A stretch of DNA of 64,000 bases from an uncultured Thermoplasmata archaeon (GTDB taxonomy: Archaea > Thermoplasmatota > Thermoplasmata > UBA10834): contig CAZXWO010000005.1 of the NCBI GenBank assembly GCA_964644565.1, forward strand, positions 3,320 through 67,319, given 5' to 3'. A program made the position numbers and the translations under genes. The notes beneath the pieces were generated by a model. The model worked only from the letters and a program-made list of their open reading frames with translations. It was not told the DNA's origin and made no database searches. Of the stretch, positions 1-64,000 are shown in pieces. Position 1 is the first letter of the stretch. The number at the start of each line of letters is the position of its first letter.

Positions 1-46
1 CTTTCTCGAGCTGGACGGGGGAGTAGTTCTCGTCGACTTGGCGCAT
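1..46 (-). CDS. 5' end of an unidentified gene leaving the left edge (MRQVDENYSPVQLEK...)
   Basis: ATG at 46 (minus), open to position 1, G/C-rich third codon positions. A TTTAAAATA-type TATA box at 81-90 sits about 26 nt upstream of the expected TSS. Confidence 0.35.
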   Translation of the reverse strand, partial: MRQVDENYSPVQLEK

Positions 47-80
47 AGCGAATCGTCCTTTAGACCATATTGATGGGAGG

Positions 81-90
81 TATTTTAAAG
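81..90 (-). promoter_or_regulatory. TATA box (CTTTAAAATA on minus strand) for the left-edge gene
   Basis: AT-rich octamer in a GC-rich background. The start codon at 46 lies about 40 nt downstream. Confidence 0.4.
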
Positions 91-146
91 ATAGTGCGCT
101 GGGAATCGGCCTGCGTCGACATCCAGAGCATCCTGCGGCCGCCCCT

Positions 147-1166
147 TCAGGACCACTTGTCGAGCCTGAACTGCTCCTGCCGCTGGCCGGCCGGCCTCAG
201 CCTCGAGAGCACGGCGTCCACCCTGTCCACGGAGAAGCCGTGCACGTCGCACATGATCCTCCTCACCCCCTCCTCGTCGGGACGCCTCCAGTCGAGGCTG
301 TACTCCGTGACTGTCTCGGGCTCCAGGAAGATGCGCCGGACCTCCACGTACTCCTCGGGGACGGGGACCTTCCCCTCGGCGGACAGGCCCTCCAGGGACC
401 CCGCCCTCTTGACTGCGGCGAGGGCCCTCTTGGGCCCTATCCCCCTGACGCCGTCGTTGAAGTCGGTGCCTATGAGCACGGCCATGTCCACGAGCTGCTC
501 CCGGGTCACCCCCAGCGAGGACAGCACCTCTCCGAGGGACACCACCTCCGGCACGACCTCCTGGGTCTTCCCCGAGGGGAGCCTCCTCTTGCCCGCCAGG
601 GTCAGGTTCCTGACGAGGTTCGTGGTCCCGAAGAGGAGGGCGTCGTAGTCCTGGGACGCCCCCGCCCAGACGCGGCCGTCGGAGACCATCCTGCTCATCT
701 GGGCCTCCCCCTCCCCCGGCGCCACGAGCCACGGGACGCCGAGGGCGTCGAGGAGCGCCTCGGACTCCGTGACCATGTCGCGGTCCACCCTCGAGGTCCT
801 GGAGGCCATGGAGAGCGCCCTCTTCATGTCCCCTTCGGCGAGGGCCTTCTTCCACTCGCCCTCCGCCTCCATCTTCACGGCGCGCCGCGCCTCTATGGTC
901 TTGCTCTTGAGCTTCGGCGGCACGCCGTCGAACACGTACACGGGCATGATGCCCGTCTCGAGGAGGCTCGCCGTCCTGTAGAGGAGGCCGGAGAGGTGCG
1001 ACGTCACCCTGCCGTCCCTGTCCATGAGGGGGGTCCCGTCGGGCTGCCTTATGCTGGAGAGGAACTGGTAGAGTGTGTTGAAGGCGTCTATCGCCACCGA
1101 CCTCCCGGAGAGGTCGGCGAGGCTCACTGGCCTAGCCTTGACCAGGTCGGAGATGTCGACTCCCAT
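147..1166 (-). CDS. fen: Flap endonuclease 1 (FEN-1)
   Basis: MGVDISDLV...AIDAFNTLYQFLSSIRQPDGTPLMD..GRVTSHLSGLLYRT..GI.PVYVFDG is the canonical archaeal FEN1 N and I regions. The ORF track extends to 1193 (MREQALVVD-), but archaeal FEN1 normally starts at MGV, so 1166 is preferred. Confidence 0.93.
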   Translation of the reverse strand: MGVDISDLVKARPVSLADLSGRSVAIDAFNTLYQFLSSIRQPDGTPLMDRDGRVTSHLSGLLYRTASLLETGIMPVYVFDGVPPKLKSKTIEARRAVKMEAEGEWKKALAEGDMKRALSMASRTSRVDRDMVTESEALLDALGVPWLVAPGEGEAQMSRMVSDGRVWAGASQDYDALLFGTTNLVRNLTLAGKRRLPSGKTQEVVPEVVSLGEVLSSLGVTREQLVDMAVLIGTDFNDGVRGIGPKRALAAVKRAGSLEGLSAEGKVPVPEEYVEVRRIFLEPETVTEYSLDWRRPDEEGVRRIMCDVHGFSVDRVDAVLSRLRPAGQRQEQFRLDKWS

Positions 1167-1220
1167 GTCAACCACGAGCGCCTGCTCCCGCAAGCAACGC
1201 GGTCGGTGGTACTTAAAATC

Positions 1221-1409
1221 TCACGCTCTCGACGCGTCGTCGTTCGCCAGCGGGAGGTAGAGCACCGCGAAGGCGACCCCGAGCCAGAGGATCGTCATGA
1301 TCAGGAGGAACACGCTCGCGTCGAAGACTATCCCCAGCACCAGGAGAACTATCGGCACAACGAAGGTGAGGTAGGCGATTATCGGGTGTCCGGATATCCC
1401 TTCAGCCAT
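1221..1409 (-). CDS. Small membrane protein (2 predicted TM helices)
   Basis: 62 aa with two hydrophobic stretches (IIAYLTFVVPIVLLVLGIVF / VFLLIMTILWLGVAFAVLYL). Tightly packed between rpe and fen on the same strand. Confidence 0.5.
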   Translation of the reverse strand: MAEGISGHPIIAYLTFVVPIVLLVLGIVFDASVFLLIMTILWLGVAFAVLYLPLANDDASRA

Positions 1410-1442
1410 GTTCGGTCACGCTCCGTGAGGGCAAGTGCCCTA

Positions 1443-2111
1443 TTAATCCTTTGACCCTCCGCAGGCCCTCAGGCGTTCGATCGCCGCCCTCATGTCCTTC
1501 GCCTTGAACACGTAGGTCCCCGCGGCGAGTATGTCCGCCCCCGCCCTCGCGGCCTGCTCCCCCGTGACGTCTGTTATGCCGCCGTCTATCTCGACAGGGA
1601 CCGCGCTCCCCTGGGAGTCCATCTCGGCCTTCGCGGCGCCGATCTTCGGGAGCACCTCAGGCATGAAGGACTGGCCGCCCCAGCCGGGGTTGACGGACAT
1701 GACGAGCAGCATGTCTATGTCCCTCAGGTACGGGTACGCGCGCTCGATCGGGGTCGGCGGGTTCACGGCGAGCGCCGCCTTCCTGCCATGGTCCCGTATG
1801 GTCCTCAGCGTCGTCCTGAGGTCCTCCTGCTCGGCCTCGATGTGGACCTCGATCACGTCGGACCCCGCGTCGGAGAACGCCTTGACATGCCTTTCGGGGT
1901 GCGTGATCATCAGGTGCGCGAGGAACGGGAGCTTCGAGTAGGCCCTGACGCTCCTGACGATGCCGGGGCCCATGGTGATGTTGTTCACGAAGACGCCGTC
2001 CATGACGTCTATGTGCATGTAGTCGGAGCCAGCCTCGGTCGCCCTGGCGACCTCGCTCCCCAGCGCTGCGAAGTCCGCTGCTAGTATGGAAGGTGCCACC
2101 TTCGGCATCAC
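1443..2111 (-). CDS. rpe: Ribulose-phosphate 3-epimerase
   Basis: APSILAADFAALG...YMHIDVMDGVFVNNITMGP...VNPGWGGQSF..EIDGGI are Rpe family motifs. Confidence 0.92.
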   Translation of the reverse strand: MMPKVAPSILAADFAALGSEVARATEAGSDYMHIDVMDGVFVNNITMGPGIVRSVRAYSKLPFLAHLMITHPERHVKAFSDAGSDVIEVHIEAEQEDLRTTLRTIRDHGRKAALAVNPPTPIERAYPYLRDIDMLLVMSVNPGWGGQSFMPEVLPKIGAAKAEMDSQGSAVPVEIDGGITDVTGEQAARAGADILAAGTYVFKAKDMRAAIERLRACGGSKD

Positions 2112-2214
2112 GACGCCGATGACGTCCCCGCGTATTATGGCTTTTGGTCCGGGGCCGCCGCGGTCCCCATGCGCAGTGCGAGGGGTTTAATAGTGTCATC
2201 AGAATTCCTGGAGC

Positions 2215-2433
2215 ATGGTAGAGCCGAGACACGCCTCCGAGAAGAAGGACCGGTGCGACGTGGAGGGCTGCTCCGCAGAGGGCGCCAGGTCCGTACCCGG
2301 CAAGAAGGTCGAGAAGGCGGGGATGAAGATCTCGACGGACCCTGACAAGAACGCGCACCTGTGCAAGGAGCACTACAGGGAGTTCAAGAAGAAGACCAAG
2401 TCGGACAGGACCTACGACCGGCTCGGCTGGTGA
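2215..2433 (+). CDS. Small basic Cys/His-containing protein (hypothetical, zinc-knuckle-like)
   Basis: 72 aa, CDVEGC...HLCKEHYREFKKKTK. Coding-like codon usage and divergent from rpe. No family recognised. Confidence 0.5.
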   Translation: MVEPRHASEKKDRCDVEGCSAEGARSVPGKKVEKAGMKISTDPDKNAHLCKEHYREFKKKTKSDRTYDRLGW

Positions 2434-2445
2434 GCCCACAGGATT

Positions 2446-3615
2446 TTGACCGTCCCCCGAAAGCCGGATATATCCAAGGCCAGTTCGAGGGTCGTGAAGC
2501 CAGAGGCCATCCAGTTCCTGTCGAGCACGGGCGTCTACGGCCCAGCCGTCATAGTGCCCATCATACTCGCGGGGGAGCTGGGCGCCTCCGAGGCCATGAT
2601 AGGCATCATCGCGGGCCTCTTCGCGACCGCGGGGTTCCTCTCCAGCTACATCTTCGGGCGCGCGTCGGACGTCTACGGGCGCAGGCTCATACTGCTGGCG
2701 GGTCTCGGACTGACTGTGGCCGCGACCATCGCCCAGGGACTGTCGATAATGGTGGGCGGCCTGGGCGTGTTCGCGGCCGTGAGGGTCCTCATCGGTTTCG
2801 CCTCGGGCATGTTCCCCGCCGCCCTCCTCGCGTACGCGTACGACGCGAAGAGCAAGATGGGCAAGTTCAGCTCGTGGTCCGCGGCCGGATGGGGGGTGGG
2901 CAACCTCACGGTCGGGCTGTTCGGGGTGATGTACGAGGCCGCCTACTTCTACTGCGCTGCGGTCATGATGGCGTCGTTCGTCGTGGCCCTCACCCTCCGG
3001 TTCGGGAAGGAGGTCAGGATGGACGTCCCGCTCTTCCCGGTGGCGCTCATCAAGCGCAACGCCCCCGTCTACTCGGCTATGCTGATAAGGCACACGGGCG
3101 CCAGCATGATCTGGGTGACATACCCGCTGTTCCTGCAGAGCATAGGCGCGGACGTCTTCTGGGTCGGGGTGATCTACGCCGTGAACTCCCTCGGGCAGTT
3201 CGTCATAATGAACGTCCTCGACAGGTACGACCCCGCCCTCCTCGTGGCCGTGGGCCTCGGGAGCTCGGCCCTAACGTTCTTCACCTTCCTCCTCGCGGGC
3301 AACTACTGGCAGATAATACCGTCGCAGATCCTGCTTGCGGCCTCCTGGGCCTGCCTCTACGTCGGAAGCCTCAGGTACGTCATGGACAGGAACAAGGAGA
3401 AGGCGACCGTGTCCGGGATCCTCTCGAGCGTCCTCAACATCTCCGGGATAATCGGCCCCGTCCTGGGCGGGTTCGCCGCCCTGGCCATAGGCTTCAAGGG
3501 CACGATCGGGATCGCGTCGGTGATGGCCGCGGTGGCGTTCTTCATATTCCTCTACGAGCTGAGGTCCTCTGGAGAGTTTTATCGCCTGGGACGCCTTACT
3601 CGTCGGAGAGCATGA
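2446..3615 (+). CDS. MFS transporter
   Basis: 389 aa with about 12 hydrophobic segments and the MFS loop motif GRASDVYGRRLILL. TTG start in the track. Confidence 0.85.
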   Translation: MTVPRKPDISKASSRVVKPEAIQFLSSTGVYGPAVIVPIILAGELGASEAMIGIIAGLFATAGFLSSYIFGRASDVYGRRLILLAGLGLTVAATIAQGLSIMVGGLGVFAAVRVLIGFASGMFPAALLAYAYDAKSKMGKFSSWSAAGWGVGNLTVGLFGVMYEAAYFYCAAVMMASFVVALTLRFGKEVRMDVPLFPVALIKRNAPVYSAMLIRHTGASMIWVTYPLFLQSIGADVFWVGVIYAVNSLGQFVIMNVLDRYDPALLVAVGLGSSALTFFTFLLAGNYWQIIPSQILLAASWACLYVGSLRYVMDRNKEKATVSGILSSVLNISGIIGPVLGGFAALAIGFKGTIGIASVMAAVAFFIFLYELRSSGEFYRLGRLTRRRA

Positions 3616-4520
3616 GGCTGGTGTTCCTGGGCGTCGGGGGCACGTACCCCTCCAAGGCGAGGAACGTGACCGCCCTCGCCGTGCAGATGGGGCCCGACGT
3701 GGTCCTGTTCGACTGCGGGGAGTGCATCCAGAGGCAGCTGATGTGCTCCTCCGTCTCGTTCATGCGCATAAGCAGGATATTCATATCGCACCTGCACGCC
3801 GACCACTTCCTGGGGCTGCCGGGCCTCATACAGAGCATGAGCCTGAACGGCCGGGAGGATGAACTTGAGATATGCGGCCCCGCGGGGATATCGAAGACCG
3901 TCAGGGCCCTGATGAACCTGGGCTACTTCGAGAGCGGCTACAGGGTGAGGGCCAGGACCCTCTCCGCCGGCGACGTGGTGGACTGCGGGGGCTACAGCGT
4001 GAGGGCCGCCTCCGCTGACCACACGGTGCCCGCCCTCGCGTACGCCCTCGAGGAGGACGAGCGGCCCGGCAGGTTCAACCCCCGCAAGGCCAAGGCCCTG
4101 GGGGTGCCCGAGGGCCCGATGTTCGCCGCGCTGCAGAGGGGCCGCCCCGTCAGGGTGGGCAGGAGGACCGTGAAGCCGTCCCAGGTCATGGGTCCGCCGC
4201 GGCCCGGGAGGAGGGTCGTCTTCTCCGGCGACACCCGGAAGTGCAGGTCCGTCATAAGGCTCGCCAAGGGCGCCGACGCCCTGGTTCACGACTGCACGCT
4301 CGACTCGCGGTACTCGGAGCTGGCGGCCAGGTTCGGCCACTCCACGGCGAAGCAGGCCGCCGAGGTGGCGAAGGAGGCGGGGGTCCGGGCGCTCTTCTTG
4401 GTTCACCTCAGCCCGAGGTACGACGGGCCCGAGGTCCTCGTGAAAGAGGCCAGGAAGGTCTTCAGGCGCAGTTGGGTGCCGGAGGAGCTCTCAGGCCACG
4501 AGATAGCGTCTCGCGAATGA
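3612..4520 (+). CDS. rnz: Ribonuclease Z (tRNA 3' endonuclease)
   Basis: MRLVFLGVGG...ISHLHADHFLGLPGL (HxHxDH metallo-beta-lactamase motif)...FSGDTR...HDCT..HST. The ATGA overlap with the MFS stop at 3612-3615 implies coupling. Only the last 302 codons of track ORF 2361..4520 are real. Confidence 0.9.
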   Translation: MRLVFLGVGGTYPSKARNVTALAVQMGPDVVLFDCGECIQRQLMCSSVSFMRISRIFISHLHADHFLGLPGLIQSMSLNGREDELEICGPAGISKTVRALMNLGYFESGYRVRARTLSAGDVVDCGGYSVRAASADHTVPALAYALEEDERPGRFNPRKAKALGVPEGPMFAALQRGRPVRVGRRTVKPSQVMGPPRPGRRVVFSGDTRKCRSVIRLAKGADALVHDCTLDSRYSELAARFGHSTAKQAAEVAKEAGVRALFLVHLSPRYDGPEVLVKEARKVFRRSWVPEELSGHEIASRE

Positions 4521-4559
4521 ACCGAACCCGTTAAGCGGCCCCTAGACGATACGGGCGGC

Positions 4560-5228
4560 GTGTACCTGTCCACCTTCTCGATAGTAGCAAGGTCTGCCAA
4601 GGACGGTGAGTTCGGCGTCGCGTCGGCCACCGCGGCGCCGTGCGTCGGGGCGATGCTGCCCTATGCGGCCGCAGGGGTGGGCGCGATAGCCACCCAGGCC
4701 TGGGTCAACGTGAACCTCGGGCACCATGGCATACGATTGATGAGGTCGGGCCTCTCCGCCGGCACGGCGCTCGGGGCGCTTCTCTCCGAGGACGAGGGGA
4801 GGGAGAGGAGGCAGGTGATCGGCGTGGGCAGGGACTCCGTCTTCGGGTACACCGGGGGCGAGTGCACCGAGGCGAAGGGCCACGTCCTCGGGAAGGACTT
4901 CGCGGTGGCTGGGAACATCCTGGCCAGCCGTCACGTCCTGGACTCGATGGCCTCCGCGTTCAAGTCCTCCCGCGGCGAACTGGGGGAGAGGCTCCTGAGG
5001 GCCCTTGAGGCGGGCGACCGTGCCGGGGGGGACAGCCGGGGGAAGCTCTCCGCCGTCCTGCTTGTCGCCTCCCCGAAGCCGAAGCTCTGGAACGACCTCC
5101 GCGTGGACATGCACGCCTCGCCCGTGGAGGAGCTGAGGCGCATCTTCGACGCGGCCAGAGCTGAGCAGGAGGAACTGGGGGACGACGAGGACGGCGAGGT
5201 CCTGAAGGTGATGCCCTTCCTGGAATGA
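4560..5228 (+). CDS. DUF1028 family protein (Ntn-hydrolase-like)
   Basis: STFSIVARSAKDGEFGVASATAAPCVGAMLPYAAAGVGAIATQA..N resembles the DUF1028 N-terminal signature. GTG start. Confidence 0.75.
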   Translation: MYLSTFSIVARSAKDGEFGVASATAAPCVGAMLPYAAAGVGAIATQAWVNVNLGHHGIRLMRSGLSAGTALGALLSEDEGRERRQVIGVGRDSVFGYTGGECTEAKGHVLGKDFAVAGNILASRHVLDSMASAFKSSRGELGERLLRALEAGDRAGGDSRGKLSAVLLVASPKPKLWNDLRVDMHASPVEELRRIFDAARAEQEELGDDEDGEVLKVMPFLE

Positions 5229-5394
5229 CCTTGGGCCCACTCCGACGCCCGCAGGCTGTCGTTCCGTAAGCCATTTATAGCGATTCCGGGTTCTCAGGAG
5301 ACCCAGGGAAGAAGGGAAGCACTTCCGAACAGACCCTTCTCAGCCCTCGAACAGCGATAGACGACAACGGACTTAGTAAAGGGGGAACCTACGG

Positions 5395-6366
5395 ATGGCC
5401 TTACTCGAGGTCCAGGGTCTGAAGACCTACTTCAAGACGCAGGAAGGGACACTGAAGGCAGTCGACGGGATCGACTTCACGCTGGAGAAGGGCCAGGCGA
5501 TGGGCCTGGCAGGCGAGTCCGGCTGCGGGAAGACGACCGCCGCGCTCTCCATCATGAAGCTGCTGCCCGCCAACGGCTACATCGCCGGGGGCCGCATCAA
5601 CTTCATGGGCCAGGACATGGCGAGGGTCACGGGCGACAAGCTCAGGGCCATCAGGTGGAGGGACATATCGATCATATTCCAGGGCGCGATGAACGCGCTG
5701 AACCCCGTCAAGAGGGTCGGCGACCAGATCATCGAGCCGATACTCCTCCACGAGAAGGTGGACGAGCAGGTCGCCATGAAGAGGGCGAAGGAACTGTTCG
5801 AGCTGGTCGGCATCAACCCGAACAGGATAAGGGAGTACCCGCACGAGTTCAGCGGGGGCATGAGGCAGAGGGTCATGATCGCCATGGCGCTCGCGTGCAA
5901 GCCCCGGCTCGTCATCGCGGATGAGCCCACGACCGCCCTCGACGTGATGATACAGGCCCAGATCATATCGCTCATGAAGAACCTCCAGAAGGACCTGGAG
6001 CTCGCCATGATAGTCATATCGCACGACCTGTCCGTGCTCGCGGAGACGTGCGAGCAGCTGGCCATAATGTACGCGGGCAAGATAGTCGAGAGGGCCAACG
6101 CGCAGGCGGTCTTCCAGGACCCGCAGCACCCCTACACGAAGGGGCTGATCGCGGCGTTCCCCAACATCCACGGCCAGAAGATCATGCCGGCGTCCATCGC
6201 GGGCAACCCTCCGAACCTGATAAGGGCCCCGGTGGGCTGCAGGTTCGCGGAGAGGTGCTTCATGGCCAAGGACATCTGCCTCAAGCAGGAGCCGAAGCTC
6301 GTCGAGGTCAAGCCCGGGCACTGGGCGGCGTGCCACTTCGTCCCGCCCATGACGGGGGTGGCCTGA
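5395..6366 (+). CDS. oppD: Oligopeptide/dipeptide ABC transporter ATP-binding protein (OppD/DppD type)
   Basis: Walker A GESGCGKT, signature FSGGMRQRVMIA, Walker B LVIADEPTTALD, C-terminal oligopeptide-type extension (HPYTKGL...CRFAERC). Confidence 0.92.
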   Translation: MALLEVQGLKTYFKTQEGTLKAVDGIDFTLEKGQAMGLAGESGCGKTTAALSIMKLLPANGYIAGGRINFMGQDMARVTGDKLRAIRWRDISIIFQGAMNALNPVKRVGDQIIEPILLHEKVDEQVAMKRAKELFELVGINPNRIREYPHEFSGGMRQRVMIAMALACKPRLVIADEPTTALDVMIQAQIISLMKNLQKDLELAMIVISHDLSVLAETCEQLAIMYAGKIVERANAQAVFQDPQHPYTKGLIAAFPNIHGQKIMPASIAGNPPNLIRAPVGCRFAERCFMAKDICLKQEPKLVEVKPGHWAACHFVPPMTGVA

Positions 6367-6367
6367 T

Positions 6368-7489
6368 ATGGCGAAGGACATCCTGACGGTGAAGGACCTG
6401 CAGGTCTGGTTCCCCATGAGGACGGGGTTCATCCAGAGCCTGGTGTCGAAGGAGCAGAGGTGGGTCAAGGCGGTCGACGGCGTGTCGTTCAACATCAGGG
6501 ACCGCGAGATCTTCTGCCTGGTGGGCGAGTCCGGCTGCGGCAAGACGACCACGGGCAAGGCGATACTCAGGCTCGTCGAGCCGACGGGCGGGTCCGTCAA
6601 GTACTACGGCGAGGGCAGGAAGCAGCTCATGGAGGAGATGCTCTCCGAGGCCGTCGCGAAGGGCAAGGTCACGAAGGACAAGGCCGACAAGATGATGGCC
6701 GAGGGCGGGCTGGACGTGCGCGGCCTCCACAAGCAGCGCATGAAGAAGCTCAGGCAGAAGATGCAGATCATCTTCCAGGACCCCTACGAGTCGCTCAACC
6801 CGAAGCAGTCCATATACGACATCATAGCCGAGCCGCTCGTCGTCAACAACCTCGGCAAGAACGAGGCGGAGAGGGAGAAGCGCGTGGTGAAGGCCCTGGA
6901 CGACGCCGGCCTGAGGCCCCCGAAGGACTTCATGTGGAGGTATCCGCACGAGGTCTCCGGAGGCCAGAGGCAGAGGGTCGGCATCGCGGGCGCGCTGGTC
7001 CTGGACCCCGAGTTCCTCGTCGCAGACGAGCCCGTGTCCATGCTCGACGTTTCGATCAGGTCCGAGATCCTCAAGCTCATGCTGGACCTCAGGGACCAGA
7101 AGGGGCTCGCGTTCCTCTTCATCACGCACGACCTTGGCGTCGCGTACGTGTTCAGCGACCGGATAGGCATCATGTACCTGGGCAAGATCGTGGAGCTGGG
7201 GCCGACCGAGGAAGTGGTCAAGCACCCGAGGCACCCGTACACGAAGGCCCTCATATCCGTCGTGCCGACGCCGGACCCCGAGATGAGGCGCGAGAAGATC
7301 ATCCTGAAGGGCGAGAGGCCCGACCCCTCCAACATACCGCCGGGCTGCAGGTTCCACCCGAGGTGCCCGTTCGTGATGGACATATGCCGGAAGGAGCCGC
7401 CGCGGCCCGTGTTCGTCTCCGAGGGGCACTGGGTGTCGTGCCACCTCGAGAGGGGTGACCCGGTCCCGTCAGAGGCGAAGTCGAGTTGA
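6368..7489 (+). CDS. oppF: Oligopeptide/dipeptide ABC transporter ATP-binding protein (OppF/DppF type) with a helical insertion
   Basis: GESGCGKTT, VSGGQRQRVGIA, LVADEPVSMLD, HPYTKAL...CRFHPRC. An extra K/E-rich segment of about 45 aa precedes IIFQDPYESLNP. Confidence 0.9.
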   Translation: MAKDILTVKDLQVWFPMRTGFIQSLVSKEQRWVKAVDGVSFNIRDREIFCLVGESGCGKTTTGKAILRLVEPTGGSVKYYGEGRKQLMEEMLSEAVAKGKVTKDKADKMMAEGGLDVRGLHKQRMKKLRQKMQIIFQDPYESLNPKQSIYDIIAEPLVVNNLGKNEAEREKRVVKALDDAGLRPPKDFMWRYPHEVSGGQRQRVGIAGALVLDPEFLVADEPVSMLDVSIRSEILKLMLDLRDQKGLAFLFITHDLGVAYVFSDRIGIMYLGKIVELGPTEEVVKHPRHPYTKALISVVPTPDPEMRREKIILKGERPDPSNIPPGCRFHPRCPFVMDICRKEPPRPVFVSEGHWVSCHLERGDPVPSEAKSS

Positions 7490-8577
7490 ACGGGCGGCCG
7501 CGGGCGAGGGAGGCCGGCCTGCGCTTCGGCGCGGGCACGACCGGACCCAGGAACTCCATAGCGGACGTTCCAGGGGTGAGGGTCGGACATTGTACCATCA
7601 GCAGGGGCTCCGGCCCCCTCGAGGAGGGGAAGGGGCCCGTCCGCACCGGCGTGACGGCCGTCATCCCCCACGGCGGGAACCTCTACAGGAGGCCTGTCAA
7701 GGGCGCGTACTTCGACCTCAACGGCTGCGGCGGACTCATTGGGGCCCTTCAGGTCCGCGAGTTCGGCGTCATAGACACCCCGATAATGCTGACCAACACC
7801 ATGTCGATGGGGGCCGTGGCGGACGCGACCGTCAGGTACGTGCTGGGCCAGAACCCCGAGGCCGCGCTCTCCGAGGACTCCGTCATACCCATCGTGTCGG
7901 AGTGCGACGACAGCTACCTCAACGACGCGCGCGGCCTTCACGTGCGCGAGGCGCATGTGAAGGAGGCCCTGGAGAGGGCGTCCCAGGACGTGAGGGAGGG
8001 GGCCGTCGGCGCCGGGACCGGCATGTCGTGCTACGACTTCAAAGGGGGCATAGGCACCTCGTCGAGGCTCGTCGAGGCCCCGGGCGGCACATACGCCCTC
8101 GGCGTCCTCGTCCTGTCCAACCACGGGTGCCGCGAGGAGCTCCTGATCGAGGGGGTCCCTGTCGGGAGGATGCTCGACGCCCCCAACCCGAAGCGGGCCG
8201 AGCAGGGCTCGATAGTCATCGTCGTGGGGACGGACGCCCCGGTGGACGCGAGGCAGCTCGGGCGGCTCGCCAGGAGGTCCTGGCTGGGGCTCGGGCTGAC
8301 GGGCTCCTGCTCGCACAACGGCAGCGGGGACATATCGGTCGCCTTCTCCGTCGCCAACGTCCAGGACCGCTCCGTCAAGGGCGTCCTCATGACCGACACC
8401 CTGATGGCTGACAGGGACATGGACGGCCTCTTCAGGGCGACGGTGGACTGCACTTCGGAGGCGATCATAGACTCGCTGTTCAAGGCGGAGACGACCGAGG
8501 GCAGGGACGGGCATGTCGTGCCAGGCCTCCCCATAGACGAGACCCTGGGGATACTCAGGCGCCACGGCCGGCTCTGA
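7486..8577 (+). CDS. Peptidase family S58 (DmpA-type L-aminopeptidase/D-esterase)
   Basis: GPRNSIADVPGVRVGHCTI...RTGVTAV...GAGTGMSCYDFKGGIGTSSR is typical of the DmpA/BapA family. TTG start overlaps the oppF stop (TTGA). Confidence 0.8.
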   Translation: MNGRPRAREAGLRFGAGTTGPRNSIADVPGVRVGHCTISRGSGPLEEGKGPVRTGVTAVIPHGGNLYRRPVKGAYFDLNGCGGLIGALQVREFGVIDTPIMLTNTMSMGAVADATVRYVLGQNPEAALSEDSVIPIVSECDDSYLNDARGLHVREAHVKEALERASQDVREGAVGAGTGMSCYDFKGGIGTSSRLVEAPGGTYALGVLVLSNHGCREELLIEGVPVGRMLDAPNPKRAEQGSIVIVVGTDAPVDARQLGRLARRSWLGLGLTGSCSHNGSGDISVAFSVANVQDRSVKGVLMTDTLMADRDMDGLFRATVDCTSEAIIDSLFKAETTEGRDGHVVPGLPIDETLGILRRHGRL

Positions 8578-8632
8578 CTGAGATAGGTTTTTCATCGGAT
8601 ACGCTCATTGCCGCAGGGCTCAGAGGTGACAG

Positions 8633-9853
8633 ATGGCTAAGAAGAGGTCGCGGTCCGGGGCGAAGGACCCGATGGACAAGGTCCGACGGGCGGTCACCAG
8701 GGTCGAGCTGGAAGGCCTGGTCAAGTCCCTCGTGAAGATACCCAGCCATAGCCAGGTGCCGACCCGGGAGAAGGAGGTCGCCGAGTTCCTGAAGGGTTTC
8801 CTCGTCGACGAGGGGATCGACGCGAGGCTGAGGCAGGTCGAGAAGGACCGCCCCAACGTCATCGCGGTGCTGAAGGGCTCGGGGAAGGGCAAGAGCCTGA
8901 TGCTGAATGGCCACACGGACACGGTCCCGCCCTACGAGATGGACATACCCCCGTTCACCCCCAAGGTGGCCGGCGGGAAGCTGTACGGCAGGGGCTCCCT
9001 CGACATGAAGGGCGGGCTCGCGTCGATGGCCATGACCCTGGTGGCCCTCGACAGGGCCAAGGTGCCCCTGGCCGGTGACCTGTACCTCGCGGCGGTCGTC
9101 GGCGAGGAGGAGAGGAGCGAGGGGACCGAGGACATAGTCCTGAAGGGCCCCAAGGCCGACATGGCGATAGTGGGCGAGCCGACGGACCTCGAGATACAGC
9201 CCTCTCAGAGGGGGCTCGAGTGGTTCGACATACACTTCTACGGCAAGGCGGCGCACGGGGGGCAGGCCCACATGGGCGTCAACGCCATCTCGATGGCGTC
9301 CCGGTTCGTGAACCTGCTCGAGACGGACCTCCTCCCGAGGCTCAGGGCAAAGGGGGGAAGGAAGACCCTGCCCCCCACGCTCAACGTCGGCGTCATCAGG
9401 GGAGGGCAGCAGCCCAGCTCGGTCGCGGACCACTGCCTTGTGAAGATCGACCGCAGGTGGACCCCAGAGGAGGACCTCCAGACGGTCTTCCAGGAGATCT
9501 ACGACCTCTTCGACGTGCTCAAGAAGGCGGACCCGCACTTCAGGGCCGAGCTCAAGAGGGACCACACCAACATGAAGACGATGACCCACGTCCCGAACTA
9601 CGTCCCGGGCGACCACAGGCTGGTGCAGTCCCTGAAGGAGTCCGTCGCCTCGGTGACGGGCGGGCCGGCCAAGGTGACCTCATTCTGGGGCTGGACCGAC
9701 GCGTCGCTCATGACCCACTTCGGGAAGACCCCCACGGTGGTGTTCGGGCCCGGGGGCGCGGGGGCCCACTCGAGGACCGAGTACGTCCTCACCGAGGACC
9801 TCCAGAAGTGCATGCTGGTCTACTCCAGGACCGCGATGGACGTGTGCGGCTGA
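8633..9853 (+). CDS. M20 family metallopeptidase (ArgE/DapE/ACY1 type deacylase)
   Basis: LMLNGHTDTVPP...GRGSLDMKGGLA...VGEEE.SEG..., the M20 metal-binding pattern. Confidence 0.85.
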   Translation: MAKKRSRSGAKDPMDKVRRAVTRVELEGLVKSLVKIPSHSQVPTREKEVAEFLKGFLVDEGIDARLRQVEKDRPNVIAVLKGSGKGKSLMLNGHTDTVPPYEMDIPPFTPKVAGGKLYGRGSLDMKGGLASMAMTLVALDRAKVPLAGDLYLAAVVGEEERSEGTEDIVLKGPKADMAIVGEPTDLEIQPSQRGLEWFDIHFYGKAAHGGQAHMGVNAISMASRFVNLLETDLLPRLRAKGGRKTLPPTLNVGVIRGGQQPSSVADHCLVKIDRRWTPEEDLQTVFQEIYDLFDVLKKADPHFRAELKRDHTNMKTMTHVPNYVPGDHRLVQSLKESVASVTGGPAKVTSFWGWTDASLMTHFGKTPTVVFGPGGAGAHSRTEYVLTEDLQKCMLVYSRTAMDVCG

Positions 9854-9856
9854 GGC

Positions 9857-11467
9857 TCACGAGACGCTGACCCTGTGCCTGAGGACCTGTCCCGCCCTCT
9901 CCTTCGTGTGCTCGCCGTGCTCGATGGTCGGCAGCCCGTTGACGAGGACATGCACTATCCCCTCCGGGTACCTATGCGGGTCCTCGAAGGTCGCGGTGTC
10001 CCTTATCCTCCCGGGGTCGAAGACGACCAGGTCAGCGACCATCCCCTTGGCTATCGTGCCACGGTCCGTGAGGCCGATCCTCTCCGCGGGTAGGGAGGTC
10101 ATCTTGCGCACGGCCTCCTCGAGAGGGAACAGCCCGAACTCGATCGAGTACCTCCTTATGGCCCTCGGGAAGGTCCCATAGGAGCGCGGGTGCGTCGGCG
10201 AGTACCCCGTCGGCCCGTAGGGCGCCTCCGACTCCCCGTCCGAGCCTACGGCCGCCAGCGGGTGACTGATGACCCGCTTGACGTCCTCCTCCGACATCTC
10301 GTGGAAGACGGCCCCGACGCCCAACCCTTCGTCCAGGAGGAGGTCCATGGCGAGGTCTGCGGGGTCGACCCCCAGCTCCCCGGCCACTGACTGGACGGAC
10401 CTGTTCTCGAACCTCTTGTTCCCGTCCTTCCTGAACCCCAGCATGACGATGTTCGCCCACCCGTCCTCCGCGACGGTGTTCTCCCAGTCCGTGCCGGGGT
10501 CGGTCAGCTCCTGCTTGATCCTCTCGCGGAGCTGCGGGTCCCTGAGCCTCGAGAGCTCCTCATCCCTACCCCCCTCCCGCACCCAGGGGGGCAGTATGGT
10601 GTCGAGGGACGTCGACGAGGCGGTGTAGGGGTAGACGTCGAAGGCGACGTCGACCCCGGATGCCCTCGCGGCCTCGATCATGGCCAGGGTCTTCCCCACG
10701 AGGCCCCAGTTCCTCTGCCCGCAGGCCTTGTGGTGCGATATCTGGACCCTGCACCCCGACTCCCTCCCTATCGCTATCGCCTCCGCGACCGCCTCCACGA
10801 GGGTCCGCCCCTCGCCCCTTATGTGGCTCGCGTACAGGCCGCCGAGGGCCGCCGCCGTCGTCGCGAGGGAGACCAGCTCCTCCGTGTGTGCGAAGCACCC
10901 GGGGGCGTAGATCAGTCCGGAGGACACCCCGAAGGCCCCCTCCACCATGGAGTCTGCGAGCATCTTGTTCATGGTGGCGAGCTCGTCGCCGGACGGGGAC
11001 CTGTCGCCGGCCCCCATAACGCCGAGCCTGAGCGTGTCGGCACCGACCAGCGACGCCACGTTCACGGAGGTCCTGACGTCCGCCAGCCTCAGCAAGTACT
11101 CGTCGAAGGTGGTCCACGTGACATCGACCCAGAGGTCCCTGCCGCTCGACTCCAGGGCTCTCCTCGCGAGCCCGAGGACGGGAGCGGCCGAGCCCCCGCA
11201 GTTCCCCACGAGCTCAGTCGTGACCCCCTGCCGGACCTTGCTCTCGGCAAGGGGGCAGCTCAGCAGGTGGAGGTCCGAGTGGGTGTGGATGTCGATGAAA
11301 CCCGGGCAGACAACCAGGCCGTCCGCGTCGATGTTCATCGCGCCCCTCCCCTCGGAGGGCTTGTGCAGCCCGGATATCCTGCTGCCGTCGACCGCGACGT
11401 CCATCTTCCTGCCGGGCGCCCCGGTCCCGTCGATGACCGTGCCGTTCTTGATCAGGATATCGTGCAT
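9857..11467 (-). CDS. N-acyl-D-amino-acid deacylase (D-aminoacylase, amidohydrolase superfamily)
   Basis: MHDILIKNGTVIDGTG...PGFIDIHTHSD...HHKA... is typical of D-aminoacylase. Start moved to 11467 because the track start at 11548 lies upstream of the likely TATA (11524-11533). Confidence 0.85.
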   Translation of the reverse strand: MHDILIKNGTVIDGTGAPGRKMDVAVDGSRISGLHKPSEGRGAMNIDADGLVVCPGFIDIHTHSDLHLLSCPLAESKVRQGVTTELVGNCGGSAAPVLGLARRALESSGRDLWVDVTWTTFDEYLLRLADVRTSVNVASLVGADTLRLGVMGAGDRSPSGDELATMNKMLADSMVEGAFGVSSGLIYAPGCFAHTEELVSLATTAAALGGLYASHIRGEGRTLVEAVAEAIAIGRESGCRVQISHHKACGQRNWGLVGKTLAMIEAARASGVDVAFDVYPYTASSTSLDTILPPWVREGGRDEELSRLRDPQLRERIKQELTDPGTDWENTVAEDGWANIVMLGFRKDGNKRFENRSVQSVAGELGVDPADLAMDLLLDEGLGVGAVFHEMSEEDVKRVISHPLAAVGSDGESEAPYGPTGYSPTHPRSYGTFPRAIRRYSIEFGLFPLEEAVRKMTSLPAERIGLTDRGTIAKGMVADLVVFDPGRIRDTATFEDPHRYPEGIVHVLVNGLPTIEHGEHTKERAGQVLRHRVSVS

Positions 11468-11548
11468 CTCGACACCTCCGGGCGGGGGTCGCCAGGCGCT
11501 CCCCCGGGTATCCTGGACGGGGCTCTTAAACGATTCGCCGTCCGGCAA

Positions 11549-11560
11549 AGCCTAATATCC
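11549..11560 (+). promoter_or_regulatory. TATA-like element (AAGCCTAATATC) placing the TSS at about the dapF ATG (leaderless geometry)
   Basis: Only AT-rich patch in the 114-nt divergent intergenic region. Its centre is about 26 nt upstream of ATG 11582. Confidence 0.4.
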
Positions 11561-11581
11561 TCCGCCTCCGTTCCCGGGCCG

Positions 11582-12442
11582 ATGAGGTACGAGTTCCAGT
11601 TCCTGAAGTACCACGGGTGCGGCAACGACTTCATACTGAAGGACGAGACGGCGGGGGCGACCACCCCGGACAGAGACAGGAGCGCCATGGCCAAGCTCCT
11701 GTGGGACAGGAACTTCTGGATCGGCGCAGACGGCGTCCTCTTCGTGGAGCCGGCTCCTGGAGTGGACGGGTCGATGCGCCTGTTCGAGCCGGCCGGGAAC
11801 GAGGCGGACATGTGTGGCAACGGCCTCAGGTGCGTCGCTGCCTTCCTCATGGACAAGCTCAAGAAGGCCGAGGTGGACATCCTCACCGGTGACGGCGTGA
11901 AGCACGTCGTGAGGGAGGGCGACGGCTTCAAGGTCGACATGGGCGTCGTCAGGACCCTCAGGGAGGACCTCGCCGAGTACGTGACGGACGCAGGCCTGCC
12001 CGGGGATTCCATGCTGACGTTCACGGTCGACACAGGGCGGGGTCCCGAGACCGGCTCGGTCGTCGACACGGGGGAGCCCCACATCGTGCTCTTCACAGAC
12101 TCCCTGGACACCGTGCCGCTGGTGAAGGTCGGCGAGAAGGTGAACTCCGACCGGGCACGGTTCCCGAAGGGCGTGAACGTGAACTACGTCGAGGTCACAG
12201 GGGAGCACGACATAAGCATCCGGACCTACGAGCGAGGAGTCTACAACGAGACGATGGCCTGTGGGACGGGCGCGACCGCGTGCGGCTCCGTCGCGGTCAT
12301 GCTGAAGAAGGTGCGGCCGGGGCCGGTCAACGTGAGGGTCCGCGGCGGCATGATGAATATAGAGCTCGGACCGGACGGCAGGGCCGTCATGACCGGTCCG
12401 GCGGTCAGGGTTTTCGAGGGCCGGGTAGAGGTCGAGGTCTGA
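11582..12442 (+). CDS. dapF: Diaminopimelate epimerase
   Basis: FLKYHGCGNDFIL...EADMCGNGLRCVA...GEPH...ETMACGTGATA carries both catalytic Cys motifs. Only the last 286 codons of track ORF 10730..12442 are real. Confidence 0.9.
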   Translation: MRYEFQFLKYHGCGNDFILKDETAGATTPDRDRSAMAKLLWDRNFWIGADGVLFVEPAPGVDGSMRLFEPAGNEADMCGNGLRCVAAFLMDKLKKAEVDILTGDGVKHVVREGDGFKVDMGVVRTLREDLAEYVTDAGLPGDSMLTFTVDTGRGPETGSVVDTGEPHIVLFTDSLDTVPLVKVGEKVNSDRARFPKGVNVNYVEVTGEHDISIRTYERGVYNETMACGTGATACGSVAVMLKKVRPGPVNVRVRGGMMNIELGPDGRAVMTGPAVRVFEGRVEVEV

Positions 12443-12446
12443 CCCC

Positions 12447-13814
12447 TCATCCCGCCTTCATCTTCCTCAGGACGTCCTCCGCCGCTTTGAGGGTCGCGTC
12501 GATGTCCGCGTCAGAGTGCTCCGTGCAGGTGTAGAACGGCTTGTCCGGGTGGAAGTGCATGCCCCTCGCGAGCATGCCGTAGTCGAACTGCTTCCTCAGG
12601 GCCTCGTCGCAGAGGACGGCGTCCCTGTAGTCGCATATCTTGTCGAGGTCGACCTTCTTCTTCCCGTCGAAGAGGATGTTGAAGGTAGTGCCCGGGCCGA
12701 CAGCCCTGGCATCGAAGCCCGACCTCGAGAACAGGTCGTTCAGGCCGTCCTGTAACTTGTCCGTGATCCTCATCAGGTACGGGTACGTCTCCGGCTCCTC
12801 CAGGACCCCGATGGTAGCCCTGCCCGCTGCCAGCACCGTGGGGTGACCGTTGAAGGTCCCACCGTGGAAGACCCTGCTGTCCTTCGGCCGCGTCACCGGG
12901 TTGACGACGTCCATGATCTCCTTCTTCCCGAGGAACGCGCCGCACGGGAAGCCGCCTCCGATGATCTTCCCGAGGCACATGATGTCCGGGGTGACCCCGA
13001 ACATCGTCTGGGCCCCGCCTAGCTTGTCCATGCGGAACCCTGACATGACCTCGTCGAATATCAGGACGATGCCCAGCTCCTCCGTGACCTCCCTGACAGC
13101 CCTGAGGAACTCGATGTCCGCGGGTATGAATCCCCTCTGCACCGGCTCGAGTATGACGGCCGCGAGGTCGTTCTTGTGGGCCTTTATGAGCCTGACGGTG
13201 TCTTCCGCGTCGTTGAACGGGAGCACCTGGACGCTCTGCAGCGTGTACTCGGACGTGCCCAGAGAAGCCGCTACGGCCTGGGGGGCGGCGTCTGGCCCGG
13301 CCGCGTCCGGGGGCGGGGTCAGGCTGACCAGCGCTTCATCGTAGCAGCCGTGGTAGTGCCCCTCGAACTTGGCGATCCTGTTCTTCCTCTTGAAGCCTCT
13401 GGCGACCCTGAGCGCGTGCATCGTGGCCTCAAGGCCGGAGTTGGTGAACCTCACGGTCTCCGCGCACGGGAAGATACGTATCAGCGTCTCCGCCATCCTC
13501 GCCTCCATCTCGTGGGGGGGCCCGAAGATGGGCGTGCCATCGGTCTCCAGCTGCCTCCTGACGGCCTCCGTGACCTTGGGGTGCCCGTGGCCCAGGATCA
13601 TGGGGCCGAAGCACAGCATGTAGTCGATGTACTCGTTGCCGTCGAGGTCCCAGATGTGCGAGCCCTTGGCCTTCTTCGCGTAGACGGGATAGGGGCCGTA
13701 GAACTTCACGTTTCCCGTGACACCGCCGGGGAGGAATCTCTGGGCGTGCTGGAACCACTTCGCGCTCGCTGGCGTCCTCGCCTTGTACTCCGAGATAGGG
13801 TCGTAGGGGGACAT
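12447..13814 (-). CDS. Class III PLP aminotransferase, glutamate-1-semialdehyde-aminomutase-like subgroup
   Basis: LPGGV...DLDGNEYIDYMLCFGPMILGHGHPKV...FTNSGLEATM.ALRVARG...IFDEVMSGFR...GKIIGGG.P follows the HemL-like layout but is 455 aa with an atypical N-terminus. It is the last gene of the thiolase operon. Confidence 0.8.
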   Translation of the reverse strand: MSPYDPISEYKARTPASAKWFQHAQRFLPGGVTGNVKFYGPYPVYAKKAKGSHIWDLDGNEYIDYMLCFGPMILGHGHPKVTEAVRRQLETDGTPIFGPPHEMEARMAETLIRIFPCAETVRFTNSGLEATMHALRVARGFKRKNRIAKFEGHYHGCYDEALVSLTPPPDAAGPDAAPQAVAASLGTSEYTLQSVQVLPFNDAEDTVRLIKAHKNDLAAVILEPVQRGFIPADIEFLRAVREVTEELGIVLIFDEVMSGFRMDKLGGAQTMFGVTPDIMCLGKIIGGGFPCGAFLGKKEIMDVVNPVTRPKDSRVFHGGTFNGHPTVLAAGRATIGVLEEPETYPYLMRITDKLQDGLNDLFSRSGFDARAVGPGTTFNILFDGKKKVDLDKICDYRDAVLCDEALRKQFDYGMLARGMHFHPDKPFYTCTEHSDADIDATLKAAEDVLRKMKAG

Positions 13815-13820
13815 CGTGCA

Positions 13821-14588
13821 TCACCCGAGGTATATCTTCGCCGGGTCGAGGGAGCGGAGCGTCGACAGCTCCTTCTCCGTCGGCGCGGGGGTGGTCTCCA
13901 GCTTGTCGGCGACCTTGAGCTTCCAGGGTGTGTTCTCCTGGACCTTCTCGATGGTCACCCCGGGCTGGAGCGCCACGACGGTCATCTCTCCCGTCGCCTC
14001 GTCGAACTTCATGGTGCACAGGTTGGTGATGACCGCGTACGGCCCCCCTCCCTGCAGCCCGAGCTTCCTCCAGTTCTCCTTCCCGTCGACGAAGCCTGGG
14101 CTGGACTTGAAGTCCACCTTCTCCACGAAGCGCCTCTTCTCGTGGGGCGTTATGACTATGATCTTCTTGACGTTCGACGCGATGTCGCACGCGCCACCGC
14201 TCCCGGGGAGCCTGACCTTCGGGGCCTTGTAGCTCCCTATCACGGTCGAGTTGATGTTCCCGTACTTGTCGATCTGAGCGCCGCCCAGGAAACCGACGTC
14301 TATCCTCGCGCCCTGGAGGTAGTACGCGAACTGCTCGTACATGGAGCACACGCTCTTCGCGCCAGTCACCAGGCACGGGTCCCCTATCGAGAGCGGCATC
14401 CTGCTCGGGTTGGACCCGACCGCGCCGGACTCGTAGACCATGTTCAGGCCCGGGGCCTGGAGCTTCTTCGCCAGGTTCGCCGCCAGGTTAGGTATCCCGA
14501 CGCCCACCAGGACCGTCTCCTTGTCCTTGAGCTCCCTCGCCGCAACTATCACCATCAGCTCGCTCGGTGTAAAGTCCGTCATCGTCAT
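13821..14588 (-). CDS. Family I CoA-transferase, subunit B (glutaconate/3-oxoacid CoA-transferase-like)
   Basis: MTMTDFTPSELMVIVAAREL...GVGIPNL...ESG...GGAQIDKYGNIN...LPGSGGA.D. GGAGG Shine-Dalgarno 8 nt upstream. The track ORF N-terminus (to 14981) overlaps subunit A out of frame. Confidence 0.85.
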   Translation of the reverse strand: MTMTDFTPSELMVIVAARELKDKETVLVGVGIPNLAANLAKKLQAPGLNMVYESGAVGSNPSRMPLSIGDPCLVTGAKSVCSMYEQFAYYLQGARIDVGFLGGAQIDKYGNINSTVIGSYKAPKVRLPGSGGACDIASNVKKIIVITPHEKRRFVEKVDFKSSPGFVDGKENWRKLGLQGGGPYAVITNLCTMKFDEATGEMTVVALQPGVTIEKVQENTPWKLKVADKLETTPAPTEKELSTLRSLDPAKIYLG

Positions 14589-14596
14589 CAGCCTCC

Positions 14597-15514
14597 TCAC
14601 ACGCTCCCGTAGCTCACGGGCGTGCTGTACGCGGTCTTCGGCGCGAGCCTCAGCACTGTGGCCGAGGGCATCTTCTTCATGTACTGGGACCTGTCCTCGA
14701 CCCCGTACACCCACTCGTCCAGGTACTTCATGGTCGTCTCGTGCTCCTTCGTGATGTCGTCCCACTGCATGTAGAACTCGTTGTCCCTGTCGTAGTAGCC
14801 CTGGGTGTAGGACGGGTGCGCGCACCACGGCTCGTGCACGACCGCATGCACTATGAAGTCGGGGATGAGGGTCCTGTTGGGGTCGGACCTTATGACCGAC
14901 TCGTCCACTATCTCCTCGCAGCTTATGATGACCTTCTTGGCAGCGAAGGCGGCATCCTTCTGCTCGCCTATGATCCCCCATATGTGCGAGTTGCCGTTGA
15001 CGTCCGCCCTCTGGACGTGCACGACCGCGACGTCAGGGTTGAGCGGGGGCACCGTCGACACGACCTCGTCGCTGTACGGGCTCTTGACGGTCTTGATCAT
15101 CGGGTTCTCAGGGGGCAGGTCGGAGCCTATGTTTGTCCTCATCGGGAGGAAGGGCATCTTGGTCGCCCCAGCGAACAGCCTGCCAGACAGGCCGAAGTGG
15201 GTGTACTCCTCTATGGTGATCTTGTTCGGGACGCCCTTCTCCAGCGCCCTCCTGAAGCACCTCAGGGAGCCGACGCCTGGGTTCCCGGCGTAGCTGAATA
15301 TGACCTTCTTGGCGCAGCCCGCCGCTATCATCTGGTCGTAGACTATGTCGGGCGTGGCCCTGTACAGCTCCAGGTCCTTCCTCTTCTGCCTGATGATCTC
15401 ATGCCCTGCCGCGAACGGGATCATGTGAGTGAACCCCGCCAGGTAGATGGCGTCCCCGTCCTTCACGAACTTGGACACCGCCTCCTTCATTGTCATCATC
15501 TTGTCCGATGCCAT
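14597..15514 (-). CDS. Family I CoA-transferase, subunit A
   Basis: MTMKEAVSKFVKDGDAIYLAGF...VIFSYAGNPG... resembles GctA/AtoD. Its start lies 2 nt after the DUF35 stop. Confidence 0.85.
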   Translation of the reverse strand: MASDKMMTMKEAVSKFVKDGDAIYLAGFTHMIPFAAGHEIIRQKRKDLELYRATPDIVYDQMIAAGCAKKVIFSYAGNPGVGSLRCFRRALEKGVPNKITIEEYTHFGLSGRLFAGATKMPFLPMRTNIGSDLPPENPMIKTVKSPYSDEVVSTVPPLNPDVAVVHVQRADVNGNSHIWGIIGEQKDAAFAAKKVIISCEEIVDESVIRSDPNRTLIPDFIVHAVVHEPWCAHPSYTQGYYDRDNEFYMQWDDITKEHETTMKYLDEWVYGVEDRSQYMKKMPSATVLRLAPKTAYSTPVSYGSV

Positions 15515-15515
15515 G

Positions 15516-15941
15516 TCACTTCCCCTCCGAATCGGGTGCGAACTTGAACCCGTACCTTATGACACCTTCCTCGGTGTAGATCTTCTTGAGCTCGGCCCTG
15601 ACGGGCATGCCCATCTTGACCTCCTTCGGGCTGACGTCTGTCATCTGGCCTATGACCTTGGGACCTTCCGCGAGCTCGACGATGGCCACGGGGTAGGACC
15701 CTCCGGCCTTCATCTGTTCCGCGAACTCCGGCGGGGCGCCGCCCGCCCCGATCAGGACGAACGTGTGCACCTTGCCCTTGCCGCTGAGCTGGACCTCGTC
15801 GAACTCAGAGGACGCGTTGCAGTACTTGCACACGCCCTTGGGCGGGAAGTTCACGGCGCCGCACTTCTTGCACTTCTGCCCCACCATCTTGTACCTCTGG
15901 GGTATCGTGCGCCAATACATCGGTACCGAAACATGTGCCAT
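15516..15941 (-). CDS. DUF35 OB-fold/zinc-ribbon protein (scaffold of the archaeal thiolase/HMG-CoA synthase complex)
   Basis: GQKCKKCGAVNFPPKGVCKYCN zinc ribbon followed by an OB-fold region. Start set at MAHVSVPMYW (15941), 10 nt after the HMGCS stop. Confidence 0.85.
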   Translation of the reverse strand: MAHVSVPMYWRTIPQRYKMVGQKCKKCGAVNFPPKGVCKYCNASSEFDEVQLSGKGKVHTFVLIGAGGAPPEFAEQMKAGGSYPVAIVELAEGPKVIGQMTDVSPKEVKMGMPVRAELKKIYTEEGVIRYGFKFAPDSEGK

Positions 15942-15951
15942 CCATCTCACC

Positions 15952-16968
15952 TCACTTGAGAGCTCCCTTGAGCTTGACATACTGGATGTAGTCGACGTAC
16001 TCCTTCCTCTCCAGCTGCGCCTTGAAGGTCAGCGCGGGCTTCCTGTCCGAGACGACCTTCAGGCTGATGGCGTCGCTCCCGGCGCCGGAGCCGTACGACA
16101 CGACCATGATCCTGTCGCCGGCTTTTGCCGCGTCCAGCGCCGCGGCGAGGCCCACGGTCGTCGAGGCCGCGCCCAGGTCCCCCAGGTTGACGGATACGAG
16201 CCCTGAGGCCAGCTGCGCATCGTTGAACATCAGTTTCCCAGCCACCGACGCAGGTGTCTTCGCGTCCGGCTGCTGGATGACCACATGGGCATACTCTTCC
16301 GGCTTCGCGCCCAGCTTCTTCATGAGCGCGCTGCAGGCCTTGGTCGTACACGCAGTGAAGGCCGCGGCGAAGAACTTCTTCACGTTAAGGTCCTGGAGCG
16401 ACTCGCCGCCCTGTGGCCTGAACCGCTCTCCGAAGTGCTCCATGACGAAGGACGCGCTCCCCTCGATCTCGGCGATCAAGTCCTCGGAGGAGATGACGAA
16501 CCCCGCGGCGCCGGCGCCCATCGCGTGCTCGAGCGGGTCCCACATGCTCGCCCTCGGTGCGTCAGCGGTGGCGACCACGGCGACGCCGCCCGGGCTTGCC
16601 TTGACGTGCTCGAAGCCGGATATGAGCGCCTCGGTCCCGGCCCTCGTCGAGGTCGTGTGGTCCGATGCGAAGACGGAGCTGGGCATGCCGACGTTGACTA
16701 TGACTGTCCCAGAAAGCATCTTCTCCATGTACGGCGCCGTGGTCGACGCGAGCGCGAACCTGGTGACCTTCGCGGGAGGCAGGGGGACCGACTCCAGTGC
16801 CCTCCTCGAGACCTTCGCGGATGCGGTCAGGACGTCCTCGTCGAAGCCCATGAGGGACTTCTCGCTGACGCCCGGCGCTTGGAAGGACCCCCACGCTTTC
16901 GCGTAGTCCTCCTTCTTTATCCTGAGCCTCGGTACATACGAGCTGTAACCGGATATTCCTGCGGCCAT
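15952..16968 (-). CDS. Hydroxymethylglutaryl-CoA synthase (archaeal type)
   Basis: MAAGISGYSSYVPRLRI...ALASTTAPY...SYGSGAGSDA. Position between thiolase and DUF35. The track ORF 15952..17886 is an out-of-frame upstream extension. Confidence 0.88.
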   Translation of the reverse strand: MAAGISGYSSYVPRLRIKKEDYAKAWGSFQAPGVSEKSLMGFDEDVLTASAKVSRRALESVPLPPAKVTRFALASTTAPYMEKMLSGTVIVNVGMPSSVFASDHTTSTRAGTEALISGFEHVKASPGGVAVVATADAPRASMWDPLEHAMGAGAAGFVISSEDLIAEIEGSASFVMEHFGERFRPQGGESLQDLNVKKFFAAAFTACTTKACSALMKKLGAKPEEYAHVVIQQPDAKTPASVAGKLMFNDAQLASGLVSVNLGDLGAASTTVGLAAALDAAKAGDRIMVVSYGSGAGSDAISLKVVSDRKPALTFKAQLERKEYVDYIQYVKLKGALK

Positions 16969-16973
16969 CCTGT

Positions 16974-18140
16974 TCACCTCACAAGGACCGAGACGGACAC
17001 TGTCCCTCCCGACCCACCTACGTTGTGGACGAGGCCCCTCTCGACCCCCTTGACCTGCCTCGTGGGTTTCTGCGCGGTGCCCCTCAGCTGGTTGAACATC
17101 TCGTAGGCCTGACCGGTCCCGGTGGAGCCGATCGGGTGACCCTTCGACTTGAGCCCACCGCTGACGTTGACGGGCTTGTCCCCGTCGATCTTGGTGTGCC
17201 CCTCCTCCATGAACTGGCCTGCCTTGCCCTTCTCGCAGAAGCCCAGGTCCTCGTAGGCCAGGAGTTCCGCGATGGTGAAGCAGTCGTGAACTTCGGCCAG
17301 CTGGATGTCCTTGGCGGTGAGTCCCGCCATCTTGTAGGCCTGCTGGGAAGCCCTCTTCGTGCCCTCCAGCGTGACCGTGTTGATCCTGTCGTGTATTGCC
17401 AGGTAGTCGCTCGACGTGCCGAAGCCCGCCACATAGACGGGGGTGTCGGTGTAATGCTTCGCGGTCTCCTCGTCGCACACGAGGAGGGCCGACGCGCCGT
17501 CCGTCGTCGAGCAGCAGTCGAACAGGTTGAGCGGATACGCGACGATTGGGGCCTTCATGGCCTGCTCCAGGGTGATCTCCCTCTGGAACTGCGCCTTCGG
17601 GTTCTGTGCGCCGTTCTTGTGGTTCTTGACCGCGACGGACGACAGGTGCTCCCTCTTCGTGCCGAACTCGTGCATGTGCCTGTGGGCGATGAGCGCGTAC
17701 AGGCCCGCGAAGGTCGTGCCCGCGAGCCTCTCGTACTCTGTGTCCCCGGAGACTCCGAGCCAGTACTTCTGCTTCATCCCCGAGACGTCGGTCATCTTCT
17801 CCACGCCGCCGGCGAGGGCCACCTTGTGGGTGCCCGACAGCACGTCCATGACGGCCGCCACCAGCGCGTACCCCCCTGAGGCGCACGCGTTCTCGATCCT
17901 CACGGTGTTGATGTACGGCAGGCCCACATACTCCGCGACCAGCGCGGACATGTTCCCGAGCTGGAACCCCCCGGAGCCGAGGTTGCCTATGTAGGCGGAC
18001 TCGATCTGCCTCGGGTCGAAGTTCTTGTCAACGCTCGAGCTCATGTCTTTGTAGGCCTCGAAGAACAGTTCCTTGATCCCTTTCTCGGGGAACTCGCCGT
18101 ACTTGCTCTGCCCCGCTCCGACTATCGCAACTCTCTTCAT
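16974..18140 (-). CDS. Acetyl-CoA acetyltransferase (archaeal thiolase)
   Basis: [15 protein letters not shown]...ENACASGG...HDCFTIAE...[16 protein letters not shown]...NVGGSG, the thiolase catalytic Cys/His pattern. Confidence 0.9.
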
Positions 18141-18400
18141 ATCAGGTCCCCCGATTCGCTCCGTGCGGGCGGGCGCGCGCGGTCGTCCAGTGTCATCCTC
18201 CCTGCGCCCGCTCTGCGAGTCTGGGATGGCAATTTTCGGAACACGAATCCGGCTATTTAACCGTTGGTGAACAACACCGGCGCCCGGCAGATTTTTTAGA
18301 CAGCGCCTTACGAATCCGTGTCACCCCCCTCCGCGGCTGTTTCCGTTTTCGTATCCTGGAAACGACTCTCGTAACGGTCCTGGGCACCCATTGGGCAGAT

Positions 18401-18408
18401 GATAAATA
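18401..18408 (+). promoter_or_regulatory. TATA box (GATAAATA) for the aminomutase gene
   Basis: AT-rich octamer about 45 nt upstream of the GTG at 18449 and 50 nt upstream of the ATG at 18455. Confidence 0.4.
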
Positions 18409-18448
18409 CGGAGTCTTTCATGCTGTTAATCTAGCATCTTGCGAGGTA

Positions 18449-19726
18449 GTGCGCATGAGGTCATACAAGGACATCCCCCTCTGGAAGGACGTGAAGGACG
18501 AGGAGTGGAACGACTGGAAGTGGCAGCTCAGGAACAGGATCACCACGGTGGAGCAGCTGAAGCAGGTGATCAACCTCACCCCGGAGGAGGAGGCGGGGGT
18601 CAAGGAATCCCTCAAGGTCCTGCGCATGGCGATAACTCCCTACTTCGCATCCCTCATGGACCCCGAAGACCCGCACTGTCCCGTCAGGATGCAGGCGGTC
18701 CCCACCATCAAGGAGACTGACTTCAGCGCGTCCGACATGGACGACCCGCTCTTCGAGGACATAGACTCCCCCGTCCACGGGCTGACGCACAGGTACCCGG
18801 ACAGGGTCCTGTTCCTCATCACGGACCAGTGCGGAATGTACTGCAGGCACTGCACGCGGAGGAGGCTCGCCGGTCAGACGGACGCGGAGAGGGGCACGGA
18901 CGTGATCGACGCAGCGATCGAGTACATCCGGAAGCACGAGGAGATCAGGGACGTGCTCCTGTCCGGAGGCGACTGTCTGATGGTCTCGGACGAGAAGCTG
19001 GAGAGCATAATATCCCGGCTCCAGGCGATCGACCACGTCGACATCGTCAGGATGGGCAGCAGGGCGCCGGTGACGCTCCCTCAGCGGATAACGCCCGCAC
19101 TATGCGAGATGCTCAAGAAGTACCACCCGATCTGGCTCAACACCCACTTCAACCACCCGAAGGAGATAACCCCCGAGTCGAAGAAGGCCGTCACGATGCT
19201 GGCGGACGCAGGCATACCGGTCGGGAACCAGTCCGTGCTCCTGAAGGGCGTGAACGACTGCCCGACCATAATGAAGGCGCTCGTGCAGCAGCTGGTGAAG
19301 ATCCGCGTCAGGCCCTACTACTACTACCAGTGCGACCTGTCGAAGGGCATCGAGCACTTCAGGACCTCCGTCGCGAAGGGCATAGAGATCGCCGAGGCGC
19401 TGCGCGGGCACACCTCGGGGTTCGCGGTGCCGACCTTCATCATCGACGGGCCCGGCGGTGGCGGGAAGATACCTGTCGCCCCGCAGTACCTCATATCCAT
19501 GTCGGACAAGAGGGTCATACTCAGGAACTACGAGGGCGGCACCTTCCAGTACCCCGAACCGAAGGACCGGGTGAGCGTGTGCCCGCCGACCTGCAAGCTA
19601 TGCGAGACGTACGGCAAGATCGAGAGCAAGGAGGGCGTCGCGGGGGTCCTCTCGGGCGAGAAGTTCGCCCTCATACCCGAGGGTTCGGCCAGGGCCGCGA
19701 GGCGGAAGGGCTACGACAAGCACTGA
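18449..19726 (+). CDS. kamA: Lysine 2,3-aminomutase (radical SAM, KamA/AblA family)
   Basis: [11 protein letters not shown] radical-SAM cluster motif, [28 protein letters not shown] at 18449 with an alternative ATG at 18455. Confidence 0.9.
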
Positions 19727-19835
19727 CCCTGGCCCCGGTATGCTCACAAACCCATTCCCCAAACCCCTGGTTTAACTGCGAAAGCATTAAGAGAGGCTAT
19801 CATATTCTTCGCCGTCAGTCCAACGAGGCGAGCCA

Positions 19836-21032
19836 ATGGGTAGGAATATTTTCATCAAGGAGCTCATGCAGACACCCGTCGAGCAGCAGACTGTCGAGTT
19901 CGTGGAGAGGAAGGGCATCGGCCACCCCGACAGCATCGCCGACGGCCTGGCCGAGAGCGTCAGCAGGGCGCTGTGCCAGATGTACATAGAGAGGTACGGC
20001 AGAATACTGCACCACAACACCGACGAGACGCAGATCGTCGGAGGGCAGTCCGCCCCGAAGTTCGGGGGAGGCTCCATACTCGAGCCGATTTACATACTCC
20101 TCGTCGGTCGTGCGACCACGAGCGTCAACGGAGAGCGCCTGCCTTACAGGACGACCGCGATGAAGGCCGCCTACTCATACCTCGAGAAGACCTGCAAGAA
20201 CCTCGACGTCGATTGGGACGTCGTCCTGGACTGCATGATCGGACAGGGCAGCGTCGACCTCAGGGGGCTGTACGAGACCCAGCGCCTCCTGGCCAACGAC
20301 ACATCGTTCGGCGTGGGCTTCGCCCCCTTCAGCGAGACCGAGAGGATCACCCTCGAGACAGAGAAGTACATCAACGGCAAGCTGTGGAAGAAGATGCCAG
20401 AGGTGGGCGAGGACGTCAAGGTCATGGCGTACAGGAACGGGAAGGACATCGACCTGACCATCGCATGCGCGATGGTCTCGTCCAAGGTGCCTGACAAGAG
20501 CCACTACAAGAGCGTCATCGAGGAGATGAAGGAGAACGTCGCGGACTTCGCAGGCAAGTACACCAAGAGGAACCTCAAGGTGGACGTGAACACGGCCGAC
20601 GACTACAAGAAGGACATCTACTACCTGACCGTCTCCGGGCTCTCGATGGAGAACGGCGACGACGGCTCCGTCGGCAGGGGCAACAGGGCCAACGGGCTCA
20701 TCACCCCGATGAGGCCGATGAGCATGGAGGCCTCAGCCGGCAAGAACCCGGTCACGCACGTCGGGAAGCTCTACAACATCCTCTCGACCAGGGTCGCGGA
20801 CGAGATACACAAGCTGGGCAGGGGCGACATACTAGAGGTCCACACCAGGATACTGTCCCAGATCGGGAACCCGATAGACGAGCCCCAGGCCGCGAGCGCC
20901 AACATCATATTCGCGCCCAACGTCGACAGGAAGAAGTACGAGCGCGAGGCGGCGGCGCTGTTCGACGAGCAGCTGAAGAACATGCACAAGCTGACCGACG
21001 AGATAGTCTCGGGCAAGGTCAGCGTCTTCTAG
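19836..21032 (+). CDS. metK: S-adenosylmethionine synthetase, archaeal type
   Basis: [17 protein letters not shown]...[13 protein letters not shown]...[11 protein letters not shown] is characteristic of archaeal MAT. Confidence 0.92.
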
Positions 21033-21053
21033 GCGGAAACACGGGGGCGCCCC

Positions 21054-24000
21054 TCAGGGGGCCCCGTCCAACTTTCTAAGCTCTTCCTCCCTGGACTTGA
21101 GCACTTTGGCGAGGTCCGTCAGCTCCCCCTGGATCGACTGGAGCCTCGTCCACTCGTCCTCCAGGCGCTGCTCGTCCCTCCTGACCTCGCCCTCGCGGTC
21201 CGCCAGCCTCAGGTAGGCGTCGTCGAGCTCCCTCTTCCTCCGCTCGAGCTCCTCGAAGGTCTTGGCGTCCACCGCCGCTAGCCCGGCCTTGGACCCGTCG
21301 ACCTTCTCCCAGAGGTCCTGGACCTCCGCCCTCTCCTTCTCCATGCGGTCCATCTCGATGACGAGGGTCCTCTCCCGGGTCTCGATGTCGCGCTCCCTGT
21401 CCCTCAGGGCCTCCTCGAGCCCCCTGAGGTCGACCTCCCTGCGCGCGAGGTCGTCGCCCGTCGCGTCCGTCGTCCTGGGCGCGTTGTCCTTGACCGCCTT
21501 GGCGACCCTCTCACGGACCTCCTCCTCGAGCTCCTCGCGCCTCTTCATCAGCTCGTGCCGCCACTTCTCGAGCTCAGCCCTGAGCTGTTCGAGGCCGGCC
21601 TCCCTCTGCTGCACCGCGGACCTCTCCCTGTCCATCTCTATCTGCAGGAGCTCGAACTCCTCCAGGGACCTCTCCAGCTGGTCCGCACGCCTGTGCAGGT
21701 CCTCCTCCTTCGCCGCCAGCGCCGACTTCTCCTTGGCTATGTCGTCGAGGACGCCCTTGTACTCGCTTATCGACTGGTCGACGCCCTGCTCGCGCATGTT
21801 GACGGCCGTCTCCATGCTCGCCAGCCTCGCTCCCGTCGCCCGGAGCTCCTGCTCCTGCCTCGCGAGGTCGTCCTCCCTCGCCTTGAGCGCCGCGTCCCTC
21901 GCGGCCAGGGCGGCCTCCCTCTCCGAGGAGGTGCGGACGGCCGCGTCCACCTGGGCGTTGACCTCCTCCAGCTCCGCGGCCCGCGCCTCGAGGGCCTGCG
22001 CCTCCCTCTCCCTCTGGGCCCGGGCCTCCTCCTGCTGGGACCGGAACTCGGACTCCATGGTCGCGAAGGCCACCTCCCTGGCCTCCAACTCCTTGGACTT
22101 GTCTGTCAGCGCCGCCTCCCTCGACTCCAAGTCAGCGGCCCTCTTCTCCAGGGCGGCCCTCTCGGCCTCCGACGCCGCGGTCGCGGCCGCGTCTGCCGCC
22201 GCGACCTCCTTTTCCCAGGACGCGAGTTCGGCGTCCCGGGTAGCCGCCGCAGCCTCCTTCTCGATGAGGACCTTCATCCTGTCCTCGGCGGCCGCCTCCT
22301 CGTCGGCGAGCCTGCTCGACCTCGTCTCAAGGTCGAACTCCTTGGACTCGAGGGACTTCTCTGTGTCCTTGAGGGCGTCCCGCGCTGCGTCCAGCGACCT
22401 GCCCCTCTCCTCGAGGTCCCTCTTCAGCGTCTCGATGTCAGTACGGGCGGCGCCGAGCTCGGAGTGCGACCTCGCCACATCCATCTCGTGCGACTGCCTG
22501 TCCGCGGCGAACTCGGCCACGCTCCTCTCCAGCTGTGCCTTGTCCTCCATGAACCTCTCGGTGTCGGCCGCGTGCGCCTCCCGCTCCTCGGCGAGCGCCG
22601 CCCTGGCAGCCTCCAGCTCAGACCTGCTCGCCTCGAGGTCCGAGGCGGCCTCCGTCAGCTGCTCCCTCTGGGCGGCCAGCTCTCGCTCGAGCGCCGCCTG
22701 TCTCTCTGAATCCTGAGTTATGATCGTCTCCCTGCGGGAAAGGTCGTCGAACCTCGCCTCCGCCTCGGCGGCCCTCCTCTCCGCCTCCGCCAGCTTATCG
22801 GAGGCCTCCGCCCTCACCGACTCGAGCTCCCTCCTCGCAGACTCCAGCTCCGCCGACGTCTCCCGCAGCTCGGCCTCCTTGGAGTCCAGGGAGGCCGCGC
22901 GCTCCTCCGCCTCCTTCATGAGGCGCTCGACCTCAGCCCTCTGGGCGGCCGTCTCGCGCATCGACTCCTCGAGGGACTTGTGGGTCGTGTCGCGATGCAG
23001 GTCCACGTCGGCGCGGGCCTGCTCTATGCTCGCGCGGTCGGCCTCGAGCTGCGCCCGGGCATCCTCGAGCTCGGCCCTCGCCCCGTCGACCTGCCTCTCG
23101 GACTCCGCGATCCGCTGCTCGCGTTCGCTCACTTCCCGCTCCAGCGCGCCCATCTCGTCCTTGACGACGGCCAGGGCCGCCTCCTTCTCCGCGAGCTGCG
23201 CAGCCCTCCGCTCGAGCTCACCGTGCAGCGCCGCGCGCTCCGCCTGCGCGGCCTCGAGCTCGCCCCTGAGCTGCTTCTCCCGGGCCTCGACCTCCGGCTG
23301 GACCTTGAGCAGGTCGTCCTCCCTGGCCTTCAGGGCGGCCTCCCTGGAGCCCAGGCCCGAGGCGATCTCGTCAAGCTCCGCCTTCCACGAGTCGAGCTCG
23401 GACTGCATGGACGCGAGCTCTTCGGACCTCGAGTCCAGGCGCGCCCTCTCCTCCTGCATGGCCTTGGTGACGGACGCCAGGTCGCTCTTCTCCCTCTCGA
23501 CCCTGGAGAGCTCCGCCTCGCTACGGATCAGCTGTTCCTTCATGAGCCTCTCGCGCTCGTCGAGGGTCGACTTGGTCTGCTGCAGCATCTCGGCCGTCGA
23601 CCTGAGGTTCTCCTCCTTGAGCGCCAGGTCGTCCTCTATGGACTTGAACTCCTCCGCGCGCTTGTTCAGCTCGCGCCGCGACTGGTCGAGCTCCACCCTC
23701 TCCTCGGCCATCCTCAGCTCCTGGGCCGCGACGTCGCTCGACCTCTGGTCGAGGATGGTCTTCATCTCCTCGGCCGCGTAGTACTTCTCCTCGGCCTCCC
23801 TGCGGTCCTCGTCGGCCTTCTCCAGCTTCTCCTTGAGGCCGGCCTCCGCCTCGGACAGGCGCCTCTCGGTGTCGGCGCGCGTGTTCTCGAACTCGATGCG
23901 CTGCTGTTCGAGCGCGTTCCTCTCGAGCGTGAGCTTCTCCTTGGTGTCGTCGACCTCCCGTCTGAAGGCCTCCGTCTCCTCGGCGAGTCTGGCCGTCATC

Positions 24001-25865
24001 TCCTCCGCGGCCTTCTTCGAGGCCCTCAGCTCCGCGGAGAGGGCCTTCTGCTCCTCCTCCCTGCGGTCGAGCTCCTCCTTGAGCTCGGTCAGGCTCGCGC
24101 TCCTCTCCTTGAGCTGTATCTCGAAGTCAGTGAGGGACTTCCGCCTCGCCTCGCCCTCCTTTGAGAACCTGTCCTCGTCGGAGCGGAGCTTCTCCTCCCG
24201 CTTCTGGACCTCGGCGGCCTTCTGGGTGGTCTCGGCCCTGAGGCGCTCCACCTCGTCGAAGAGCTTCTTGCGCTCCTCCTCGAGGAGGGACTCCTTCCTG
24301 GTCGCCGACTCCTCGGCGTGGGAGGCCTTCTCCATGAGCTGCCTCGCCTCCTCCTCGTGGGCCGCGATCTCCTTCTCCCATACGGAGGACTCCTCGAGCC
24401 TCGTCGCGAGCTTCTGCTCCCTGTCGGCGAGTATCTGCTCCTGCCCCATGAGCTTGGACCTCAGGGTCTCGATCTCGCGCGTGAGGCGGGACACCGACTC
24501 CTCCCTCTGCGCGACCTCGGATGCCGCGCGCTGCGCCTCGGCCCTCACGCCAGCGACCTCCTGCTCCTGCTCCTTCTTCAGCCGCTCGAGCTCCTGCAGC
24601 CCGGAGTCTATCGAGGCGCGCTCCTTCTCGAACTCGACGTTCTGGAGCGCGAGGGCCTGTTCCTTCTCCTGGATGGCCTTCTCCTTCCTGCTGGCCTCGG
24701 AGGCGGCCTCCTGGACCTTCGACTCCTTCTCCTGGATGACGGCCAAGCGCTCGTCCACGGACCTCCTGTCCGCCTCGAGCCGGGCCGAGAGCTCGAGGAG
24801 CTTCGCCCGCTCCGCGTCGAGCTTCTTCGCCTCGCCCTGCAGCTCCATCGTCCTCTGCTCGGTCTTGAGGCTCACCACCTTGTCCAGCTGCAGGTACCTC
24901 GATTCTATCTCCTTCTCCATGGTCAGCAGGTTCGCCTTCTTGGTCTCGAAGGACTGCATCTCCTTGGAGAGCCGTGCCCTGACTTTGGAGGTGAGGTCCG
25001 CCTCGTCCTTCGTGAGCTTGATCCTGAAGTCCTCCAGCTCCTTCCTGGTCTGCCTGACCTTGAGGAGGGTCTGCCGGACCTCCTGCCTCTCCTTCTCCAG
25101 GGTCGCCCGCTCCGAGTCGAGCGCAGCCCTGTCGGCATCGAGCTTCGCCTTCAGGCCCACCAGGCGCGACCTCTCGTCCTGGACCTTCTCCGCCTCGATC
25201 ATGGCCTCGTCGCGCTTCAGTTCCACCATTAGCTTGCTCTCGATGTCCTGGGTCTCCGGGAGGGGCTTCGCCTCCTCCAGGGAGTAGACCTCGAGCTCCC
25301 TCTCCACGGGCCCGAGCTTGGACGGCTCGAGGGTGGATGACTTGAGGGACACGATGCAGACGGCCTTCTGGACGGCCACCAGGTCGCGCAGCGCCTGCAA
25401 CAGGCGCATGACGCTGACGAACTTGTTGTTGGTGATGAGGTACTCGAGGGAGTCTATGAGGACCAGGTTGCCCCCGCCCTCCTCCAGGAACCTCTTTATG
25501 GTGAGGTTGAGCCGTTCGAGGTCCTTCGGGCCCACGGCCTCGTCGCTCATCGCGTTCGTGAGCCACAGGACGGGCACCTCCTTGAGGTTGAAGGCCTTCC
25601 GGAGGTTCTTGGGGTAGGTCCTCGAGACTATCATCCCGCGCTTGCCCTCGGACAGCTCGCTGAGGAACAGGGAATAGGCGATCTCGGGCCTCTCCTCCTC
25701 CACGAGGTAGGTCACGGACGGCTCGAGGCGCTTCACGCCCTCGGCACGCCTGGCAGGCTCTGCCTCTGGCTGCTCCTCCGCGTCGGCGGGTGTCTCCTGA
25801 GGCTGCTCGACAGGAGGCTCCTCGGGCTTGACGCTGCTCTCTCTAGCCTTGTCTCTGAGTCCCAT
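21054..25865 (-). CDS. Giant (1,603 aa) coiled-coil protein with an N-terminal DUF835-like, P-loop-less KaiC/RecA-like domain
   Basis: Single uninterrupted ORF. Residues about 50-200 (GMIVSRTYP..VPVLWLT..NLVLIDSLEYLI..CIVSL) are followed by about 1,400 aa of E/A/R/L/K/D heptad-like sequence nearly free of Pro/Gly. Own AT-rich promoter at 25933-25960. Confidence 0.85.
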   Translation of the reverse strand: MGLRDKARESSVKPEEPPVEQPQETPADAEEQPEAEPARRAEGVKRLEPSVTYLVEEERPEIAYSLFLSELSEGKRGMIVSRTYPKNLRKAFNLKEVPVLWLTNAMSDEAVGPKDLERLNLTIKRFLEEGGGNLVLIDSLEYLITNNKFVSVMRLLQALRDLVAVQKAVCIVSLKSSTLEPSKLGPVERELEVYSLEEAKPLPETQDIESKLMVELKRDEAMIEAEKVQDERSRLVGLKAKLDADRAALDSERATLEKERQEVRQTLLKVRQTRKELEDFRIKLTKDEADLTSKVRARLSKEMQSFETKKANLLTMEKEIESRYLQLDKVVSLKTEQRTMELQGEAKKLDAERAKLLELSARLEADRRSVDERLAVIQEKESKVQEAASEASRKEKAIQEKEQALALQNVEFEKERASIDSGLQELERLKKEQEQEVAGVRAEAQRAASEVAQREESVSRLTREIETLRSKLMGQEQILADREQKLATRLEESSVWEKEIAAHEEEARQLMEKASHAEESATRKESLLEEERKKLFDEVERLRAETTQKAAEVQKREEKLRSDEDRFSKEGEARRKSLTDFEIQLKERSASLTELKEELDRREEEQKALSAELRASKKAAEEMTARLAEETEAFRREVDDTKEKLTLERNALEQQRIEFENTRADTERRLSEAEAGLKEKLEKADEDRREAEEKYYAAEEMKTILDQRSSDVAAQELRMAEERVELDQSRRELNKRAEEFKSIEDDLALKEENLRSTAEMLQQTKSTLDERERLMKEQLIRSEAELSRVEREKSDLASVTKAMQEERARLDSRSEELASMQSELDSWKAELDEIASGLGSREAALKAREDDLLKVQPEVEAREKQLRGELEAAQAERAALHGELERRAAQLAEKEAALAVVKDEMGALEREVSEREQRIAESERQVDGARAELEDARAQLEADRASIEQARADVDLHRDTTHKSLEESMRETAAQRAEVERLMKEAEERAASLDSKEAELRETSAELESARRELESVRAEASDKLAEAERRAAEAEARFDDLSRRETIITQDSERQAALERELAAQREQLTEAASDLEASRSELEAARAALAEEREAHAADTERFMEDKAQLERSVAEFAADRQSHEMDVARSHSELGAARTDIETLKRDLEERGRSLDAARDALKDTEKSLESKEFDLETRSSRLADEEAAAEDRMKVLIEKEAAAATRDAELASWEKEVAAADAAATAASEAERAALEKRAADLESREAALTDKSKELEAREVAFATMESEFRSQQEEARAQREREAQALEARAAELEEVNAQVDAAVRTSSEREAALAARDAALKAREDDLARQEQELRATGARLASMETAVNMREQGVDQSISEYKGVLDDIAKEKSALAAKEEDLHRRADQLERSLEEFELLQIEMDRERSAVQQREAGLEQLRAELEKWRHELMKRREELEEEVRERVAKAVKDNAPRTTDATGDDLARREVDLRGLEEALRDRERDIETRERTLVIEMDRMEKERAEVQDLWEKVDGSKAGLAAVDAKTFEELERRKRELDDAYLRLADREGEVRRDEQRLEDEWTRLQSIQGELTDLAKVLKSREEELRKLDGAP

Positions 25866-25932
25866 GGTAGCTGAGCTCCGTACTCGTACCGTGGCATCTT
25901 CGGGGGAGTAGATGCTGAAGGGTGTTGCTCTG

Positions 25933-25960
25933 GTAATATATCCGATTATACATTAAATGC
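25933..25960 (-). promoter_or_regulatory. AT-rich promoter region (TTTAATGTATAAT / GATATATTACC) of the giant coiled-coil gene
   Basis: Only AT-rich stretch in the 99-nt gap between the zinc-ribbon gene stop (25965) and the giant gene ATG (25865). Confidence 0.45.
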
Positions 25961-25964
25961 TTCT

Positions 25965-27113
25965 CTAAATCCTCAGGCGGTCTAGGACACGCTCGTAGAG
26001 CTTGAAGTCAGGCGTCCTCGAGAACCTCTCCACGACCTCCGGCGGCAGCTGCCCAAGGAGCCCGTCGAGAGTTTTCAGGAGCGTCCTCACCTCCTCCTCG
26101 CCCTCCTCCAGCTGGGATACCCTCTGCTCCAGCTCCGAACGGGCGGATGCGAGCGTCCTTGCATGTGCCTCCAGCGACGACAGGCACGCCTCGGCGTCGT
26201 CGCAGGCCCCCTCCGGGGAGAGCACCTCGTGCACCGAGCGGATCCTGCGCGCGAGGTCCTTCGCGCGGTCATCCGTCTCCGGAGCCGGGCCCGCCTGCCC
26301 CTCCGCCTTGGTAGGGGCGGCCGCCTCCGCAGCCTCTAGCTCCTTCTTCTTCTGGGCGTACGCCTTGATCTTGCGGTCTACCATCTCCTCGCGCTTCCGG
26401 ACCCGTTCCTCGCGCTCTGCCAGCGCCTCCTCCGCGGTGCCCCCCGAGCCTCCGGCCGGGCCCGGGACCTCGAGCGACAGACCCCTGTCCCCCGCCAGTT
26501 TCGCGGGCCCGGGCATGGAGAACACGCTCCTGACCTCTTCCGACAGGGACCTCGCGCGGGAGAGCAGCTCATGCAGCCTGCCGAGGTCCTCCGACGCGCT
26601 CCTCAGCTCCGACTCCAGGTCGTCGACCGGGAGGAAGGGGGGCTCGGCCGACGCGATCTTCGAGGTGCGAGCCCGCGACTCCGGGAGGCTACTCCCCATG
26701 GAGGCGGCCACCTCCTCCCTGAGGTCCGCCAGCTCTGAGAGGTGCCTCGCGAGCGCGGAGAGCGCCTCCGACTCGTCCGTGGTGAGGGGGGGGACCTGTG
26801 CGGGTGGCTGGGCCTCATCCGGGCGGGGCGTCCCCTTGGGGGCCCTCCCCCAGTCGATCAACCTGGAGAGAATCTTCTCGTCCTCCTCGGCGTTGGCCGG
26901 CCTGACCGCCTTGACCTTGAACTTCATGGTGCACTTTGGGCACTCGGGGGTGCCCAGCTCAATCACCTTGCCGCACCTCGGGCAGCGGAAGGCCCTGACC
27001 TCGCTCTCGAGCTGGGAGTAGCACGACTCGCACCTGGTCGCCGCGGCGTCCACGGCGGCCCCGCAGCTCATGCAGAAGGCCTCTCCTGTCTTGGTCGTTC
27101 CCTTGGTCGGCAA
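25965..27113 (-). CDS. Double zinc-ribbon protein with acidic/coiled-coil C-terminal region (hypothetical)
   Basis: Two CxxC...CxxC ribbons (CMSCG..CESC; CPRCG..CPKC), then disordered P/E/A-rich and helical segments, ending LPPEVVERFSRTPDFKLYERVLDRLRI. Confidence 0.7.
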   Translation of the reverse strand: MPTKGTTKTGEAFCMSCGAAVDAAATRCESCYSQLESEVRAFRCPRCGKVIELGTPECPKCTMKFKVKAVRPANAEEDEKILSRLIDWGRAPKGTPRPDEAQPPAQVPPLTTDESEALSALARHLSELADLREEVAASMGSSLPESRARTSKIASAEPPFLPVDDLESELRSASEDLGRLHELLSRARSLSEEVRSVFSMPGPAKLAGDRGLSLEVPGPAGGSGGTAEEALAEREERVRKREEMVDRKIKAYAQKKKELEAAEAAAPTKAEGQAGPAPETDDRAKDLARRIRSVHEVLSPEGACDDAEACLSSLEAHARTLASARSELEQRVSQLEEGEEEVRTLLKTLDGLLGQLPPEVVERFSRTPDFKLYERVLDRLRI

Positions 27114-27197
27114 TCGTGTTCCTCCGGTGTCCGTCCGCGGGGGGCGCGGGCGGTGTGCAACCGTCCTTGTCTGTCATGTACGGGAGGGGGTTTAGGC

Positions 27198-27725
27198 TTA
27201 TTGGTACTTCTCGTGAAGTACCAGTTCCTCAAGGTTCCTCCTCGGCGGCCTCTCGGGGGCCTCGTCCGGGTAGCCGAGGGGGGTCATGGCCACGATCCTG
27301 ACGTCCTCCGGCACCCCGAGGACCTCCCTGACCTTCTCCTCCTTGAACCACGCGACCCAGCAGGTGCCGAGGCCGACGGAGTGCGCGGCCAGGGTCAGGT
27401 GGTCCAAGGCTATCGACACGTCGATGACATGGCTGCTCATGTAGCCCCCGGCAGTCTGGAACGCCTCGTCCGGGAGGCCGCACGCGACCAGCACCAGGGG
27501 GGCCTGGGCGAGGAACTTCTGCCCGTTGGCACCGGCCACGAGCCTTAGCTTCGTGTCCTCGTCGCTCACGACGATGATCCTCCACGGCTGCGAGTTGTTG
27601 GCCGACGGGGCGAGCCTGGCGGCGTTCAGCACGGTCTTGAGAAGGTCTTCGGGCACGGGCGCAGGCTTGTAGCGCCTTATGCTCCGGCGCGTCTTGATGG
27701 CCTCCATCAGGTCCATCGGGGTCAC
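27198..27725 (-). CDS. Nitroreductase family protein
   Basis: AIKTRRSIRRYK...ARLAPSANNSQPWR..VV is the classic nitroreductase N-terminal motif. Confidence 0.88.
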   Translation of the reverse strand: MTPMDLMEAIKTRRSIRRYKPAPVPEDLLKTVLNAARLAPSANNSQPWRIIVVSDEDTKLRLVAGANGQKFLAQAPLVLVACGLPDEAFQTAGGYMSSHVIDVSIALDHLTLAAHSVGLGTCWVAWFKEEKVREVLGVPEDVRIVAMTPLGYPDEAPERPPRRNLEELVLHEKYQ

Positions 27726-27792
27726 TGCGCGTATATTGGCCCCGGGGGGTATTTATGCTTGCCCGCGCGCTGGCGGGGCCGGTCCGCCCTGC

Positions 27793-28191
27793 CTACTTCT
27801 CGTTGAACTTTATGAGAGTGGCGGTCCTGAGGACGCCCGGATAGGACCTGAGCTCGTCGATCCTCCTGTTCAGCTCGTCGAGGCTGTCGGCCCTGAGCCT
27901 CACGGCCACGTCGAACTCGCCCGAGCACTCGAAGACGCTGTCGGAGAGCTGGGTCGCCTTGTCCTTGACGGCGGAGGTCCTCCCGACATGGGTGTCTATG
28001 AGCACTATGCCCTCGAACCCCACGGGGGTGGTCTCTATCGTGAACTTCCTGATGACGCCCTCTCGGACGAGCTTCTCTATCCTCGCCCTCACGGCCCGCT
28101 CGGTGAGGCTGACGTGCCTGGCAATCTCAGTATTCTTCATCCTCGAGTTCCCGCGGAGGAGGTTGAGGATCTTGATGTCCGTGTCGTCCAT
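27793..28191 (-). CDS. Lrp/AsnC family transcriptional regulator
   Basis: MDDTDIKILNLLRGNSRMKNTEIARHVSLTERAVRARIEKLVREGVI is an HTH_AsnC motif, followed by a RAM-like C-terminal domain. Confidence 0.88.
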   Translation of the reverse strand: MDDTDIKILNLLRGNSRMKNTEIARHVSLTERAVRARIEKLVREGVIRKFTIETTPVGFEGIVLIDTHVGRTSAVKDKATQLSDSVFECSGEFDVAVRLRADSLDELNRRIDELRSYPGVLRTATLIKFNEK

Positions 28192-28283
28192 GGTGGCGGT
28201 ATATGTCGTTCCTACTTTCGTACCTTTCGATTGGGCCCGGGTCGAAGTAGGTCATCCGCGGGGGCCGGGCGGAGGAGAATGCG

Positions 28284-28308
28284 CTCCCTTGGTGCGACAC
28301 CAAGGGAG
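28284..28308 (-). terminator. Perfect 11-bp inverted repeat with 3-nt loop (CTCCCTTGGTG-CGA-CACCAAGGGAG)
   Basis: Starts 15 nt after the stop (28323) of the upstream minus-strand gene and lies 93 nt upstream of the lrp start. It could be a terminator hairpin or an operator. No U-tract follows. Confidence 0.3.
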
Positions 28309-28322
28309 ACCGCGTTGGGGTT

Positions 28323-28655
28323 TCAGATCTTCTGGAGGATGTATATGGTCGCGAGGTCGTCCTCGGTGGGCCTCTCGGAGAACTTGTAGAGCTTCCCGAG
28401 CTTGTTCATGAGGTCCTGCCGCTTCTCGCCCGGCTTCGCCTCGAGGTCGTACTCGAGGAACGCGAGGGGGACCTGCTTCAGCTTCACCGTCGTCGCGATC
28501 AACACCTTCGCCCTGAACCGCACCTTGGGGCTCTGCACCTCGACGGTCTCGTCCGGCGAGAACTTGAGCTCGCCCCTGTGCACCCTGATGGTGGCGAAGA
28601 CGCGGTCCTTGAGCTTGTCCCAGTCCTGGGAGAACTTCATGCTCCTGTTGGTCAT
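28323..28655 (-). CDS. Hypothetical protein (about 110 aa, possibly a small beta-barrel ASCH/PUA-like fold)
   Basis: MTNRSMKFSQDWDKLKDRVFATIRVHRGELKF.... The track ORF extends to 28856 across the tRNA-Ile gene, which cannot be coding. Start set at 28655, with 28640 as an alternative. Confidence 0.5.
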   Translation of the reverse strand: MTNRSMKFSQDWDKLKDRVFATIRVHRGELKFSPDETVEVQSPKVRFRAKVLIATTVKLKQVPLAFLEYDLEAKPGEKRQDLMNKLGKLYKFSERPTEDDLATIYILQKI

Positions 28656-28734
28656 TTGGCTCACTTGTGCTGACCTTGATGCTTCCCGCATATTAATTGT
28701 TGCTGAGAAACCGGATGTCTGTTGGACGGGGACG

Positions 28735-28809
28735 GTGGGCCCAACCGGATTTGAACCGGTGACCTCCCGGTTATCAGCCGGGTGCTCCAGCCAACCTAAG
28801 CTATGGGCC
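28735..28809 (-). tRNA. tRNA-Ile (anticodon GAT)
   Basis: Hand-folded cloverleaf: acceptor GGGCCCA/TGGGCCC, anticodon arm CCCGG-CTGATAA-CCGGG, T arm ACCGG-TTCAAAT-CCGGT. 75 nt, no encoded CCA. Confidence 0.9.
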
Positions 28810-28871
28810 CGTGTGGCTTGTGCGTGATACGGTGATTGGGATAAAATGGTTTCCATGATGGCAAATCTGGG

Positions 28872-29942
28872 TCAGTCGCCCAGCTGGAGCAGCTCGTAAC
28901 TGCCCGTGCACGGCTTCCCCTTGAGTATGTGCGCGCGCAACCTCGTGAGGTCGAACACGACCGAGAAGATGGTCTCGGAGACGTCGAGCCGGTGGAGCTT
29001 CGGGTCAGCATGCCTGCAGATCGACCCGGGCCTGTTCACATGGTCCCTGAAGATGGACGCTATCGACTCCACGGTGACCTTCCCGAGCTGCGCCTGGATG
29101 AGCCTCGAGGCGCGGTTGTACCTGAAGACCGAGCAGGACATGGCCGCGGGGTCCTCCTCGAACCTGCGCATCTTGTCCGCCGTGTAGTGGTTGGTGTGCA
29201 CTAGGTACCCGTCGTGCGCGTAGAGGACGGCGCAGTCCGTCGCGGACCCCTCGAGCGAGTATATCTCCCCGTTGCTGTCCGAGCAGATGTTGTTGTAGCT
29301 CGACGCGCGCCCGTCTGGCATCGCGGCCTCCAGCGCCTCCCCGATCCTCCTGCACTCCAGGACCTTCCTGACGGGGAAGACCTTGGGAATGCCCACCCTG
29401 ACGTCGTTCGGGCTCAGGGCGTTGCCCGTCAGGCTGATGCCCGCGGCGTTCATCCCCGACGACGGGAGGAGGCCCGCGTACGCGGTCGTGACGAACTCGG
29501 GCTTCTTGCTGGGCCTCGCGTGCAGGAGCACCACTGTCTCCAGCTGCTCCGCCGACCAGTCCTCGTTGTGCCCTATAAGCACGTCGCCCTCCAGGGTGAC
29601 GTCCCCGTTCGCGGCGACATCGGTGCAGCCCTTGAACCCCCTCGGGGAGAGCAGCTCGTGGCAGCAGAGGGTGAAGACCTCGTCGAAGGGCATCCTCGCC
29701 CCGTCCGCGTAGCCGCGGATCTCCTCGACGAACTCGGGGTAGAAGGACTCTGCGTGTGGGAGGTAGAGCTTGGCCCTCTCCACTGCCTTCTCCCACGACA
29801 TGCCGGTCGAGTGGGCGATGTTCTCCGCCATCGCGGCCCTCAGGGCCTTCGCGCGCTTGGCGCAGACAGTGCCGGACCGCTTCCCCATGTCGAACGGTCT
29901 GCCCTTGACCTCGACCACGGGCAGCCCTGACCCCTTCTTCAT
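28872..29942 (-). CDS. Peptidase C45 / acyl-CoA:6-aminopenicillanic-acid acyltransferase family (Ntn hydrolase)
   Basis: FKGCTDVAA (putative nucleophile Cys)...IGHNEDW...TNHY is the layout of the C45/AAT family. ATG at 29942 preferred over GTG at 29960. Confidence 0.7.
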   Translation of the reverse strand: MKKGSGLPVVEVKGRPFDMGKRSGTVCAKRAKALRAAMAENIAHSTGMSWEKAVERAKLYLPHAESFYPEFVEEIRGYADGARMPFDEVFTLCCHELLSPRGFKGCTDVAANGDVTLEGDVLIGHNEDWSAEQLETVVLLHARPSKKPEFVTTAYAGLLPSSGMNAAGISLTGNALSPNDVRVGIPKVFPVRKVLECRRIGEALEAAMPDGRASSYNNICSDSNGEIYSLEGSATDCAVLYAHDGYLVHTNHYTADKMRRFEEDPAAMSCSVFRYNRASRLIQAQLGKVTVESIASIFRDHVNRPGSICRHADPKLHRLDVSETIFSVVFDLTRLRAHILKGKPCTGSYELLQLGD

Positions 29943-29968
29943 GGTCAGGGCCCAACGCACTCGCGCCT

Positions 29969-29974
29969 AAAAAA
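29969..29974 (-). terminator. Oligo-T (T6 on minus strand) after the KaiC-like gene pair
   Basis: T6 run 16-21 nt downstream of the stop at 29990. Archaeal terminators are oligo-T tracts. It could alternatively act as an AT-rich promoter element for the C45 gene. Confidence 0.35.
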
Positions 29975-29989
29975 CCTGCGATGCCCCTC

Positions 29990-30823
29990 TCACCTGAAGT
30001 CGGAAGGCATCGTGTCGAACATCTTCAGGACCGACTTGCCGAGCTTCCTCCCGGCGTCGACCGATATGCCCGACTTGGTGATCCTGAGGGCCCTCGGCTG
30101 CGTGTCGTGGGCGGAGCCCCTGAACTTCTCCACCGACACGAACCTCTCCGTCCTCGAGGAGACCATGAACTTGTGGAACTTCACTATGCCCCTGGACAGG
30201 AAGAGCTCGGGCTCGACGGCGGTCGGCTCGGGCAGGTCCGTCACGATGAGGCTCGTGAGGTTGGCCTCGGAGAGGAACCTCAGGAGGGAGAGCACGCCGC
30301 CGTCTATGTCCTCCTCGCCCCCCGAGAGCCGTTTCAGGGAGGTGAGCGAGTCGATGACGAGCCTCGAGTACTTGACCTCCCTGAGCTCCTGCCTCAGCAT
30401 CAGCTGCAGGGACTGCGGCGTCAGGTCCGGGGCCATCTGTTTCATCGACTCGGTCTTCGCGTCGGCGCGCGCCTGGCGCAAGGAACCGACGGCCCTCTGG
30501 GCCGCGACCTCCACCAAGGAGACGCGCCTGCTGTACGCCTTCGCGGCCGGGTGGACGTCCAGTATCCGTATCTTCCCCACGTCCCACCCCAGGAACCTGA
30601 CGTTCTCCCTCAGCTCGGCGGGGGGCTCGTCTATGGCGACGAACAGGGCCCGCTCGCCCTGCCTGACCCCCTGTTGCAGGAACTGGATGCAGAACGTCGT
30701 CTTGCCGCTCCCGAACGGACCCTGGACGACGTACGGCCTGCCTGGTATGAGTCCTCCGTGGAGCATCTTGTCGACGCCCTCTATCCCCGTGGACACCCTG
30801 AGCTCTGGGGCGACGGACGTCAC
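29990..30823 (-). CDS. Single-domain KaiC-like / RecA-superfamily ATPase
   Basis: STGIEGVDKMLHGGLIPGRPYVVQGPFGSGKTTF (Walker A), RLVIDSLTSL (Walker B), VEKFRGSAHD..R.L.IT..GISV. Confidence 0.88.
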   Translation of the reverse strand: MTSVAPELRVSTGIEGVDKMLHGGLIPGRPYVVQGPFGSGKTTFCIQFLQQGVRQGERALFVAIDEPPAELRENVRFLGWDVGKIRILDVHPAAKAYSRRVSLVEVAAQRAVGSLRQARADAKTESMKQMAPDLTPQSLQLMLRQELREVKYSRLVIDSLTSLKRLSGGEEDIDGGVLSLLRFLSEANLTSLIVTDLPEPTAVEPELFLSRGIVKFHKFMVSSRTERFVSVEKFRGSAHDTQPRALRITKSGISVDAGRKLGKSVLKMFDTMPSDFR

Positions 30824-31788
30824 CGGTCGTCGCCTCCTGGGCCGTCGTCCTCCGGGGGCGGTGGCTCCGGCGCGGACGTCGCGTCCTGCGGCCCCGCAGT
30901 CCCCCCGTCCCGCGCCTCGGTCACGGGCTCTTCGGGACCCTCCTCAGACGCCCTCGGCTCACCGCGCCGCTTCGGGGCGGCCAGCTTCACGGACAGGCCC
31001 TCGTCCGTTATCTTCAGAGGCCTCATCGAGTGGTCGTGGTACGACCCCCTGAACTTCTCGACGGTCACGCCCCTGACCAGACCCCTCCCGTCGAGCCACT
31101 TGTGGAGCCTGATCTCGCCCCTCGCCATGTGTGACTCCGCGTCGGGCCTGGGTGCCTCTGGGAGCTGCACGGTGAGCAGCGTCGTGATGCCGAGGTCGGA
31201 GAGGAGCCTGAAGAACGACTGGAGGGCCATGTACTCCTCGCTAGTGCGTATGTAGAACCTCCTGAGCGATGTTACAGAATCGACCACGACCCGGGAGTAC
31301 TTCCTGACCTTCATCTCCTGCTTGAGTATCTCCTGTATCGTGTTGATGGTGATGTCCGCTGGTCCCTTCTCCGAGGTCAGTCGGATGTTCGGCGGGACCG
31401 AGCCGAACCGCACGACCCTCCTCTCCGTGGACACGTCCCTCACGGGGGTCTTGTCGTAGCTCTGGATATCGGAGGTGGCGTCGAAAACGTGCACTGCGGA
31501 GATGTTCCACCCGAACGACCTCATGTTCACCTGGACCTCGTTCGGGGGCTCGTCGATGGCAACATACATGACCTCCTCGCCGGCCGCGGCCCCCTCTAGG
31601 AGGAACCTCATCGCCAGTGCCGTCTTGCCCGTCCCGGACGCGCCGGAGACCACGTACGGCCTGCCTGGTATGAGTCCCCCGTCGAGCATGTTGTCGATGC
31701 CGGGTATCCCGACCTTAACCTTCTCTCGTATCATCCAGTGCCTCGAACCCGTAGAACAGATGGCCTCTGTGTTCTGGAGATTATCCAT
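30820..31788 (-). CDS. Single-domain KaiC-like / RecA-superfamily ATPase with a disordered acidic/Pro-rich C-terminal tail
   Basis: VGIPGIDNMLDGGLIPGRPYVVSGASGTGKTAL, RVVVDSVTSL, VEKFRGSYHD. The 4-nt overlap with the downstream paralog implies coupling. The alternative start at 31734 (MIREKVKVGIPG) gives a more typical N-terminus. Confidence 0.85.
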   Translation of the reverse strand: MDNLQNTEAICSTGSRHWMIREKVKVGIPGIDNMLDGGLIPGRPYVVSGASGTGKTALAMRFLLEGAAAGEEVMYVAIDEPPNEVQVNMRSFGWNISAVHVFDATSDIQSYDKTPVRDVSTERRVVRFGSVPPNIRLTSEKGPADITINTIQEILKQEMKVRKYSRVVVDSVTSLRRFYIRTSEEYMALQSFFRLLSDLGITTLLTVQLPEAPRPDAESHMARGEIRLHKWLDGRGLVRGVTVEKFRGSYHDHSMRPLKITDEGLSVKLAAPKRRGEPRASEEGPEEPVTEARDGGTAGPQDATSAPEPPPPEDDGPGGDDR

Positions 31789-31874
31789 CCAGTACCATAT
31801 ATCTTTCCTTCAGGGTCTCAAGGGGAAGAGCCGAGCGAGGGACGTCGCAGGCGGAGGCAGCGTTAAAACGAACA

Positions 31875-31882
31875 TTTTATAA
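31875..31882 (+). promoter_or_regulatory. TATA box (TTTTATAA) in a divergent intergenic region
   Basis: Strongest AT-rich element between the KaiC-like gene and the MFS gene. It predicts a plus-strand TSS near 31905. Confidence 0.45.
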
Positions 31883-31921
31883 TGGTAATATGCATTGAAC
31901 ACGCCCAAGAGGGCGTCAGCG

Positions 31922-33205
31922 GTGGCAGGCGAGAAAGGCGTTTCCAAGGCCGTCAAAGGGTCCGTCCTGCTGTCGAGGGACTTCGGCATACTCGTGTCCG
32001 CCATGGCGGTGGTCAGCCTGGGCTTCGGCCTACTGGCCCCCATCGTCCCCCAGCTCGCCTCGAACCTGGGCATGGAGCCGGGGGAGATGGGCGGCATCTT
32101 CGCCCTGTTCTCGGTCGCGTTCGTGCTCGCCCTCCCCCCTGCGGGGTACCTCACGGACAGGATCGGCAGGAAGACGATGCTCGTGTCCGGGATACTCGTC
32201 TTCGGCTTCACGACCCTGTTGATGGCATTCATCACCGATGCGTTCCAGTTCGCCGTCCTGAGGACCCTCGAGGGCGTCGGGGCGGCCATGACCGCGCCCT
32301 CCGCGTTCGCCCTCGTGATCGACCTCGTGCCGGAGGAGAAGCGGGCCACGGCCATGGGCATAGAAGGCACCGCGCAGACCCTGGGGATCCTGGGGGGGCC
32401 CGCCATAGGAGGGTTCGTGGCGGGCGAGATCAACTTCTACTACCCGTTCTACGTCGGGGCTGCGCTCTCCTTCCTGTGCTGCGCCCTGGTCCTGATGGTC
32501 AACGAACCCGCGGTGAAGTCGCAGCAGGAGCACCCGTCCATCCTGACCATGTTCGGCGCATGGAAGAGGAACGCCGAGCAGAACAAGAAGCTGTCGGCGC
32601 TGACGGTGAGGGGCCTGGTCATGGGCATAGTCCAGGGCCTGTGGAACCTCGGGCTGCTCCTCTACATGTACAACAAGATCGGCATGACGGAGACGCAGGT
32701 GGGTATCGCCATCTCCTTGGGCACGGCGGCCATGGCGGCCGGGACCCTGTACTTCGGCAAGATGGCCGACAAGCACGGGAAGCTGCCGTTCCTCCTCGGC
32801 GGCGGCATCCTGATGGCGGTGGGCCTGGGGCTGATGGTCTTCGCCCGCGACGTGATCGACGTCTACATCCTCATGGTCGTGATGGACCTGGGCGGCGCGA
32901 TGTCCAACCCGTCCGTGGGGGCGCTGCTGGCGGACGTCATGCTCAAGGAGGAGCGCGGCAGGGTGATGGGCGCGTACCAGACGGTCCAGGGGGTGGGGAA
33001 CATCATCGGTTTCTCCGTGCTGGGCCTGGCCTACGAGATGATAAGCCCGGAGGCGCCGATCATCATGTGCACGCTCGCGCTCTTGGTCGCTACGGGAATC
33101 ATCGCTGTGTTCGTGCGCGAGGGGCCCCCCGTGGAAGCCGGCGCGGGTCCCCCGTCAGCGGAGAGGGCCCCTTCCTCGGCGCTGTCGCTGGACAAGGACC
33201 CTTAG
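31922..33205 (+). CDS. MFS transporter
   Basis: About 12 TM segments and the motif GYLTDRIGRKTML. The track start (TTG 31895) lies upstream of the predicted TSS, so in-frame GTG 31922 is preferred. The start is uncertain. Confidence 0.85.
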   Translation: MAGEKGVSKAVKGSVLLSRDFGILVSAMAVVSLGFGLLAPIVPQLASNLGMEPGEMGGIFALFSVAFVLALPPAGYLTDRIGRKTMLVSGILVFGFTTLLMAFITDAFQFAVLRTLEGVGAAMTAPSAFALVIDLVPEEKRATAMGIEGTAQTLGILGGPAIGGFVAGEINFYYPFYVGAALSFLCCALVLMVNEPAVKSQQEHPSILTMFGAWKRNAEQNKKLSALTVRGLVMGIVQGLWNLGLLLYMYNKIGMTETQVGIAISLGTAAMAAGTLYFGKMADKHGKLPFLLGGGILMAVGLGLMVFARDVIDVYILMVVMDLGGAMSNPSVGALLADVMLKEERGRVMGAYQTVQGVGNIIGFSVLGLAYEMISPEAPIIMCTLALLVATGIIAVFVREGPPVEAGAGPPSAERAPSSALSLDKDP

Positions 33206-33223
33206 AGGGACTCCTGGACCGGC

Positions 33224-33647
33224 GCGGCCGCTGAGGTTCTGTCAAGAGTCGGGTGGTAACCCTTCTGACCACTTCGACAGGTGACTCGTCCCGTTCGGCT
33301 CCGGCCGTGCGCCCCTCACGGGGTCGCAGAGGGCCATCATCACGTCATGCCGGGACGCGCCGGGGCTGAACCGTAAGCCCCCTGCCGCCCTGTCGCGGGC
33401 GGCTGGTAGCGGCGGGCCAGCAGGTCCCTGCGGTGTCTCGAAGACACCGTCCGGGGTGGCTGGAGCCGGGCGCGCGCCCATTCGGGAATAAGGATTCCTC
33501 CCACATGTCGGGCGCGACACGCCGCCTGCGGGGCCGGCCGTACCGGCCCGCGCGAAAGCCTCTTCGGGCATGAGGAGACCGATCGGAGCGCAGTGTCTTG
33601 GTGCTTCGCCCTACATGTATCACCCGACTTTACACAGAACCGGCTGC
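33224..33647 (+). ncRNA. Candidate large structured RNA (about 424 nt), identity unresolved. The 3' end resembles RNase P RNA CR-IV/CR-V.
   Basis: A 490-nt gap with no credible ORF. A 25-bp composite closing helix pairs 33224-29/33642-47, 33235-42/33634-41 and 33245-55/33621-31. Internal perfect stems pair 33362-67/33376-81, 33384-90/33397-403 and 33431-38/33442-49, plus a long-range 33296-304/33460-68 pairing. CCCTACATGTATCAC...ACAGAACCGGCTG resembles E. coli CCUAGAUGAAUGAC...ACAGAACCCGGCUUA, but no GGAAAGUCC was found. The strand is tentative. Confidence 0.4.
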
Positions 33648-33655
33648 TGATAAGC

Positions 33656-33664
33656 TTATTATAT
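33656..33664 (+). promoter_or_regulatory. TATA box (TTATTATAT) for pheT
   Basis: AT-rich nonamer about 39 nt upstream of ATG 33699. Confidence 0.5.
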
Positions 33665-33698
33665 CGTCCGACGTTCCCATCCGCAAGGCTGACGTCAT

Positions 33699-35351
33699 AT
33701 GCCAGTCATCAACTTCAGTTACTCGGACCTGTGCGGGCTCGTCGGGCAGGACCTGCCCAAGGCCGTGCTCAGGGAGAGGCTGCCGATGGTCGGCGCCGAC
33801 CTCCGGTCCGCTGACGACGCATCGGACGAGATGTCCTTCGAGTTCTTCCCGGACAGGCCCGACCTGTACTCGGTAGAGGGCATAGCGCGCGCCCTCAGGT
33901 CCTTCCTGGACATGGAGCCCGGTCTCAGGTCGTACGCGGTGGGCTCGTCGGACGTCGAACTCAGGGTAGACCCCTCGGTCTCCTCCGTCAGGCCGTACAT
34001 CTGGTCCGCGCTCGTCGAGGGCAGCGAGGTCGACGACCCCCTCATCCGGTCCATGATGGACCTCCAGGAGAAGCTCCACGTCACCCTGGGGCGCAACCGG
34101 AGGAAGGTCGCGATAGGCCTGCACGACTTCTCCGCCGTGAGGCCGCCGTTCACATACAGGGCCGTGGGCCCGCACGAGGTGTCCTTCGTCCCCCTGCAGG
34201 GGGACAGGGTGATGGACCTGGCCGAGATACTCGTCGGGCACGAGAAGGGCCGGGCCTACGCAGACGTGCTGAAGGGGAAGGAGACCTTCCCGGTCATACT
34301 CGACAGCGACGGCGAGGTGCTGTCGTTCCCACCCATCATCAACGGGGTCAGGACCACCGTGACGGAGTCGACCAAGAGCATCTTCATAGACTGCACCGGC
34401 ACCGACCTGAACGCCGTCAAGAGCGCCGTGAACATAGTGGTCACCGCGCTCGCGGAACGCGGGGGGAAGGTCAAGACCGTGAGGGTGTCAGGCGTCGACG
34501 GGACCGTCAGGGCCCCCGACCTGGACCCCAGGACGATGGACCTCGACGTCGACTACGTGAACAGGTGGATCGGGACCGGGCTCGACCGGTCGGAGATGTC
34601 CAGATGCCTCATGAGGATGGGGCACGGGGCGACCGCCACGGACGACGGGATCCGGGTGCTCGTCCCCGCCTACAGGGCCGATGTCCTCCACCCGGTCGAC
34701 CTCGCGGAGGACGTCGCGGTGGGGCACGGCTTCGAGAGGTTCGGGTCCAGGTTGCCGACGCGGTTCACATACGGGGCGGAGGATGCGGTCGCGGCATTCT
34801 CCGCTAGGCTCAAGCCGATAATGATCGGCCTCGGATACACCGAGGTGGTGACCCTCTCGCTCTCCAGCCGGGAGGAGCAGTACGACGCCCTGGGCCTGGA
34901 GAGGGACGCCGCGGCCGTCAGCATCAAGAACCCGGTCACGGAGGACCACGAGGTCCTGCGCGCCTCCCTGCTGCCGAGCCTCATGGCCATACTGAGGAAG
35001 AACAAGCACCGGGAGCTCCCGCAGAGGCTCTTCGAGGCCGGGGATGTCGTGTGGGGCACCAGGAACAGGGCGATGCTGTCAGGTGTCTCGATACACCCTA
35101 AGGCGAGCTTCACCGAGGCCAAGTCCGACGTCCTGTCGCTGATGCAGGCGATGGGCCTCCCCTGCGAGGTGTCCGCCGCGGAGCACGGCGCGTTCGTCCC
35201 TGGCAGGTGCGCCCGGGTGCTGAGCGCGGGGCACCCCGTGGGAGTGCTCGGCGAGGTGTCCCCTTCGACTCTCGTGGCCTTCGGACTGGGCTACCCCGCG
35301 GCCGCCTTCGAGCTCGACGCGGAGGAGCTGCTGACCCTGCGCTCAGGGTAG
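33699..35351 (+). CDS. pheT: Phenylalanine--tRNA ligase beta subunit (archaeal type)
   Basis: MPVINFSYSDL...LPMVGAD..., 550 aa, with the B3/4-B5-catalytic-like layout typical of archaeal PheT. Confidence 0.9.
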   Translation: MPVINFSYSDLCGLVGQDLPKAVLRERLPMVGADLRSADDASDEMSFEFFPDRPDLYSVEGIARALRSFLDMEPGLRSYAVGSSDVELRVDPSVSSVRPYIWSALVEGSEVDDPLIRSMMDLQEKLHVTLGRNRRKVAIGLHDFSAVRPPFTYRAVGPHEVSFVPLQGDRVMDLAEILVGHEKGRAYADVLKGKETFPVILDSDGEVLSFPPIINGVRTTVTESTKSIFIDCTGTDLNAVKSAVNIVVTALAERGGKVKTVRVSGVDGTVRAPDLDPRTMDLDVDYVNRWIGTGLDRSEMSRCLMRMGHGATATDDGIRVLVPAYRADVLHPVDLAEDVAVGHGFERFGSRLPTRFTYGAEDAVAAFSARLKPIMIGLGYTEVVTLSLSSREEQYDALGLERDAAAVSIKNPVTEDHEVLRASLLPSLMAILRKNKHRELPQRLFEAGDVVWGTRNRAMLSGVSIHPKASFTEAKSDVLSLMQAMGLPCEVSAAEHGAFVPGRCARVLSAGHPVGVLGEVSPSTLVAFGLGYPAAAFELDAEELLTLRSG

Positions 35352-35407
35352 GCGGGGTGGAAACCCTCTTATGAGTGCAGGGCTCATCCGAGGACACGTC
35401 CCACACT

Positions 35408-35497
35408 GCTGAGGTAGCCAAGCCCGGATCACGGCGCCAGCCTTGAGAGCTGGTGGTACTACGTACCTCGGGAGTTCGAATCTCCCCCTCAGCGCCA
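35408..35497 (+). tRNA. tRNA-Ser (anticodon TGA), CCA encoded
   Basis: Acceptor GCTGAGG/CCTCAGC, anticodon arm CCAGC-CTTGAGA-GCTGG, long variable arm GGTAC-TAC-GTACC, T arm GGGAG-TTCGAAT-CTCCC, discriminator G followed by CCA. Confidence 0.9.
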
Positions 35498-35577
35498 CAA
35501 GCCTTCGGAGAACAGTATAAATACTCTCCAACCGCGTTAACCAACCAGCGGCGGGATGGGACGCTGGAGGACCCCGC

Positions 35578-38205
35578 TTGATCTCAGTGCTCCTGGTTGA
35601 CGACGAGCCCGCGCTTCTTGACCTCGCCAAGTTCTTCCTCGAGAAGTCAGAGGGCATCGCCACGGTCCCTGCCTCCAGCGCCAGGGAGGCGGTCCAGCTG
35701 ATGGGCCAGCAGGAGTTCGACGCGGTCGTCTGCGACTACCAGATGCCCGAGATGGACGGCCTCGAGTTCCTGAAGGTGCTCCGCAACCAGAAGAACGACA
35801 TCCCGTTCGTGCTGTTCACGGGGAGGGGGCGGGAGGACGTCGCGATAGAGGCGCTGAACTCCGGCGCCGACTTCTACCTCCAGAAGGGAGGCGACCCCAA
35901 CTCTCAGTTCGCCGAGCTGACCCACATGATCAGGTCCGCCGTGGCCGCCATGCGCTCCGAGAGGGAGCTCGCCAGGAGCGAGCGGCGCTTCAGGCTCCTT
36001 GCGGAGAACTCGGAGGACATGGTCTTCAGGTACGACCTGCTCCCGGAGCCCCACTTCGAGTACGTCTCCCCCTCGGCGACGAGGATAATCGGGTACACGC
36101 CGGAGGAGCACTACGCCAACCCCAGGCTCGGGATGGAGATCGTCCACGCGGAGGACAGGCACCTGCTCGAGGGGCTCATGGAAGGCACGCTCGAACCGTC
36201 CAAGCCGCTTATCGTCCGGTGGACCACGAAGGACGGCAGGCTGATCTGGACGGAGCAGAGGCTCGTCCCCATAAGGGACACTGACGGTTCGGTCGTCGCC
36301 ATCGAGGGGACGGCGATAGACATAACCGAGAGGGTCAAGGCCGAGCAGGAGCTGCGAAGGTCCGAGGCCGAGTACAGGAAGCTCGTGATGACGGTGCCCT
36401 CCCTGATATGCCGGATGGCCCCGGACGGCACGACCCTGTTCGTCAACCAGCACGTGGAGGAGGTGACCGGGTACTCCCCGGACGAGATCCTTGGCCGCAG
36501 CTGGTGGGACGTGTTCTTCCCCGGCGAACTGAGGGCGCAGGTGGACGCCCTGATGGAGGACTTCCGGGAGGGGGACGTGTACGGGAGGGAGATGACCCTC
36601 ATCGACAAATCCGGTTCCCCGAGGACGCTCCTCTGGAGCTCGTTCAACACCAGGGCCGAGGGCGGCACCACGCTCGTGGAGATCAACTGCGCCGGGGTGG
36701 ACGTCACCGCGAGGAAGGCCGCCGAGAACGCGCTCAGGGAGAGCGGCGCGTTCAACCGGGCGGTCCTGGACTCCCTGGACGCCAACATCGCCGTCCTGGA
36801 CGGGACCGGGAGGATCGTCGCTGTCAACAGGAGCTGGCTCGTCTTCGCAGGGGTCAACGACGCGGACCTCGCGAAGGTCGGGGTCGGCTCCAACTACCTC
36901 GCCGTGTGCGACCGCGCTGCGGTCGAGGGGGACGAGGCATCCGCGCGCGTCGCGGGGGCGATCCGAGAGGTCCTGGCAGGAAGGAGGACCTCCTTCTCGC
37001 TCGAGTACCCGTGCGACTCCCCGGCGATCAAGAGGTGGTTCGCCCTCGAGGTCACCCCGCTCCCCAAGAGGCGCGGGGGCGCCGTCGTGTCGCACATGGA
37101 CATCACAGCCCGGAGGGCCGTGGAGGAGGCACTCAGGGCGAGCGAGGCGCGCTACAGGTCGATATTCGAGACCACCGGGACCGCCATGGCCATAATCGAC
37201 GAGGACGGCACCATGGCCCTGGTCAACACCGAGTTCGAGAAGCTGTCCGGCTACTCCAAGGCAGAGGTCGAGGGGAGGATGAAGTGGACCTCGTTCCTCG
37301 AGGCCGACGACGTCACCGCGCTGGCGGAGTACCACGAGGCGAGCCTGAGGGACCCCGGCAGCGCGTCGTCGTCCTTCCAGATCAGGGCCAGGGACAGGTT
37401 CGGTTCTGAGAAGGCCGGCCTGGCGAACGCCGCCGTCGTCCCGGGCACGAAGGACACGATAGTCTCCATCCTCGATGAGACCGACAGGAGGAGGTACGAG
37501 GACGCGGTGCAGCAGGCGGGCAAGAAGCTGGACCTCCTCGCGAGGATCACGAGGCACGACATACTGAACCAGTTAGCTATCCTGTACGGCTACCTCGAGC
37601 TCGCCAACGAGCGCACCAAGGACAGGGACATACTCCCCCTCCTGGACAAGGCCAGGACCGCGAGCGAGTCCATCAAGAGGCACCTCGAGTTCGCCAGGGA
37701 CTACCAGAACATGGGCACGAAGCGCCCCCAGTGGATAGACGTCCAGGCGGCCTGCAAGAGGGCGGCCTCGAACACCGAGCTCAGGGGCGTCAAGGTCGTT
37801 ACGGAGCTGGGGGACCTGGAGATATTCTCCGACCAGATGCTCGAGAAGGTGTTCTACAACCTCATAGATAACTCGATCAAGCACGGCCAGAGGACGAAGG
37901 GCATCTCCTTCAGGTACTCCGTCGGACGGGACGGGCTGCGCCTAGTCTACCAGGACGACGGCGTCGGGGTCCCCGACTCGGACAAGGCGGCGATATTCGA
38001 CAGGAGCGTCGCAGACGGGGACGGGCGGAGGGGGTACGGCCTCTACCTAGCGAGGGAGATCCTCGGCATAACGGGCATAGCCCTCACCGAGACCGGTGTC
38101 TACGGGGAAGGGGCGAGGTTCGAGATGCTAGTCCCGAGGGGGAAGTACAGGACCAAGCGGGAAGCGGAAAGGCGCAGGGTCGGCAGGAAGCCGCACAGGA
38201 AGTGA
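35578..38205 (+). CDS. Hybrid signal-transduction protein: receiver domain + multiple PAS domains + histidine kinase
   Basis: N-terminal MISVLLVDDEP...DYQMPEMDG...F.LFTG.G receiver. Repeated PAS-like blocks (RFRLLAENSEDMVFRY; YRKLVMTVPSLICR; YRSIFETTGTAMAI). H-box ITRHDILNQL and HATPase_c motifs (NLIDNSIKHG, DDGVGVP, GYGLYLAREI). TTG start. Confidence 0.9.
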   Translation: MISVLLVDDEPALLDLAKFFLEKSEGIATVPASSAREAVQLMGQQEFDAVVCDYQMPEMDGLEFLKVLRNQKNDIPFVLFTGRGREDVAIEALNSGADFYLQKGGDPNSQFAELTHMIRSAVAAMRSERELARSERRFRLLAENSEDMVFRYDLLPEPHFEYVSPSATRIIGYTPEEHYANPRLGMEIVHAEDRHLLEGLMEGTLEPSKPLIVRWTTKDGRLIWTEQRLVPIRDTDGSVVAIEGTAIDITERVKAEQELRRSEAEYRKLVMTVPSLICRMAPDGTTLFVNQHVEEVTGYSPDEILGRSWWDVFFPGELRAQVDALMEDFREGDVYGREMTLIDKSGSPRTLLWSSFNTRAEGGTTLVEINCAGVDVTARKAAENALRESGAFNRAVLDSLDANIAVLDGTGRIVAVNRSWLVFAGVNDADLAKVGVGSNYLAVCDRAAVEGDEASARVAGAIREVLAGRRTSFSLEYPCDSPAIKRWFALEVTPLPKRRGGAVVSHMDITARRAVEEALRASEARYRSIFETTGTAMAIIDEDGTMALVNTEFEKLSGYSKAEVEGRMKWTSFLEADDVTALAEYHEASLRDPGSASSSFQIRARDRFGSEKAGLANAAVVPGTKDTIVSILDETDRRRYEDAVQQAGKKLDLLARITRHDILNQLAILYGYLELANERTKDRDILPLLDKARTASESIKRHLEFARDYQNMGTKRPQWIDVQAACKRAASNTELRGVKVVTELGDLEIFSDQMLEKVFYNLIDNSIKHGQRTKGISFRYSVGRDGLRLVYQDDGVGVPDSDKAAIFDRSVADGDGRRGYGLYLAREILGITGIALTETGVYGEGARFEMLVPRGKYRTKREAERRRVGRKPHRK

Positions 38206-38354
38206 GGCGCGGGCCGCCGTACTGACCGCCCTCCCACGGGCACCCCCCTTCTTAAAGGGTATCGAAACCTTCTTTACACACTGACCGAATAGATTCCGGT
38301 CTGTGTTCAGGCTTGCGAACGGGCCTGCAGGCGCCGCATCTTGCAGAAATAATA

Positions 38355-38586
38355 GGGGGGAGAGAGCCCCGGGTTCATGCCCGGGTCTCGACGACTGCCT
38401 AGGTGCATTCTCGATAGGGCGAGGCGGGCCTGGACGTGCAATGCCGCGGCCTTCGGCCTGGACACATCGGAGACTACGGGGGAGACCGTAGCGGCGGTGG
38501 AACCCCGGGGGCGATGAAGCTCTCCTCCGGGGCCCCGCGAACCTTTTTCCCTCTCGCCGTGCAGGTACAGGGGCCCGTCGCCCCCC
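38355..38586. ncRNA. Candidate structured RNA / regulatory region of unknown class
   Basis: Lies within a 463-nt gap with no credible ORF. Bounded by G6 (38355-60) and C6 (38581-86). Stems pair 38368-73/38380-85 and 38474-79/38486-91, and GGCCTGGAC is repeated at 38427-35 and 38455-63. A TATA-like AGAAATAATA (38345-54) and a T5 tract (38544-48) fit a plus-strand RNA of about 170 nt. A weaker TATA (38603-16) fits a minus-strand RNA. Confidence 0.3.
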
Positions 38587-38668
38587 TGAATTGCGACGTC
38601 CGCAATACGTTTATGTGCGCGCACGCGCATGTTTAGCATTGTCCGAGAGGACACAGGGATGGGACCCT

Positions 38669-38956
38669 ATGTGCAGATACAGCTACCGTAGCGGCGCTTG
38701 TGCAAACCGCCACGTCGAGAGCCTGGAGTGCATCGGCGAGGAGAAATGCGAGCACTCGCAGATGAACGTCATGACCCGGAAGAGCCCCGTTGGGCCCGCC
38801 GGGGAGTGCGGGAGTGACAAGTGGCTGGGCCTGTACTGCGAGAGGTACGGAAGGTTCTACTGCGCGGGGAGGGACAGGTGCGAGACGCCCGAGCTGTACA
38901 TGAAGCACTTCACCATGCACCAGGAATCTCTTATACGAAGGAACCAGGAGGGATGA
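38669..38956 (+). CDS. Small 8-cysteine protein, paralog A (hypothetical metal/Fe-S-binding)
   Basis: 95 aa, MCRYSYRSGAC...ECIGEEKCEH...YCERYGRFYCAGRDRCE. Start at ATG 38669 inside track ORF 38591..38956. Shares its Cys pattern with the next gene. Confidence 0.6.
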   Translation: MCRYSYRSGACANRHVESLECIGEEKCEHSQMNVMTRKSPVGPAGECGSDKWLGLYCERYGRFYCAGRDRCETPELYMKHFTMHQESLIRRNQEG

Positions 38957-39198
38957 GCCTGCACTGCAAATACCTGGCCAAGGACGGCATGTGCACCGGG
39001 AAGTACTCCGGCTACGCCTGCATCAGGGAGCAGTGCACTCTCGTGAAGCAGTCCAAGAAGTGCGAGCACCACGAGCCGACGGGCGACTACTGCAGGAAGT
39101 ACGCCAGGTTCGGCTGCGTCGGGAAGGACAACTGCGAGTCCCTCGCAGACTACCTGGAGACGGCGTCGGAGGACCAGGTCGGGTCCCCCGGCTCGTAG
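38953..39198 (+). CDS. Small 8-cysteine protein, paralog B
   Basis: 81 aa, CKYLAKDGMC...ACIREQC...KCEH...YCRKYARFGCVGKDNCE. ATGA overlap with paralog A (38953-38956). Confidence 0.6.
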   Translation: MSLHCKYLAKDGMCTGKYSGYACIREQCTLVKQSKKCEHHEPTGDYCRKYARFGCVGKDNCESLADYLETASEDQVGSPGS

Positions 39199-40163
39199 AG
39201 CTCCTTCCTCAGCCTCGGTATCAGGGCCATGAGCACGGCGATCTCGCTCAGGGCCGTCCGGTCGATGAGCCCGTCGGACAGGAACCCGATCGACCCCGAC
39301 CTGCGGCCTATGTCCTCTATTCCAGTGATGTCGGACATGGTCTCGCCCACGGAGCCGCCTTCCAGGACCGCCTTCGTGACGCTCGGGGGGTACTCGAAGC
39401 CCGGTCCCCGCCCGACGGTCACACGCCCCGACGCGTCCACTATGGCGCAGTACTGGACGTCCACGTGCCTCCCCGAGAAGGGGTCCTTCACGAGGCCGGC
39501 CTCGATCCCGACGCCGTAGTCCGCCCCCGTGCGCCCGAGGGAGTTCCTGGCGCGCCGGGTCGCCCCCTCGAGTATCCTGTCGTGCATCGGCTGCTTCTCG
39601 ACCCCGTGCTCCGGGTCTACGCTGACCACCTCGACCAGCCCGAACGCCTGCGTGAAGACGTTCCTCACGGCGTCCACCTTGACCCTGTTGGTCGACCCCA
39701 CTGCGATCTTGAGGGGTCTCATGAGCCTCCCGTCCTTGTCGATCTCGCCCTGGACGATCCTGGTCGCGCTTATCGGCTCGGAGTCGTCGGCCTTGACCTC
39801 CCTTATCGTGAAGACCTTCAGCTGCTTCAGGCCGTTCCTCCGGCGCTGTTCGTTGATCCCGTCGGCGTTGGCACGCGTCTCCGGCGACACGACGATCGCG
39901 TCGATCTTCTCCGAGGTCGCGGCCGTGCCCAGCATGTCTGATATCATCACTATCTCGAAGGGCTTGCCGTAGCGCTCGAGGAACGACGACAGGCCGGCCT
40001 TCCTCTGGAAGTACGGGAGCACCTCGACCTTCCTGGACCGCCTCGCGAAGTCGTCCGAGGTCAGCCCGACCTCCACCTCGTCGCCCACGGAGAACGCGGT
40101 CTCGAACAGCAGCTCGTGGCCCTTGTGCAGTACGTTGAAGGTCCCTCCGATGCCTACACGCAT
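39150..40163 (-). CDS. coaD: Fusion protein: phosphopantetheine adenylyltransferase (archaeal PPAT) + DUF84/YjjX-type non-canonical NTPase
   Basis: N-terminal MRVGIGGTFNVLHKGHELL (cytidylyltransferase HxGH). C-terminal KIAVGSTNRVKVDAVRNVF...GVGIEAGLV... (inosine/xanthosine triphosphatase family). Start at 40163 rather than the track start at 40283. Confidence 0.8.
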   Translation of the reverse strand: MRVGIGGTFNVLHKGHELLFETAFSVGDEVEVGLTSDDFARRSRKVEVLPYFQRKAGLSSFLERYGKPFEIVMISDMLGTAATSEKIDAIVVSPETRANADGINEQRRRNGLKQLKVFTIREVKADDSEPISATRIVQGEIDKDGRLMRPLKIAVGSTNRVKVDAVRNVFTQAFGLVEVVSVDPEHGVEKQPMHDRILEGATRRARNSLGRTGADYGVGIEAGLVKDPFSGRHVDVQYCAIVDASGRVTVGRGPGFEYPPSVTKAVLEGGSVGETMSDITGIEDIGRRSGSIGFLSDGLIDRTALSEIAVLMALIPRLRKELYEPGDPTWSSDAVSR

Positions 40164-40168
40164 CCAGC

Positions 40169-40366
40169 CTACCCCATCATCGTGAGAGCGATCGCGAGTA
40201 TCATGACGACGACCATGATGACGTAGAAGTAGGTCAGCTGGTTCTTCTTCTTCCGCATCTTGGCCTTCCACTCGTCCTCGCACTTGCCGTCGCAGTACTC
40301 GTCCTTATAGGGTATAGCCTTCTCGCAGCTCCGGCAATGCCTGTGCTGGGCCAGACGTTCGACCAT
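40169..40366 (-). CDS. DUF2116-like zinc-ribbon membrane protein
   Basis: MVERLAQHRHCRSCEKAIPYKDEYCDGKCEDEW + basic linker + C-terminal TM helix (YFYVIMVVVMILAIALTMM). The track N-terminus overlaps the mvk 3' end and was trimmed. Confidence 0.6.
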   Translation of the reverse strand: MVERLAQHRHCRSCEKAIPYKDEYCDGKCEDEWKAKMRKKKNQLTYFYVIMVVVMILAIALTMMG

Positions 40367-40418
40367 GTCACTCGCCACGTTGAGAACGACCACTTGGCAT
40401 ATATCGTTTCGCCAACTC

Positions 40419-41363
40419 TCAGTCGCCCCTCTGGGCCCGTCCCTCCACGCGCACCCCTTCACACCCGACCTTCACGACGATGGGGGTGCACCCGGCCGCG
40501 AGTATGGCCCTGGACGCGCCCTCGGGGTCGTCCGTCAGAGTTATCATGCTGCCCCCGCCCCCGGCCCCGGTCATCTTCGCCCCGTAGCTCACGGGCGCGC
40601 ACGCGTCCACCGCCTTGTCGAGGAGCGGGTGGCCGACCCCGAGGGAGTTCAGGAGCCCGTGGTTCTCGGACATGAGCCTGCCGACCCTCGCCTTGTCGCC
40701 CCTCTCGAGGGCGCCAACGCCGTCCATGGTTATCTCGCCGATCCTCTCGACCGCCTTCGCGGCCCCGCGGTCCGCCTCGACCAGCTCCCTGACCTTGGCA
40801 ACCAACGGCCCGGTCGACGCGTGTACCCCGGTGTGGCCTACGACGAGGGTGAGAGGTGGCACCTCCCTGTGGTGCATGCACCATGTCCGCGCTCCCTTCT
40901 CTATCCGCCACAGGAAGCCGTCCCCCTCGTCCGGGCTCACCAGGACCCCGTGTCCGTTGCAGGATGTGGACGTGTCGGTGGGGCTCGCGCTGCCCTGGAC
41001 CCCCAGCTCCACCTCGAAAGACTTGCGGGCCACCGATTCCGGGTCGAACCTCCCCCTCTCCGCCAGCATGGCGGCGACCGAGGACACCGTTATCGCGGCT
41101 GAGGACCCCAGCCCCGACCCCGAGGGGATCCTGGACCTCGTGGTGATCTCCACGGGCGGGCCGTCCCACGCCTCGTCGAGGGCGGCGGAGAGGTACGCAT
41201 GGTGCTGCCTCTTCATCGGTCGCCCGTTGACGAGGTAGTCGTCGGAGGGGCCGATGACCGTCGTGATGCGCAGGTCTATCGCCAGGGCGAGCGCGGGCTT
41301 CCCGAACACGACCGCGTGCTCACCGAAGAGGATTACCTTCCCCGGCGCGGAACAGCGCTTCAT
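40419..41363 (-). CDS. mvk: Mevalonate kinase
   Basis: APGKVILFGEHAVVFGKPALA...IPSGSGLGSSAA...KMTGAGGGG are GHMP kinase motifs in the MVK arrangement. Confidence 0.9.
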   Translation of the reverse strand: MKRCSAPGKVILFGEHAVVFGKPALALAIDLRITTVIGPSDDYLVNGRPMKRQHHAYLSAALDEAWDGPPVEITTRSRIPSGSGLGSSAAITVSSVAAMLAERGRFDPESVARKSFEVELGVQGSASPTDTSTSCNGHGVLVSPDEGDGFLWRIEKGARTWCMHHREVPPLTLVVGHTGVHASTGPLVAKVRELVEADRGAAKAVERIGEITMDGVGALERGDKARVGRLMSENHGLLNSLGVGHPLLDKAVDACAPVSYGAKMTGAGGGGSMITLTDDPEGASRAILAAGCTPIVVKVGCEGVRVEGRAQRGD

Positions 41364-41499
41364 GTGACACCTTCAGACGCCAATCACGATATAGCCTTTT
41401 CCAGGCTCCGGGGCCCGCGGCCGGTCGAGCCGCCACATCATCGGCGGACGCCGGAGGGAAGCGTTTATTACTCATCCCGGGGCTTCACGGAGTCGGCCG

Positions 41500-42816
41500 G
41501 TGCAGGTGATGAGTCGGAGTTCGAGGATCGAGGGGTTCTACAAGCTGAGTGTCGAGGAACGCCTGAGGTTGGTCAAAGAGTTCGCGGGCCTGACGGACGA
41601 GGAGTGCCGCGCCCTCTCCGGGGAGTCGGGCCTGAGCCTGAAGTCCGCTGACAAGATGGTCGAGAACGCCGTCGGGACGTTCGCGATGCCCCTCGGGATA
41701 GCCACTAACTTCCTCATCAACGGCAGGGACTACCTCGTCCCCATGGCGATAGAGGAGCCCTCGGTCGTGGCCGCGGCCTCGAACGCCGCGAAGATGGCCA
41801 GGGACAAGGGGGGGTTCACCACCTCGAGCACGCCCCCGGTGATGATCGGCCAGGTCCAGGTCACCGACGTGAAGGACCCGGAGGCGGCGGTACGCCGGCT
41901 GCAGGAGGAGAAGGCGAGGCTGCTGAAGCTGGCGAACGAGCAGGACCCGATGCTGGTGAGCCTCGGAGGTGGCGCGAGGGACCTGGAGGCGAGGGTCATC
42001 GAGACGATGCACGGCCCCCAGGTGGTCGTGCACCTCAAGGTGGACGTCAGGGACGCGATGGGGGCGAACGCCGTCAACACGATGGCCGAGGCGACCGCCC
42101 CGGTCATCGAAGAGATCACAGGAGGGAGGGTGTACCTGCGCATACTCTCGAACCTCGCCGTTTTCAGGGTCGCAAGGGCCGAGGCGGTGTGGTCCAAGGA
42201 AGCGATCGGCGGGGAGGAGGTCGTGGACGGGGTGGTCCAGGCCTACGCCTTCGCCGAGGCCGACCCTTACAGGTGCGCGACCCACAACAAGGGCGTGATG
42301 AACGGGATAGACTCCGTCATAATCGCCACGGGCAACGACTGGAGGGCGGTCGAGGCGGGTGCGCACGCATACGCGTCGATGTCGGGCGCCTACAAGCCCA
42401 TGACCAGGTTCGAGAAGACCCCGGAGGGGGACCTGAAGGGGACCATCGAGGTCCCGATGGCGGTCGGGCTGGTCGGCGGGGCCACGAAGGTCCATCCGAG
42501 CGCGAAGGCATGCGTCCGCGTCCTGGGGATAAAGACGGCGAACGAGCTGGCGGAGGTCGTCGCGGCTGTCGGTCTCGCTCAGAACCTGGCCGCCCTCAGG
42601 GCGCTCGCCACCGTCGGCATACAGAAGGGCCACATGTCGCTCCACGCGAGGAACATAGTCGCGAGCGTGGGCTGCCCGCCCGAGCTGATGGAAGAGGCCG
42701 TCGAGATCATCGTCCGCGAGAGGAAGATCCGGATGGACCGGGCGAAAGAGGTCGTGGAGGAGCTGAGGCGGTCCAAGGGCGCCGCCGGTACGACCCGGTC
42801 TTCTGAAAAAGTATAA
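41500..42816 (+). CDS. hmgA: Hydroxymethylglutaryl-CoA reductase, class II
   Basis: IEGFYKLSVEERL...ENAVGTFAMPLGIATNFLINGRDYLVPMAIEEPSVVAA...DAMGAN.VN...ATHNKG is the class II (P. mevalonii/Thermoplasma/Archaeoglobus type) pattern. GTG at 41500 or ATG at 41509. Confidence 0.9.
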   Translation: MQVMSRSSRIEGFYKLSVEERLRLVKEFAGLTDEECRALSGESGLSLKSADKMVENAVGTFAMPLGIATNFLINGRDYLVPMAIEEPSVVAAASNAAKMARDKGGFTTSSTPPVMIGQVQVTDVKDPEAAVRRLQEEKARLLKLANEQDPMLVSLGGGARDLEARVIETMHGPQVVVHLKVDVRDAMGANAVNTMAEATAPVIEEITGGRVYLRILSNLAVFRVARAEAVWSKEAIGGEEVVDGVVQAYAFAEADPYRCATHNKGVMNGIDSVIIATGNDWRAVEAGAHAYASMSGAYKPMTRFEKTPEGDLKGTIEVPMAVGLVGGATKVHPSAKACVRVLGIKTANELAEVVAAVGLAQNLAALRALATVGIQKGHMSLHARNIVASVGCPPELMEEAVEIIVRERKIRMDRAKEVVEELRRSKGAAGTTRSSEKV

Positions 42817-42840
42817 GCGCCACACGGCGATAATCCCGGC

Positions 42841-43533
42841 GTGACGCTCCTGACCGAGGGGGACCTACTGGGCCTGGCCGGGGTGTACGGGTACGTCTCG
42901 CTCGTCGTCATCCTCTCCTGGGCGCTCAAGGGCAGGGTCATGAACCCGCGCAAGCTCGTCCACATAATGACAGGCGGCATCGTCTTCTTCTGGTGGGCGT
43001 TCGACACGAGGGAGGTCATGGCCGGCCTCGCCGCGGCCCCGTTCATCGTACTGCTCGTGCTCTGCTCTCCCGTCTCGCCGGTGGAGCTCCTCAGGAAGAG
43101 CCCTCTCGGCAGCCGCTCGTCTGAGGGGCACCAGTACGGGCTCGTGATGTACGCGGTCTCCTGGACGGCCATCGCATACCTGCTGTTCTACGACCTCTTC
43201 GCCGCATCGATCGCAATCGCGGCGATGTCCTTCGGGGACGGCATGGGCGAGCTGATTGGCAGGAGGTATGGCACCGTCAGGTACCTCCGCAACAGGACCG
43301 TGGAGGGCAGCCTCGCTGTCTTCGTGGCGACCCTGGTCTCGGTGCTCATACTCAGCTGGTTCTACTTCGACCTCGTGGGGTACGCGTACGGGGGCCCGCC
43401 GGACATGGGAGTCCTGTTCGCGGTCTCCGTGGCGGGCATCGTCACCTGCCTCGAGGCGGTCACCCCTGGGGAGGTGGACAACCTAGTCATACCACTGGTG
43501 GTCGGCGGATACCTCCACATGCTGGGGGTCTAG
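42841..43533 (+). CDS. Polyprenol/dolichol/phytol kinase-family membrane protein (CTP-dependent, CTP_transf_1-like)
   Basis: Multi-TM protein with FGDGMGELIGRRYG...RTVEGSLAVF, the motif shared by dolichol and phytol kinases. GTG start 24 nt after the hmgA stop. Confidence 0.7.
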   Translation: MTLLTEGDLLGLAGVYGYVSLVVILSWALKGRVMNPRKLVHIMTGGIVFFWWAFDTREVMAGLAAAPFIVLLVLCSPVSPVELLRKSPLGSRSSEGHQYGLVMYAVSWTAIAYLLFYDLFAASIAIAAMSFGDGMGELIGRRYGTVRYLRNRTVEGSLAVFVATLVSVLILSWFYFDLVGYAYGGPPDMGVLFAVSVAGIVTCLEAVTPGEVDNLVIPLVVGGYLHMLGV

Positions 43534-43535
43534 GT

Positions 43536-44144
43536 GTGAAGCGGCTGATAGTGGTCGACGGGCTGGACGGGTGCGGGAAGGACACCCACGCCCGGAGGAT
43601 GGCCCAACTCATCGAGGCCGAGGGGCAGCGGGTATCGGTGGCGTCACACCCCTCCGGCGGGAGGCTGGGGAGGCTGGCGAAGAGGGCGTTGCAGGGCTCA
43701 GGGCACGTCCCCCGAGCCCTAGCGACGGTGTTCTACACCATGGACGTGCTCCGCTCGGTCGCCAGGTACAACAGGGCGTCGGAAGGCACGTTCATCTTCG
43801 TGAGGTACCTGCTGGGTACGGCGTACCTCCCCAGGAGGCTGGCCCCCGCAGGGTACAGGCTCTTCAGGAACCTCCTCCCGTTCCCCGACCTCGCGGTGTT
43901 CATCGACATCGAGCCCTCCGTCGCGCTGAGGCGCATCGAGGCCAGGGACCACCGGCACGAGATGTTCGAGACCCTCGAGAAGCTGGAGTCGATCCGAAGC
44001 GTCGCCAAGCGCCTCACGTCCGATGAATGGACGGTCGTCGACAACAGCGATGACGGGGAGGCGCCCTTCGACAGGCTCGCGGACGTCCTGGTCGCGAGGG
44101 GCTACATCAGGGGTGCCGGGGGAGTCAGCCCAGGTCCCCCTTGA
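43536..44144 (+). CDS. Thymidylate-kinase-like P-loop kinase
   Basis: LIVVDGLDGCGKDTHA (P-loop)...SHPSGG...IDIEPSVALRRIEARD follows the Tmk family layout. GTG start 2 nt after the upstream stop. Confidence 0.65.
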   Translation: MKRLIVVDGLDGCGKDTHARRMAQLIEAEGQRVSVASHPSGGRLGRLAKRALQGSGHVPRALATVFYTMDVLRSVARYNRASEGTFIFVRYLLGTAYLPRRLAPAGYRLFRNLLPFPDLAVFIDIEPSVALRRIEARDHRHEMFETLEKLESIRSVAKRLTSDEWTVVDNSDDGEAPFDRLADVLVARGYIRGAGGVSPGPP

Positions 44145-45063
44145 AAGCGGGCGGCGCCTCTCGCAGCCTGCACTTCTCGCAGGCCTTGTCGCAGGGCTCC
44201 ACGTGTATGACTATCGTCGTCCTGGGCAGGGCGACCTTGATGTCCTGCTCGAGGTGCTCCGCGAGGTCGTGGCTCTCCTTGACGCTGAGGTCCGACGGGA
44301 CCGTCAGGTGGAGGTCTATCTGCCTCTCGGACCCCGTCTTCCTCGCCCTCAGCCTGTGGAAGTTCACATATGTCGAGGAGTGCTCATTCATGATGCGTTC
44401 GATCTCCTTCATCTCCGCATCAGGGAGGGCCATGTCCAGGAGTCCGTGCGACGACCGCCTCGTGATGTCGTAGGCCGCCCTGATGATGAGCCCGGCGACG
44501 AAGAGCGCGATGATCGGGTCTATGAGCCTCTCGCCGGTCACCAGGATAGCGCCGAGCGCGACGAACACGCCGACGGACGTCCAGACGTCGGTCTTCAGGT
44601 GGAGCGCGTCCGCCTCCAGTGCGAGGGAGTCCGTTTTCTTGGCTACCGACATCAACCTCCTGGAGACATAGACGTTGAGGACGATGGACAGGCCCATCAC
44701 GAGCATCCCTGCCGCGACGTATTCCACCTCGATGGGGTCGAGCAGGCGCCTGCTGGCCTCGAACACGATGATACCGGCCGCAACGAAGATCAAGGCTCCC
44801 TCGATAACTCCAGAGAGGTTCTCGAACTTGCCGTGTCCGAACCTGTGGTCGGAGTCCGCTGGCTCGGCGGACCTCTTGACGGAGAAGCGGGCTATGAGGG
44901 CAGCGACGAGGTCTATCCCTGAGTGGATCGCCTCGGATATCACGCCCACCGACATCATCGCGGTCCCCACGATGAGCTTGGTGATCACCAACGCCGTGTT
45001 CGAGTAGACCGACAGCCTAGCCACGGCGATCTTCTCGCTGGCCGAATCCATGCGGCCTTCCAT
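44125..45063 (-). CDS. Cation diffusion facilitator (CDF) metal efflux transporter
   Basis: SVYSNTALVITKL..G...SVGVISEAIHSGIDL...HRFGHGKFE...LHLKTDVWTS...IHVEP. Alternative start at 45051. Confidence 0.88.
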   Translation of the reverse strand: MEGRMDSASEKIAVARLSVYSNTALVITKLIVGTAMMSVGVISEAIHSGIDLVAALIARFSVKRSAEPADSDHRFGHGKFENLSGVIEGALIFVAAGIIVFEASRRLLDPIEVEYVAAGMLVMGLSIVLNVYVSRRLMSVAKKTDSLALEADALHLKTDVWTSVGVFVALGAILVTGERLIDPIIALFVAGLIIRAAYDITRRSSHGLLDMALPDAEMKEIERIMNEHSSTYVNFHRLRARKTGSERQIDLHLTVPSDLSVKESHDLAEHLEQDIKVALPRTTIVIHVEPCDKACEKCRLREAPPAFKGDLG

Positions 45064-45165
45064 GTCCTGGCCCGTACTTAGGTTTTTTCAGCATGTGCGT
45101 TTGGTGGTCGCTCCCCGAAAACATTATCACACGATATCATCATAGCGCCACAGTCGCAGCAAGGG

Positions 45166-46731
45166 ATGTCCATGCCCGATGATGCCCCCCGTCATCTGGA
45201 TAGCCTGGCGGTCAGCAAGCTGAAGGCTGTCGCCCGGTTCCACAGAGTCGATGTCAGCACGTGCAAGAACAAGAAGGACTACGTCGAGAGACTGGCCTCG
45301 TCAGGGATCACCGAGGCGCAGGTCGCGGAGGCCCTCCCCAAGGATGAGGCGACAGGGAAACGGCCTGACGCGGCGAAGGACGCGCAGGCGGCGAGGCGGG
45401 ACGTTGAGGAGATAGCGGGGAAGTCGTCGGGGACCAAGGTCCTGCCGGCCGGGGAGGACGAGGAGGTCGAGAGGAACATAGACCTTGCGCTTCTCGCCAG
45501 GCCGTCGTTCTTCGAGATCGACTCCCAGGTGGAGACCGCCTGGAACCACATGATCATGGCGGACTACCACGACGCGCTGAAGGTGAACTCCGTAGCGAGG
45601 ACAAGGATGTTGGACAGGTTCAGCTCCTTCCAGGTCTTCTCCTGCGCGCTCTCCATCCGTGCGGCGGAGAGCATCATGGCCAGCCTGAAGGACGCGCAGG
45701 GGGCCACGGACCCGAGGCTCAAGACCGCCCTGGCCGAGACCAAGAAGGCGTTCGTCGGCGGCAGCCCGAGGCATCGCGAGGAGACGCTCGAGGAGCTGGA
45801 GGCCCTCACCGTCAAGGCGTACGAGTCGTTCTTCGAGGGGAGCACGAGGGCGGAGGCCGAGCTACGCGTCATGCTCTCCGATTACGAGTCCTTCGGTACG
45901 CAGACCCAGGAGCCGAGGAGGCTCCTCGAGATAGCGGAGCAGGCCAGGCAGTCTTTCAACGTCGCCGAGTACGCCAAGGTGCTGGGCGAGGCGAGGGAGG
46001 CGGCCGCCGGCGCGAAGGACAGACGAGCCGCGGAGATCGAGAAGTCCTTCGGGGTCGTCAGGTCCGCGATCCTCGAGGCCCGGGAGGTCGGCGCGCCCGT
46101 CCCGGCAGGTGACAGCGGGCTGCTCGAGGCGGAGAAGGCCTTAGAGGACAAGGCGTTCAGGAGGGCCACAGAGCTCCTCGCGTCCGTCGAGAGGACCGCC
46201 GACGAGGCGCACCTCGAACGGATGAGGGACACGGCGGTCAGGGAGAGGCAGTCCAACCGCGTCTCGAACAACATCGCCGGACTCGAGCAGACCCTCCGGG
46301 AGGCTGCCCAGTACGGGTTGGACGTCGACGAGGGGCTCCTGTTCGTGTCAAGGGCGAGGGCCCACTTCCAGAACAGGGACATCGTGAACGCGGCCAAGTT
46401 CGCCCGCCACGCCCAGGACCACGCCGCTGCCATCGAGGGCGACCTGGACAGGCACCGGGTCGAGCGGGGAGTGGCGAAGAAGGTCGAGGACGCGAAGTGC
46501 GGGAAATGCGGCAAGGAGGCGCTCTACTCGTTCCCGAACGACACGAGGAAGTGCATCGAGTGCGGGCATTCGTTCTCGATGGTCGTCGCCCCGGTGCCTG
46601 CCACCATGGAGCCGCTGGAGAAGCCGGTGTCCTCGTCCACCCAGGCCGTGGACGGCCCGGCGCAGAAGGATGCCGCCCCGGAGGGACCCGCGAAGATGAG
46701 GCTGTCCCGCAAGCTCAAGGTCCAGAAGTGA
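45166..46731 (+). CDS. Hypothetical 521-aa helical protein with an N-terminal SAP/HeH-like motif and a C-terminal zinc ribbon
   Basis: LSKLKAVARFHRVDVSTCKNKKDYVERL (SAP-like), a long A/E/R-rich helical body, and CGKCGK...CIECGH near the C-terminus. Confidence 0.6.
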   Translation: MSMPDDAPRHLDSLAVSKLKAVARFHRVDVSTCKNKKDYVERLASSGITEAQVAEALPKDEATGKRPDAAKDAQAARRDVEEIAGKSSGTKVLPAGEDEEVERNIDLALLARPSFFEIDSQVETAWNHMIMADYHDALKVNSVARTRMLDRFSSFQVFSCALSIRAAESIMASLKDAQGATDPRLKTALAETKKAFVGGSPRHREETLEELEALTVKAYESFFEGSTRAEAELRVMLSDYESFGTQTQEPRRLLEIAEQARQSFNVAEYAKVLGEAREAAAGAKDRRAAEIEKSFGVVRSAILEAREVGAPVPAGDSGLLEAEKALEDKAFRRATELLASVERTADEAHLERMRDTAVRERQSNRVSNNIAGLEQTLREAAQYGLDVDEGLLFVSRARAHFQNRDIVNAAKFARHAQDHAAAIEGDLDRHRVERGVAKKVEDAKCGKCGKEALYSFPNDTRKCIECGHSFSMVVAPVPATMEPLEKPVSSSTQAVDGPAQKDAAPEGPAKMRLSRKLKVQK

Positions 46732-47233
46732 CGGGCGCGGTGCACGGTGGCTTGCTGTTTGACGCGCGTTCCTTGGCGAGGCCCCTTATTATGTCCCCGC
46801 GGGTGAGGATTCCGACCAGCTTGTCCCCCTCGACGACTGGCAGGCGCTGTATCTTCCTCTCGACCATCATGACTATGGCCTCGTTCAGGGCTATCTCGGG
46901 CGCGACCGTGACGACATCCTTCGACATGACGTCCCTGACAGGGGTGTTGCCAATCTCCTCGTAGGCCTCGAGGATCTCCCTCTGGGTCACCTCCTCCTGG
47001 AAGGCGATGCCCAGGGAGGAGATCGACGGGAACACGAGCCGGAGGTCCTTCTTGGTCGTCTTTATCGACCTGAGCACGTCTATCTCGCTGAACACCCCCA
47101 CGACGCGGTCGTTCTCGACGACGGGCACGCCTGACACGTTCCGCTCCGCGAGCATCGCCGCAGCGTCCTTGACCAGCGTGTCCGGGGTGATGCTAATGAC
47201 GGGGGAGCTCATGACCTCTCGTACCTTCACCAT
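46715..47233 (-). CDS. CBS domain pair protein
   Basis: VREVMSSPVISITPDT.V.DAA.ML.ERNVSGVPVVEN and VRDVMSKDVVTVAPE...RKIQRLPVVEGDKLVGILTRGDI. Start trimmed to 47233. Confidence 0.85.
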   Translation of the reverse strand: MVKVREVMSSPVISITPDTLVKDAAAMLAERNVSGVPVVENDRVVGVFSEIDVLRSIKTTKKDLRLVFPSISSLGIAFQEEVTQREILEAYEEIGNTPVRDVMSKDVVTVAPEIALNEAIVMMVERKIQRLPVVEGDKLVGILTRGDIIRGLAKERASNSKPPCTAPVTSGP

Positions 47234-47319
47234 TCTTATCGTCCCGTTCAACCACAGAGAAGATATTAAATCCTTTCTTCCGGTTCTCCGACCGGTCAAT
47301 CCAGGGAGCTAGGGCCGCC

Positions 47320-48276
47320 ATGATGCGAACCAAACTCAAACCCATCTCGGACATCGAAGTCTCACACGACATGACCGTACGCGACATGACATCCCAGATG
47401 ATGGCATCAGGCGGCTTCACCGCGAAGAAGCTCGGCCTCGCGGTCGACATCCTCAGGGCGATGTTCAAGGAGAGGCAGTGCACCGTGTTCCTCTCGTTCC
47501 CCGCGTGCATCGTCTCGACCGGGACCAGGGGGGTGATACGGAAGCTCGTCGAGGAGAAGCTGGTCGACGTGATCGTCACGACCTGCGGCACCCTCGACCA
47601 CGACCTGGCAAGGGTCTGGAGGAAGTACTACCACGGGGACTTCCTCATGGACGACGGCGAGCTGTACAGGAAGGGCATAAACCGGCTCGGGAACATCCTC
47701 ATCCCGAACGACAGCTACGGGATAGTCCTCGAGCAGAAGATGCAACCCATACTGAGGGACATCTACCGCTCGGGGAGGAAGACCCTCTCGAGCAGGCAGC
47801 TGGCGGAGGAGTTCGGGAACCGCATCGACGACAAGAGGTCCATACTCTACTGGGCCGCAAGGAACCAGATACCGGTCTTCGTCCCGGGGATCACCGACGG
47901 GGCCTTCGGCTCCCAGCTCTGGCTGTTCCGCCAGCAGCACCCTGACTTCTCGGTCGACGTGCTGAAGGACGAGCAGGAGCTGTCGGACATAGTGTTCACG
48001 TCGAAGAAGGCCGGGGCGATAATGGTCGGCGGAGGCATATCCAAGCACCATGTGATATGGTGGAACCAGTTCAGGGACGGGCTGGACTATGCGGTGTACC
48101 TGACCACGGCAGAGGAGTACGACGGCTCCCTCTCGGGCGCCAGGATACGCGAGGCGGTGAGCTGGGGGAAGGTCAAGGAGAAGGCGAGGTACATCACCGT
48201 CGAGGGGGATGCGACGATAACGCTGCCGATGATAGCCGCGTCCGTAATAGGTACAAACAGGCCGACAAGAGATTAA
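47320..48276 (+). CDS. dys: Deoxyhypusine synthase
   Basis: MASGGFTAKKLG.AVDIL..M......VFLSF.A..VSTG.RG....LV....VDVIVTT.G.LDHD...GGG.SKHH. Confidence 0.9.
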   Translation: MMRTKLKPISDIEVSHDMTVRDMTSQMMASGGFTAKKLGLAVDILRAMFKERQCTVFLSFPACIVSTGTRGVIRKLVEEKLVDVIVTTCGTLDHDLARVWRKYYHGDFLMDDGELYRKGINRLGNILIPNDSYGIVLEQKMQPILRDIYRSGRKTLSSRQLAEEFGNRIDDKRSILYWAARNQIPVFVPGITDGAFGSQLWLFRQQHPDFSVDVLKDEQELSDIVFTSKKAGAIMVGGGISKHHVIWWNQFRDGLDYAVYLTTAEEYDGSLSGARIREAVSWGKVKEKARYITVEGDATITLPMIAASVIGTNRPTRD

Positions 48277-48316
48277 TATTGCTCAGTCGGCTTACCTGTC
48301 AAGGGGAAGTTCCGAG

Positions 48317-49384
48317 ATGATCTCCAACGAAGGCGGTCCAGAGATTCCGGCGAGTCAGGACCTCATCGCGTTCGGGCGGGAGTACCTCAAGGCGTACATG
48401 GACACGGTGGAGGAGAAGAAGCCGCAGGCATACCCGAGGTTCGCGCAGGACTCCCCGTACGCCACGAAGGTGTACTTCCTGCCCAACGGCTGCATCTGCA
48501 TGATATTCAACTCCGCCAAGGAGCAGTCCATAGAGGGCGCCGTCAAGGACTGGGAAGCGGTCCAGGACGTCATAGTTAAGGGCGTCGACCACTTCGCCGG
48601 CTTCTACCCCTTCGAGGGGCGGTCGCTGGGGGACTGGAACAAGAGGGGCAAGAAGGACGCCCTGAGGGACCTGAGGCTAATGGACAGGTCCGAGCTGGCC
48701 AAGTCAGGGGCGGAGCTGGAGAGCGTCATAGACAACATCACCAAGATGAAGAAGGCCAACCCGTGGCTCGTCAGGTCGGGGGACGAGATGATCTCCGCCC
48801 TGAAGAGCATGGAGAGCCGGATGAGGGGAGGGTTCCCCACGGTGGACGCCATCGCGAGCCTCCAGGCCCTGAAGGCCTACAACCCCGGCGCCGAGAGCGT
48901 CAAGATAGAGTTCCCGGACAGGGAGCTCCTGGACAGGATCATCGGGGGGATACAGGAGGTCGCGGGCCTCGATAACAAGCTCGAGGTCTTCGAGACCAGG
49001 ATGTTCGAGATGGAGAAGTCCCTCCAGGCGCCCGAACTCATGGAGAAGCTCTCCGACGCCTTCGACCGGGTCGACAGGCTCGAGAAGCAGCTCGAGAAGG
49101 TCTCGAACATACTGACCATGCTCAACTCCAAGGTGGAGAGCTACTTCTCCAAGTCGGCCGAGAAGGAGCGGCAGGCCGACCTCGAGAAGCGCATCGAGGA
49201 GCACACGGCGAAGGCCCTGTCGCACGAGTCCAAGATCTCCGAGCTCGAGAAGGAGGCGGAGATGCTCCTGGCCGAGATGCGCGCCATGGCGTCGAAGATG
49301 GAGAAGGACATCCACGACAGCAGGAAGAGGATCGCCCGGGTCGAGAAGCACTTCGTGGACTTCGCGAAGCTGGTCCAAGAATGA
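48317..49384 (+). CDS. Hypothetical protein: N-terminal globular region + C-terminal coiled coil
   Basis: 355 aa. The last 150 aa or so are heptad-like (LEVFETRMFEMEKSLQ...LEKQLEKVSNIL...EKEAEMLLAEMRAMASKMEKD). No family recognised. Confidence 0.55.
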   Translation: MISNEGGPEIPASQDLIAFGREYLKAYMDTVEEKKPQAYPRFAQDSPYATKVYFLPNGCICMIFNSAKEQSIEGAVKDWEAVQDVIVKGVDHFAGFYPFEGRSLGDWNKRGKKDALRDLRLMDRSELAKSGAELESVIDNITKMKKANPWLVRSGDEMISALKSMESRMRGGFPTVDAIASLQALKAYNPGAESVKIEFPDRELLDRIIGGIQEVAGLDNKLEVFETRMFEMEKSLQAPELMEKLSDAFDRVDRLEKQLEKVSNILTMLNSKVESYFSKSAEKERQADLEKRIEEHTAKALSHESKISELEKEAEMLLAEMRAMASKMEKDIHDSRKRIARVEKHFVDFAKLVQE

Positions 49385-49391
49385 GCGGGCC

Positions 49392-50381
49392 ATGAAGCGA
49401 GTGTGCGTCCTCCCTGGAGACGGCGTCGGGCCGGAGGTCGTCGGATGTGCGACGAGGGTCCTCGGAGCGGCGGCCCCCGGGGTGGAGCTCCTGCAGGCCG
49501 ACATCGGCCTGAGCGCTTTTTCGAAGCACGGCTCGTACCTCCCGGAGTCCACACTGGACCTCATGCGCGACTGCGACAGCTCCCTGTTCGGCGCTGTCTC
49601 GTCCGTCCGCGACGACCGCTACAAGTCCCCCGTGCTGGCGTTCAGGAGGGAGCTGGACCTCTTCGCGAACGTCCGGCCCGTGAAGAGCCTCATAGCCCTC
49701 AGGGGCAGGGGGCCGATCGACGTGGTCATCGTCCGGGAGAACTCCGAGGGCCTGTACCACCAGGTCGAGGCCGAGGACCCGGAGGGGGTCACGACCCCCA
49801 GGCGCGTATCGAGGCGCGCCTCGGAGCGCATAGTCGACTTCGCGGTCCACTACGCGCGCTCCCGCGGAAGGAAGGGGCTGTGCTGCGTCCACAAGTCCAA
49901 CGTTCTCAGGAAGTCCGACGGGCTCTTCCTCGATGTCTTCCGGGAGCGCGTCACGGCGTCGGGTCTCTCCGCGAGGGACCAGCTGGTCGACTCCGCCGCG
50001 ATGCTGCTCGTGACCGACCCGGCGTCCTTCGATGTGATCGTCACCCTCAACCTGTACGGGGACATCCTCTCGGACGTGGCCGCCGGGGTGGCCGGCGGGC
50101 TCGGCTTCGCGCCGTCGGGGAACATCGGGCCCGAGCACTCGGTCTTCGAGCCCGCGCACGGGTCCGCCCCGGACATAGCAGGAAGGGGCGTCGCGAACCC
50201 CACCGCCGCCATACTGTCAGCCGCGATGATGCTCGGGCACATCGGCATGTCCCGGGAGGCCGAGGGCATCGTGTCCGCCGTACATGGGACGTACGCGGCC
50301 GGGCACCTCACGGTCGATGTCGGGGGCAGCAACGGCTCCGAGCGCTTCACTGACCGAGTGCTCGAGAGACTGCGCCGGTGA
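49392..50381 (+). CDS. Isopropylmalate/isocitrate/homoisocitrate dehydrogenase family (LeuB-like)
   Basis: VLPGDGVGPEV...R.ELDLFANVRP...VRENSEGLY...NLYGDILSD.AAG..GGLG.APS.NIG...FEP.HGSAPDIAG.G.ANP. Confidence 0.85.
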   Translation: MKRVCVLPGDGVGPEVVGCATRVLGAAAPGVELLQADIGLSAFSKHGSYLPESTLDLMRDCDSSLFGAVSSVRDDRYKSPVLAFRRELDLFANVRPVKSLIALRGRGPIDVVIVRENSEGLYHQVEAEDPEGVTTPRRVSRRASERIVDFAVHYARSRGRKGLCCVHKSNVLRKSDGLFLDVFRERVTASGLSARDQLVDSAAMLLVTDPASFDVIVTLNLYGDILSDVAAGVAGGLGFAPSGNIGPEHSVFEPAHGSAPDIAGRGVANPTAAILSAAMMLGHIGMSREAEGIVSAVHGTYAAGHLTVDVGGSNGSERFTDRVLERLRR

Positions 50382-50868
50382 GGGACCTCCACGGCCGCGA
50401 CACCCGGTCCATGACATGCCCTGCGAAATCCCTGAACCCGCACCCCGGGTTCGCCGCAGCGTACCTTCGGAACGCGACCGAGGCCAGCGCGAGGAACGAG
50501 CCGGCGAGGAGGGCCACCTCCCACACTGAGAAGAGCCCCAGGACCGCCTCCTGGAGATAGTCCATGACCATGTGGACGCCCCAGAACAGCAGGGGCAGGG
50601 CCAGCCTGGAACCTGTGGACACCGGCCCGACGACCATCACCGCCACGGGGTTGTGGAACATGGACTTCCACTGGCCCTCGGGCTGCATGAGGTCTCCCAG
50701 GTCGAGGACGCTCGCCAGCCCGTTGGCGGCGACGTAGTCCTTTAGCCCCAAGAGGTGGTCGACGTCTATGAAAACCCCGAACAGGAGGGCCACGAACGAG
50801 TCGTTCTTGTCCAGGTTCAGGAGGGTGATCAGGAGAAGGGTCACGATGAGGTGCGTTATGGCAAGCAT
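50347..50868 (-). CDS. Membrane protein, possibly DUF457/YdjM-like metal-dependent hydrolase
   Basis: MLAITHLIVTLLL...FGVFIDVDHLLG..., 4-5 hydrophobic segments. Its 3' end overlaps the convergent LeuB-like gene by 35 nt. Confidence 0.5.
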   Translation of the reverse strand: MLAITHLIVTLLLITLLNLDKNDSFVALLFGVFIDVDHLLGLKDYVAANGLASVLDLGDLMQPEGQWKSMFHNPVAVMVVGPVSTGSRLALPLLFWGVHMVMDYLQEAVLGLFSVWEVALLAGSFLALASVAFRRYAAANPGCGFRDFAGHVMDRVSRPWRSLTGAVSRALGQ

Positions 50869-50985
50869 GGGTCCTCGGCGCTATCGGTGTGGCGCATCAA
50901 TTGTCAGCGCTCGTATATCATGTTATCGCTCAGACTCCGCTTGACTCGGAGGCCCCAGAGGGACCTTACCGGAATGGAGGGGATG

Positions 50986-51070
50986 TGCGGGGGCTGAGAT
51001 TCGAACTCAGGGACTCCTTCGAGACCAGACCCTCAATCTGGCGCCGTTGACCGGGCTTGGCTACCCCCGC
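50986..51070 (-). tRNA. tRNA-Leu (anticodon GAG)
   Basis: Acceptor GCGGGGG/CCCCCGC, anticodon arm CCAGA-TTGAGGG-TCTGG, long variable arm, T arm CTGAG-TTCGAAT-CTCAG, discriminator A, no encoded CCA. Confidence 0.9.
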
Positions 51071-51281
51071 ATGGTTGGCGCTGGCCCGCCTTCGTAAAGC
51101 GTTTACCGATTAAAGCCTTTCGTCCCGCTGCCGCCGCGGGTGGGTCCGAGGGGCGGCGGTGGCCTCGGGCGCGCGTTCCGTCGTTCAATCTCATCAAATA
51201 AATACTATGTCGCAATACCCTGTCACAAGTCAATGAGCACGGGGTCCATACTCCGCGCGAGGACTGTTAGGGGAACATCAA

Positions 51282-52748
51282 ATGATAGGATTCCCGAGAG
51301 GAAAAGTCACGTTCCGGATGCTCCAGAAGGAAGACCTGGAGTCCCTTCACTGGGGAACGTTGGATGTGCTTGAGAACGCCGGTATCAAGGTCATCAGCGA
51401 CGAGTGCCTGAAGCTGCTCGAGGACGCGGGCTGCAGCGTCGACCGCAAGCAGAGCCTCGCGAAGATCCCGGGCAACCTGGTCGAGGAGGCCATTCGCAAG
51501 GCCAAGAAGAACATAACCCTCTGCGCCCGGAACCCGAAGTACGACGTCGTCCTGGACGGCAGGAGGACCTACTGCTGCACGGACGGCAACGGCACCAGCG
51601 TCATGGACTTCGACACCGGGAAGAGGAGGATGTCGACCAGCAAGGACCTCGCCATGGTCGGGAAGGTCGCGAACGCGCTCGACTCCGCCCACATATTCTG
51701 GCCGTGCATCAGCTGCCAGGACATACCAGACTACTACAGGCACGTCGCCGACCTCAAGGTGGCGCTCATGAGCATCGAGAAGCACGTGCAGGTGGAGACC
51801 ACCAGCCACAGGCGTGAGGCGCAGTGGCTCATCAAGCTCGGCACGGCCCTCGCCGGCGACGAGAAGGCCCTCAGACGGAGGCCCATCTTCTCCTCCATGC
51901 ACTGCCCGTTCTCCCCGCTCCAGCTGGACGGGGGCTCGACGGAGGGTGCGCTCACGCTCGCCCGCGCAGGGGTACCAATCTCGTTCTACGGCATGCCCCA
52001 GGCGGGCATCACGGGCCCCGTCACCCTCGCCGGGTCGATCATCGTCAACAACGCCGAGGTCCTAGGAGGGCTCACGATGGCTCAGCTCGCTGCGCCCGGT
52101 TCGCCCTTCATGTACGGGACGGGCGGCGCGGCCTTCGACATGAAGACCATGACATGGGCCGGGGGCGGCCCCGAGAGGGCGCTCATATCCGCGGGGGCAG
52201 GGGAACTGGCCCACCACTACGGGTTCCCCATCCTGTGCGGCGGCATCGTGACGTCCGCGAAGGTCCCCGGGCCCCAGTCGTGCTACGAGAAGATGTCCAG
52301 CGGCCTCCCGCAGTTCTACGCGGGCTGCGACATGGTCGCCGGCCTAGGGCTGCTCGATGACGTGACCATGCTCTCCTACGAGCAGATGGTCATCGACAAC
52401 GAGATGGTCAAGATCATGGCACGGCTGGCCCAGGGCGTCGTCGTCGACGACGACCACATGGCCGTCGACCTGATCAAGAAGGTCGGCCCCGGAGGCAGCT
52501 TCCTGCCCGAGAGACACACCATGTCCTGGCTCAACAAGGAGCACTTCATGACCGAGATCACGGACCGCAGGACGGGCGAGCTCTGGGAGGCGGACGGGAG
52601 GAAGAGCGTCGTCGACCGGGCCCGCGAGAAGGCGGCGAAGATCATGAAGGAGCACCAGGTGCAGCCCGTGCCGAAGGACGTCGCCGACCGCTTCGAGGCG
52701 ATCGTCGCGTCGGCGGAGAAGGACATCAAGGAGCACGGCCTGGACTGA
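51282..52748 (+). CDS. MttB-superfamily (trimethylamine methyltransferase-like) protein without an in-frame amber codon
   Basis: 488 aa and alignable by eye along its length to MttB/COG5598 (e.g. LE.AG..V......A.IP..LVEEA, GGP...L...A..ELA..YG.P). The reading frame is uninterrupted, so it is a non-pyrrolysine member. Confidence 0.75.
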   Translation: MIGFPRGKVTFRMLQKEDLESLHWGTLDVLENAGIKVISDECLKLLEDAGCSVDRKQSLAKIPGNLVEEAIRKAKKNITLCARNPKYDVVLDGRRTYCCTDGNGTSVMDFDTGKRRMSTSKDLAMVGKVANALDSAHIFWPCISCQDIPDYYRHVADLKVALMSIEKHVQVETTSHRREAQWLIKLGTALAGDEKALRRRPIFSSMHCPFSPLQLDGGSTEGALTLARAGVPISFYGMPQAGITGPVTLAGSIIVNNAEVLGGLTMAQLAAPGSPFMYGTGGAAFDMKTMTWAGGGPERALISAGAGELAHHYGFPILCGGIVTSAKVPGPQSCYEKMSSGLPQFYAGCDMVAGLGLLDDVTMLSYEQMVIDNEMVKIMARLAQGVVVDDDHMAVDLIKKVGPGGSFLPERHTMSWLNKEHFMTEITDRRTGELWEADGRKSVVDRAREKAAKIMKEHQVQPVPKDVADRFEAIVASAEKDIKEHGLD

Positions 52749-52836
52749 GTGCTTCGGCAAAGTCTATTAGCCCAGACTACTTCGGGCTGGACGGCGGACG
52801 GAGGACCCGTCCAGCCCCAGGAAACCCCTTCGGAAG

Positions 52837-53793
52837 GTGCTTGATCTGATACCGTCCGAGCTCATCCGGGACTTCGAGATGCAGATGAAGGAGCTGCGCA
52901 TAGGCCACACCCCCCTGCGTCGCGCCCAGAAGCTCGAGAAGAAGCTCGACGTCCGGAGGCTGCACCTGAAGGTCGAGGGGGAGAACCCCTCGGGCACCCA
53001 CAAGGACAGGATGGCGCTCCTGCTCGCGCTCGACGCGAGGAACAAGGGCATCAAGACGATGGCCGCCGTCACGTGCGGCAACTACGGCGCGGCCCTCGCA
53101 TACGTCTGCGGCAAGCTCGACATGGAGTGCCAGATCTACGTCCCGTCGACGTTCGCCGCCACCAGGAACAGGGACATAGAGGCGTACGGCGGCAGGATCG
53201 TCGTCGCGGAGGGGGACTACGAGGCGGCGCTGAAGGCCTCGATGAGGGACATCGAGAGGAACCGGTGGTACAACGCCAACCCTGGCGGCGTGAACAAGGA
53301 GATCGCCGTCTACTCCTACTCGTTCATATCGCGGGAGATGGCCCAGGAACTGGGCAGGCAGCCGGACTGGGCGTCGGTCCCATTCGGGAACGGCACCGTC
53401 ATTGCGGGGATATGGCAGGGCTTCAGGGCGATGAGCATGAAGCCCAGGATTCTCGCCTACTCGAACAACAACTCGGCGGTCAGGGGCCTGGTCAGCAGGT
53501 CCAGGGACCCAATACCCGTCCCCGACCTGACCATAACGGAGGTCAACGAGCCCCTCTCGGGCAACTTCCTCCTGGACGACCGCGAGGGCATGGACGCGAT
53601 CCTCGAGTCCAACGGCACCGCGTTCGAGATCAGCGACGGGGACCTGGTCAAGGCCTCCGAGCTCATCAAGGCGGAGGAGGGCCTCGACGTCCTGCCGGCC
53701 TCCGCGGGCGCCATAACCGCCATAAAGCGCCTCGACTCGCGGAACCACACATTCGTGGCCGTCATCACGGGAAGGGGCCACGGGCCGCACTGA
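52837..53793 (+). CDS. PLP-dependent enzyme, fold type II (threonine synthase/cysteine synthase superfamily)
   Basis: HLKVEGENPSGTHKDR (Lys-containing PALP motif)...TCGNYGAALA...PFGNGT. GTG start. Confidence 0.75.
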   Translation: MLDLIPSELIRDFEMQMKELRIGHTPLRRAQKLEKKLDVRRLHLKVEGENPSGTHKDRMALLLALDARNKGIKTMAAVTCGNYGAALAYVCGKLDMECQIYVPSTFAATRNRDIEAYGGRIVVAEGDYEAALKASMRDIERNRWYNANPGGVNKEIAVYSYSFISREMAQELGRQPDWASVPFGNGTVIAGIWQGFRAMSMKPRILAYSNNNSAVRGLVSRSRDPIPVPDLTITEVNEPLSGNFLLDDREGMDAILESNGTAFEISDGDLVKASELIKAEEGLDVLPASAGAITAIKRLDSRNHTFVAVITGRGHGPH

Positions 53794-53840
53794 ACGATGG
53801 ACAGATCTGGGCACCGCTCCGCCCGACCATCCGACCAACA

Positions 53841-53848
53841 TATTAATA
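53841..53848 (+). promoter_or_regulatory. TATA box (TATTAATA) of the ilv operon
   Basis: AT-rich octamer whose centre is about 27 nt upstream of the ATG at 53872, a leaderless geometry. Confidence 0.5.
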
Positions 53849-53871
53849 CATCAAGGTACATTGCCAGCCCG

Positions 53872-53958
53872 ATGGACGCAGCCGCAGGTCGTATCCGGTT
53901 GGTTCTTCTCGTCGTGACCCTAGGGGTCCTTGTCGACCTGCGGACCGATGGCCTGTAA
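53872..53958 (+). promoter_or_regulatory. 28-codon Ile/Leu/Val-rich upstream ORF (candidate ilv leader peptide): MDAAAGRIRLVLLVVTLGVLVDLRTDGL
   Basis: The ATG sits at the predicted TSS. 13 of 28 codons are I/L/V. An 8-bp stem (53884-91 with 53934-41) lies inside it. CGACCT is repeated at 53934-39 and 53967-72. It ends 65 nt before the ilvB ATG. Confidence 0.4.
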
Positions 53959-54023
53959 CGGGCGCGCGACCTTTGGGGTGTTGTGATGTCCGTTCGGGCC
54001 GATGCAAGGAGTGTGAACAAACG

Positions 54024-55703
54024 ATGAAGGGCGCAAGGGCAGCCGTCGAGTTGCTGGAGAGGCAGAAGGTGGACGTGATGTTCGGCATACCCGGCGGCGT
54101 CCTCCTCCCCTTCTACGACGAGCTGGCGCAGTCCGACATAAGGCACATACTCGTCAGGCACGAGCAGTGCGCGGCGCACATGGCCGACGGGTACGCGCGC
54201 GTCTCGAAGAGGCCGGGGGTGTGCGTGGCGACGTCCGGACCGGGCGCCACCAACCTCGTGACTGGCGTGGCGACCGCGTTCATGGACTCCTCGCCCATCG
54301 TCGCCCTCACCGGGCAGGTGGCGACGGGGGTTCTCGGCAACGACGCGTTCCAGGAGGCGGACGCCTTCAGCCTCATGATGCCCATAACCAAGCACAACTT
54401 CAGGATCACGGACCCCAAGGACCTGGCCGAGACAGTCAACAAGGCGTTCATGATCGCCATGACCGGCCGGTACGGTCCGGTCCACATCGACCTGCCGACG
54501 GACATACTCACCTCCGACATCGCCGAGGAGGACCTGGCCAAGACAGTGAGGGTGCCAAAGCCCAAGAGGAACCTCTCGGGGCTCCTGGACGCCATAAAGC
54601 TCCTCGAGTCGGCGGAGAGGCCGACGATAATGGTCGGGGGTGGCGTCGCGTGGTCGAGGGCCGGCGGCGAGATAACCCGCCTCGCGGAGATACTCATGGC
54701 GCCCATAGTCACCACCCTCATGGCCAAGGGCTCCGTCCCAGACAACCACCCGTTGGTGCTCGGGGTGTGCGGGATGCACGGAAGGCAGGTGGCCAACTAC
54801 GCGCTCAACAACTGCGACGTCCTGCTCGCCATAGGCACCAGGTTCAGCGACAGGGTCACGGGGAAGCTCAGCGAGTTCGGCGCCAAGACGAAGGTCGTCC
54901 ACGTCGACATCGACTCGTCCGAGATCGGCAAGAACGTCAAGGGCAGGGTCGGCCTCGTCGGGGACGCCTGGACGGTGGTCAACGCCCTCATCGCGGGCCT
55001 GCAGAAGAGGAAGAAGAAGGACACCTGGATCGAGCGGATGAAGGCGCTCAACAAGGAGTGCAGCTGCGACCACGACCTCCGGTCCGACCCGATCAAGCCG
55101 CAGAAGGTAATACACGAGCTGTCGAAGAACCTCCCCGACGACGCCATAGTGACGACGGAGGTCGGGCAGAACCAGATGTGGGCGTCGCACTTCTACAAGT
55201 GCTACGGCAAGAGGATGTTCATCACATCGGGCGGCCTCGGCACGATGGGCTTCGGGTTCCCGGCGGCACTCGGGGCGAAGGTCGCAAGGCCCGGGAGCGT
55301 CGTGGTGGACATCGCGGGGGACGGGAGCCTGCAGATGGTGTCGCACGAGTTCGCCACCGCTGTCGAGAGCGGCATACCCGTCGTGGTGTGCCTCCTCGAC
55401 AACGGGTGGCTCGGCATGGTCAAGCAGTGGCAGAAGCACTTCTACGGGTCGAGGTACATGGCCACGAAGTTCAGCGGCACGCCCGACTTCGTGAAGCTCG
55501 CCGAGGCGTACGGCGCGGAGGCCATCAGGGTGGAGAGACACTCGGAGGTCGCCGAGGCCATAAAGAGGGCCTCCAAGTGCGAGGTGCCCATCCTCCTGGA
55601 CTTCATCGTCGACCCGGAGGAGGACGTCCTGCCGATGACGCCTCCGGGAAAGAGGACCTCGGAGTGCATAAAGGGCAGGTGCCAGTGGAAAGGGGGTGCG
55701 TGA
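54024..55703 (+). CDS. ilvB: Acetolactate synthase (acetohydroxyacid synthase) large subunit
   Basis: GARAAVELLERQKVDVMFGIPGG...TSGPGATN...GGLGTMGFGFPAALGA...GDGS.QM is the ThDP-enzyme pattern of IlvB. Start at 54024 within track ORF 53973..55703. Confidence 0.92.
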   Translation: MKGARAAVELLERQKVDVMFGIPGGVLLPFYDELAQSDIRHILVRHEQCAAHMADGYARVSKRPGVCVATSGPGATNLVTGVATAFMDSSPIVALTGQVATGVLGNDAFQEADAFSLMMPITKHNFRITDPKDLAETVNKAFMIAMTGRYGPVHIDLPTDILTSDIAEEDLAKTVRVPKPKRNLSGLLDAIKLLESAERPTIMVGGGVAWSRAGGEITRLAEILMAPIVTTLMAKGSVPDNHPLVLGVCGMHGRQVANYALNNCDVLLAIGTRFSDRVTGKLSEFGAKTKVVHVDIDSSEIGKNVKGRVGLVGDAWTVVNALIAGLQKRKKKDTWIERMKALNKECSCDHDLRSDPIKPQKVIHELSKNLPDDAIVTTEVGQNQMWASHFYKCYGKRMFITSGGLGTMGFGFPAALGAKVARPGSVVVDIAGDGSLQMVSHEFATAVESGIPVVVCLLDNGWLGMVKQWQKHFYGSRYMATKFSGTPDFVKLAEAYGAEAIRVERHSEVAEAIKRASKCEVPILLDFIVDPEEDVLPMTPPGKRTSECIKGRCQWKGGA

Positions 55704-56066
55704 ATGGAAGTGTTGATGTTGCTCGTCTACGACCAGCCTGGAGTCATGCAGCGGGTCATGGGCGAGTTCACCAGAAAGCGGATAAACGTCGAGACCATCG
55801 TGGTCGGCAAGTGCGAGATGCCTGAGAGGGCCAGGATCGTGCTCTCGGTGGAGAACAGGGAGAGGGCGCTGAACGTCATAGAGCATCTGAGGGCCCTCCA
55901 AGAGGTAATAGAGGCGGACATAGTCGCGCCCGACAGGCACGAGGCGTACGCCATCCTCCTCGGCAATAGCGGAGTCTGCAGGGTGACCGGGACGGTCGAG
56001 GAGGTGGAGGCTCTCATCAAGAAGAGCCAGCCACAGAGGTACATAGAGGCGATGAACGCGATATGA
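55704..56066 (+). CDS. ilvN: Acetolactate synthase small (regulatory) subunit, short form (single ACT domain)
   Basis: LMLLVYDQPGVMQRVMGEFTRKRINVETIVVG....ARIVLSV matches the IlvN/IlvH ACT domain. 120 aa. The ATG immediately follows the ilvB stop. Confidence 0.75.
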   Translation: MEVLMLLVYDQPGVMQRVMGEFTRKRINVETIVVGKCEMPERARIVLSVENRERALNVIEHLRALQEVIEADIVAPDRHEAYAILLGNSGVCRVTGTVEEVEALIKKSQPQRYIEAMNAI

Positions 56067-56073
56067 GACGGGA

Positions 56074-57063
56074 GTGGTGACAATGGCAAGGATGTACTAC
56101 AACAAGGACGCGAACCTGAACGTCCTCAAGGGCAAGAAGGTCGCGACCATAGGGTACGGAATACAGGGGAGGGCGCAGTCCCTCAACCTGCGGGACAGCG
56201 GTGTGGACGTGGTGGTCGGGCTGAAGTTCAGGGACGACTACTGGAAGCAGGCCAAGGCCGACAAGATGGAGATCCTGGACATACCCGAGGCCGTCAAGGC
56301 CGCGGACATAGTCATGATGCTCATCCCGGACGAGGTCCAGAAGATGGTGTACGACGCCGACGTCGCGCCGAACCTGAGGCCGGGCATGACGCTAGACTTC
56401 GCCCACGGGTTCAACATACACTTCAAGCTCATCGTCCCGCCGAAGGACGTCGACGTGATCATGGTGGCCCCGAAGGGACCGGGCGCCCTGGTGAGGGAAA
56501 CCTTCCTCGCCGGGAACGGCGTCCCCTCCCTGATAGCGGTCCACCAGGACCACTCAGGGAAGGCGAAGAAGACCGCCCTCGCGATGGCCAAGGGGCTGGG
56601 CGCGACCACGAGGGGCGTCATCGAGACGACCTTCAAGGAGGAGACCGAGACGGACCTGTTCGGCGAGCAGGCGGACCTCTGCGGCGGCGCGAGCGAGCTG
56701 GTCAAGAAGTCATTCGAGGTCCTGGTCGAGGCCGGCTACCAGCCGGAGATCGCCTACTTCGAGGTCCTGCACGAGCTGAAGCTCATCATCGACCTCGTGC
56801 AGAAGGGCGGGATCGAGGGGATGTGGGACAACGTGTCCAACACCGCCGAGTACGGCGGCAGGACCCGCGGTCCCAGAATCATCGACGACCGCGTGAAGGA
56901 GAGCATGAGGGTGATACTGAAGGACGTCCAGTCAGGCGCCTTCGCGAAGGAGTGGGTCCAGGAGTGCAGCTCGGGCCTGCCCACCCTGACGAAGCTCCGT
57001 AAGGAAGGCGAGAAGTCCCAGATCGAGGTCGTCGGCAGGTCCATCAGGAAGATGTTCAAGTAA
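56074..57063 (+). CDS. ilvC: Ketol-acid reductoisomerase
   Basis: VATIGYGIQGRAQSLNLRDSG..V.VGL...FAHGFNIHF...LFGEQA.LCGG...AEYG. Alternative ATG at 56083. Confidence 0.92.
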   Translation: MVTMARMYYNKDANLNVLKGKKVATIGYGIQGRAQSLNLRDSGVDVVVGLKFRDDYWKQAKADKMEILDIPEAVKAADIVMMLIPDEVQKMVYDADVAPNLRPGMTLDFAHGFNIHFKLIVPPKDVDVIMVAPKGPGALVRETFLAGNGVPSLIAVHQDHSGKAKKTALAMAKGLGATTRGVIETTFKEETETDLFGEQADLCGGASELVKKSFEVLVEAGYQPEIAYFEVLHELKLIIDLVQKGGIEGMWDNVSNTAEYGGRTRGPRIIDDRVKESMRVILKDVQSGAFAKEWVQECSSGLPTLTKLRKEGEKSQIEVVGRSIRKMFK

Positions 57064-57118
57064 CGGCCGCAGCCGCAAGGCATAGATACCTAGCGGCCGT
57101 TTTTGTACGCCGAGGCAG

Positions 57119-57913
57119 GTGACGAACGTGGAACGCTGCATCCCGGAAGGCAGGAGGCTCGGCAGGTTCGAAGGACCTGACGGGGTCTTCATGGGGCTCC
57201 TCGACGGGGGCCGCGTCGAGGCGACCGTGTCCGGCGACCTTGCGGGCGTCATCTCCCAGGGCTGCGGGGGCACCGGGAGGACCTACCCCCTGGAGGAGCT
57301 GCGGGTCCTGGCCCCGGTGCACAGGCCGTCGAAGATCATATGCATAGGCCTCAACTACCGGAGCCACATCAGGGAGATGGGCTGGGAGACGCCCGAGGTC
57401 CCGATCATATTCACGAAGCCGTCCTCCGCCATAGTGGGCCCGGGGGAGGGCATAGTGCTTCCCGGCGCGTCGTCGAGGGTGGACTTCGAGGGGGAATCGG
57501 CCTTCGTCGTAGGGAGCAGGGCGAGGAGGGCTTCCGACGGGGAAGCGCACATATTCGGATACACCTGCATGAACGACGTCACTGCGAGGGACCTCCAGAA
57601 GACCGACCCTGACTGGACGCGGGCGAAGGGGTTCGACACCTTCGCACCCGTCGGCCCGTTCATATCCGGGCGGCCGCCCACGGTGGTCGAGACACGCCTC
57701 AACGGGAGGGTAGTCCAGAGCTCCCCCCTCTCGGACAGGGTGTTCGGCGACGCGGCGCTGGTCGAGTACATCTCGACCGTCATGACGCTCGAGCCGGGGG
57801 ACGTCGTCGCGACGGGCACCCCCTCGGGGATCGCCCCGATGAAGGCGGGCGACGTGGTCGAGGTAGAGCTCGACGGAGTTGGATGTCTTAAGAACCCGGT
57901 CGTCGCTAGGTGA
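57119..57913 (+). CDS. Fumarylacetoacetate hydrolase (FAH) family protein
   Basis: KIICIGLNYRSHIREMG...P.IFTKPSSA.VGPG..I..P.....VDFEGE.A.V.G...GYT..NDVTARD.Q......W...KGFDTF.P.GP...PGD...TGTP.G. Confidence 0.85.
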   Translation: MTNVERCIPEGRRLGRFEGPDGVFMGLLDGGRVEATVSGDLAGVISQGCGGTGRTYPLEELRVLAPVHRPSKIICIGLNYRSHIREMGWETPEVPIIFTKPSSAIVGPGEGIVLPGASSRVDFEGESAFVVGSRARRASDGEAHIFGYTCMNDVTARDLQKTDPDWTRAKGFDTFAPVGPFISGRPPTVVETRLNGRVVQSSPLSDRVFGDAALVEYISTVMTLEPGDVVATGTPSGIAPMKAGDVVEVELDGVGCLKNPVVAR

Positions 57914-57937
57914 CCGGGCAGAAGGAGGGATGAAGAG

Positions 57938-58861
57938 ATGGCAATAGAGCCGAGCGAGAAGATCTGGAAGAACGGGCAGTTGATACCGTGGAAGGACGCG
58001 ACAGTGCACGTGCTCACGCACGGGCTGCACTACGGGACCGGGGCATTCGAGGGCATAAGGTGCTACAGCACCGAGAAGGGCCCTGCGGTCTTCAGGCTCA
58101 GGGACCACATCGCAAGGCTCCACACGTCGGCCAAGGCCATCCAGATGAGGATCCCGTACACGGTCGACCAGCTCTGCGAGGCGACCAAGGAGACCATCAG
58201 GGTCAACAAGCTCGGGGCCTGCTACATACGCCCCATCGCGTTCTTCGGCGTCCAGGGCATAGGCGTGAACCCCATCGGCTACCCCGTGGACACCTTCGTG
58301 ATCGCGTTCCCGATGGGTGCGTACCTCGGCGAGGAGGGGATGAAGAAGGGCATACGGGTCCACACCTCCTCCTGGCACAGGATACCGGTGGGCTCCGCGC
58401 CGGCGACGGCCAAGATCTGCGGCGACTACCTCAACAGCGCCCTCGCGGTGATGGAGGCGAAGATGAACGGGTTCGAGGAGACCATAATGCTCAACGACCT
58501 CCACATGGTGGCCGAGGGCTCCGGCGAGAACATATTCATGGTCAAGGACGGCAGGGTGCTGACCCCGCCGACGAACGCGGGCATCCTCCCGGGGATAACC
58601 AGGGAGTCGGTGATGACGGTGGCGAGGGACATGGGGTACGAGGTCGTCGAGCAGAACTTCTCGAGGGGCGAGCTCTTCCTGGCGGACGAGCTGTTCTTCA
58701 CGGGCACGGCCGCCGAGGTCACCCCCATAAGGGAGGTCGACAGGCGCCAGGTCGGCGACGGCGTGCCGGGCCCGGTGACCCTATCCATCCAGAAGACCTA
58801 CCTGGAGGCCGTCAGGGGTAAGCTGGACAGGTACCGCACCTGGCTGGACCCGGTCGGGTGA
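57938..58861 (+). CDS. ilvE: Branched-chain amino acid aminotransferase
   Basis: IWKNGQLIPWKDATVHVLTHGLHYGTGAFEGIR.Y...YIRP....G...LGV...GITR.SV...A...G..V.E.....EL..ADE.FFTGTAAEV.P. Confidence 0.92.
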   Translation: MAIEPSEKIWKNGQLIPWKDATVHVLTHGLHYGTGAFEGIRCYSTEKGPAVFRLRDHIARLHTSAKAIQMRIPYTVDQLCEATKETIRVNKLGACYIRPIAFFGVQGIGVNPIGYPVDTFVIAFPMGAYLGEEGMKKGIRVHTSSWHRIPVGSAPATAKICGDYLNSALAVMEAKMNGFEETIMLNDLHMVAEGSGENIFMVKDGRVLTPPTNAGILPGITRESVMTVARDMGYEVVEQNFSRGELFLADELFFTGTAAEVTPIREVDRRQVGDGVPGPVTLSIQKTYLEAVRGKLDRYRTWLDPVG

Positions 58862-58930
58862 GGCCCCCGCGGAGCAACCAATAAATACCCGCCCGGACAA
58901 TACATCGTCTGACGATTGTCATACGAAGGG

Positions 58931-59224
58931 ATGGGCGAGATGGCAGCTTACACGTTTGAGGATCTCGTGAGCCAGGCTGAGGCAAGAGGCGTCACGCTCG
59001 CGGAGGTGCTCTCCTCAGAACTGTCAGCCAAGGACATGGACGAGATGCAGCAGGAGCTCGGGCAGAGGATGACGGAGAACTACAGCTCCATAGAGGGTTT
59101 CATGGCCGGGGTGGACATACCCAGCATCGCCGATTTCTCTGGCCTGTCCATGGCGGACCTGGACGAGTTCCAGGCGGAGGTGCTGGCCGCCCTGTCAGAC
59201 GAGACCCTGTCGGCCCACTGCTGA
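58931..59224 (+). CDS. Small acidic hypothetical protein with an internal repeat (LSxxDxDExQxE)
   Basis: About 97 aa and D/E-rich. LSAKDMDEMQQEL and LSMADLDEFQAEV look like two copies of one motif. TATA-like AATAAATACC at 58880-89. The track start is TTG 58916. Confidence 0.45.
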   Translation: MGEMAAYTFEDLVSQAEARGVTLAEVLSSELSAKDMDEMQQELGQRMTENYSSIEGFMAGVDIPSIADFSGLSMADLDEFQAEVLAALSDETLSAHC

Positions 59225-59241
59225 GGCCCCCCGGGCCCGCA

Positions 59242-60066
59242 TCAGTCCTTCTTCCTGAAGATCCTGTTCTCAGCGTCGACCAGTTCGTAGTGCACCCTGG
59301 GCCCACCGACCATCGACTCGGTCCTCCCCAGCATGAGGTAGCCGTTGGGCCTGAGGGACCTGTGCAGGTTCATCAGCACCTTGTCGTGCATCGGCCGCGA
59401 GAAGTATATCAGGACGTTCCTGCAGACGACGACGTCGAAGAACCTGGACCTCGGCTCGTCCAGGAGGTTCTCGTTGACGAACCTCACCCTCCTCCGCAGG
59501 GCCTCGCCGACGCTGTACGAGTCCCCCTCCTCCACGAAGTAGTCACGCAGGTAGTGCAGCGGGACCCTGCTCACCTGCTCCCTGGTATAGACGCCCTTCC
59601 TCGCGAACGCGAGCGCGCTCTTCGAGAGGTCGCCCCCGGTGACTGTCCCGATTATGTTCTCGTCCTCCCCCGCCTTCGTGAGCTCCTGGTCGAGGCACAT
59701 CGCGAGGGTGTAGAGCTCCTGGCCGGTCGCACAGCCCGCGCTCCATATCCTCACGATCCCGCCGGTGCCGACCTTGGACCTGATGACGGGCCTGAGGACC
59801 TTCTCAGAGAGGGCCTCGAACGCCCCCTCGTCCCTGAAGAAGTCCGTCACGTTGATGGACAGGGCGCCGACCAGGGCCGTGGTCTCCTCCTCGCTAGCCA
59901 GGAGGAGCTTGACATACTCTGCGAGGTCCCCGGCGCCCGAGCGACCCTGGCGCTTCCTCACGCTCCTGAGGACGAAGGTCGGGGAGTAGCCGCTCACATC
60001 GAGGCTCCTGGACTTCATCAGGTGGAGCCTGACTGACTCGAGTTGTTTGACCTCTGACTGTTCCAT
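59242..60066 (-). CDS. cheR: Chemotaxis protein methyltransferase CheR
   Basis: ...INVTDFFRD...FEAL......R.WSAGCATGQE.Y.LAM...V.CRNVLIYF. The first in-frame ATG (60066) sits at the TSS predicted from a TATA-like GAATATCTAA (60091-60100). The track start at 60084 is GTG. Confidence 0.9.
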   Translation of the reverse strand: MEQSEVKQLESVRLHLMKSRSLDVSGYSPTFVLRSVRKRQGRSGAGDLAEYVKLLLASEEETTALVGALSINVTDFFRDEGAFEALSEKVLRPVIRSKVGTGGIVRIWSAGCATGQELYTLAMCLDQELTKAGEDENIIGTVTGGDLSKSALAFARKGVYTREQVSRVPLHYLRDYFVEEGDSYSVGEALRRRVRFVNENLLDEPRSRFFDVVVCRNVLIYFSRPMHDKVLMNLHRSLRPNGYLMLGRTESMVGGPRVHYELVDAENRIFRKKD

Positions 60067-60150
60067 CTGAGCGGTTCCATGCACCTGAGGTTAGATATTC
60101 CCTTCGCAAGGCACCGGCCCCCCATCATCACTCATGAGAGCAGAGACGAC

Positions 60151-60163
60151 ATATTTTTATATG
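60151..60163 (+). promoter_or_regulatory. TATA box (ATATTTTTATATG) for the MCP-cheW-cheY-cheB operon
   Basis: Strongest AT-rich element in the window. It predicts a TSS near 60184, which excludes the track start codons at 60134 and 60161. Confidence 0.55.
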
Positions 60164-60259
60164 AACCAACCCAATTTTGACCTCCATGCGAGAGCGCATC
60201 CGTCCAGCAGAGGCTCCGGACGGGGGCGTCTCTCGCCCGCGCGTCGAACGGGTGATCGT

Positions 60260-62245
60260 TTGAGACTCTCCCTCACAATCAAACTGGTAGCTGTGATGAT
60301 GGCCCTGGCCCTCGTGCCGATAATCGGGATCAGCATGATCTCCATCGAGGGGCTCAACGACACCAAGGGTGACGTCGAGGTCCTCTACTCGGAGAACCTC
60401 GTGGTGGTGTCCAAGATCGCCGCCGGGACCAGGACCCTCGCCAATGTGGAGAGCGACTTCCTACTGTCCTACACTTACTACGGTACCTCCGAGGGGTACG
60501 TTTACTACAACGATTACGTGAACGAACGTTCCAGCTTCTCGCAGTTCCTCACGACCTTCGATTCCACATACTCGTTCGAGGCGCTGCCGTCCATGGCCGA
60601 CATCATCACCAGCCAGGGGCGCGCGGACCTCCTCGACGACCAGGCGGACGTGTACGACACGGTCACCGCCGAGTGGACCGCCTTCACCACATATGTGGAC
60701 GAGACGAAGGGGTTCCTCGACGACGGACAGACCACTCTCGCACTCCAGTCCATGGAGAACGCGACCGAGAGCATGGACTCCCTGAACGACGGGATGGACA
60801 GCCTCATAGAGATATGCGTCGACGGCGCCGCCCTTATGGACGCCGTCGCGGCGGAGACCATGAAGCAGAGCTACTTCTGGACGCTCGTCGGCGGGACGTC
60901 CGTCGCGATCATAATCTCCGCGGCGGCCATGCTGCTGTCGGTCCTCGTGACAGGCCCCATCGTGCAGGTGTCGAAGGCCGCCAACAAGATTGCTGAGGGG
61001 GACTTCAGCACCCGCCTCGACATCAAGCCGAGCAAGGACGAGATTGGCGACCTGGTCATATCCATGAACATGCTCATCGACAACACCTCCCTGCCCCTCC
61101 AGAGCCTCACGGAGAGCGCCCAGGCCATCGCCGACGGCGACTTCACCAAGGACATCGATTTCGAGGGCAAGGGGGACCTCTCGAAACTGGTCAACAGCTT
61201 CAAGAGGATGAGGACGGCCCTCATCAAGCTGACCGAGCAGATACAGATCACCTCCAAGTCGCTCAGGGAGTCGTCGGCCATGCTGGCGGAGACCGCGAAA
61301 CACATGACCGATGCGACGCAGCAGGTCTCGTCCTCGATGACCCAGACGTCCAAGGGCGCGCAGATACAGGCCGCGAAGGTGGACGAGATGGTGAGGATGC
61401 TCGGTGAGCAGACCAAGGCAATATACGACGTCGTCCAGAGCTCGCAGAACGCAGCCAGGGCCTCGGAGGACGCCAGCGACGTGGCGCAGAGGGGCAGCAG
61501 GTCCGCCGAGGACGCGCTTCAGCGCATCAAGAGCCTCCTGAGGAGCGTCGAGGAGACGGCCGAGGCCATGAACCAGCTCACGAAGAAGTCCCAGGAGATA
61601 TCGCAGATCGTCATGATAATCAGCAACATAGCGCAGCAGACCAACCTCCTCTCGCTGAACGCCGCCATCGAGGCGGCGAGGGCCGGGGAGCACGGCAGGG
61701 GCTTCGCAGTCGTCGCGGACGAGGTCAGGAAGCTGGCGGAGGGGTCGAGGAAGGCCGCAGGCCAGATCCAGTCCCTCATCGAGTCCGTCGAGAAGGACAT
61801 CACCGACAGCACCCACAAGATGGACCAGACCCGCGTGAGCGTGTCCGAGGGGACGAGGACGGTCTCGGAGGCGCTGAAATCGCTCGAGGACATAGCCGCC
61901 ACGGTACAGGAGACCGCGGCGATGGTCCAGGAGATAAGCGCCTCGACGCAGGAGCAGAAGGCGCTGACCGAGAGCCTCGCCAGGAGCCTCGACGAGGTCG
62001 CCAGCATAGCGAACGAGACCTCCTCCTCGGCGGAGGAGGTCTCCGCATCGTCGGAGGAGGTGGCCGCAGGCATGGAGGAGCTCACCGCATCCGCGCAGGA
62101 CCTGGCCGACCTAGCGAACACCCTGAACAAGATCACTAAGAACCTCGCCACCATGGCCGCGACCACCGAGGTGAGGGCGCGCCGCGTCATGGCATCCCCC
62201 AATGAGGCCGAGGAGGAACCGGAAGAGCCCGAGAGGGGAGAATGA
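60260..62245 (+). CDS. Methyl-accepting chemotaxis protein (transmembrane, HAMP + MCP signalling domain)
   Basis: N-terminal TM ([25 protein letters not shown]), extracellular helical region, second TM, HAMP ([11 protein letters not shown]), and the conserved signalling hairpin [38 protein letters not shown]. Start set to in-frame TTG 60260 (ATG 60296 is an alternative) because of the TATA position. Confidence 0.9.
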
Positions 62246-62709
62246 TGGCGGCCCCGGAAGGCAGCCAGTACATCGTGTTCAAGCTGGGCAAGGAGGAGTA
62301 CGCCTTCGACATATCGGCGGTGAAGGAGATCAGGGACCTGGAGCAGGTGGCCAAGGTGCACCGGAGCCCCTCCTACATCGAGGGCGTGATGAACCTCCGC
62401 GGCAAGCTCGTGACCGTGGTCGACCTGAGGAGACGCCTGAGCATCGAGGCGAAGGCCCCTGACGACTCCTCGAAGATCGTTGTCGTGGAGGCCACCGACG
62501 CGCCGGTGGGGTTCCTCGTGGACGAGGTGACCGAGGTCGTGAGGGTCGGCAAGGGCGACATCGAGGCGGCCCCCACGTACGTCGCGGAGGGGATGGAGGC
62601 CGAGTACGTGACGGGCATCGCGAAGGTCGAGGACCGGCTCATCACCATAATCGACCCCGTCAAGATACTGGAGCTGTCGACGGACGACGGCCCAGGGAAA
62701 GGAGGATGA
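62242..62709 (+). CDS. cheW: Chemotaxis coupling protein CheW
   Basis: [22 protein letters not shown].......V...[22 protein letters not shown] overlap with the MCP stop. Confidence 0.92.
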
Positions 62710-63080
62710 ATCGTTTGGCGACCGTGCTTGTGGTTGACGACTCTGAGTTCATGAGAAGGGTCCTTAAGAACATACTCGAGGGAGGAGGGCACAAGGTCCG
62801 CGAGGCCAGGAACGCCCAGGAGGCACTCGAGGTGTTCCGGAAGTTCGGCGCGGACGTGATCACCATGGACATAGTCATGCCCGACACCGACGGCATAGAG
62901 GCCGTCAAGCGCCTCAAGGACCAGGACAAGGACGTCAGGATCATCATGGTCTCCGCGCTGGGCCACCAGAAGACGGTCATGAGGGCCCTCGAGGCCGGTG
63001 CGATGGACTTTATCATGAAGCCCTTCACCTCGGACGACGTGCTGGAGTCCGTGAACGCGGTCCTCCAGCTGGGCCGCTGA
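62706..63080 (+). CDS. cheY: Chemotaxis response regulator CheY
   Basis: VLVVDDSEFMRR.L......G......A.N..EAL........D...MDI.MP..DG......L......II.MVSA.......A...GA.DF..KPF. ATGA overlap with the cheW stop. Confidence 0.92.
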   Translation: MNRLATVLVVDDSEFMRRVLKNILEGGGHKVREARNAQEALEVFRKFGADVITMDIVMPDTDGIEAVKRLKDQDKDVRIIMVSALGHQKTVMRALEAGAMDFIMKPFTSDDVLESVNAVLQLGR

Positions 63081-63090
63081 GGGGTGCCAG

Positions 63091-64000
63091 ATGACCGGTC
63101 CCGTCCGCGTTCTGATCGTAGACGACAGCGCATACATGCGCGTCGTCCTCAGGGACATGCTCCAGTCCGAGGAGGGCATGTCCGTGGTCGGGACCGCCAA
63201 GGACGGGCTGGAGGCCGTGTCCAAGGTCGCCTCCCTCAGGCCCGACGTCGTGCTCCTGGACATACAGATGCCCAAGATGGACGGGCTGGCGACCCTCCAG
63301 AGGATAATGAAGGAGTCGCCGACGCGTGTCGTGATGCTCAGCGCCATGAACAAGGTGGACGTGCAGCTGCCCCTGCGCGCGCTCGAGATGGGGGCCGTCG
63401 ACTTCATACCGAAGCCCAGCGGGCCCGTCTCCATAGACATCGTCAGGTTCAAGAAGGCCATAGCGGAACTGGTCAGGAGCGCCGCGTCAGCGCAGCTCGA
63501 CGTCGTGAAGAGGATGAGGGGCCCTATACACGTCAAGCACCTTGACGAGGCCAAGGCGCCCTCCCAGAGCTCGGACGCCAGGGCGGTCGTCATCGCGGCG
63601 TCGACCGGCGGGCCCAGGTCCCTCGAGACCGTCTTCGCCGCCCTGCCCCGGAACATCGGGGCGCCCATCCTCATCGTGCAGCACATACCGGCCGAGTTCT
63701 CCCCGTCCTTCGCGAAGCGCCTCGACTCCGCCAAGGGGCCGAGGGTGGTCCTCGCCACCGACGGGATGGTCATCGAACCGGGCAGGGCCTACCTGGCGCC
63801 AGGTGGCTACCACCTGAAGCTCGAGCGCAAGAGCAGGGGGAAGGTCGTGGCGAGGCTGGACGACGGCCCCCCGGTGCAGTTCGTCAAGCCGTCCGCCAAC
63901 GTGCTCTTCGAGAGCGCTGCGGCATGCTACGGCAAAGGCCTCCTCGGAGTCGTGCTGACGGGGATGGGCTCCGACGGGGCCCAGGGGGCCGTGGCGATAA
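63091..64000 (+). CDS. cheB: Chemotaxis response regulator protein-glutamate methylesterase CheB (partial, runs off the right edge)
   Basis: Hand translation from ATG 63091 is open to the window end: MTGPVRVLIVDDSAYMRVVLRDML...DIQMPKMDG (receiver), then AVVIAASTGGPRSLETVF..LP....PILIVQHIPAEFSPSFAKRL (CheB_methylest). It is absent from the ORF track because no stop falls inside the window. Confidence 0.9.
   Translation, partial: MTGPVRVLIVDDSAYMRVVLRDMLQSEEGMSVVGTAKDGLEAVSKVASLRPDVVLLDIQMPKMDGLATLQRIMKESPTRVVMLSAMNKVDVQLPLRALEMGAVDFIPKPSGPVSIDIVRFKKAIAELVRSAASAQLDVVKRMRGPIHVKHLDEAKAPSQSSDARAVVIAASTGGPRSLETVFAALPRNIGAPILIVQHIPAEFSPSFAKRLDSAKGPRVVLATDGMVIEPGRAYLAPGGYHLKLERKSRGKVVARLDDGPPVQFVKPSANVLFESAAACYGKGLLGVVLTGMGSDGAQGAVAI

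Follow-up and report, generated by a model that had tools for sequence, protein, structure and literature searches.

The window, the whole 64,000 nt stretch of Thermoplasmata DNA that was analysed, carries a block of six genes on its minus strand. Read from its 5′ end, the block encodes a thiolase of the SCP-x/archaeal type that is predicted to be active (16974-18140, 388 aa, Pfam Thiolase_N and Thiolase_C); a catalytically dead subunit resembling HMG-CoA synthase (HMGS; 15952-16968, 338 aa); a DUF35 scaffold protein with a zinc ribbon and an OB fold (15516-15941, Pfam zf-ChsH2 and OB_ChsH2_C); the GctA-like alpha subunit (14597-15514, 305 aa) and GctB-like beta subunit (13821-14588, 255 aa) of a CoA-transferase, both of the Pfam family CoA_trans; and a HemL-like class III aminotransferase (12447-13814, 455 aa), a putative beta-transaminase for beta-lysine or beta-lysyl-CoA. 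From the aminotransferase gene to the thiolase gene, the spacers measure 6, 8, 1, 10 and 5 nt, with a Shine-Dalgarno-like GGAGG or GGTGA at every one. An operon-linked paralogue of lysine 2,3-aminomutase, KamA (18449-19726, plus strand), diverges from the block across a 308 nt control region (18141-18448), and an archaeal SAM synthetase (19836-21032, plus strand; Pfam AdoMet_Synthase, 559 bits) is its conserved 3′ neighbour. On the other side of the block, Pfam labels and NCBIfam hits on called genes mark OppD/OppF ATPases (5395-7489), an S58 DmpA/BapA-type aminopeptidase (7486-8577), an M20 ArgE/DapE-family deacylase (8633-9853) and an Amidohydro_3 enzyme (9857-11548, minus strand). The tight packing, with spacers of 1-10 nt, and the 308 nt divergent region described in an earlier note agree with these coordinates, and the six genes and kamA are real; its gene labels hold in part, as the protein called HMG-CoA synthase lacks the catalytic residues and the CoA-transferase is of the glutaconate type.

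The control region contains a TATA box for the operon (18253-18261) and one for kamA (18401-18408), and between them stand conserved TACGAA repeats, with three half-sites (18368-18375, 18346-18354 and 18308-18315) kept in a 17-species alignment. The motif CCAGAC is likewise kept at 18219-18224, where the operon leader of about 90 nt begins, and a search of 18141-18448 against Rfam gave zero family matches. The whole arrangement recurs at 16 other Thermoplasmata loci, with protein identities of 61-96%, and is therefore not due to chance; kamA is adjacent and divergent in all 16, and SAM synthetase adjoins it in 15. Moreover, among 151 genomes of the class, each of the 16 carrying an orthologue of the aminotransferase (at least 67% identity) also carries KamA (at least 63% identity), a co-occurrence that comes mostly from one family and so represents few independent events. 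In one of the 16 (G138), from another family, the two genes lie apart on different contigs; its congener G114, whose genome is 98% complete, lacks KamA and carries only a 51%-identical homologue of the aminotransferase. The window's own genome encodes a second KamA paralogue (69% identity) on contig C4. Together, the conserved adjacency, the conserved shared control region and the genome-wide co-occurrence uphold the connection to KamA that the earlier note had drawn from the divergent promoter. Further, at two loci (L124 and L136) the aminotransferase gene directly follows the thiolase/HMGS-like/DUF35 trio, with no intervening CoA-transferase, a gene order that ties the product of the aminotransferase to the thiolase.

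The catalytic tetrad of HMGS (Glu/Cys/His/Asn) reads Thr/Thr/Gln/Asp in the window's protein, which cannot make HMG-CoA because the tetrad is lost. Six of six aligned orthologues have other residues in place of the Glu, Cys and Asn, and one of them retains the His; the tetrad is likewise missing from about 130 of the 150 nearest 50%-cluster representatives, and, with 96-98% support, the protein falls in clades made up wholly of dead members. Its matches to PhlA (1.4e-44) and to a true HMGS (6ESQ_I, 4e-40) are about equal. Related trios with a dead HMGS stand in contexts of the beta-oxidation type; for example, locus L125 encodes a hydroxyacyl-CoA dehydrogenase, a thiolase, a dead HMGS, DUF35 and an enoyl-CoA hydratase. 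A second, canonical HMGS/thiolase/DUF35 trio, which the earlier note had proposed to look for, lies on contig C2, where the HMGS is intact and it is the thiolase that is dead; 31 of 31 relatives carry such a trio with its HMGS intact. The note's identification of the block as a mevalonate-entry operon is rejected, since its HMGS-like protein lacks the catalytic residues, and the intact HMGS of the second trio, together with the dead one here, excludes its suggestion that substrates are channelled directly into an HMG-CoA synthase complex.

The thiolase retains all three of its catalytic motifs (CxS in ENACASGG, HDCF and GHP). Its closest solved relative is the acetoacetyl-CoA thiolase 6ESQ_A (2e-91, 310 bits), with PhlC well behind (3e-34, 122 bits); likewise, DUF35 is closest to 6ESQ_E, the DUF35 subunit of the archaeal complex (3e-28), followed by PhlB (9e-10). 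With an intact thiolase and a dead HMGS-like subunit, the trio would be able to act only as a thiolase, and, as nothing pulls the condensation, thiolysis would be its favoured direction.

The CoA-transferase is, on its sequence, glutaconate-type (GctAB-like) and not of the AtoDA/ScoAB type. In particular, its two subunits have the same sizes as those of GctAB from Acidaminococcus fermentans, their best solved relative (1POI_A, 2.5e-46; 1POI_B, 3e-48), and the catalytic Glu in the ESG motif of the beta subunit is aligned and retained; in contrast, the alpha subunit scores just 23-28 bits against 3-oxoacid and acetate CoA-transferase models. The system differs from GctAB in its partners, a transaminase and a thiolase, and 2-hydroxyglutaryl-CoA dehydratase (HGD-D) has zero matches in 13 related genomes, so that glutaconate is probably not the substrate. 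A glutaconate-specific enzyme in an unrelated pathway would, by the earlier note's own standard, have told against its proposal; the enzyme does prove GctAB-like, yet these archaea lack the hydroxyglutarate pathway. In Anaerolineales, orthologues of the alpha subunit (62-65% identity) are found where KamA, the thiolase trio and the aminotransferase are lacking, a distribution that counts against the lysine route proposed below.

The aminotransferase scores 213 bits against Pfam Aminotran_3 and carries the motifs LGKIIGGG (with the PLP lysine) and DEVMSGFR. Among solved structures it is most closely related to GSA aminomutases and 6K8H (about 1e-85), and less so to the beta-transaminases 2YKU and 4AO9 (about 1e-54). 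A genuine HemL was considered and rejected, in keeping with the earlier note's beta-transaminase assignment: the protein falls below the hemL cut-off (TIGR00713, 367 against 527), and HemB is missing in all 12 of the 12 genomes of the genus, so that it is not HemL.

KamA exceeds the AblA cut-off (TIGR03820, 611 bits against 525) and matches 2A5H with 594 bits; its CxxxCxxC motif and both lysine-binding aspartates (Asp293 and Asp330) are retained, and it is accordingly predicted to be lysine-specific. Enzymes of the classical lysine pathway were not found, as the earlier note had suspected. KamD (Lys-AminoMut_A) gave no match in 21 genomes, in a search run without a positive control; BKACE/Kce gave none in the window's own genome; the acetyltransferase AblB was searched for with no match; and tblastn searches, each with a single heterologous query, were negative for AbfD, 3-hydroxyacyl-CoA dehydrogenase and crotonase. 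Contig C33 carries a gene for a near-GABA-transaminase, which counts in favour of the route proposed below. As the classical enzymes were not found, the genes of the cluster alone would have to close the pathway, and a beta-lysine derivative would need to be cut between C2 and C3, giving a C4 amine, in contrast to the 3-aminobutyryl-CoA and acetoacetate of bacterial lysine fermentation.

The reading that we prefer, at a probability of about one half, is that the cluster is a beta-amino-acid catabolic operon, coupled in this archaeal family to its own KamA, and that it degrades L-lysine via beta-lysine. KamA would convert L-lysine to beta-lysine (3,6-diaminohexanoate), and the CoA-transferase and the aminotransferase would jointly produce 3-oxo-6-aminohexanoyl-CoA, either by CoA transfer followed by a Kat-like transamination of the thioester or by transamination of the free acid before CoA transfer. 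The thiolase, in a complex whose other members are DUF35 and, as a mere scaffold, the dead HMGS-like subunit, would then split this intermediate into acetyl-CoA and 4-aminobutyryl-CoA, whose CoA would pass to a further molecule of substrate, leaving GABA. In sum, the reaction would be lysine + 2-oxoglutarate + CoA → GABA + acetyl-CoA + glutamate, bypassing KamDE, Kdd and Kce. What the sequences show is which genes are present, which catalytic residues survive, how the cluster is conserved, what it co-occurs with and which classical enzymes are missing; every substrate, the order of the second and third steps and the direction of flux are inferred. As the earlier note had supposed, the transaminase, CoA-transferase and thiolase suit a module that brings a beta-amino acid to thiolysis. 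AtoDA/AtoB and PcaIJ/PcaF similarly activate a 3-oxoacid by CoA transfer, cleave it thiolytically and reuse the acyl-CoA product as CoA donor; here, however, the CoA-transferase is of another subfamily, the SCP-x/archaeal-type thiolase sits in a three-protein complex, and the pathway would begin with two extra enzymes, an aminomutase and a beta-transaminase.

Another parallel is the aerobic pathway of Pseudomonas B4, in which N6-acetyl-beta-lysine is transaminated (EC 2.6.1.65) and an acetyl-CoA-dependent enzyme then cleaves the product to 4-acetamidobutyryl-CoA; we know of no genes assigned to it. In both cases a beta-lysine derivative would be beta-transaminated to a 3-oxo acid, cleavage of which would give a C2 unit and a derivative of 4-aminobutyrate. 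The Pseudomonas route, however, acetylates N6 first, which protects the 6-amino group, whereas no AblB-type acetyltransferase was found here and cleavage would fall to the CoA-transferase and thiolase. Several points count against beta-lysine as the substrate: ready cyclisation is to be expected of 3-oxo-6-aminohexanoate and of its CoA ester, the solved enzyme most closely related to the CoA-transferase has a preference for C5 dicarboxylates and not for a cationic amino acid, and the thiolase most resembles an acetoacetyl-CoA thiolase. Moreover, the module stands without an adjacent KamA in a sister lineage and at one Thermoproteota locus.

The sister lineage also fits an alternative that we consider unlikely, in which a general module for beta-amino or beta-keto acids is fed by imported peptides and the position of KamA is historical rather than functional. 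Peptides would enter through Opp, the S58 aminopeptidase and amidohydrolases would free, for example, 3-aminobutyrate, and the transaminase, CoA-transferase and thiolase would carry it to acetyl-CoA, a path that suits the likeness to acetoacetyl-CoA thiolase. In the window's family the operon is flanked by S58, OppD/F and Amidohydro_3, and the sister lineage (L027, L134 and L136) shows these neighbours rearranged, together with a full Opp system but without KamA next to the operon; these conserved neighbours, with the M20 deacylase, may be feeders of the operon. However, KamA co-occurs even where it is not adjacent, both in G138 and in the L027 genome, where the operon is present and KamA is located elsewhere; one KamA paralogue has stayed dedicated to the operon in this family, next to it and across a control region that both share and that is conserved; and, with neither KamD nor Kce found, the genes offer no source of 3-aminobutyrate.

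Classical lysine fermentation, or its Kat variant in 'Candidatus Cloacamonas acidaminovorans' (PMC3149608), would make the aminotransferase a true 3-aminobutyryl-CoA aminotransferase, with the CoA-transferase activating acetoacetate and the thiolase cleaving acetoacetyl-CoA. Four of its enzyme types (KamA, a HemL-like aminotransferase, a CoA-transferase and a thiolase) are on hand, and Kat itself is a HemL-like aminotransferase that acts on a beta-aminoacyl-CoA and whose gene lies beside a thiolase (PMC3149608), a precedent that also favours the beta-lysine reading. The failure to match KamDE, Kdd or Kce-type genes (KamD in 21 genomes, without a positive control; Kce in the window's own genome) and a CoA-transferase of the GctAB rather than AtoDA type nevertheless make this improbable.

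The odds are similarly low that the cluster runs in a biosynthetic direction or acts as a C-acyltransferase, building or acylating a small molecule, for instance a secondary metabolite or a beta-amino-acid osmolyte. Derivatives of beta-lysine do serve as osmolytes in other archaea. The Friedel-Crafts C-acyltransferase complexes PhlACB (Pseudomonas, 5M3K) and MucABC (Streptococcus, 9SKH) are also thiolase/HMGS-like/DUF35 trios whose HMGS-like subunit is inactive; among solved structures PhlA matches the window's HMGS-like protein best, and the His to Gln and Asn to Asp replacements are shared with PhlA/MucA-type changes (PMC12960953). Their thiolase-like subunits, however, lack HDxF and acylate aromatic or tetramic-acid acceptors (PMC12960953), whereas the window's thiolase keeps HDCF and is only distantly PhlC-like. 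Its surroundings are those of peptide uptake and hydrolysis, a catabolic context and not a natural-product cluster, with acetyltransferase, NRPS and PKS genes absent nearby.

Least probable is a mevalonate-entry complex to which the three appended genes hand acetoacetyl-CoA for HMG-CoA synthesis: the three folds in adjacent genes, a gene order that resembles the archaeal complex (6ESQ) without matching it, as it runs thiolase, HMGS-like, DUF35, the complex's CxS, HDxF and GHx motifs kept in a thiolase and DUF35 closest to its subunits, and an HMGS-like protein that passes NF003274 'HMG-CoA synthase' (270 against a cut-off of 244) recommend it, but the lost tetrad, the separate intact trio and a classical thiolase on contig C6 that could supply acetoacetyl-CoA rule it out on sequence grounds, unless HMG-CoA is made without a cysteine nucleophile.

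The beta-lysine and peptide-fed readings are compatible, as the module may be older and broader and KamA a later addition. Among the beta-amino acids that it would break down to acetyl-CoA, lysine-derived beta-lysine is most likely the foremost, by a route from beta-lysine to acetyl-CoA that is not yet described.

The operon comprises six closely packed genes on the minus strand, assigned to families by Pfam and NCBIfam: an aminotransferase (12447-13814), the beta and alpha subunits of a CoA-transferase (13821-14588 and 14597-15514), a DUF35 protein (15516-15941; Pfam zf-ChsH2 and OB_ChsH2_C), an HMG-CoA synthase (HMGS)-like protein (15952-16968) and a thiolase (16974-18140). The spacers between them are 6, 8, 1, 10 and 5 nt in length, each containing a Shine-Dalgarno-like motif. 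A 308-nt region lies between the thiolase start and the divergent kamA gene (18449-19726), which encodes a lysine 2,3-aminomutase (TIGR03820) and is followed downstream by an archaeal SAM synthetase gene. The coordinates and the family match of every gene thus bear out the arrangement described in the earlier note. The host genome, in which the window spans C5:3320-67319, is metagenome-assembled, with a size of 1.78 Mb, about 65% G+C and an estimated completeness of 81%. Among the papers of the library searched, none describes the cluster and none is relevant to Pseudomonas beta-lysine intermediates.

The HMGS-like subunit has lost its active site. In the alignment, the positions of the Glu-Cys-His-Asn tetrad that defines HMGS (PMC12960953) are occupied by Thr, Thr, Gln and Asp; none of the six aligned orthologues retains the tetrad's Glu, Cys or Asn, and one retains its His. 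An exhaustive search found that about 130 of the 150 nearest 50%-identity cluster representatives lack the tetrad, canonical E-C-H-N proteins first appearing at about rank 62, and a FastTree phylogeny places the protein within clades made up solely of tetrad-less proteins (local support 96-98%). Its best solved match is PhlA (1.4e-44), roughly level with the true HMGS of the archaeal thiolase/HMGS/DUF35 complex 6ESQ (4e-40), and its His to Gln and Asn to Asp replacements are common to the PhlA/MucA pattern. PhlA and MucA also lack the tetrad, and their complexes no longer make HMG-CoA (PMC12960953). The NCBIfam equivalog for HMG-CoA synthase (NF003274) nonetheless scores the protein above its cut-off despite the absence of any catalytic residue, and public (NCBI, JGI) records name its orthologues hydroxymethylglutaryl-CoA synthase; going by the replaced residues, this label is a systematic mis-annotation, and the clade affected is probably very large. 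The operon had been read as a mevalonate-entry operon, which is wrong: its HMGS-like subunit is without the catalytic tetrad, and an intact HMGS is encoded elsewhere in the genome, in a trio of thiolase, HMGS and DUF35 genes on contig C2.

The thiolase of the operon keeps its CxS nucleophile (ENACASGG), HDCF and GHP motifs, and matches the 6ESQ thiolase (6ESQ_A; 2e-91, 310 bits) far better than PhlC (3e-34, 122 bits). The DUF35 protein has the zinc ribbon and OB fold, is encoded beside the other two and matches 6ESQ_E at 3e-28. By these matches and motifs, both proteins closely resemble their counterparts in the canonical complex and look functional. The operon therefore shares the thiolase motifs and DUF35 features of the archaeal mevalonate-entry complex, but not its HMGS tetrad. 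It resembles the Friedel-Crafts acyltransferases PhlACB and MucABC in its tetrad-less HMGS-like subunit, but differs in its HDCF motif, as Friedel-Crafts acylases of the PhlC/MucB type have no HDxF (PMC12960953); the trio is therefore not one of them. With intact thiolase motifs beside a dead HMGS-like protein, the unit is best described as a putative complex in which a predicted active thiolase is joined by DUF35 and a dead HMGS-like subunit. At another locus (L125), a trio with 45% identity sits between genes for a 3-hydroxyacyl-CoA dehydrogenase and an enoyl-CoA hydratase, a context in keeping with a simple thiolase function in chemistry of the beta-oxidation kind.

The earlier note had proposed checking for a second trio, and a tblastn search of the whole genome with the window's proteins found one on C2, with its HMGS (C2:22984-24018), thiolase (C2:24039-25199) and DUF35 (C2:25213-25611) genes in the usual archaeal order. 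The C2 HMGS has canonical motifs (GSES, FACKAGT, HQPNG and GNTYS), keeping the E-C-H-N tetrad. Of the two thiolases, the one on C2 is more closely orthologous to that of 6ESQ (381 bits); its nucleophilic Cys85 is replaced by Gly, HDCF by HDNF and GHx by GDP, and the nucleophilic cysteine is also missing in 27 of 29 relatives across the class (loci L094-L123). Further, a classical AtoB/PhaA-type thiolase with all its catalytic residues (Cys, His, Cys) is encoded at C6:58361-59539, is present in all five genomes tested and presumably supplies acetoacetyl-CoA for mevalonate synthesis; because of it, the window's thiolase is not the sole source of this intermediate. As predicted from active-site residues, one genome encodes two complementary complexes, the C2 complex with only its HMGS alive and the window's complex with only its thiolase alive. 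The two would be read as descendants of one ancestral machine with two enzymes that degenerated reciprocally, and no mevalonate complex with a pseudo-thiolase seems to have been described so far.

The window's KamA passes the TIGR03820 model (611 against a cut-off of 525), scores 594 bits against Clostridium KamA (2A5H) and has the radical-SAM motif CGMYCRHC (CxxxCxxC). In 2A5H, Asp293 and Asp330 hold the epsilon-amino group of lysine. As both aspartates align and are kept in the window's protein, KamA is predicted to make beta-lysine, and not beta-glutamate or beta-arginine. A beta-glutamate route, in which a glutamate 2,3-aminomutase would lead to 3-oxoglutaryl-CoA, was considered in view of the CoA-transferase's C5-dicarboxylate type; it was rejected because the lysine-binding aspartates are kept and the AblA model is passed, while the glutamate aminomutase model is not. 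The family has two KamA paralogues, one 78-83% identical to the window's KamA and always adjoining the operon, the other 66-70% identical and located elsewhere. In the window's genome, the second paralogue (C4:8722-10023, 69% identical) is kept across the family and has no acetyltransferase beside it; osmolyte synthesis and protein modification are possibilities for its role.

The region between the operon and kamA (18141-18448) was aligned across 17 species. Both TATA boxes are kept. So are three TACGAA half-sites in the interval separating the boxes, two of them direct and the third inverted, and a CCAGAC box that opens the operon's leader of about 90 nt; the remainder varies. No Rfam riboswitch match was found in the 308-nt region. 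These conserved elements point to a shared regulator, with the TACGAA/CCAGAC region as its candidate operator. An ORF at 27793-28191, about 8 kb from the operon, has an N-terminus that by eye is Lrp/AsnC-like and is a possible regulator of the divergent promoters.

The full arrangement, in which SAM synthetase and kamA diverge from the six operon genes, is found in 16 other loci, all from the same family. The single-contig genome CP070748.1 (L003/L022) is missing the thiolase and the adjacent kamA, and its HMGS-like protein is called shorter, at 292 aa; its DUF35, CoA-transferase and aminotransferase genes are intact, and its losses may stem from a recent deletion. Across 151 genomes drawn evenly from the class, 16 carry an aminotransferase orthologue (identity of 67% or more), and every one of these also encodes a KamA (identity of 63% or more). 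One of the 16 (G138, from a different family) has the two genes on separate contigs, and the genome of L027 has the operon and a 63%-identical KamA elsewhere, so the association rests on more than adjacency; a congener of G138 (G114, 98% complete) has no KamA and an aminotransferase homologue of doubtful orthology, just 51% identical. Most of this signal comes from one family and therefore represents few independent events.

The CoA-transferase is GctAB-like: the best solved relatives of its two subunits are 1POI_A (2.5e-46) and 1POI_B (3e-48), models for 3-oxoacid and acetate CoA-transferases reach only 23-64 bits, and the catalytic Glu of the beta subunit (ESG) aligns with 1POI and is kept. 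Its nearest characterised relative prefers dicarboxylates. Compared with GctAB of glutamate fermentation, both subunits and the catalytic Glu are matched, but the dehydratase partner is absent; no 2-hydroxyglutaryl-CoA dehydratase (HGD-D, PF06050) was found in 13 genomes, where positive controls were matched, and a hydroxyglutarate pathway was rejected on this result. Many Anaerolineales (L031-L085, including Anaerolinea thermolimosa, NZ_DF967965.1) carry orthologues of both subunits, 62-65% identical for alpha and 54-57% for beta, at loci with no trio, KamA or close aminotransferase. These orthologues suggest an inter-domain transfer of an uncharacterised GctAB-like enzyme. Their neighbours there, an aldehyde dehydrogenase (usually upstream), an alpha/beta hydrolase and a HAD hydrolase, give no clue to the substrate. 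The alpha/beta-hydrolase gene is often inserted between the two subunit genes.

The aminotransferase is a HemL-like class III enzyme that scores below every HemL cut-off (TIGR00713, 367 against 527). No protein in the window's genome exceeds a HemL cut-off and ALAD/HemB is absent from all 12 genomes of the genus; a HemL function was rejected on its sub-cut-off score and the missing HemB. It is about equally similar to GSA aminomutases and to 6K8H, and less so to the beta-phenylalanine and Mesorhizobium beta-transaminases. Its gene lies near a thiolase gene, directly after the trio in two related loci (L124 and L136), a feature shared with 3-aminobutyryl-CoA aminotransferase (Kat), which was found as a mis-annotated HemL adjoining a thiolase and acts solely on thioesters (PMC3149608).

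Classical lysine fermentation had been called incomplete in the window, and the wider searches support this. KamD (PF09043) had no match in 21 genomes, in a search run without a positive control. In the window's genome, BKACE/Kce (PF05853) gave a single chance match of 14.7 bits, AblB was not found (best match 14.7 bits), and tblastn, run with one heterologous query each for AbfD, 3-hydroxyacyl-CoA dehydrogenase and crotonase, detected no homologue. On these results, which cover KamD and Kce among the classical enzymes and come from an incomplete genome in the window's case, the classical fermentation is predicted to be unable to run here, and a GABA/crotonyl-CoA route through AbfD, hydroxyacyl-CoA dehydrogenase and crotonase was set aside for want of homologues to those single queries. 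A protein on contig C33 comes near the GABA-transaminase model (TIGR00700, 488 against a cut-off of 507).

We propose that the operon degrades lysine by thiolysis. KamA would make beta-lysine, which would receive CoA to form beta-lysyl-CoA and then undergo beta-transamination to 3-oxo-6-aminohexanoyl-CoA, or the transamination would come first and the CoA transfer second. The 3-oxo thioester would be thiolysed to acetyl-CoA and 4-aminobutyryl-CoA, and the latter would pass its CoA on to a further substrate molecule and exit as GABA. This scheme is the sole one that uses all of the cluster's genes and no others while closing the CoA cycle. Of the two orders, the thioester-first one is preferred on chemical grounds, since the free 3-oxo acid would undergo decarboxylation and cyclisation, and by analogy it matches Kat. 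The biochemical precedent is the Pseudomonas B4 pathway, in which N6-acetyl-beta-lysine undergoes transamination and the resulting 3-oxo-6-acetamidohexanoate is split to yield a 4-acetamidobutyryl unit. Deacylases near the operon leave room for an acetylated variant; no acetyltransferase for it was identified. We put the probability of the route from KamA to thiolysis at about one half, its substrates and direction being inferred. The intact thiolase motifs, together with the conserved adjacency and co-occurrence of KamA, support and sharpen the previous suggestion that a beta-amino acid is converted to a CoA ester and thiolysed in a pathway linked to KamA.

In a sister lineage (L027, L134, L136 and L124), the aminotransferase gene comes after those for the thiolase, HMGS-like protein and DUF35; CoA-transferase genes are present in some of these operons and missing from two of the four. 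The operon is flanked there by an S58 (DmpA/BapA-type) aminopeptidase, a second HemL-like aminotransferase, a complete Opp transporter, Amidohydro_3 and a methyltransferase. Likewise, the window has OppD/F, S58 and Amidohydro_3 neighbours, along with an ArgE/DapE-family deacylase and DapF. This comparison indicates that the constant, older core is the aminotransferase and the thiolase complex among genes for peptide uptake and hydrolysis, and KamA seems to have been added in the window's family. Further, a Thermoproteota locus (L030:4464-16490) has a five-gene module of thiolase, dead HMGS, DUF35 and CoA-transferase amid MttB, corrinoid-protein, MtrH, FAD oxidase and AbfD-like genes; the module is evidently reused for other nitrogenous acids. 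At C39:1681-4540 in the window's genome, an ORF with a putative MttB-resembling N-terminus adjoins the gene for another HemL-like aminotransferase (41% identical), and both contexts give hints of a link to methylated-amine catabolism. The leading alternative to the proposed route is a broader beta-amino-acid module to which KamA is incidental; we consider it unlikely, and each of the remaining alternatives more improbable still.

The mislabelled clade of archaeal HMG-CoA synthases affects metabolic reconstructions of lipid synthesis, and the presence of two pseudoenzyme complexes that complement each other within a single genome provides a clean natural experiment on why the thiolase/HMGS/DUF35 architecture persists after the loss of one active site. 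For biocatalysis, the cluster could be mined for candidate acyl-CoA beta-transaminases. To our knowledge, beta-lysine beta-transaminase activity is known biochemically, its genes being as yet unassigned, and the proposed route, if true, would offer candidates for them. More tentatively than the route itself, we suggest that these uncultured soil and sediment Thermoplasmata may use an undescribed lysine route with direct thiolysis by a new class of complex, an active thiolase on a pseudoenzyme HMGS scaffold, which would dispense with a B12-dependent aminomutase, a dehydrogenase and Kce. If so, it would be a third, shorter route of lysine and beta-lysine breakdown, and the first assigned to archaea.

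What the first reader, a model, noticed from the sequence alone, without database searches (positions are those of the whole stretch)
21054..25865. 1,603-aa coiled-coil giant with a degenerate KaiC/RecA-like (DUF835-type) head
Seen in sequence:
- One uninterrupted minus-strand ORF of 4,812 nt.
- After an acidic Pro-rich leader comes an alpha/beta domain of about 150 aa: KRGMIVSRTYP, VPVLWLT, NLVLIDSLEYLI, CIVSL.
- Its LVLIDSLEYL strand lines up with the Walker-B strands RLVIDSLTSL and RVVVDSVTSL of the two KaiC-like ATPases at 29990-31788. No GxxGxGKT P-loop is present.
- I recognise the domain as DUF835-like, from memory and not searched.
- The remaining 1,400 aa or so are almost pure E/A/R/L/K/D heptad-type sequence with very few Pro or Gly.
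- The decapeptide AALKAREDDL occurs twice, 482 codons apart (DNA 21864-21893 and 23310-23340), with different synonymous codons. That points to an ancient internal duplication, not an assembly repeat.
Inference:
- At about 0.15 nm rise per residue, a continuous coiled coil of this length would be a rod on the order of 200 nm. That is comparable to the cell dimensions of small archaea.
- I am not aware of a described archaeal family with this architecture. It could be a cytoskeletal, tethering or ruler element whose inactive ATPase-like head docks onto active KaiC-like hexamers.
Basis: partly seen in the sequence, partly recalled or inferred. Interest (0 to 1): 0.8.

Follow-up and report, generated by a model that had tools for sequence, protein, structure and literature searches.

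The report
Giant archaeal coiled-coil rod, dead-KaiC head
This is a real, conserved 1,600-residue protein of uncultured Thermoplasmata archaea, made of a small ATPase-like head that has lost its ATP-binding loop and a roughly 200-nm coiled-coil rod whose length is conserved, most likely a structural tether or cytoskeletal element of a kind not yet described in archaea.

Summary
The minus-strand ORF 21054-25865 encodes 1,603 aa. Residues 47-195 are a DUF835 domain (Pfam 107 bits, cut-off 33). Its AlphaFold model matches KaiC-like/RecA-fold structures (PH0284, FlaH, KaiC, RecA) but has no P-loop. The remaining ~1,400 aa show strong heptad periodicity (z about 26) with only 3 prolines.

It is not an artefact. 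33 Thermoplasmata species carry a collinear ortholog, 24 of them full length (1,602-1,762 aa). The head is always 149 aa and 69-92% identical. Rod sequence is only 38-57% identical, yet rod length is held within a CV of 3.6%, and indels are mostly multiples of 7.

New anatomy:
- an invariant N-terminal peptide MGLRDKARE on a variable acidic linker
- a conserved, uniquely basic neck (241-360)
- a ~400-aa variable spacer
- a conserved three-helix tail
- the gene's own conserved promoter
- a zinc-ribbon/helical protein gene always ~100 nt upstream

Not supported: the "ancient internal duplication". The decapeptide repeat is absent from orthologs and there is no extended self-similarity. Untested: docking onto the KaiC pair, because the whole 20-kb block is syntenic.

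It is not SMC/Rad50: no ABC head, hinge or hook, and indels sit on one side only. I read it as a non-enzymatic parallel coiled-coil tether or scaffold. The architecture is new; the function is inferred.

The parts
21054..25865 (-). Complete gene, 1,603 aa plus stop
   Evidence: ORF listing and translation. Collinear orthologs in 33 species, 24 of them full length at 1,602-1,762 aa.
25836..25865 (-). Invariant N-terminal peptide MGLRDKARES (residues 1-10)
   Evidence: MGLRD[KR]A[RK][ED] in all 25 full-length sequences and in the database fragments. Disordered in the AF2 model.
25728..25835 (-). Acidic, Pro-rich disordered linker (residues 11-46)
   Evidence: pLDDT below 50. Length varies 44-141 aa among orthologs, CV 51%. 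Net charge about -10.
25281..25727 (-). DUF835 / inactivated KaiC-like alpha/beta head (residues 47-195)
   Evidence: Pfam PF05763 at 107.3 bits. AF2 core pLDDT about 90. Foldseek top hits are PH0284, FlaH, KaiC, RecA and RadA, E from 2e-5, prob 1.00. Exactly 149 aa in all orthologs and 69-92% identical. No P-loop.
25233..25280 (-). Short disordered hinge between head and rod (residues 196-211)
   Evidence: pLDDT below 50 for 198-209. Conserved Pro/Gly at about 203-206.
21486..25232 (-). Heptad coiled-coil rod (residues 212-1460)
   Evidence: Period 3.5 power z=25.6. Heptad signal along nearly the whole length. About 12 register breaks with uninterrupted runs up to 277 aa; breaks near 297, 333, 536, 869, 940 and 1448 are conserved in 16-25 of 25 orthologs. 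One Pro (857) within this span.
24786..25145 (-). Conserved, net-basic 'neck' of the rod (residues 241-360)
   Evidence: Column conservation 0.70-0.86, close to that of the head. It is the only rod stretch with positive net charge, +0.4 to +2.3 per 40 aa against -1.3 to -5.6 elsewhere. AF2 predicts a single helix at pLDDT 95-98.
21861..23048 (-). Variable spacer zone of the rod (residues 940-1335)
   Evidence: Almost all indels of 5 aa or more among the 24 orthologs fall at 942-1332, the rest within 857-1463. Most are 7, 14, 21 or 28 aa. Conservation is 0.28-0.46.
21057..21668 (-). Conserved C-terminal tail (residues 1400-1603)
   Evidence: Conservation 0.6-0.75. Invariant G1424, G1528 and W1519; W1435 is nearly invariant. 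AF2 gives helices ending at 1460, then 1470-1531 and 1534-1600, with breaks between them and pTM 0.30. No PDB sequence or fold match. Found only in this family.
23310..23339 (-). Decapeptide AALKAREDDL, copy 1 (residues 843-852)
   Evidence: Not conserved in orthologs.
21864..21893 (-). Decapeptide AALKAREDDL, copy 2 (residues 1325-1334)
   Evidence: Not conserved in orthologs.
25866..25964 (-). Intergenic promoter and 5' leader of the giant gene: TATA-like boxes (about 25933-25958), C-run (25902-25906), GGAG ribosome-binding site (25876-25879)
   Evidence: Sequence. TTTAATGTATA..ATATATTAC, the CCCCC run and GGAGC are conserved in most of 28 orthologous upstream regions; the intergenic length is 88-114 nt in nearly all loci.
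25965..27071 (-). Upstream partner candidate: double zinc-ribbon plus helical protein (about 368 aa from MSCG)
   Evidence: DZR and zinc-ribbon Pfam hits just below threshold, four CxxC pairs. Present directly upstream in every locus that extends that far. Conserved REExVDRKIKAY..KK.EL and C-terminal LLK.LD.LLG.LP motifs.

Best explanation
The gene encodes a non-enzymatic structural protein.

How it is built:
- Two chains (inferred) wind in parallel and in register into a coiled-coil rod of about 1,400 residues, roughly 200 nm long.
- At one end sit the DUF835 heads. These are stripped-down KaiC/RecA-fold domains whose P-loop is deleted and whose catalytic acidic residues are replaced, so they cannot bind or hydrolyse ATP in the canonical way. 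They act as protein-protein docking modules.
- A flexible acidic linker carries an invariant 9-residue N-terminal peptide, which would be a second docking motif.
- The basic neck next to the head and the conserved three-helix tail at the far end are further attachment sites.

What it does: the protein works as a long-range tether, scaffold or cytoskeletal strut. It spans a fixed distance between whatever the head end and the tail end bind, probably together with the zinc-ribbon/helical protein encoded immediately upstream.

Shown here: the domain identities, the fold, the loss of the P-loop, the heptad rod, conservation of length, the positions of conserved and variable zones, and the conserved gene pair and promoter.

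Inferred: the oligomer state, the parallel orientation, the partners and the cellular role.
For: - The gene is real and under selection: 24 full-length collinear orthologs in different species, with a conserved promoter and RBS.
- Head: DUF835 at 107 bits. Confident alpha/beta model with KaiC-like/RecA-fold top hits. No Walker A. In the structure-consistent alignment a 4-residue gap replaces GSGK, and RTYP replaces the KaiC 'DEPP' acidic pair.
- The head is 69-92% identical against 38-57% for the rod, as expected for a binding surface.
- DUF835 is a promiscuous module. It is fused to REC/PAS sensors, to tRNA synthetases and to helical-repeat membrane proteins, which is typical of an interaction or adaptor domain.
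- Rod: heptad power z about 26 and a continuous signal. Heptad runs reach 277 aa and some breaks are positionally conserved.
- 17 of 38 indel blocks of 5 aa or more are multiples of 7, against about 14% expected.
- Rod length has a CV of 3.6% while the N-terminal linker has 51%.
- Against a fold-back: no conserved mid-rod Gly/Pro hinge, no Cys hook, and all length changes lie at 857-1463 with none at 212-850.
- Core positions contain 8-15% Arg and 4-7.5% Lys. Two-stranded coiled coils tolerate this best (general coiled-coil knowledge).
- Precedents: KaiC-like FlaH/ArlH docks on another ATPase ring (structure 4yds is among the top hits; the function is my own knowledge). The SMC-like coiled-coil protein Sph3 and its conserved small neighbour RdfA determine cell shape in Haloferax (PMC10869688).
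Against: - There is no experimental or expression data for any family member.
- Oligomer state and strand orientation were not modelled, because only monomer predictions were available.
- No long-range charge periodicity of the myosin or intermediate-filament type was found, so there is no positive sign of regular lateral assembly.
- No partner is identified. The synteny is clade-wide and therefore uninformative, except for the invariable zinc-ribbon neighbour, which itself sits inside the same syntenic block.
- The hydrophobic core is relatively weak: about 64% (a) and 46% (d) hydrophobic residues, or about 70% and 52% counting Ala. Parts of the rod could therefore be single helices or dynamic.
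- The sequence-level link between DUF835 and KaiC is not significant here.
Confidence: 0.45

Rival explanations
1. It is a self-assembling filament former, an archaeal counterpart of bacterial coiled-coil-rich or intermediate-filament-like proteins (crescentin, FilP, Scy) or of the Mycoplasma terminal-organelle protein HMW2. Dimers would pack laterally and end to end into a cytoskeletal cable or lattice, with the head and tail domains mediating the longitudinal contacts.
For: - Tripartite head-rod-tail layout, with both ends conserved and a variable middle.
- Positionally conserved heptad discontinuities, as in intermediate-filament rods.
- The protein is very acidic except for a basic neck that could pair with acidic parts of neighbouring rods.
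- Wall-less Mollicutes use giant coiled-coil proteins such as HMW2 (mentioned in PMC1322226), and some Thermoplasmata are wall-less (own knowledge).
- A weak compositional hit to the Mycoplasma helix-rich family TIGR04523, 50 bits against a cut-off of 270.
Against: - No charge periodicity beyond the heptad scale. Peaks near 13 aa are barely above the null, with z of about 6-10 against a null maximum of about 6.5.
- A net charge of -102 on the rod disfavours lateral packing without counter-ions or partners.
- The cell-wall status of this clade is unknown.
- There is no sequence homology to any known filament former.
Confidence: 0.22
2. It is a signalling scaffold in the archaeal KaiC network. 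The dead-KaiC head inserts into or caps hexamers of the active KaiC-like ATPases (29990-31788 or paralogs), and the rod spaces or clusters these hubs.
For: - DUF835 is an output domain of archaeal response regulators and is classed as inactivated KaiC (PMC5847659).
- The fold matches KaiC-like hexameric ATPases.
- Two intact KaiC-like genes are conserved 4 kb upstream on the same strand in every locus that reaches that far.
- A KaiC (KaiC-RS) whose C-terminal coiled coil joins two hexamers has been solved; 8fwi and 8db3 are among the hits.
Against: - The KaiC pair is separated from the giant by five genes, including one on the opposite strand, and the giant has its own promoter.
- The whole block, including SAM synthetase, thiolase and HMG-CoA synthase, is equally syntenic, so nothing points specifically to KaiC.
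- A 1,400-aa rod with conserved length is far more than a signalling adaptor needs.
- The one other DUF835 neighbourhood I could inspect had no KaiC gene.
- No contact was modelled.
Confidence: 0.15
3. It is an SMC/Rad50-like chromosome organiser. The chain would fold back on itself into an antiparallel coiled coil, bringing the N-terminal head and the C-terminal tail together, and would bridge or loop DNA. The zinc-ribbon neighbour and the basic neck would serve as DNA-binding parts.
For: - The weak best NCBIfam hits are SMC, ASRP and Rad50, and JetC in PADLOC.
- Both ends of the rod are conserved and would be juxtaposed by a fold-back about residue ~907.
- The neck is basic.
- A zinc-ribbon gene is adjacent.
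Against: - All of those hits cover only coiled-coil arm regions and are far below the cut-offs: 65 against 567, 46 against 300, and about 20 against 700-1000.
- There is no ABC ATPase N- or C-terminal half and no Walker A.
- The protein has a single Cys, so there is no zinc hook.
- There is no conserved hinge or mid-rod Gly/Pro cluster.
- Indels are confined to 857-1463 without compensating changes in 212-850, which is incompatible with two matched arms.
- Conservation is asymmetric about the midpoint.
Confidence: 0.08
4. It is an artefact: a mis-assembled or non-coding long ORF produced by high GC content and low-complexity repeats.
For: - High GC content yields long shadow ORFs; 484-aa ORFs lie on the opposite strand inside the gene.
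- All copies in the big protein databases are fragments.
Against: - 24 independent full-length orthologs from different assemblies, including long contigs and closed chromosomes.
- Position-specific conservation.
- Heptad-phase-preserving indels.
- No DNA tandem repeat beyond 2-3 copies of 21 nt.
- A conserved promoter and RBS.
Confidence: 0.01

Closest known systems
DUF835 (Pfam PF05763), 'iKaiC' output domains of archaeal sensor and response-regulator proteins (Galperin et al. 2018, PMC5847659; Makarova et al. 2017, cited there)
   Same: The head is a bona fide member. It scores 107 bits and carries the family's conserved residues R82, P85, W101-L102, P113, D138, E141-Y142, N147, F149 and D161.
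   Different: In most of the 150 best representatives the domain is C-terminal, behind REC/PAS/GAF or other modules. Here it is N-terminal and is followed by a 1,400-aa coiled coil. That architecture was not found in the literature searched.
Single-domain KaiC-like/RecA-superfamily ATPases of archaea: PH0284 (2dr3) and FlaH/ArlH (4yds)
   Same: Best structural matches to the head model: E 2e-5, prob 1.00, target TM about 0.5 over about 160 columns. The strand order is the same, and LVLID occupies the Walker-B strand in the alignment.
   Different: About 150 aa instead of about 230. The P-loop is deleted and the catalytic acidic pair replaced. There is no PF06745 hit, and sequence-profile similarity to the local KaiC proteins is not significant.
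SMC, Rad50 and archaea-specific SMC-related proteins (ASRP, Sph1-4, Arcadin-4)
   Same: These are the longest prokaryotic coiled coils known (PMC1322226). Sph3 with its conserved neighbour RdfA has a cytoskeleton-like role in cell shape (PMC10869688), which is analogous to the giant plus zinc-ribbon gene pair.
   Different: No ABC ATPase head, no hinge and no zinc hook. Scores are far below the family cut-offs. Indels are one-sided, which argues against a fold-back. The rod is about twice as long as the two SMC arms together would appear.
Bacterial coiled-coil-rich or intermediate-filament-like proteins (crescentin, FilP, Scy) and Mycoplasma HMW2
   Same: Head-rod-tail layout, a very long heptad rod with conserved discontinuities, and no enzymatic domain.
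   Different: No sequence relationship. The head is a KaiC-fold domain, which none of those have. No long-range charge repeat was detected. Filament formation is untested.
KaiC-RS of Rhodobacter sphaeroides, with a C-terminal coiled coil (8fwi, 8db3)
   Same: A KaiC-fold domain directly followed by a coiled coil that mediates higher-order assembly. It appears among the fold hits.
   Different: KaiC-RS is an active double-domain ATPase with a short coiled coil (per the entry titles and my own knowledge). Here there is one dead domain and a rod of about 1,400 aa.
P0124/P0128-type proteins found here (N-terminal DUF835, about ten ~100-aa helical repeats, a TM helix and an extracellular domain)
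   Same: An N-terminal DUF835 followed by more than 1,000 aa of helical sequence.
   Different: Their helical part consists of discrete repeats with a 'W..GF.V..LE' motif and they are membrane-anchored. The giant has no hydrophobic segment (maximum Kyte-Doolittle 19-residue mean of 1.3) and no such repeats.

Membership tests
DUF835 (PF05763) | Score above Pfam's gathering threshold over the whole domain | tested here: met
   107.3 bits against 33.1; profile positions 11-136 of 136.
DUF835 (PF05763) | Family-wide conserved residues (R..P, WL, P, D[GS].EYL...N.F, D) | tested here: met
   All are present in the head when aligned with 168 diverse DUF835 domains; S139 replaces the usual G.
KaiC/RecA-superfamily ATPase | RecA-type alpha/beta core fold | tested here: met
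   AF2 model with core pLDDT about 90. Foldseek top 50 are all RecA-superfamily proteins: PH0284, FlaH, KaiC, RecA, RadA/Rad51, DnaB.
KaiC/RecA-superfamily ATPase | Walker A P-loop G.{4}GK[ST] | tested here: not met
   Absent from the head of all 34 sequences. In the alignment a 4-residue gap replaces GSGK.
KaiC/RecA-superfamily ATPase | Walker B strand with an acidic residue, plus catalytic Glu | tested here: inconclusive
   LVLID138 aligns with RLVID of KaiC_A, but RTYP replaces the 'DEPP' acidic pair. The alignment itself is not significant, with probability 0.5-3%.
KaiC/RecA-superfamily ATPase | Significant match to KaiC (PF06745) or RecA sequence profiles | tested here: not met
   No such hit at E<=0.01. 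hhalign against a 38-sequence local KaiC profile gave E 0.014-0.11.
SMC / Rad50 / MukB-type proteins | Split ABC ATPase head (N-terminal Walker A, C-terminal signature and Walker B) | tested here: not met
   No ATPase-domain match. TIGR02168 scores 65 against 567 and covers only arm positions 688-983. Rad50 models score about 20 against 700-1000.
SMC / Rad50 / MukB-type proteins | Central hinge domain or CxxC zinc hook, with two matched antiparallel arms | tested here: not met
   One Cys in the whole protein, and it lies in the head. No conserved mid-rod Gly/Pro cluster. Indels occur only at 857-1463.
Archaea-specific SMC-related proteins (NF045487 ASRP) | Score above NCBIfam cut-off | tested here: not met
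   46.4 bits against 300.
Two-stranded heptad coiled coil (structural class) | 3.5-residue hydrophobic periodicity sustained over long stretches, with few helix breakers | tested here: met
   z=25.6 at period 3.5. 58% of windows lie above the 95th percentile of shuffles, and 54-81% in orthologs. Heptad runs reach 277 aa. 3 Pro in 1,398 aa.
Two-stranded heptad coiled coil (structural class) | Dimeric, parallel, in-register association | not testable with these tools
   Only monomer structure prediction was available. The inference rests on Arg/Lys in core positions and one-sided indels.
Intermediate-filament-like / coiled-coil-rich filament proteins | Self-assembly into filaments; long-range charge periodicity supporting staggered packing | tested here: inconclusive
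   No convincing period beyond about 7 aa. Assembly itself cannot be tested computationally here.
Anti-phage defence systems (PADLOC) | Match to a defence-system protein model | tested here: not met
   Only weak coiled-coil hits to JetC at 20-24 bits.

The most novel reading that the evidence does not exclude
The family would be a new class of archaeal cell-scale structural element. A rod of about 200 nm with fixed length would plug its dead-KaiC heads into rings of active KaiC-like ATPases or other DUF835 proteins. This would physically couple the KaiC-type signalling and timing hubs of archaea to cell architecture, for example by setting a distance between membrane, chromosome or division or motility machinery. 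The zinc-ribbon protein and the invariant N-terminal peptide would be the other attachment points.
Probability: 0.12. Interest if true: 0.85.

Novelty: new variant of a known kind. Interest (0 to 1): 0.58.

Why it matters
Long coiled coils in prokaryotes are almost all SMC, Rad50 or MukB arms (PMC1322226), and the archaeal cytoskeleton beyond tubulin and actin homologs and ESCRT is poorly known.

- This family shows that a whole clade of uncultured soil, sediment and groundwater Thermoplasmata maintains a 1,400-residue heptad rod. Its length is conserved better than its sequence.
- The rod is capped by an inactivated KaiC-fold domain. That links two topics which have been studied separately: the unexplained expansion of KaiC-like and 'iKaiC' domains in archaea, and archaeal cell organisation.
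- It gives DUF835 a concrete, testable role as a docking module on a structural protein.
- It is also a practical warning. Every copy in the large protein databases is a fragment carrying a misleading automatic name (ZipA, SbcCD, CwlO-like, chromosome segregation ATPase).

Tried and rejected
- **Full-length homolog search**: swamped by low-complexity candidates and returned only one unrelated PAS-DUF835 protein. Head-only and tail-only queries worked.
- **Exact-sequence look-up** of the window protein: not on record.
- **PDB sequence searches** of head and tail: only a designed repeat protein and noise.
- **Fold search of the tail model:** no match.
- **Internal duplication:** self-BLAST with and without composition correction gave no off-diagonal hit, and the motif is not conserved in orthologs. 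Rejected.
- **L018 as a natural experiment for broken synteny:** the record is made of ~5-kb pieces joined by 100-N runs, so it is uninformative.
- **Long-range charge periodicity** (myosin 28-aa type or intermediate-filament type): nothing clearly above the block-shuffle null.
- **Defence-system models:** only coiled-coil noise.
- **RNA structure in the conserved 5' leader** (C-run pairing with the RBS or start codon): RNAalifold found 3 invariant pairs, energy about 0 and no covariation, so it cannot be tested.
- **Neighbourhood of one other DUF835 protein (P0021):** no KaiC gene, a single uninformative data point.
- **Makarova et al. 2017** (the iKaiC source paper) is not held in the library. 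What I say about it comes from Galperin 2018 and from memory.
- **My first script for the zinc-ribbon orthologs** picked the wrong ORFs. It was redone from tblastn coordinates.


Full report

Yes.
- The ORF listing gives one minus-strand ORF, 21054..25865, with an ATG start and 1,603 aa.
- At 65% GC, a stop-free run of 1,603 codons has a chance of about e^-40 (my calculation).
- Tandem Repeats Finder sees only 2-3 copies of 21-nt (7-codon) units and no long DNA repeat that could cause mis-assembly.

**2. The head.**

- Pfam scores residues 67-191 as DUF835 (PF05763) at E=7e-31 and 107.3 bits, against a gathering score of 33.1. It is the only domain above threshold.
- An AlphaFold2 model built on 21 family sequences has mean pLDDT 81, about 90 in the core. 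It shows a disordered N-terminus (1-45), a beta-alpha-beta domain (strands 51-56, 77-81, 99-101, 134-137, 169-174 and 192-194), a disordered hinge (198-209) and one unbroken helix from 212 to 351.
- Foldseek against the PDB returns only RecA-superfamily proteins at the top. These are the archaeal KaiC-like PH0284 (2dr3), FlaH/ArlH (4yds), KaiC, RecA, RadA/Rad51 and DnaB, with E from 2e-5, probability 1.00 and target-normalised TM about 0.5 over about 160 columns.
- No G.{4}GK[ST] motif occurs in the head of any family member.
- In profile-profile alignments with the two neighbouring KaiC-like proteins, a 4-residue gap falls exactly where their P-loop GSGK lies. 'SRTYP' faces their acidic 'IDEPP', and 'LVLIDSLE' lies on their Walker-B strand 'RLVIDSLTSL'.
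- Those alignments are not significant, however (probability 0.5-3%). The KaiC relationship is supported by structure, not by sequence statistics.
- The literature already calls DUF835 'iKaiC', an inactivated KaiC-like domain used as an output module of archaeal response regulators in Methanomicrobia and Thermoplasmata (PMC5847659).
- The head carries all the residues that are conserved across 168 diverse DUF835 domains: R82, P85, W101, P113, D138, E141, Y142, N147, F149 and D161.

**3. The rod.**

- Residues 206-1603 are 19.5% E, 15.1% A, 12.0% R, 10.9% L, 6.9% K and 6.7% D. They hold 3 Pro and 26 Gly and carry a net charge of -102.
- Hydrophobic residues show a 3.52-residue period, at z=25.8 against shuffles, plus the 7/3 harmonic.
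- 58% of 42-aa windows exceed the 95th percentile of shuffles and 99% exceed the median. In orthologs the first figure is 54-81%.
- A penalised dynamic-programming register assignment finds about 12 breaks, with uninterrupted heptad runs of up to 277 residues. Breaks near 297, 333, 536, 869, 940 and 1448 recur in 16-25 of 25 orthologs.
- Core positions are Leu-rich but contain 8-15% Arg, which is typical of long two-stranded coiled coils (inference).
- So the refutation criterion 'only short interrupted segments' is not met.

**4. It is a conserved family, not an artefact.**

- The head finds 20 database proteins at 56-82% identity. All are fragments of 121-340 aa from short metagenomic contigs. 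The tail finds 11 more C-terminal fragments.
- A scan of one genome per GTDB species returned 33 loci, all labelled Thermoplasmata, Thermoplasmatota or a broader euryarchaeal name.
- 24 of these carry a complete collinear ORF of 1,602-1,762 aa. The others run off contig ends.
- The head is exactly 149 aa in all and 69-92% identical to the window's. The rod is only 38-57% identical.
- Rod length is nevertheless 1,398-1,567 aa (CV 3.6%; 20 of 25 lie within 1,398-1,443). The N-terminal linker varies from 44 to 141 aa, a CV of 51%.
- Of 38 alignment gap blocks of 5 aa or more, 17 are multiples of 7, and 6 more are 11 or 18 aa.
- All indels of 5 aa or more lie between window residues 857 and 1463, almost all at 942-1332. 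None lie in 212-850.

**5.

- **N-terminal peptide.** MGLRD[KR]A[RK]E is invariant, and it is followed by the disordered acidic Pro-rich linker.
- **Neck.** Residues about 241-360 are nearly as conserved as the head (0.70-0.86) and are the only net-basic part of the rod.
- **Variable spacer.** This covers about 940-1335.
- **Tail.** Residues 1400-1603 are conserved, with invariant G1424, G1528 and W1519 and nearly invariant W1435. AF2 predicts three helices separated by breaks at 1461-1469 and 1532-1533, with pTM 0.30, so it is extended rather than a compact domain. There is no PDB match by sequence or fold.
- **Promoter and leader.** The 99-nt intergenic region upstream carries TATA-like boxes, a C-run and a GGAG site. 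These are conserved in most of 28 orthologous upstream regions, and the intergenic length is 88-114 nt in nearly all loci.
- **Upstream neighbour.** The gene directly upstream always encodes a double zinc-ribbon plus helical protein. It evolves about as fast as the rod, at 30-63% identity.

**6. Context.**

- The gene order is KaiC_B, KaiC_A, C45-family acyltransferase, an unknown gene, an opposite-strand unknown gene, nitroreductase, the zinc-ribbon gene and the giant. On the other side lie SAM synthetase, lysine 2,3-aminomutase, thiolase and HMG-CoA synthase.
- This order is the same in every locus that extends far enough. The adjacency of the KaiC pair therefore says nothing specific.
- The one apparent exception, L018, is an assembly of ~5-kb pieces joined by 100-N runs.
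- The window holds no other DUF835 gene and only these two KaiC genes.

**7. DUF835 elsewhere.**

- An exhaustive profile search found 2,415 proteins at E<=1e-3.
- In most of the best 150 the domain is C-terminal.
- Outside the family, several of the best-scoring domains (E 1e-51 to 1e-42) sit at the end of 1,400-2,300-aa class-I tRNA-synthetase fusions, three of which also carry HhH motifs.
- Two representatives have an N-terminal DUF835 followed by ~100-aa helical repeats, a TM helix and an extracellular domain.
- DUF835 is thus a promiscuous module, which is most easily understood as an interaction domain (inference).
- No representative outside the MGLRD clade combines it with a giant heptad rod.

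**8. What it is not.**

- **SMC, Rad50 or ASRP.** Hits cover only arm regions and are far below the cut-offs: 65 against 567, 46 against 300, and about 20 against 700-1000. There is no ABC head, the single Cys rules out a zinc hook, there is no hinge, and the one-sided indels argue against two matched antiparallel arms.
- **A defence protein**.
- **A single-alpha-helix domain,** given the hydrophobic heptad signal.

**9. The decapeptide.**

- AALKAREDDL does occur twice (843 and 1325), with 5 synonymous differences. It is longer than any repeat in 300 shuffles, where the maximum was 8.
- Self-BLAST finds no extended similarity, however. Neither site keeps the motif even in the closest ortholog, which has RETDLDSREAEL and RDAALRAREGDM.
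- Both sites simply fit the generic [KR][ED]xxLxx[KR]Exx[LI] heptad pattern.
- I therefore reject 'ancient internal duplication'. Local conversion or convergence within this lineage remains possible.

**10. Mechanism.**

Best-supported reading (confidence 0.45):
- It is a non-catalytic structural rod, most likely a parallel two-stranded coiled coil of about 200 nm.
- The iKaiC heads, N-terminal peptide, basic neck and conserved tail are attachment sites.
- The variable acidic middle acts as a spacer whose length, not sequence, is under selection.

Rivals:
- A self-assembling filament (0.22). No long-range charge period was found.
- A KaiC-network scaffold (0.15). This is untested.
- An SMC-like fold-back (0.08).
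- An artefact (0.01).

Functional precedents:
- KaiC-like FlaH/ArlH docking on the ArlI ring (own knowledge; the structure is among the hits).
- KaiC-RS, whose C-terminal coiled coil joins hexamers (entries 8fwi and 8db3).
- Sph3 with its conserved neighbour RdfA in Haloferax cell shape (PMC10869688).
- The giant coiled-coil HMW2 of wall-less Mycoplasma (mentioned in PMC1322226).

**11. Novelty and score.**

- The domain and the 'iKaiC' idea are known, and long coiled-coil structural proteins are a known kind. The combination is what I found no description of: a clade-wide family with conserved length, its own N-terminal motif, neck and tail, and a fixed zinc-ribbon partner gene.
- I rate it a new variant of a known kind, with interest 0.58. 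It is a solid and unusual architecture, but the function is wholly inferred and the hosts are uncultured.

Noticed in passing
proteins P0025, P0028, P0031, P0033 (from; not in the window): Among the DUF835 domains closest to this family's head are ones at the C-terminus of 1,400-2,300-aa fusions. These fusions join a class-I (IleRS-like) tRNA synthetase (tRNA-synt_1, Anticodon_1, DUF5915) to DUF835, with HhH motifs detected in three of the four. This is an odd and apparently undescribed architecture.
   Followed up: partly
proteins P0124, P0128 (from; not in the window): A second kind of 'N-terminal DUF835 plus long helical region' protein. It has about ten ~100-aa helical repeats with a W..GF.V..LE motif, then a TM helix and an extracellular domain.
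   Followed up: partly
window 25866-25964: The conserved 5' region of the giant gene has two TATA-like boxes, an invariant C-run about 37-41 nt upstream of the ATG and an invariant GGAG. The C-run could pair with the RBS or with the GGG after the start codon, but both elements are invariant, so covariation cannot test this.
   Followed up: partly
window 25965-27071: The zinc-ribbon protein has four CxxC pairs, a Pro-rich linker, a strongly conserved REExVDRKIKAY..KK.EL helix and a conserved C-terminal LLK.LD.LLG.LP...YE motif. It has no TM segment. It diverges as fast as the giant's rod.
   Followed up: partly
window 21262-22716 (+), 23833-25287 (+), 22980-24164 (+) and others: Long shadow ORFs of up to 484 aa lie on the opposite strand inside the giant gene. 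They are by-products of its GAG/CTC-rich, high-GC coding strand and could be mis-called as genes.
   Followed up: no
database fragments P0016, P0166, P0171, P0172, P0176: Every copy of this family in the large protein collections is a fragment. Several carry misleading automatic names: ZipA, CwlO-like hydrolase, chromosome segregation ATPase, SbcCD subunit and DUF3084.
   Followed up: yes
L018 (CP070736.1, labelled 'chromosome'): The stretch fetched contains 100-N runs about every 5 kb (positions 235, 4847, 9529, 14654 and 20056), so local gene order there cannot be trusted.
   Followed up: yes
window 15952-17886 (-) and 16974-18140 (-): The 644-aa ORF is an over-extension. Only residues 308-643 match HMG-CoA synthase, and its 5' part overlaps the thiolase gene in another frame. 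This is the usual archaeal thiolase plus HMG-CoA synthase pair.
   Followed up: partly
window 51282-52748 (+): An uninterrupted MttB-family (trimethylamine methyltransferase-like) gene in a non-methanogenic-looking Thermoplasmata context. It is presumably a non-pyrrolysine MttB homolog.
   Followed up: no
window 35578-38205 (+) and 60134-62245 (+): A REC-PAS(x4)-HATPase hybrid sensor kinase and a HAMP-MCP chemoreceptor are present. The organism therefore has two-component and chemotaxis signalling, and probably motility.
   Followed up: no

What the first reader, a model, noticed from the sequence alone, without database searches (positions are those of the whole stretch)
53838..54023. Branched-chain-amino-acid-rich upstream ORF at the transcription start of the ilv operon (leader-peptide-like)
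Seen in sequence:
- A TATA box (TATTAATA, 53841-48) places the TSS at about 53870.
- An ATG at 53872 opens a 28-codon ORF: MDAAAGRIRLVLLVVTLGVLVDLRTDGL.
- 13 of its 28 residues are Ile/Leu/Val, concentrated in IRLVLLVVTLGVLVDL.
- It stops at 53958, 65 nt before ilvB.
- Inside the uORF, GCAGGTCG (53884-91) pairs perfectly with CGACCTGC (53934-41).
- A second CGACCT copy (53967-72, followed by TTT) offers an alternative partner.
Established knowledge: bacterial ilv and leu operons are controlled by translation of I/L/V-rich leader peptides that switch alternative RNA structures.
Inference: an analogous ribosome-sensing leader may operate here. Transcription and translation are coupled in archaea, but I know of no established leader-peptide attenuation of archaeal amino-acid operons.
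Caveat: Leu and Val codons are common in GC-rich DNA, and the peptide could also be a chance ORF or a small hydrophobic membrane peptide.
Basis: partly seen in the sequence, partly recalled or inferred. Interest (0 to 1): 0.65.

Follow-up and report, generated by a model that had tools for sequence, protein, structure and literature searches.

The report
Archaeal branched-chain amino-acid leader ORF
A tiny, conserved, isoleucine/leucine/valine-rich reading frame sits at the very start of the messenger RNA for an archaeon's branched-chain amino-acid genes; it looks like the ribosome-based "fuel gauge" known from bacteria, which has not been established in archaea.

Summary
Every coordinate in the finding is correct. 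The 28-codon ORF (53872-53958) is not a chance ORF. In 20 related Thermoplasmata leaders it starts 27-30 nt after the TATA motif, so it is probably leaderless, and 18 of 20 copies have 28 codons. Its only indels are in frame. Its stop keeps its position but switches between TAA, TGA and TAG, and every copy has 11-14 I/L/V codons. More distant Methanomassiliicoccales, Archaeoglobi-like and probably Bathyarchaeia-like ilvB leaders carry unrelated short ORFs that also end in an I/L/V run.

Two RNA structures are conserved.

I found no T-run terminator, no alternative partner for P1, and no pairing of the ORF with the ilvB ribosome-binding site beyond shuffled controls. No Rfam, Pfam or NCBIfam match and no paper describes it.

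Best reading: a translated sensor of charged I/L/V tRNA controlling ilvBN-ilvC-ilvE. How it acts on the operon is unresolved, and no expression data exist.

The parts
53835..53848 (+). Archaeal promoter. TATA box TATTAATA is at 53841-48, preceded by a conserved CCAAC/GAT stretch that may be a BRE.
   Evidence: TTAATA and its flanks are invariant or nearly so in 6 and then 20 relatives, while sequence further upstream is poorly conserved. The motif starts 27-32 nt before the ORF start in every Thermoplasmata and Methanomassiliicoccales leader examined.
53870..53872 (+). Predicted transcription start, giving a 0-2 nt 5' UTR (a leaderless leader ORF).
   Evidence: This is inferred from the constant TATA-to-ATG spacing. 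It has not been mapped. ATG and GTG interchange at this position in the more distant group.
53872..53958 (+). Leader ORF of 28 codons plus TAA: MDAAAGRIRLVLLVVTLGVLVDLRTDGL.
   Evidence: 18 of 20 relatives have 28 codons. The only indels are +3 and +6 nt. The stop is fixed in position but is TAA in 9, TGA in 9 and TAG in 2. Val19 uses all four Val codons, position 21 interchanges V, I and L, and Ala5 uses GCA, GCG and GCT.
53893..53940 (+). I/L/V-rich run, codons 8-23 (IRLVLLVVTLGVLVDL). It includes rare codons TTG, GTT, CTT, CTA and CTT.
   Evidence: All 20 relatives have 11-14 I/L/V. Leu17 is CTA in 19 of 20, although CTA is only 2% of Leu codons in window genes; CTT, TTG and GTT are 2-3% each.
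53920..53943 (+). Most conserved block, CTAGGGGTCCTTGTCGACCTGCGG (codons 17-24, LGVLVDLR).
   Evidence: Leu23 is CTG in 20 of 20, Arg24 is CGG in 18 and CGT in 2, and Asp22 is GAC in 18 of 20. The block occurs once in the window.
53882..53891 (+). P0, 5' strand (CCGCAGGTCG, codons 4-7). G3/G4 of the ATGG start may add weak outer pairs.
   Evidence: The CCGC..GG core is fixed in 18-20 of 20. Codon 4 is NCC coding A, T, S or P, which points to constraint on the RNA rather than the peptide. The duplex of the ORF's first 24 nt with its last 36 nt is -23.4 kcal/mol against -17.5 for shuffles, p=0.05.
53934..53943 (+). P0, 3' strand (CGACCTGCGG, codons 21-24).
   Evidence: It pairs with 53882-91. 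In the 84%-identity subgroup the pairing extends to nt 2-24 against codons 19-27, at -24 to -30 kcal/mol against about -13 to -18 for shuffles. Columns 4/87 and 6/85 covary; L164 compensates at column 11/81 and L168 does not.
53950..54000 (+). P1, a stable hairpin (GGCCUG..ACGGGCGC.. / ..GUCCGU..CGGGCC) whose 5' arm contains the last two codons and the stop codon.
   Evidence: The MFE of the surrounding segment is -31.6 kcal/mol, z=-3.3. On 11 sequences 99% of cells are paired and 5 pairs change on both sides; with the 3' partner slid by 1-3 columns, pairing falls to 30-44%. On 20 sequences 94.5% are paired and 4 pairs change on both sides. Many G.U pairs on the sense strand argue for an RNA structure rather than a DNA palindrome.
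54006..54013 (+). Shine-Dalgarno region of ilvB (AAGGAGTG).
   Evidence: GGAGTGTG is nearly invariant in relatives. It is not sequestered by the ORF beyond shuffled controls.
54024..55703 (+). ilvB, acetolactate synthase large subunit.
   Evidence: TIGR00118 scores 734.8 bits against a cut-off of 538.
55704..56066 (+). ilvN-like small subunit (ACT domain).
   Evidence: Pfam ACT_AHAS_ss scores 61 bits against a cut-off of 27. TIGR00119 is below its cut-off.
56074..57063 (+). ilvC, ketol-acid reductoisomerase.
   Evidence: NF004017 scores 506 bits against a cut-off of 336.
57938..58861 (+). ilvE, branched-chain amino-acid transaminase. It follows an FAA-hydrolase-family gene at 57119-57913 on the same strand.
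   Evidence: NF005146 scores 429 bits against a cut-off of 279. FAA_hydrolase is identified.

Best explanation
The 28-codon ORF is a real, translated, probably leaderless leader ORF. It most likely reports the supply of charged Ile, Leu and Val tRNAs to the ilvB-ilvN-ilvC-(FAA hydrolase)-ilvE operon.

Shown by comparison:
- The ORF, its frame, its stop position and its I/L/V richness are conserved.
- Its 5' end, near or including the AUG, is complementary to its own 3' third (P0).
- Its stop codon sits in the 5' arm of a covarying hairpin (P1).

Inferred working model:
1. A ribosome can load on the 5'-terminal AUG mainly while the RNA is still being made, before the 3' strand of P0 exists.
2. 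With ample charged tRNA the ribosome runs to the stop codon, transiently melts P1 and leaves. P0 then closes over the start region and the leader rests as P0 plus P1.
3. With scarce I/L/V-tRNA the ribosome stalls on the run, which includes the invariant rare CUA codon. A ribosome stalled there leaves P1 intact and holds P0 open.

The step from the open leader to more ilvB expression is not visible in the sequence. My preferred guess, about one chance in three, is control of RNA synthesis or survival rather than of the ilvB ribosome-binding site. In that guess the stalled ribosome masks the U-rich I/L/V-codon tract, or acts as a roadblock, against factor-dependent (aCPSF1/FttA-type) premature termination or 5'-to-3' decay.
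For: Evidence that the ORF is translated:
- The start lies 27-32 nt after the TATA motif in all 26 Thermoplasmata and Methanomassiliicoccales leaders.
- 18 of 20 close relatives have 28 codons, and the only indels in the ORF are +3 and +6 nt. The spacer after the stop has many indels that are not multiples of three.
- The stop codon is TAA in 9, TGA in 9 and TAG in 2, at one position.
- Val19 uses GTC, GTG, GTT and GTA. Position 21 interchanges V, I and L.

Evidence that I/L/V richness is the conserved property:
- All 20 copies have 11-14 I/L/V.
- Methanomassiliicoccales at 56-60% IlvB identity have 22-26-codon ORFs with unrelated N-termini ending in runs such as ..LLGVVVVLIR* and ..IILVILTLVL*.
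- Archaeoglobi-like and probably Bathyarchaeia-like loci have similar ORFs.
- The enrichment is 14 of 151 ilvB upstream regions against 2 of 2852 random windows.
- The rare CTA codon is kept in 19 of 20.

Evidence for the structures:
- P1 is supported by covariation.
- In groups A and B and in the other lineages with a strong post-stop hairpin, its 5' base lies between -8 and +4 of the stop codon.
- P0 is supported by duplex energies against shuffles: p<0.05 in 9 of 20 group A, 4 of 6 group B and 3 of 5 Archaeoglobi-like leaders. It is absent (0 of 6) in six further lineages, of which the one whose start context I examined (L139) is Shine-Dalgarno-led. Some columns covary.

Context and precedent:
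- The ORF sits immediately upstream of ilvB, and the gene order threonine-synthase-like gene, leader, ilvB, ilvN, ilvC is conserved.
- Leaderless leader ORFs regulate ilvBNC in Corynebacterium glutamicum and cysteine operons in mycobacteria (PMC11857589; 10.1101/834739).
- aCPSF1 is recruited to promoter-proximal elongation complexes in an archaeon without U-stretches (PMC8448881).
Against: - There are no expression data. The transcription start, translation and any response to branched-chain amino acids are all inferred.
- No actuator was found. There is no T-run or consensus terminator (alignments 9, 81). With P1's 5' arm masked, its 3' arm has no conserved or significant alternative partner.
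- Pairing of the ORF with the ilvB ribosome-binding site is no stronger than in shuffles, and is weaker than shuffles in the sister group. Synonymous recoding gives only a weak trend.
- GC3 of the ORF is about 68% (my count) against roughly 0.9 in the window's clear genes, so its codon usage is not gene-like.
- P0 has only limited covariation, with one compensated and one uncompensated change in its core.
- The sequences come from related metagenome-assembled genomes, so counts of sequences overstate independent events.
- In Streptomyces coelicolor, mutating the I/L/V codons of a similar ilvB leader had no effect (cited in PMC1262725).
Confidence: 0.7

Rival explanations
1. It is a translational attenuator of the mycobacterial cysteine type. 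In this reading the pyrimidine-rich I/L/V codons pair with the ilvB Shine-Dalgarno and start region, P1 clamps the two together, and a stalled ribosome frees the ribosome-binding site.
For: - In 8 of 11 close relatives the predicted ensemble pairs roughly codons 9-27 with the ribosome-binding-site window.
- In several relatives the predicted cost of opening the site is 1.2-3.2 kcal/mol with a ribosome on the run, against 3.6-7.5 with no ribosome and 4-14 with the ribosome on the stop.
- With only downstream RNA folded, the site is about 2 kcal/mol harder to open when P1's 5' arm is masked, in 9 of 11.
- An experimental precedent exists (10.1101/834739).
Against: - ORF-to-site pairing is no stronger than in dinucleotide shuffles of the ORF. 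In the sister group and the Archaeoglobi-like leaders it is mostly weaker than in shuffles (fraction of shuffles at least as high 0.90-1.00 in 8 of 11).
- The duplex between the P0 loop and the site is not significant: 1 of 20 at p<0.05, median p 0.37.
- Synonymous recoding gives only a trend (mean fraction 0.32).
- No covariation supports this pairing.
Confidence: 0.12
2. It is a structured cis-regulatory RNA. In this reading P0 and P1 bind a protein or a metabolite, and the ORF is incidental.
For: - P1 covaries.
- Several positions are fixed at synonymous sites: CTA, CTG, CGG and the CC of codon 4.
- No actuator for a ribosome sensor could be found.
Against: - Stop-codon switching at one position, in-frame-only indels, synonymous variation at Val19, Ala5 and Gly6, and V/I/L interchange all indicate decoding.
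- Unrelated sequences in other lineages share only a short ORF ending in an I/L/V run next to ilvB.
- No Rfam family matches.
Confidence: 0.1
3. It encodes a small hydrophobic peptide with a function of its own, such as a membrane peptide or an enzyme partner, that is merely co-transcribed with ilvB.
For: - The ORF is under purifying selection.
- The VL(V/I/L)DLR motif is conserved at the amino-acid level, including the synonymous change CGG to CGT.
Against: - The uninterrupted hydrophobic stretch is only 10-12 residues and is almost purely I, L and V.
- The N-termini are unrelated between lineages, and nothing but I/L/V richness is shared.
- No Pfam or NCBIfam family matches.
- The ORF is found specifically upstream of ilvB.
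Confidence: 0.06
4. It is a chance ORF in GC-rich DNA.
For: - Leu and Val codons are common in GC-rich DNA.
- The whole leader does not fold better than shuffles.
Against: - All the comparative results above argue against it.
- For this ORF alone, P=0.0035 to 8e-5.
Confidence: 0.02

Closest known systems
Corynebacterium glutamicum ilvBNC leader (leaderless leader peptide IlvL, three-hairpin attenuator; Morbach 2000 as cited in PMC11857589)
   Same: - It precedes the same operon type (ilvB-ilvN-ilvC).
- It has a short I/L/V-rich leader ORF translated without a ribosome-binding site.
- Rare control codons are conserved (CUU and GUA there; CUA and CUU here).
- A first hairpin covers the translation start, so initiation must happen while the RNA is being made.
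   Different: - The bacterial element ends in a terminator hairpin with a U-run and has an overlapping antiterminator. Here I found no U-run and no alternative helix.
- Here the stop codon lies inside a stable hairpin.
- The host is an archaeon with a TATA-type promoter and a different termination machinery.
Mycobacterial polycysteine leaderless short ORFs (the 'Cys ribulon'; bioRxiv 10.1101/834739)
   Same: - A leaderless sensory short ORF is the first cistron.
- The sensor codons cluster at the 3' end of the ORF.
- There is no intrinsic terminator.
- Independent operons carry ORFs that share only their codon bias.
   Different: There the Cys codons base-pair with the downstream Shine-Dalgarno sequence, shown by compensatory mutants. 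Here that pairing is no stronger than in shuffled controls and is absent in the sister group.
Classical enterobacterial ilvGMEDA, ilvBN and leu leader-peptide attenuators (from general knowledge)
   Same: - Multivalent I/L/V codon runs in a short leader ORF.
- Use of rare Leu codons.
- The stop codon is placed so that a terminating ribosome covers the 5' half of the next hairpin.
   Different: - Those use the 1:2 / 2:3 / 3:4 alternative helices and a U-tract terminator; neither is found here.
- Their leader ORFs are Shine-Dalgarno-led.
Actinobacterial candidate ilvB leader peptides (PMC1262725)
   Same: Comparative prediction of I/L/V-rich short ORFs upstream of ilvB.
   Different: - Those overlap terminator hairpins with poly-U runs.
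- In S. coelicolor, mutation of the codons did not change regulation. This is a caution that applies here too.

Membership tests
Classical leader-peptide transcription attenuator (trp/leu/ilv type) | A short ORF in the 5' leader enriched in codons for the pathway's end-product amino acids | tested here: met
   13 of 28 codons are I/L/V, and 11-14 in all 20 relatives. P=0.0035 against the window's proteome.
Classical leader-peptide transcription attenuator (trp/leu/ilv type) | An intrinsic terminator (hairpin followed by a U-run) between the leader ORF and the first structural gene | tested here: not met
   The consensus scan finds none. No T-run follows P1 in any of the 20 relatives, and the TTT in the P1 loop is not conserved. 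A bacterial locus in the same survey (L077) does show a hairpin followed by T9.
Classical leader-peptide transcription attenuator (trp/leu/ilv type) | Mutually exclusive antiterminator and terminator helices | tested here: not met
   With P1's 5' arm masked, no conserved alternative forms. The duplex of P1's 3' arm with downstream sequence is not better than shuffles in 22 leaders (all p>0.19).
Classical leader-peptide transcription attenuator (trp/leu/ilv type) | Amino-acid-dependent read-through into the operon | not testable with these tools
   This needs transcript or reporter measurements under I/L/V limitation.
Leaderless sensory short ORF / translational attenuator (mycobacterial Cys type) | The short ORF begins at the transcript's 5' end | tested here: inconclusive
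   The constant TATA-to-start spacing of 27-32 nt in 26 leaders fits this, but no transcription start has been mapped.
Leaderless sensory short ORF / translational attenuator (mycobacterial Cys type) | Sensor codons base-pair with the downstream gene's Shine-Dalgarno region | tested here: not met
   Pairing is not above shuffles. The synonymous-recoding test gives only a trend.
C. glutamicum-type ilvBNC leaderless attenuator | A hairpin that covers the leaderless start (H1, the anti-antiterminator) | tested here: met
   The 5' 24 nt pair with the ORF's 3' third. Duplex energies beat shuffles in 9 of 20 group A, 4 of 6 group B and 3 of 5 Archaeoglobi-like leaders, and there is some covariation. 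In the window itself the helix starts 10 nt after the A of the ATG, with only weak pairs at G3/G4.
C. glutamicum-type ilvBNC leaderless attenuator | A conserved terminator as the most conserved part of the leader | tested here: not met
   The most conserved structure (P1) is not followed by a U-run.
Curated cis-regulatory RNA families (Rfam 15: T-box, riboswitches, leaders) | A match to a covariance model | tested here: not met
   Only tRNAs reach gathering score in the window. The best hit in the leader has E=1.3. None is found in 15 related loci.
Curated leader-peptide protein families (Pfam, NCBIfam) | A profile match of the peptide | tested here: not met
   None of 7 leader peptides gives a meaningful hit; the only listed match is CapE family at E=0.13, far below its cut-off. 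Only two unnamed ORFs match in a 5.8-billion-protein collection.

The most novel reading that the evidence does not exclude
Archaea from several lineages (Thermoplasmata/Methanomassiliicoccales, Archaeoglobi-like and probably Bathyarchaeia-like) may use ribosome stalling on I/L/V-codon leader ORFs to control ilvB. The output may differ from the bacterial mechanisms. In the leaderless versions, the ORF's own 5' end and 3' third form a latch that closes the start codon unless a ribosome occupies the ORF. The sensor run is intrinsically U-rich, because I/L/V codons have U at the second position. That run could double as the entry site for a termination or decay factor (aCPSF1/FttA or RNase J type), which a stalled ribosome would mask. 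This would be leader-peptide attenuation without an intrinsic terminator and without an anti-Shine-Dalgarno sequence.
Probability: 0.25. Interest if true: 0.92.

Novelty: new variant of a known kind. Interest (0 to 1): 0.82.

Why it matters
Leader-peptide attenuation is a textbook bacterial mechanism. In the papers I could search, none describes it for an archaeal amino-acid operon. [quoted passage not shown]

A conserved I/L/V-coded leader ORF in front of ilvB in several archaeal lineages would show that archaea also read amino-acid supply through the ribosome. It gives a concrete, mutable element of about 150 nt with which to test how translation feeds back on transcription or RNA fate in archaea. 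It also suggests searching archaeal leaders for short ORFs biased towards other amino acids. Current gene callers miss this ORF: none of the 10 fetched contigs had it called as a gene.

Tried and rejected
1. Intrinsic terminator. The consensus scan finds none. The TTT after the second CGACCT is not conserved.
2. It is present only in the closest subgroup.
3. A known RNA family. Rfam finds nothing at gathering or E-value thresholds in the window, and nothing in 15 loci.
4. An anti-Shine-Dalgarno role for the ORF. I tested ensemble pairing against dinucleotide shuffles, synonymous recoding and the duplex between the P0 loop and the ribosome-binding site. None was significant, and the sister group shows the opposite tendency.
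5. A classical 3:4 helix. Constrained consensus folding with the ribosome on the stop and the duplex of P1's 3' arm with downstream sequence against shuffles show no support. By eye the arm seemed complementary to ilvB codons 7-11 in one subgroup and to the SD region in another, but neither survived the shuffle test.
6. Overall leader stability. It is not unusual (z=-1.45).
7. Kink-turn or bulge-helix-bulge motifs in P1. I checked by eye only, and neither fits.
8. A DNA palindrome or operator reading of P1. This is unlikely because of the many G.U pairs on the sense strand and the variable spacing between the arms.
9. Peptide families. Pfam and NCBIfam give no meaningful hit.
10. A termination-reinitiation or shunt-like hand-over from the leader ORF stop across P1 to the ilvB ribosome-binding site. 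I considered this because the stop sits at the 5' base of P1 and the SD lies 8-25 nt after its 3' base. It was not pursued: it needs extra assumptions to give the right sign of regulation, and ilvB has its own free Shine-Dalgarno sequence.
Full report
**Observation.**
- TATTAATA lies at 53841-48.
- An ATG at 53872 opens MDAAAGRIRLVLLVVTLGVLVDLRTDGL (I1, L7, V5).
- TAA lies at 53956-58, 65 nt before the ilvB ATG at 54024. GGAG lies at 54008-11.
- GCAGGTCG (53884-91) is complementary to CGACCTGC (53934-41). The helix extends to 10 bp (53882-91 with 53934-43).
- A second CGACCT followed by TTT lies at 53967-74.

The downstream genes are ilvB, an ACT-domain small subunit, ilvC, an FAA-hydrolase-family gene and ilvE. 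The upstream gene is threonine-synthase-like. For this ORF alone, 13 or more I/L/V in 27 codons has P=0.0035 against the window's proteome (22.9% I/L/V). It has P=8e-5 against the local base composition.

**Relatives.** One scan each of genome and metagenome contigs with IlvB, plus ten exact-protein look-ups, gave 20 leaders from Thermoplasmata-type metagenome-assembled genomes at 73-95% IlvB identity. They also gave six Methanomassiliicoccales leaders at 56-60%. In all of them the intergenic region before ilvB aligns from the TATA box onward but poorly upstream of it. The gene order is conserved: threonine-synthase-like gene, about 230 nt, ilvB, ilvN, ilvC. No gene caller had called the small ORF in any of the 10 fetched contigs.

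**The ORF is decoded.**
- Its start lies 27-32 nt after the first T of the TATA motif in all 26 leaders. ATG and GTG interchange in the distant group. This is the spacing expected if transcription starts at or next to the start codon.
- Among the 20 close relatives, 18 have exactly 28 codons. The only two indels inside the ORF are +3 and +6 nt. The spacer after the stop is full of indels that are not multiples of three.
- The stop codon keeps its position but is TAA in 9, TGA in 9 and TAG in 2.
- Val19 uses all four Val codons. Position 21 is V, I or L, and Ala5 uses three codons.
- Every copy has 11-14 I/L/V.
- GC3 is only about 68% (my count), against roughly 0.9 in the window's clear genes. 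Five of the 13 I/L/V codons are rare ones at 2-3% usage each. Leu17 is the rare CTA in 19 of 20. This could reflect weak selection on codon usage, or deliberate use of slowly decoded codons as in bacterial leu and C. glutamicum ilv leaders.

**I/L/V richness is what is conserved.**
- The Methanomassiliicoccales leaders have 22-26-codon ORFs with unrelated N-termini. They end in runs such as ..SLLGVVVVLIR*..SVVGIIIR*..VDVVLLVL* and ..IILVILTLVL*.
- A mechanical survey of all loci found further cases. Archaeoglobi-like loci have ..LLLPVVLVVIC* and ..LPLPVAIIVVH*. Loci whose IlvB is closest to Bathyarchaeia (61-68% identity) have ..PIVLLLVLVVILQ*..SLLVLLVIILL* and ..LAIALLVVLLA*.
- An ORF ending 15-100 nt before ilvB with at least 8 I/L/V in its last ~10 codons occurs in 14 of 151 loci. 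It occurs in 2 of 2852 random windows from the same loci.
- One deltaproteobacterial locus (L077) in the survey shows the classical bacterial form, with a hairpin followed by T9. It serves as a positive control.

**RNA structure: P1.** The consensus fold finds two elements. P1 (53950-54000) is a stable hairpin whose 5' arm contains the last two codons and the stop codon.
- On 11 sequences 99% of cells pair and five pairs change on both sides. With the 3' partner slid by 1-3 columns, pairing falls to 30-44%.
- On 20 sequences 94.5% pair.
- Frequent G.U pairs on the sense strand argue for an RNA structure rather than a DNA palindrome.
- In groups A and B and in the Bathyarchaeia-like lineages with a strong post-stop hairpin, its 5' base lies between -8 and +4 of the stop codon. 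The Archaeoglobi-like leaders have no such hairpin but a spacer of only 24-40 nt.

**RNA structure: P0.**
- Its core, CCGC(N)GG with CCUGCGG, is fixed in 18-20 of 20. Codon 4 is NCC coding A, T, S or P, which points to constraint on the RNA rather than the peptide.
- In most relatives the pairing is much longer. The first 24 nt, including the UG of the AUG, pair with codons 19-27. Duplex energies are -16 to -30 kcal/mol against -13 to -20 for shuffles.
- The duplex beats shuffles at p<0.05 in 9 of 20 group A, 4 of 6 Methanomassiliicoccales and 3 of 5 Archaeoglobi-like leaders. L070 pairs AUGGCUGCUGG with CCAGUAGCCAU. It is absent (0 of 6) in six further lineages, of which the one whose start context I examined (L139) is Shine-Dalgarno-led.
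- Some columns covary. One core change is compensated (L164) and one is not (L168).

**What I could not find.**
- There is no terminator-like site and no conserved T-run.
- No Rfam family matches and no peptide family matches.
- With a ribosome placed on the stop, P1's 3' arm finds no conserved partner. Its best duplex with downstream sequence is never better than shuffles.
- Pairing of the ORF or its loop with the ilvB ribosome-binding site is not above shuffles. In the sister group it is significantly below them. Synonymous recoding gives only a trend.
- Constrained folding does give some hints in the closest relatives. The ribosome-binding site is predicted to open 2-3 kcal/mol more easily with a ribosome on the run. 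I regard that as inconclusive.

**Mechanism.** The geometry is as follows. A ribosome stalled on most of the I/L/V run leaves P1 intact and keeps P0 open. A ribosome that reaches the stop melts P1 briefly and then leaves, after which P0 closes over or next to the start codon. The ORF can therefore be entered mainly while the RNA is being made. C. glutamicum is thought to work the same way through its first hairpin (PMC11857589).

This makes the leader a ribosome-occupancy latch. How the open state raises ilvB expression is not visible in the sequence. Because the ribosome-binding site seems to be kept free, I favour control of RNA synthesis or survival, at about one chance in three. In that reading the stalled ribosome masks the U-rich codon tract, or blocks factor-dependent premature termination or 5'-to-3' decay. 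aCPSF1 is known to sit on promoter-proximal elongation complexes in an archaeon without U-stretches (PMC8448881). This step is inference only.

**Comparison and novelty.** The closest known systems are these:
- the C. glutamicum ilvBNC leaderless leader peptide (PMC11857589);
- the mycobacterial leaderless polycysteine ORFs (10.1101/834739);
- the predicted actinobacterial ilvB leaders (PMC1262725).

The element shares with them the sensor design. It fails their defining output features, namely a terminator with a U-run or codon-to-SD pairing. Seven full-text searches found no report of leader-peptide control of an archaeal amino-acid operon. Ribo-seq papers on Haloferax and Methanosarcina mention uORFs only in general terms.

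**Verdict.** I rate it a new variant of a known kind with high interest. The caveats are that everything rests on comparative sequence analysis of uncultured genomes. The S. coelicolor precedent also shows that I/L/V-rich ilvB leaders need not work as expected.

Noticed in passing
L013, L019, L029, L030, L031, L035, L047, L075, L093, L100, L102; about 100-170 nt upstream of ilvB: ilvB leaders from loci labelled Bathyarchaeia, and similar unlabelled ones, share a different conserved motif. The short form is (A/G)TGAGGGAT(C/A)G...CCTC. The long form is GTGAGGGATAT(A/C)CGGGTACGGAGG..CCTCC. It is not I/L/V-rich and has no Rfam match at gathering score. It may be a separate, undescribed ilvB leader element.
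   Followed up: partly
L124 and L051, last ~45 nt before ilvB: These Archaeoglobi-like leaders carry two tandem SD-ATG modules. The first opens a 6-codon mini-ORF (MKRWVL*) whose TGA overlaps the ilvB ATG (ATGA). This arrangement is typical of translational coupling. It lies between the I/L/V leader ORF and ilvB.
   Followed up: no
L139, L120, L156, L104, L091, L143, L148 (metagenome contigs): These are further ilvB leaders with ORFs ending in I/L/V runs; in six of the seven (not checked for L148) a hairpin follows within a few nt of the stop. IlvB is closest to Bathyarchaeia (61-68% identity), but their taxonomy was not verified. The six tested (all but L148) lack the 5'-end/3'-end pairing; L139 looks Shine-Dalgarno-led rather than leaderless.
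   Followed up: partly
L077 (deltaproteobacterial MAG), ~200 nt upstream of ilvB: This locus has a classical bacterial attenuator: an I/L/V-rich leader ORF (MNPKAAIFNLILISLIIVGLLDDD...) followed by a GC-rich hairpin and T9. It is a useful contrast to the archaeal leaders, which lack a U-run.
   Followed up: no
window 50985-51070 (-): ARAGORN calls a tRNA-Leu(GAG) here. The Rfam scan at gathering threshold reported only the other two tRNAs: Ile-GAT at 28734-28810 and Ser-TGA at 35408-35497.
   Followed up: no
window 54006-54011 with about 54096-54103: In the consensus fold of 11 relatives, the ilvB Shine-Dalgarno region pairs with the GUCCUCCU stretch that encodes the conserved VLLP motif about 75-80 nt into ilvB. 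This may be chance complementarity between an SD-like and an anti-SD-like sequence.
   Followed up: no
window 57119-57913 (+): A fumarylacetoacetate-hydrolase-family gene sits between ilvC and ilvE on the same strand, apparently inside the ilv operon.
   Followed up: no
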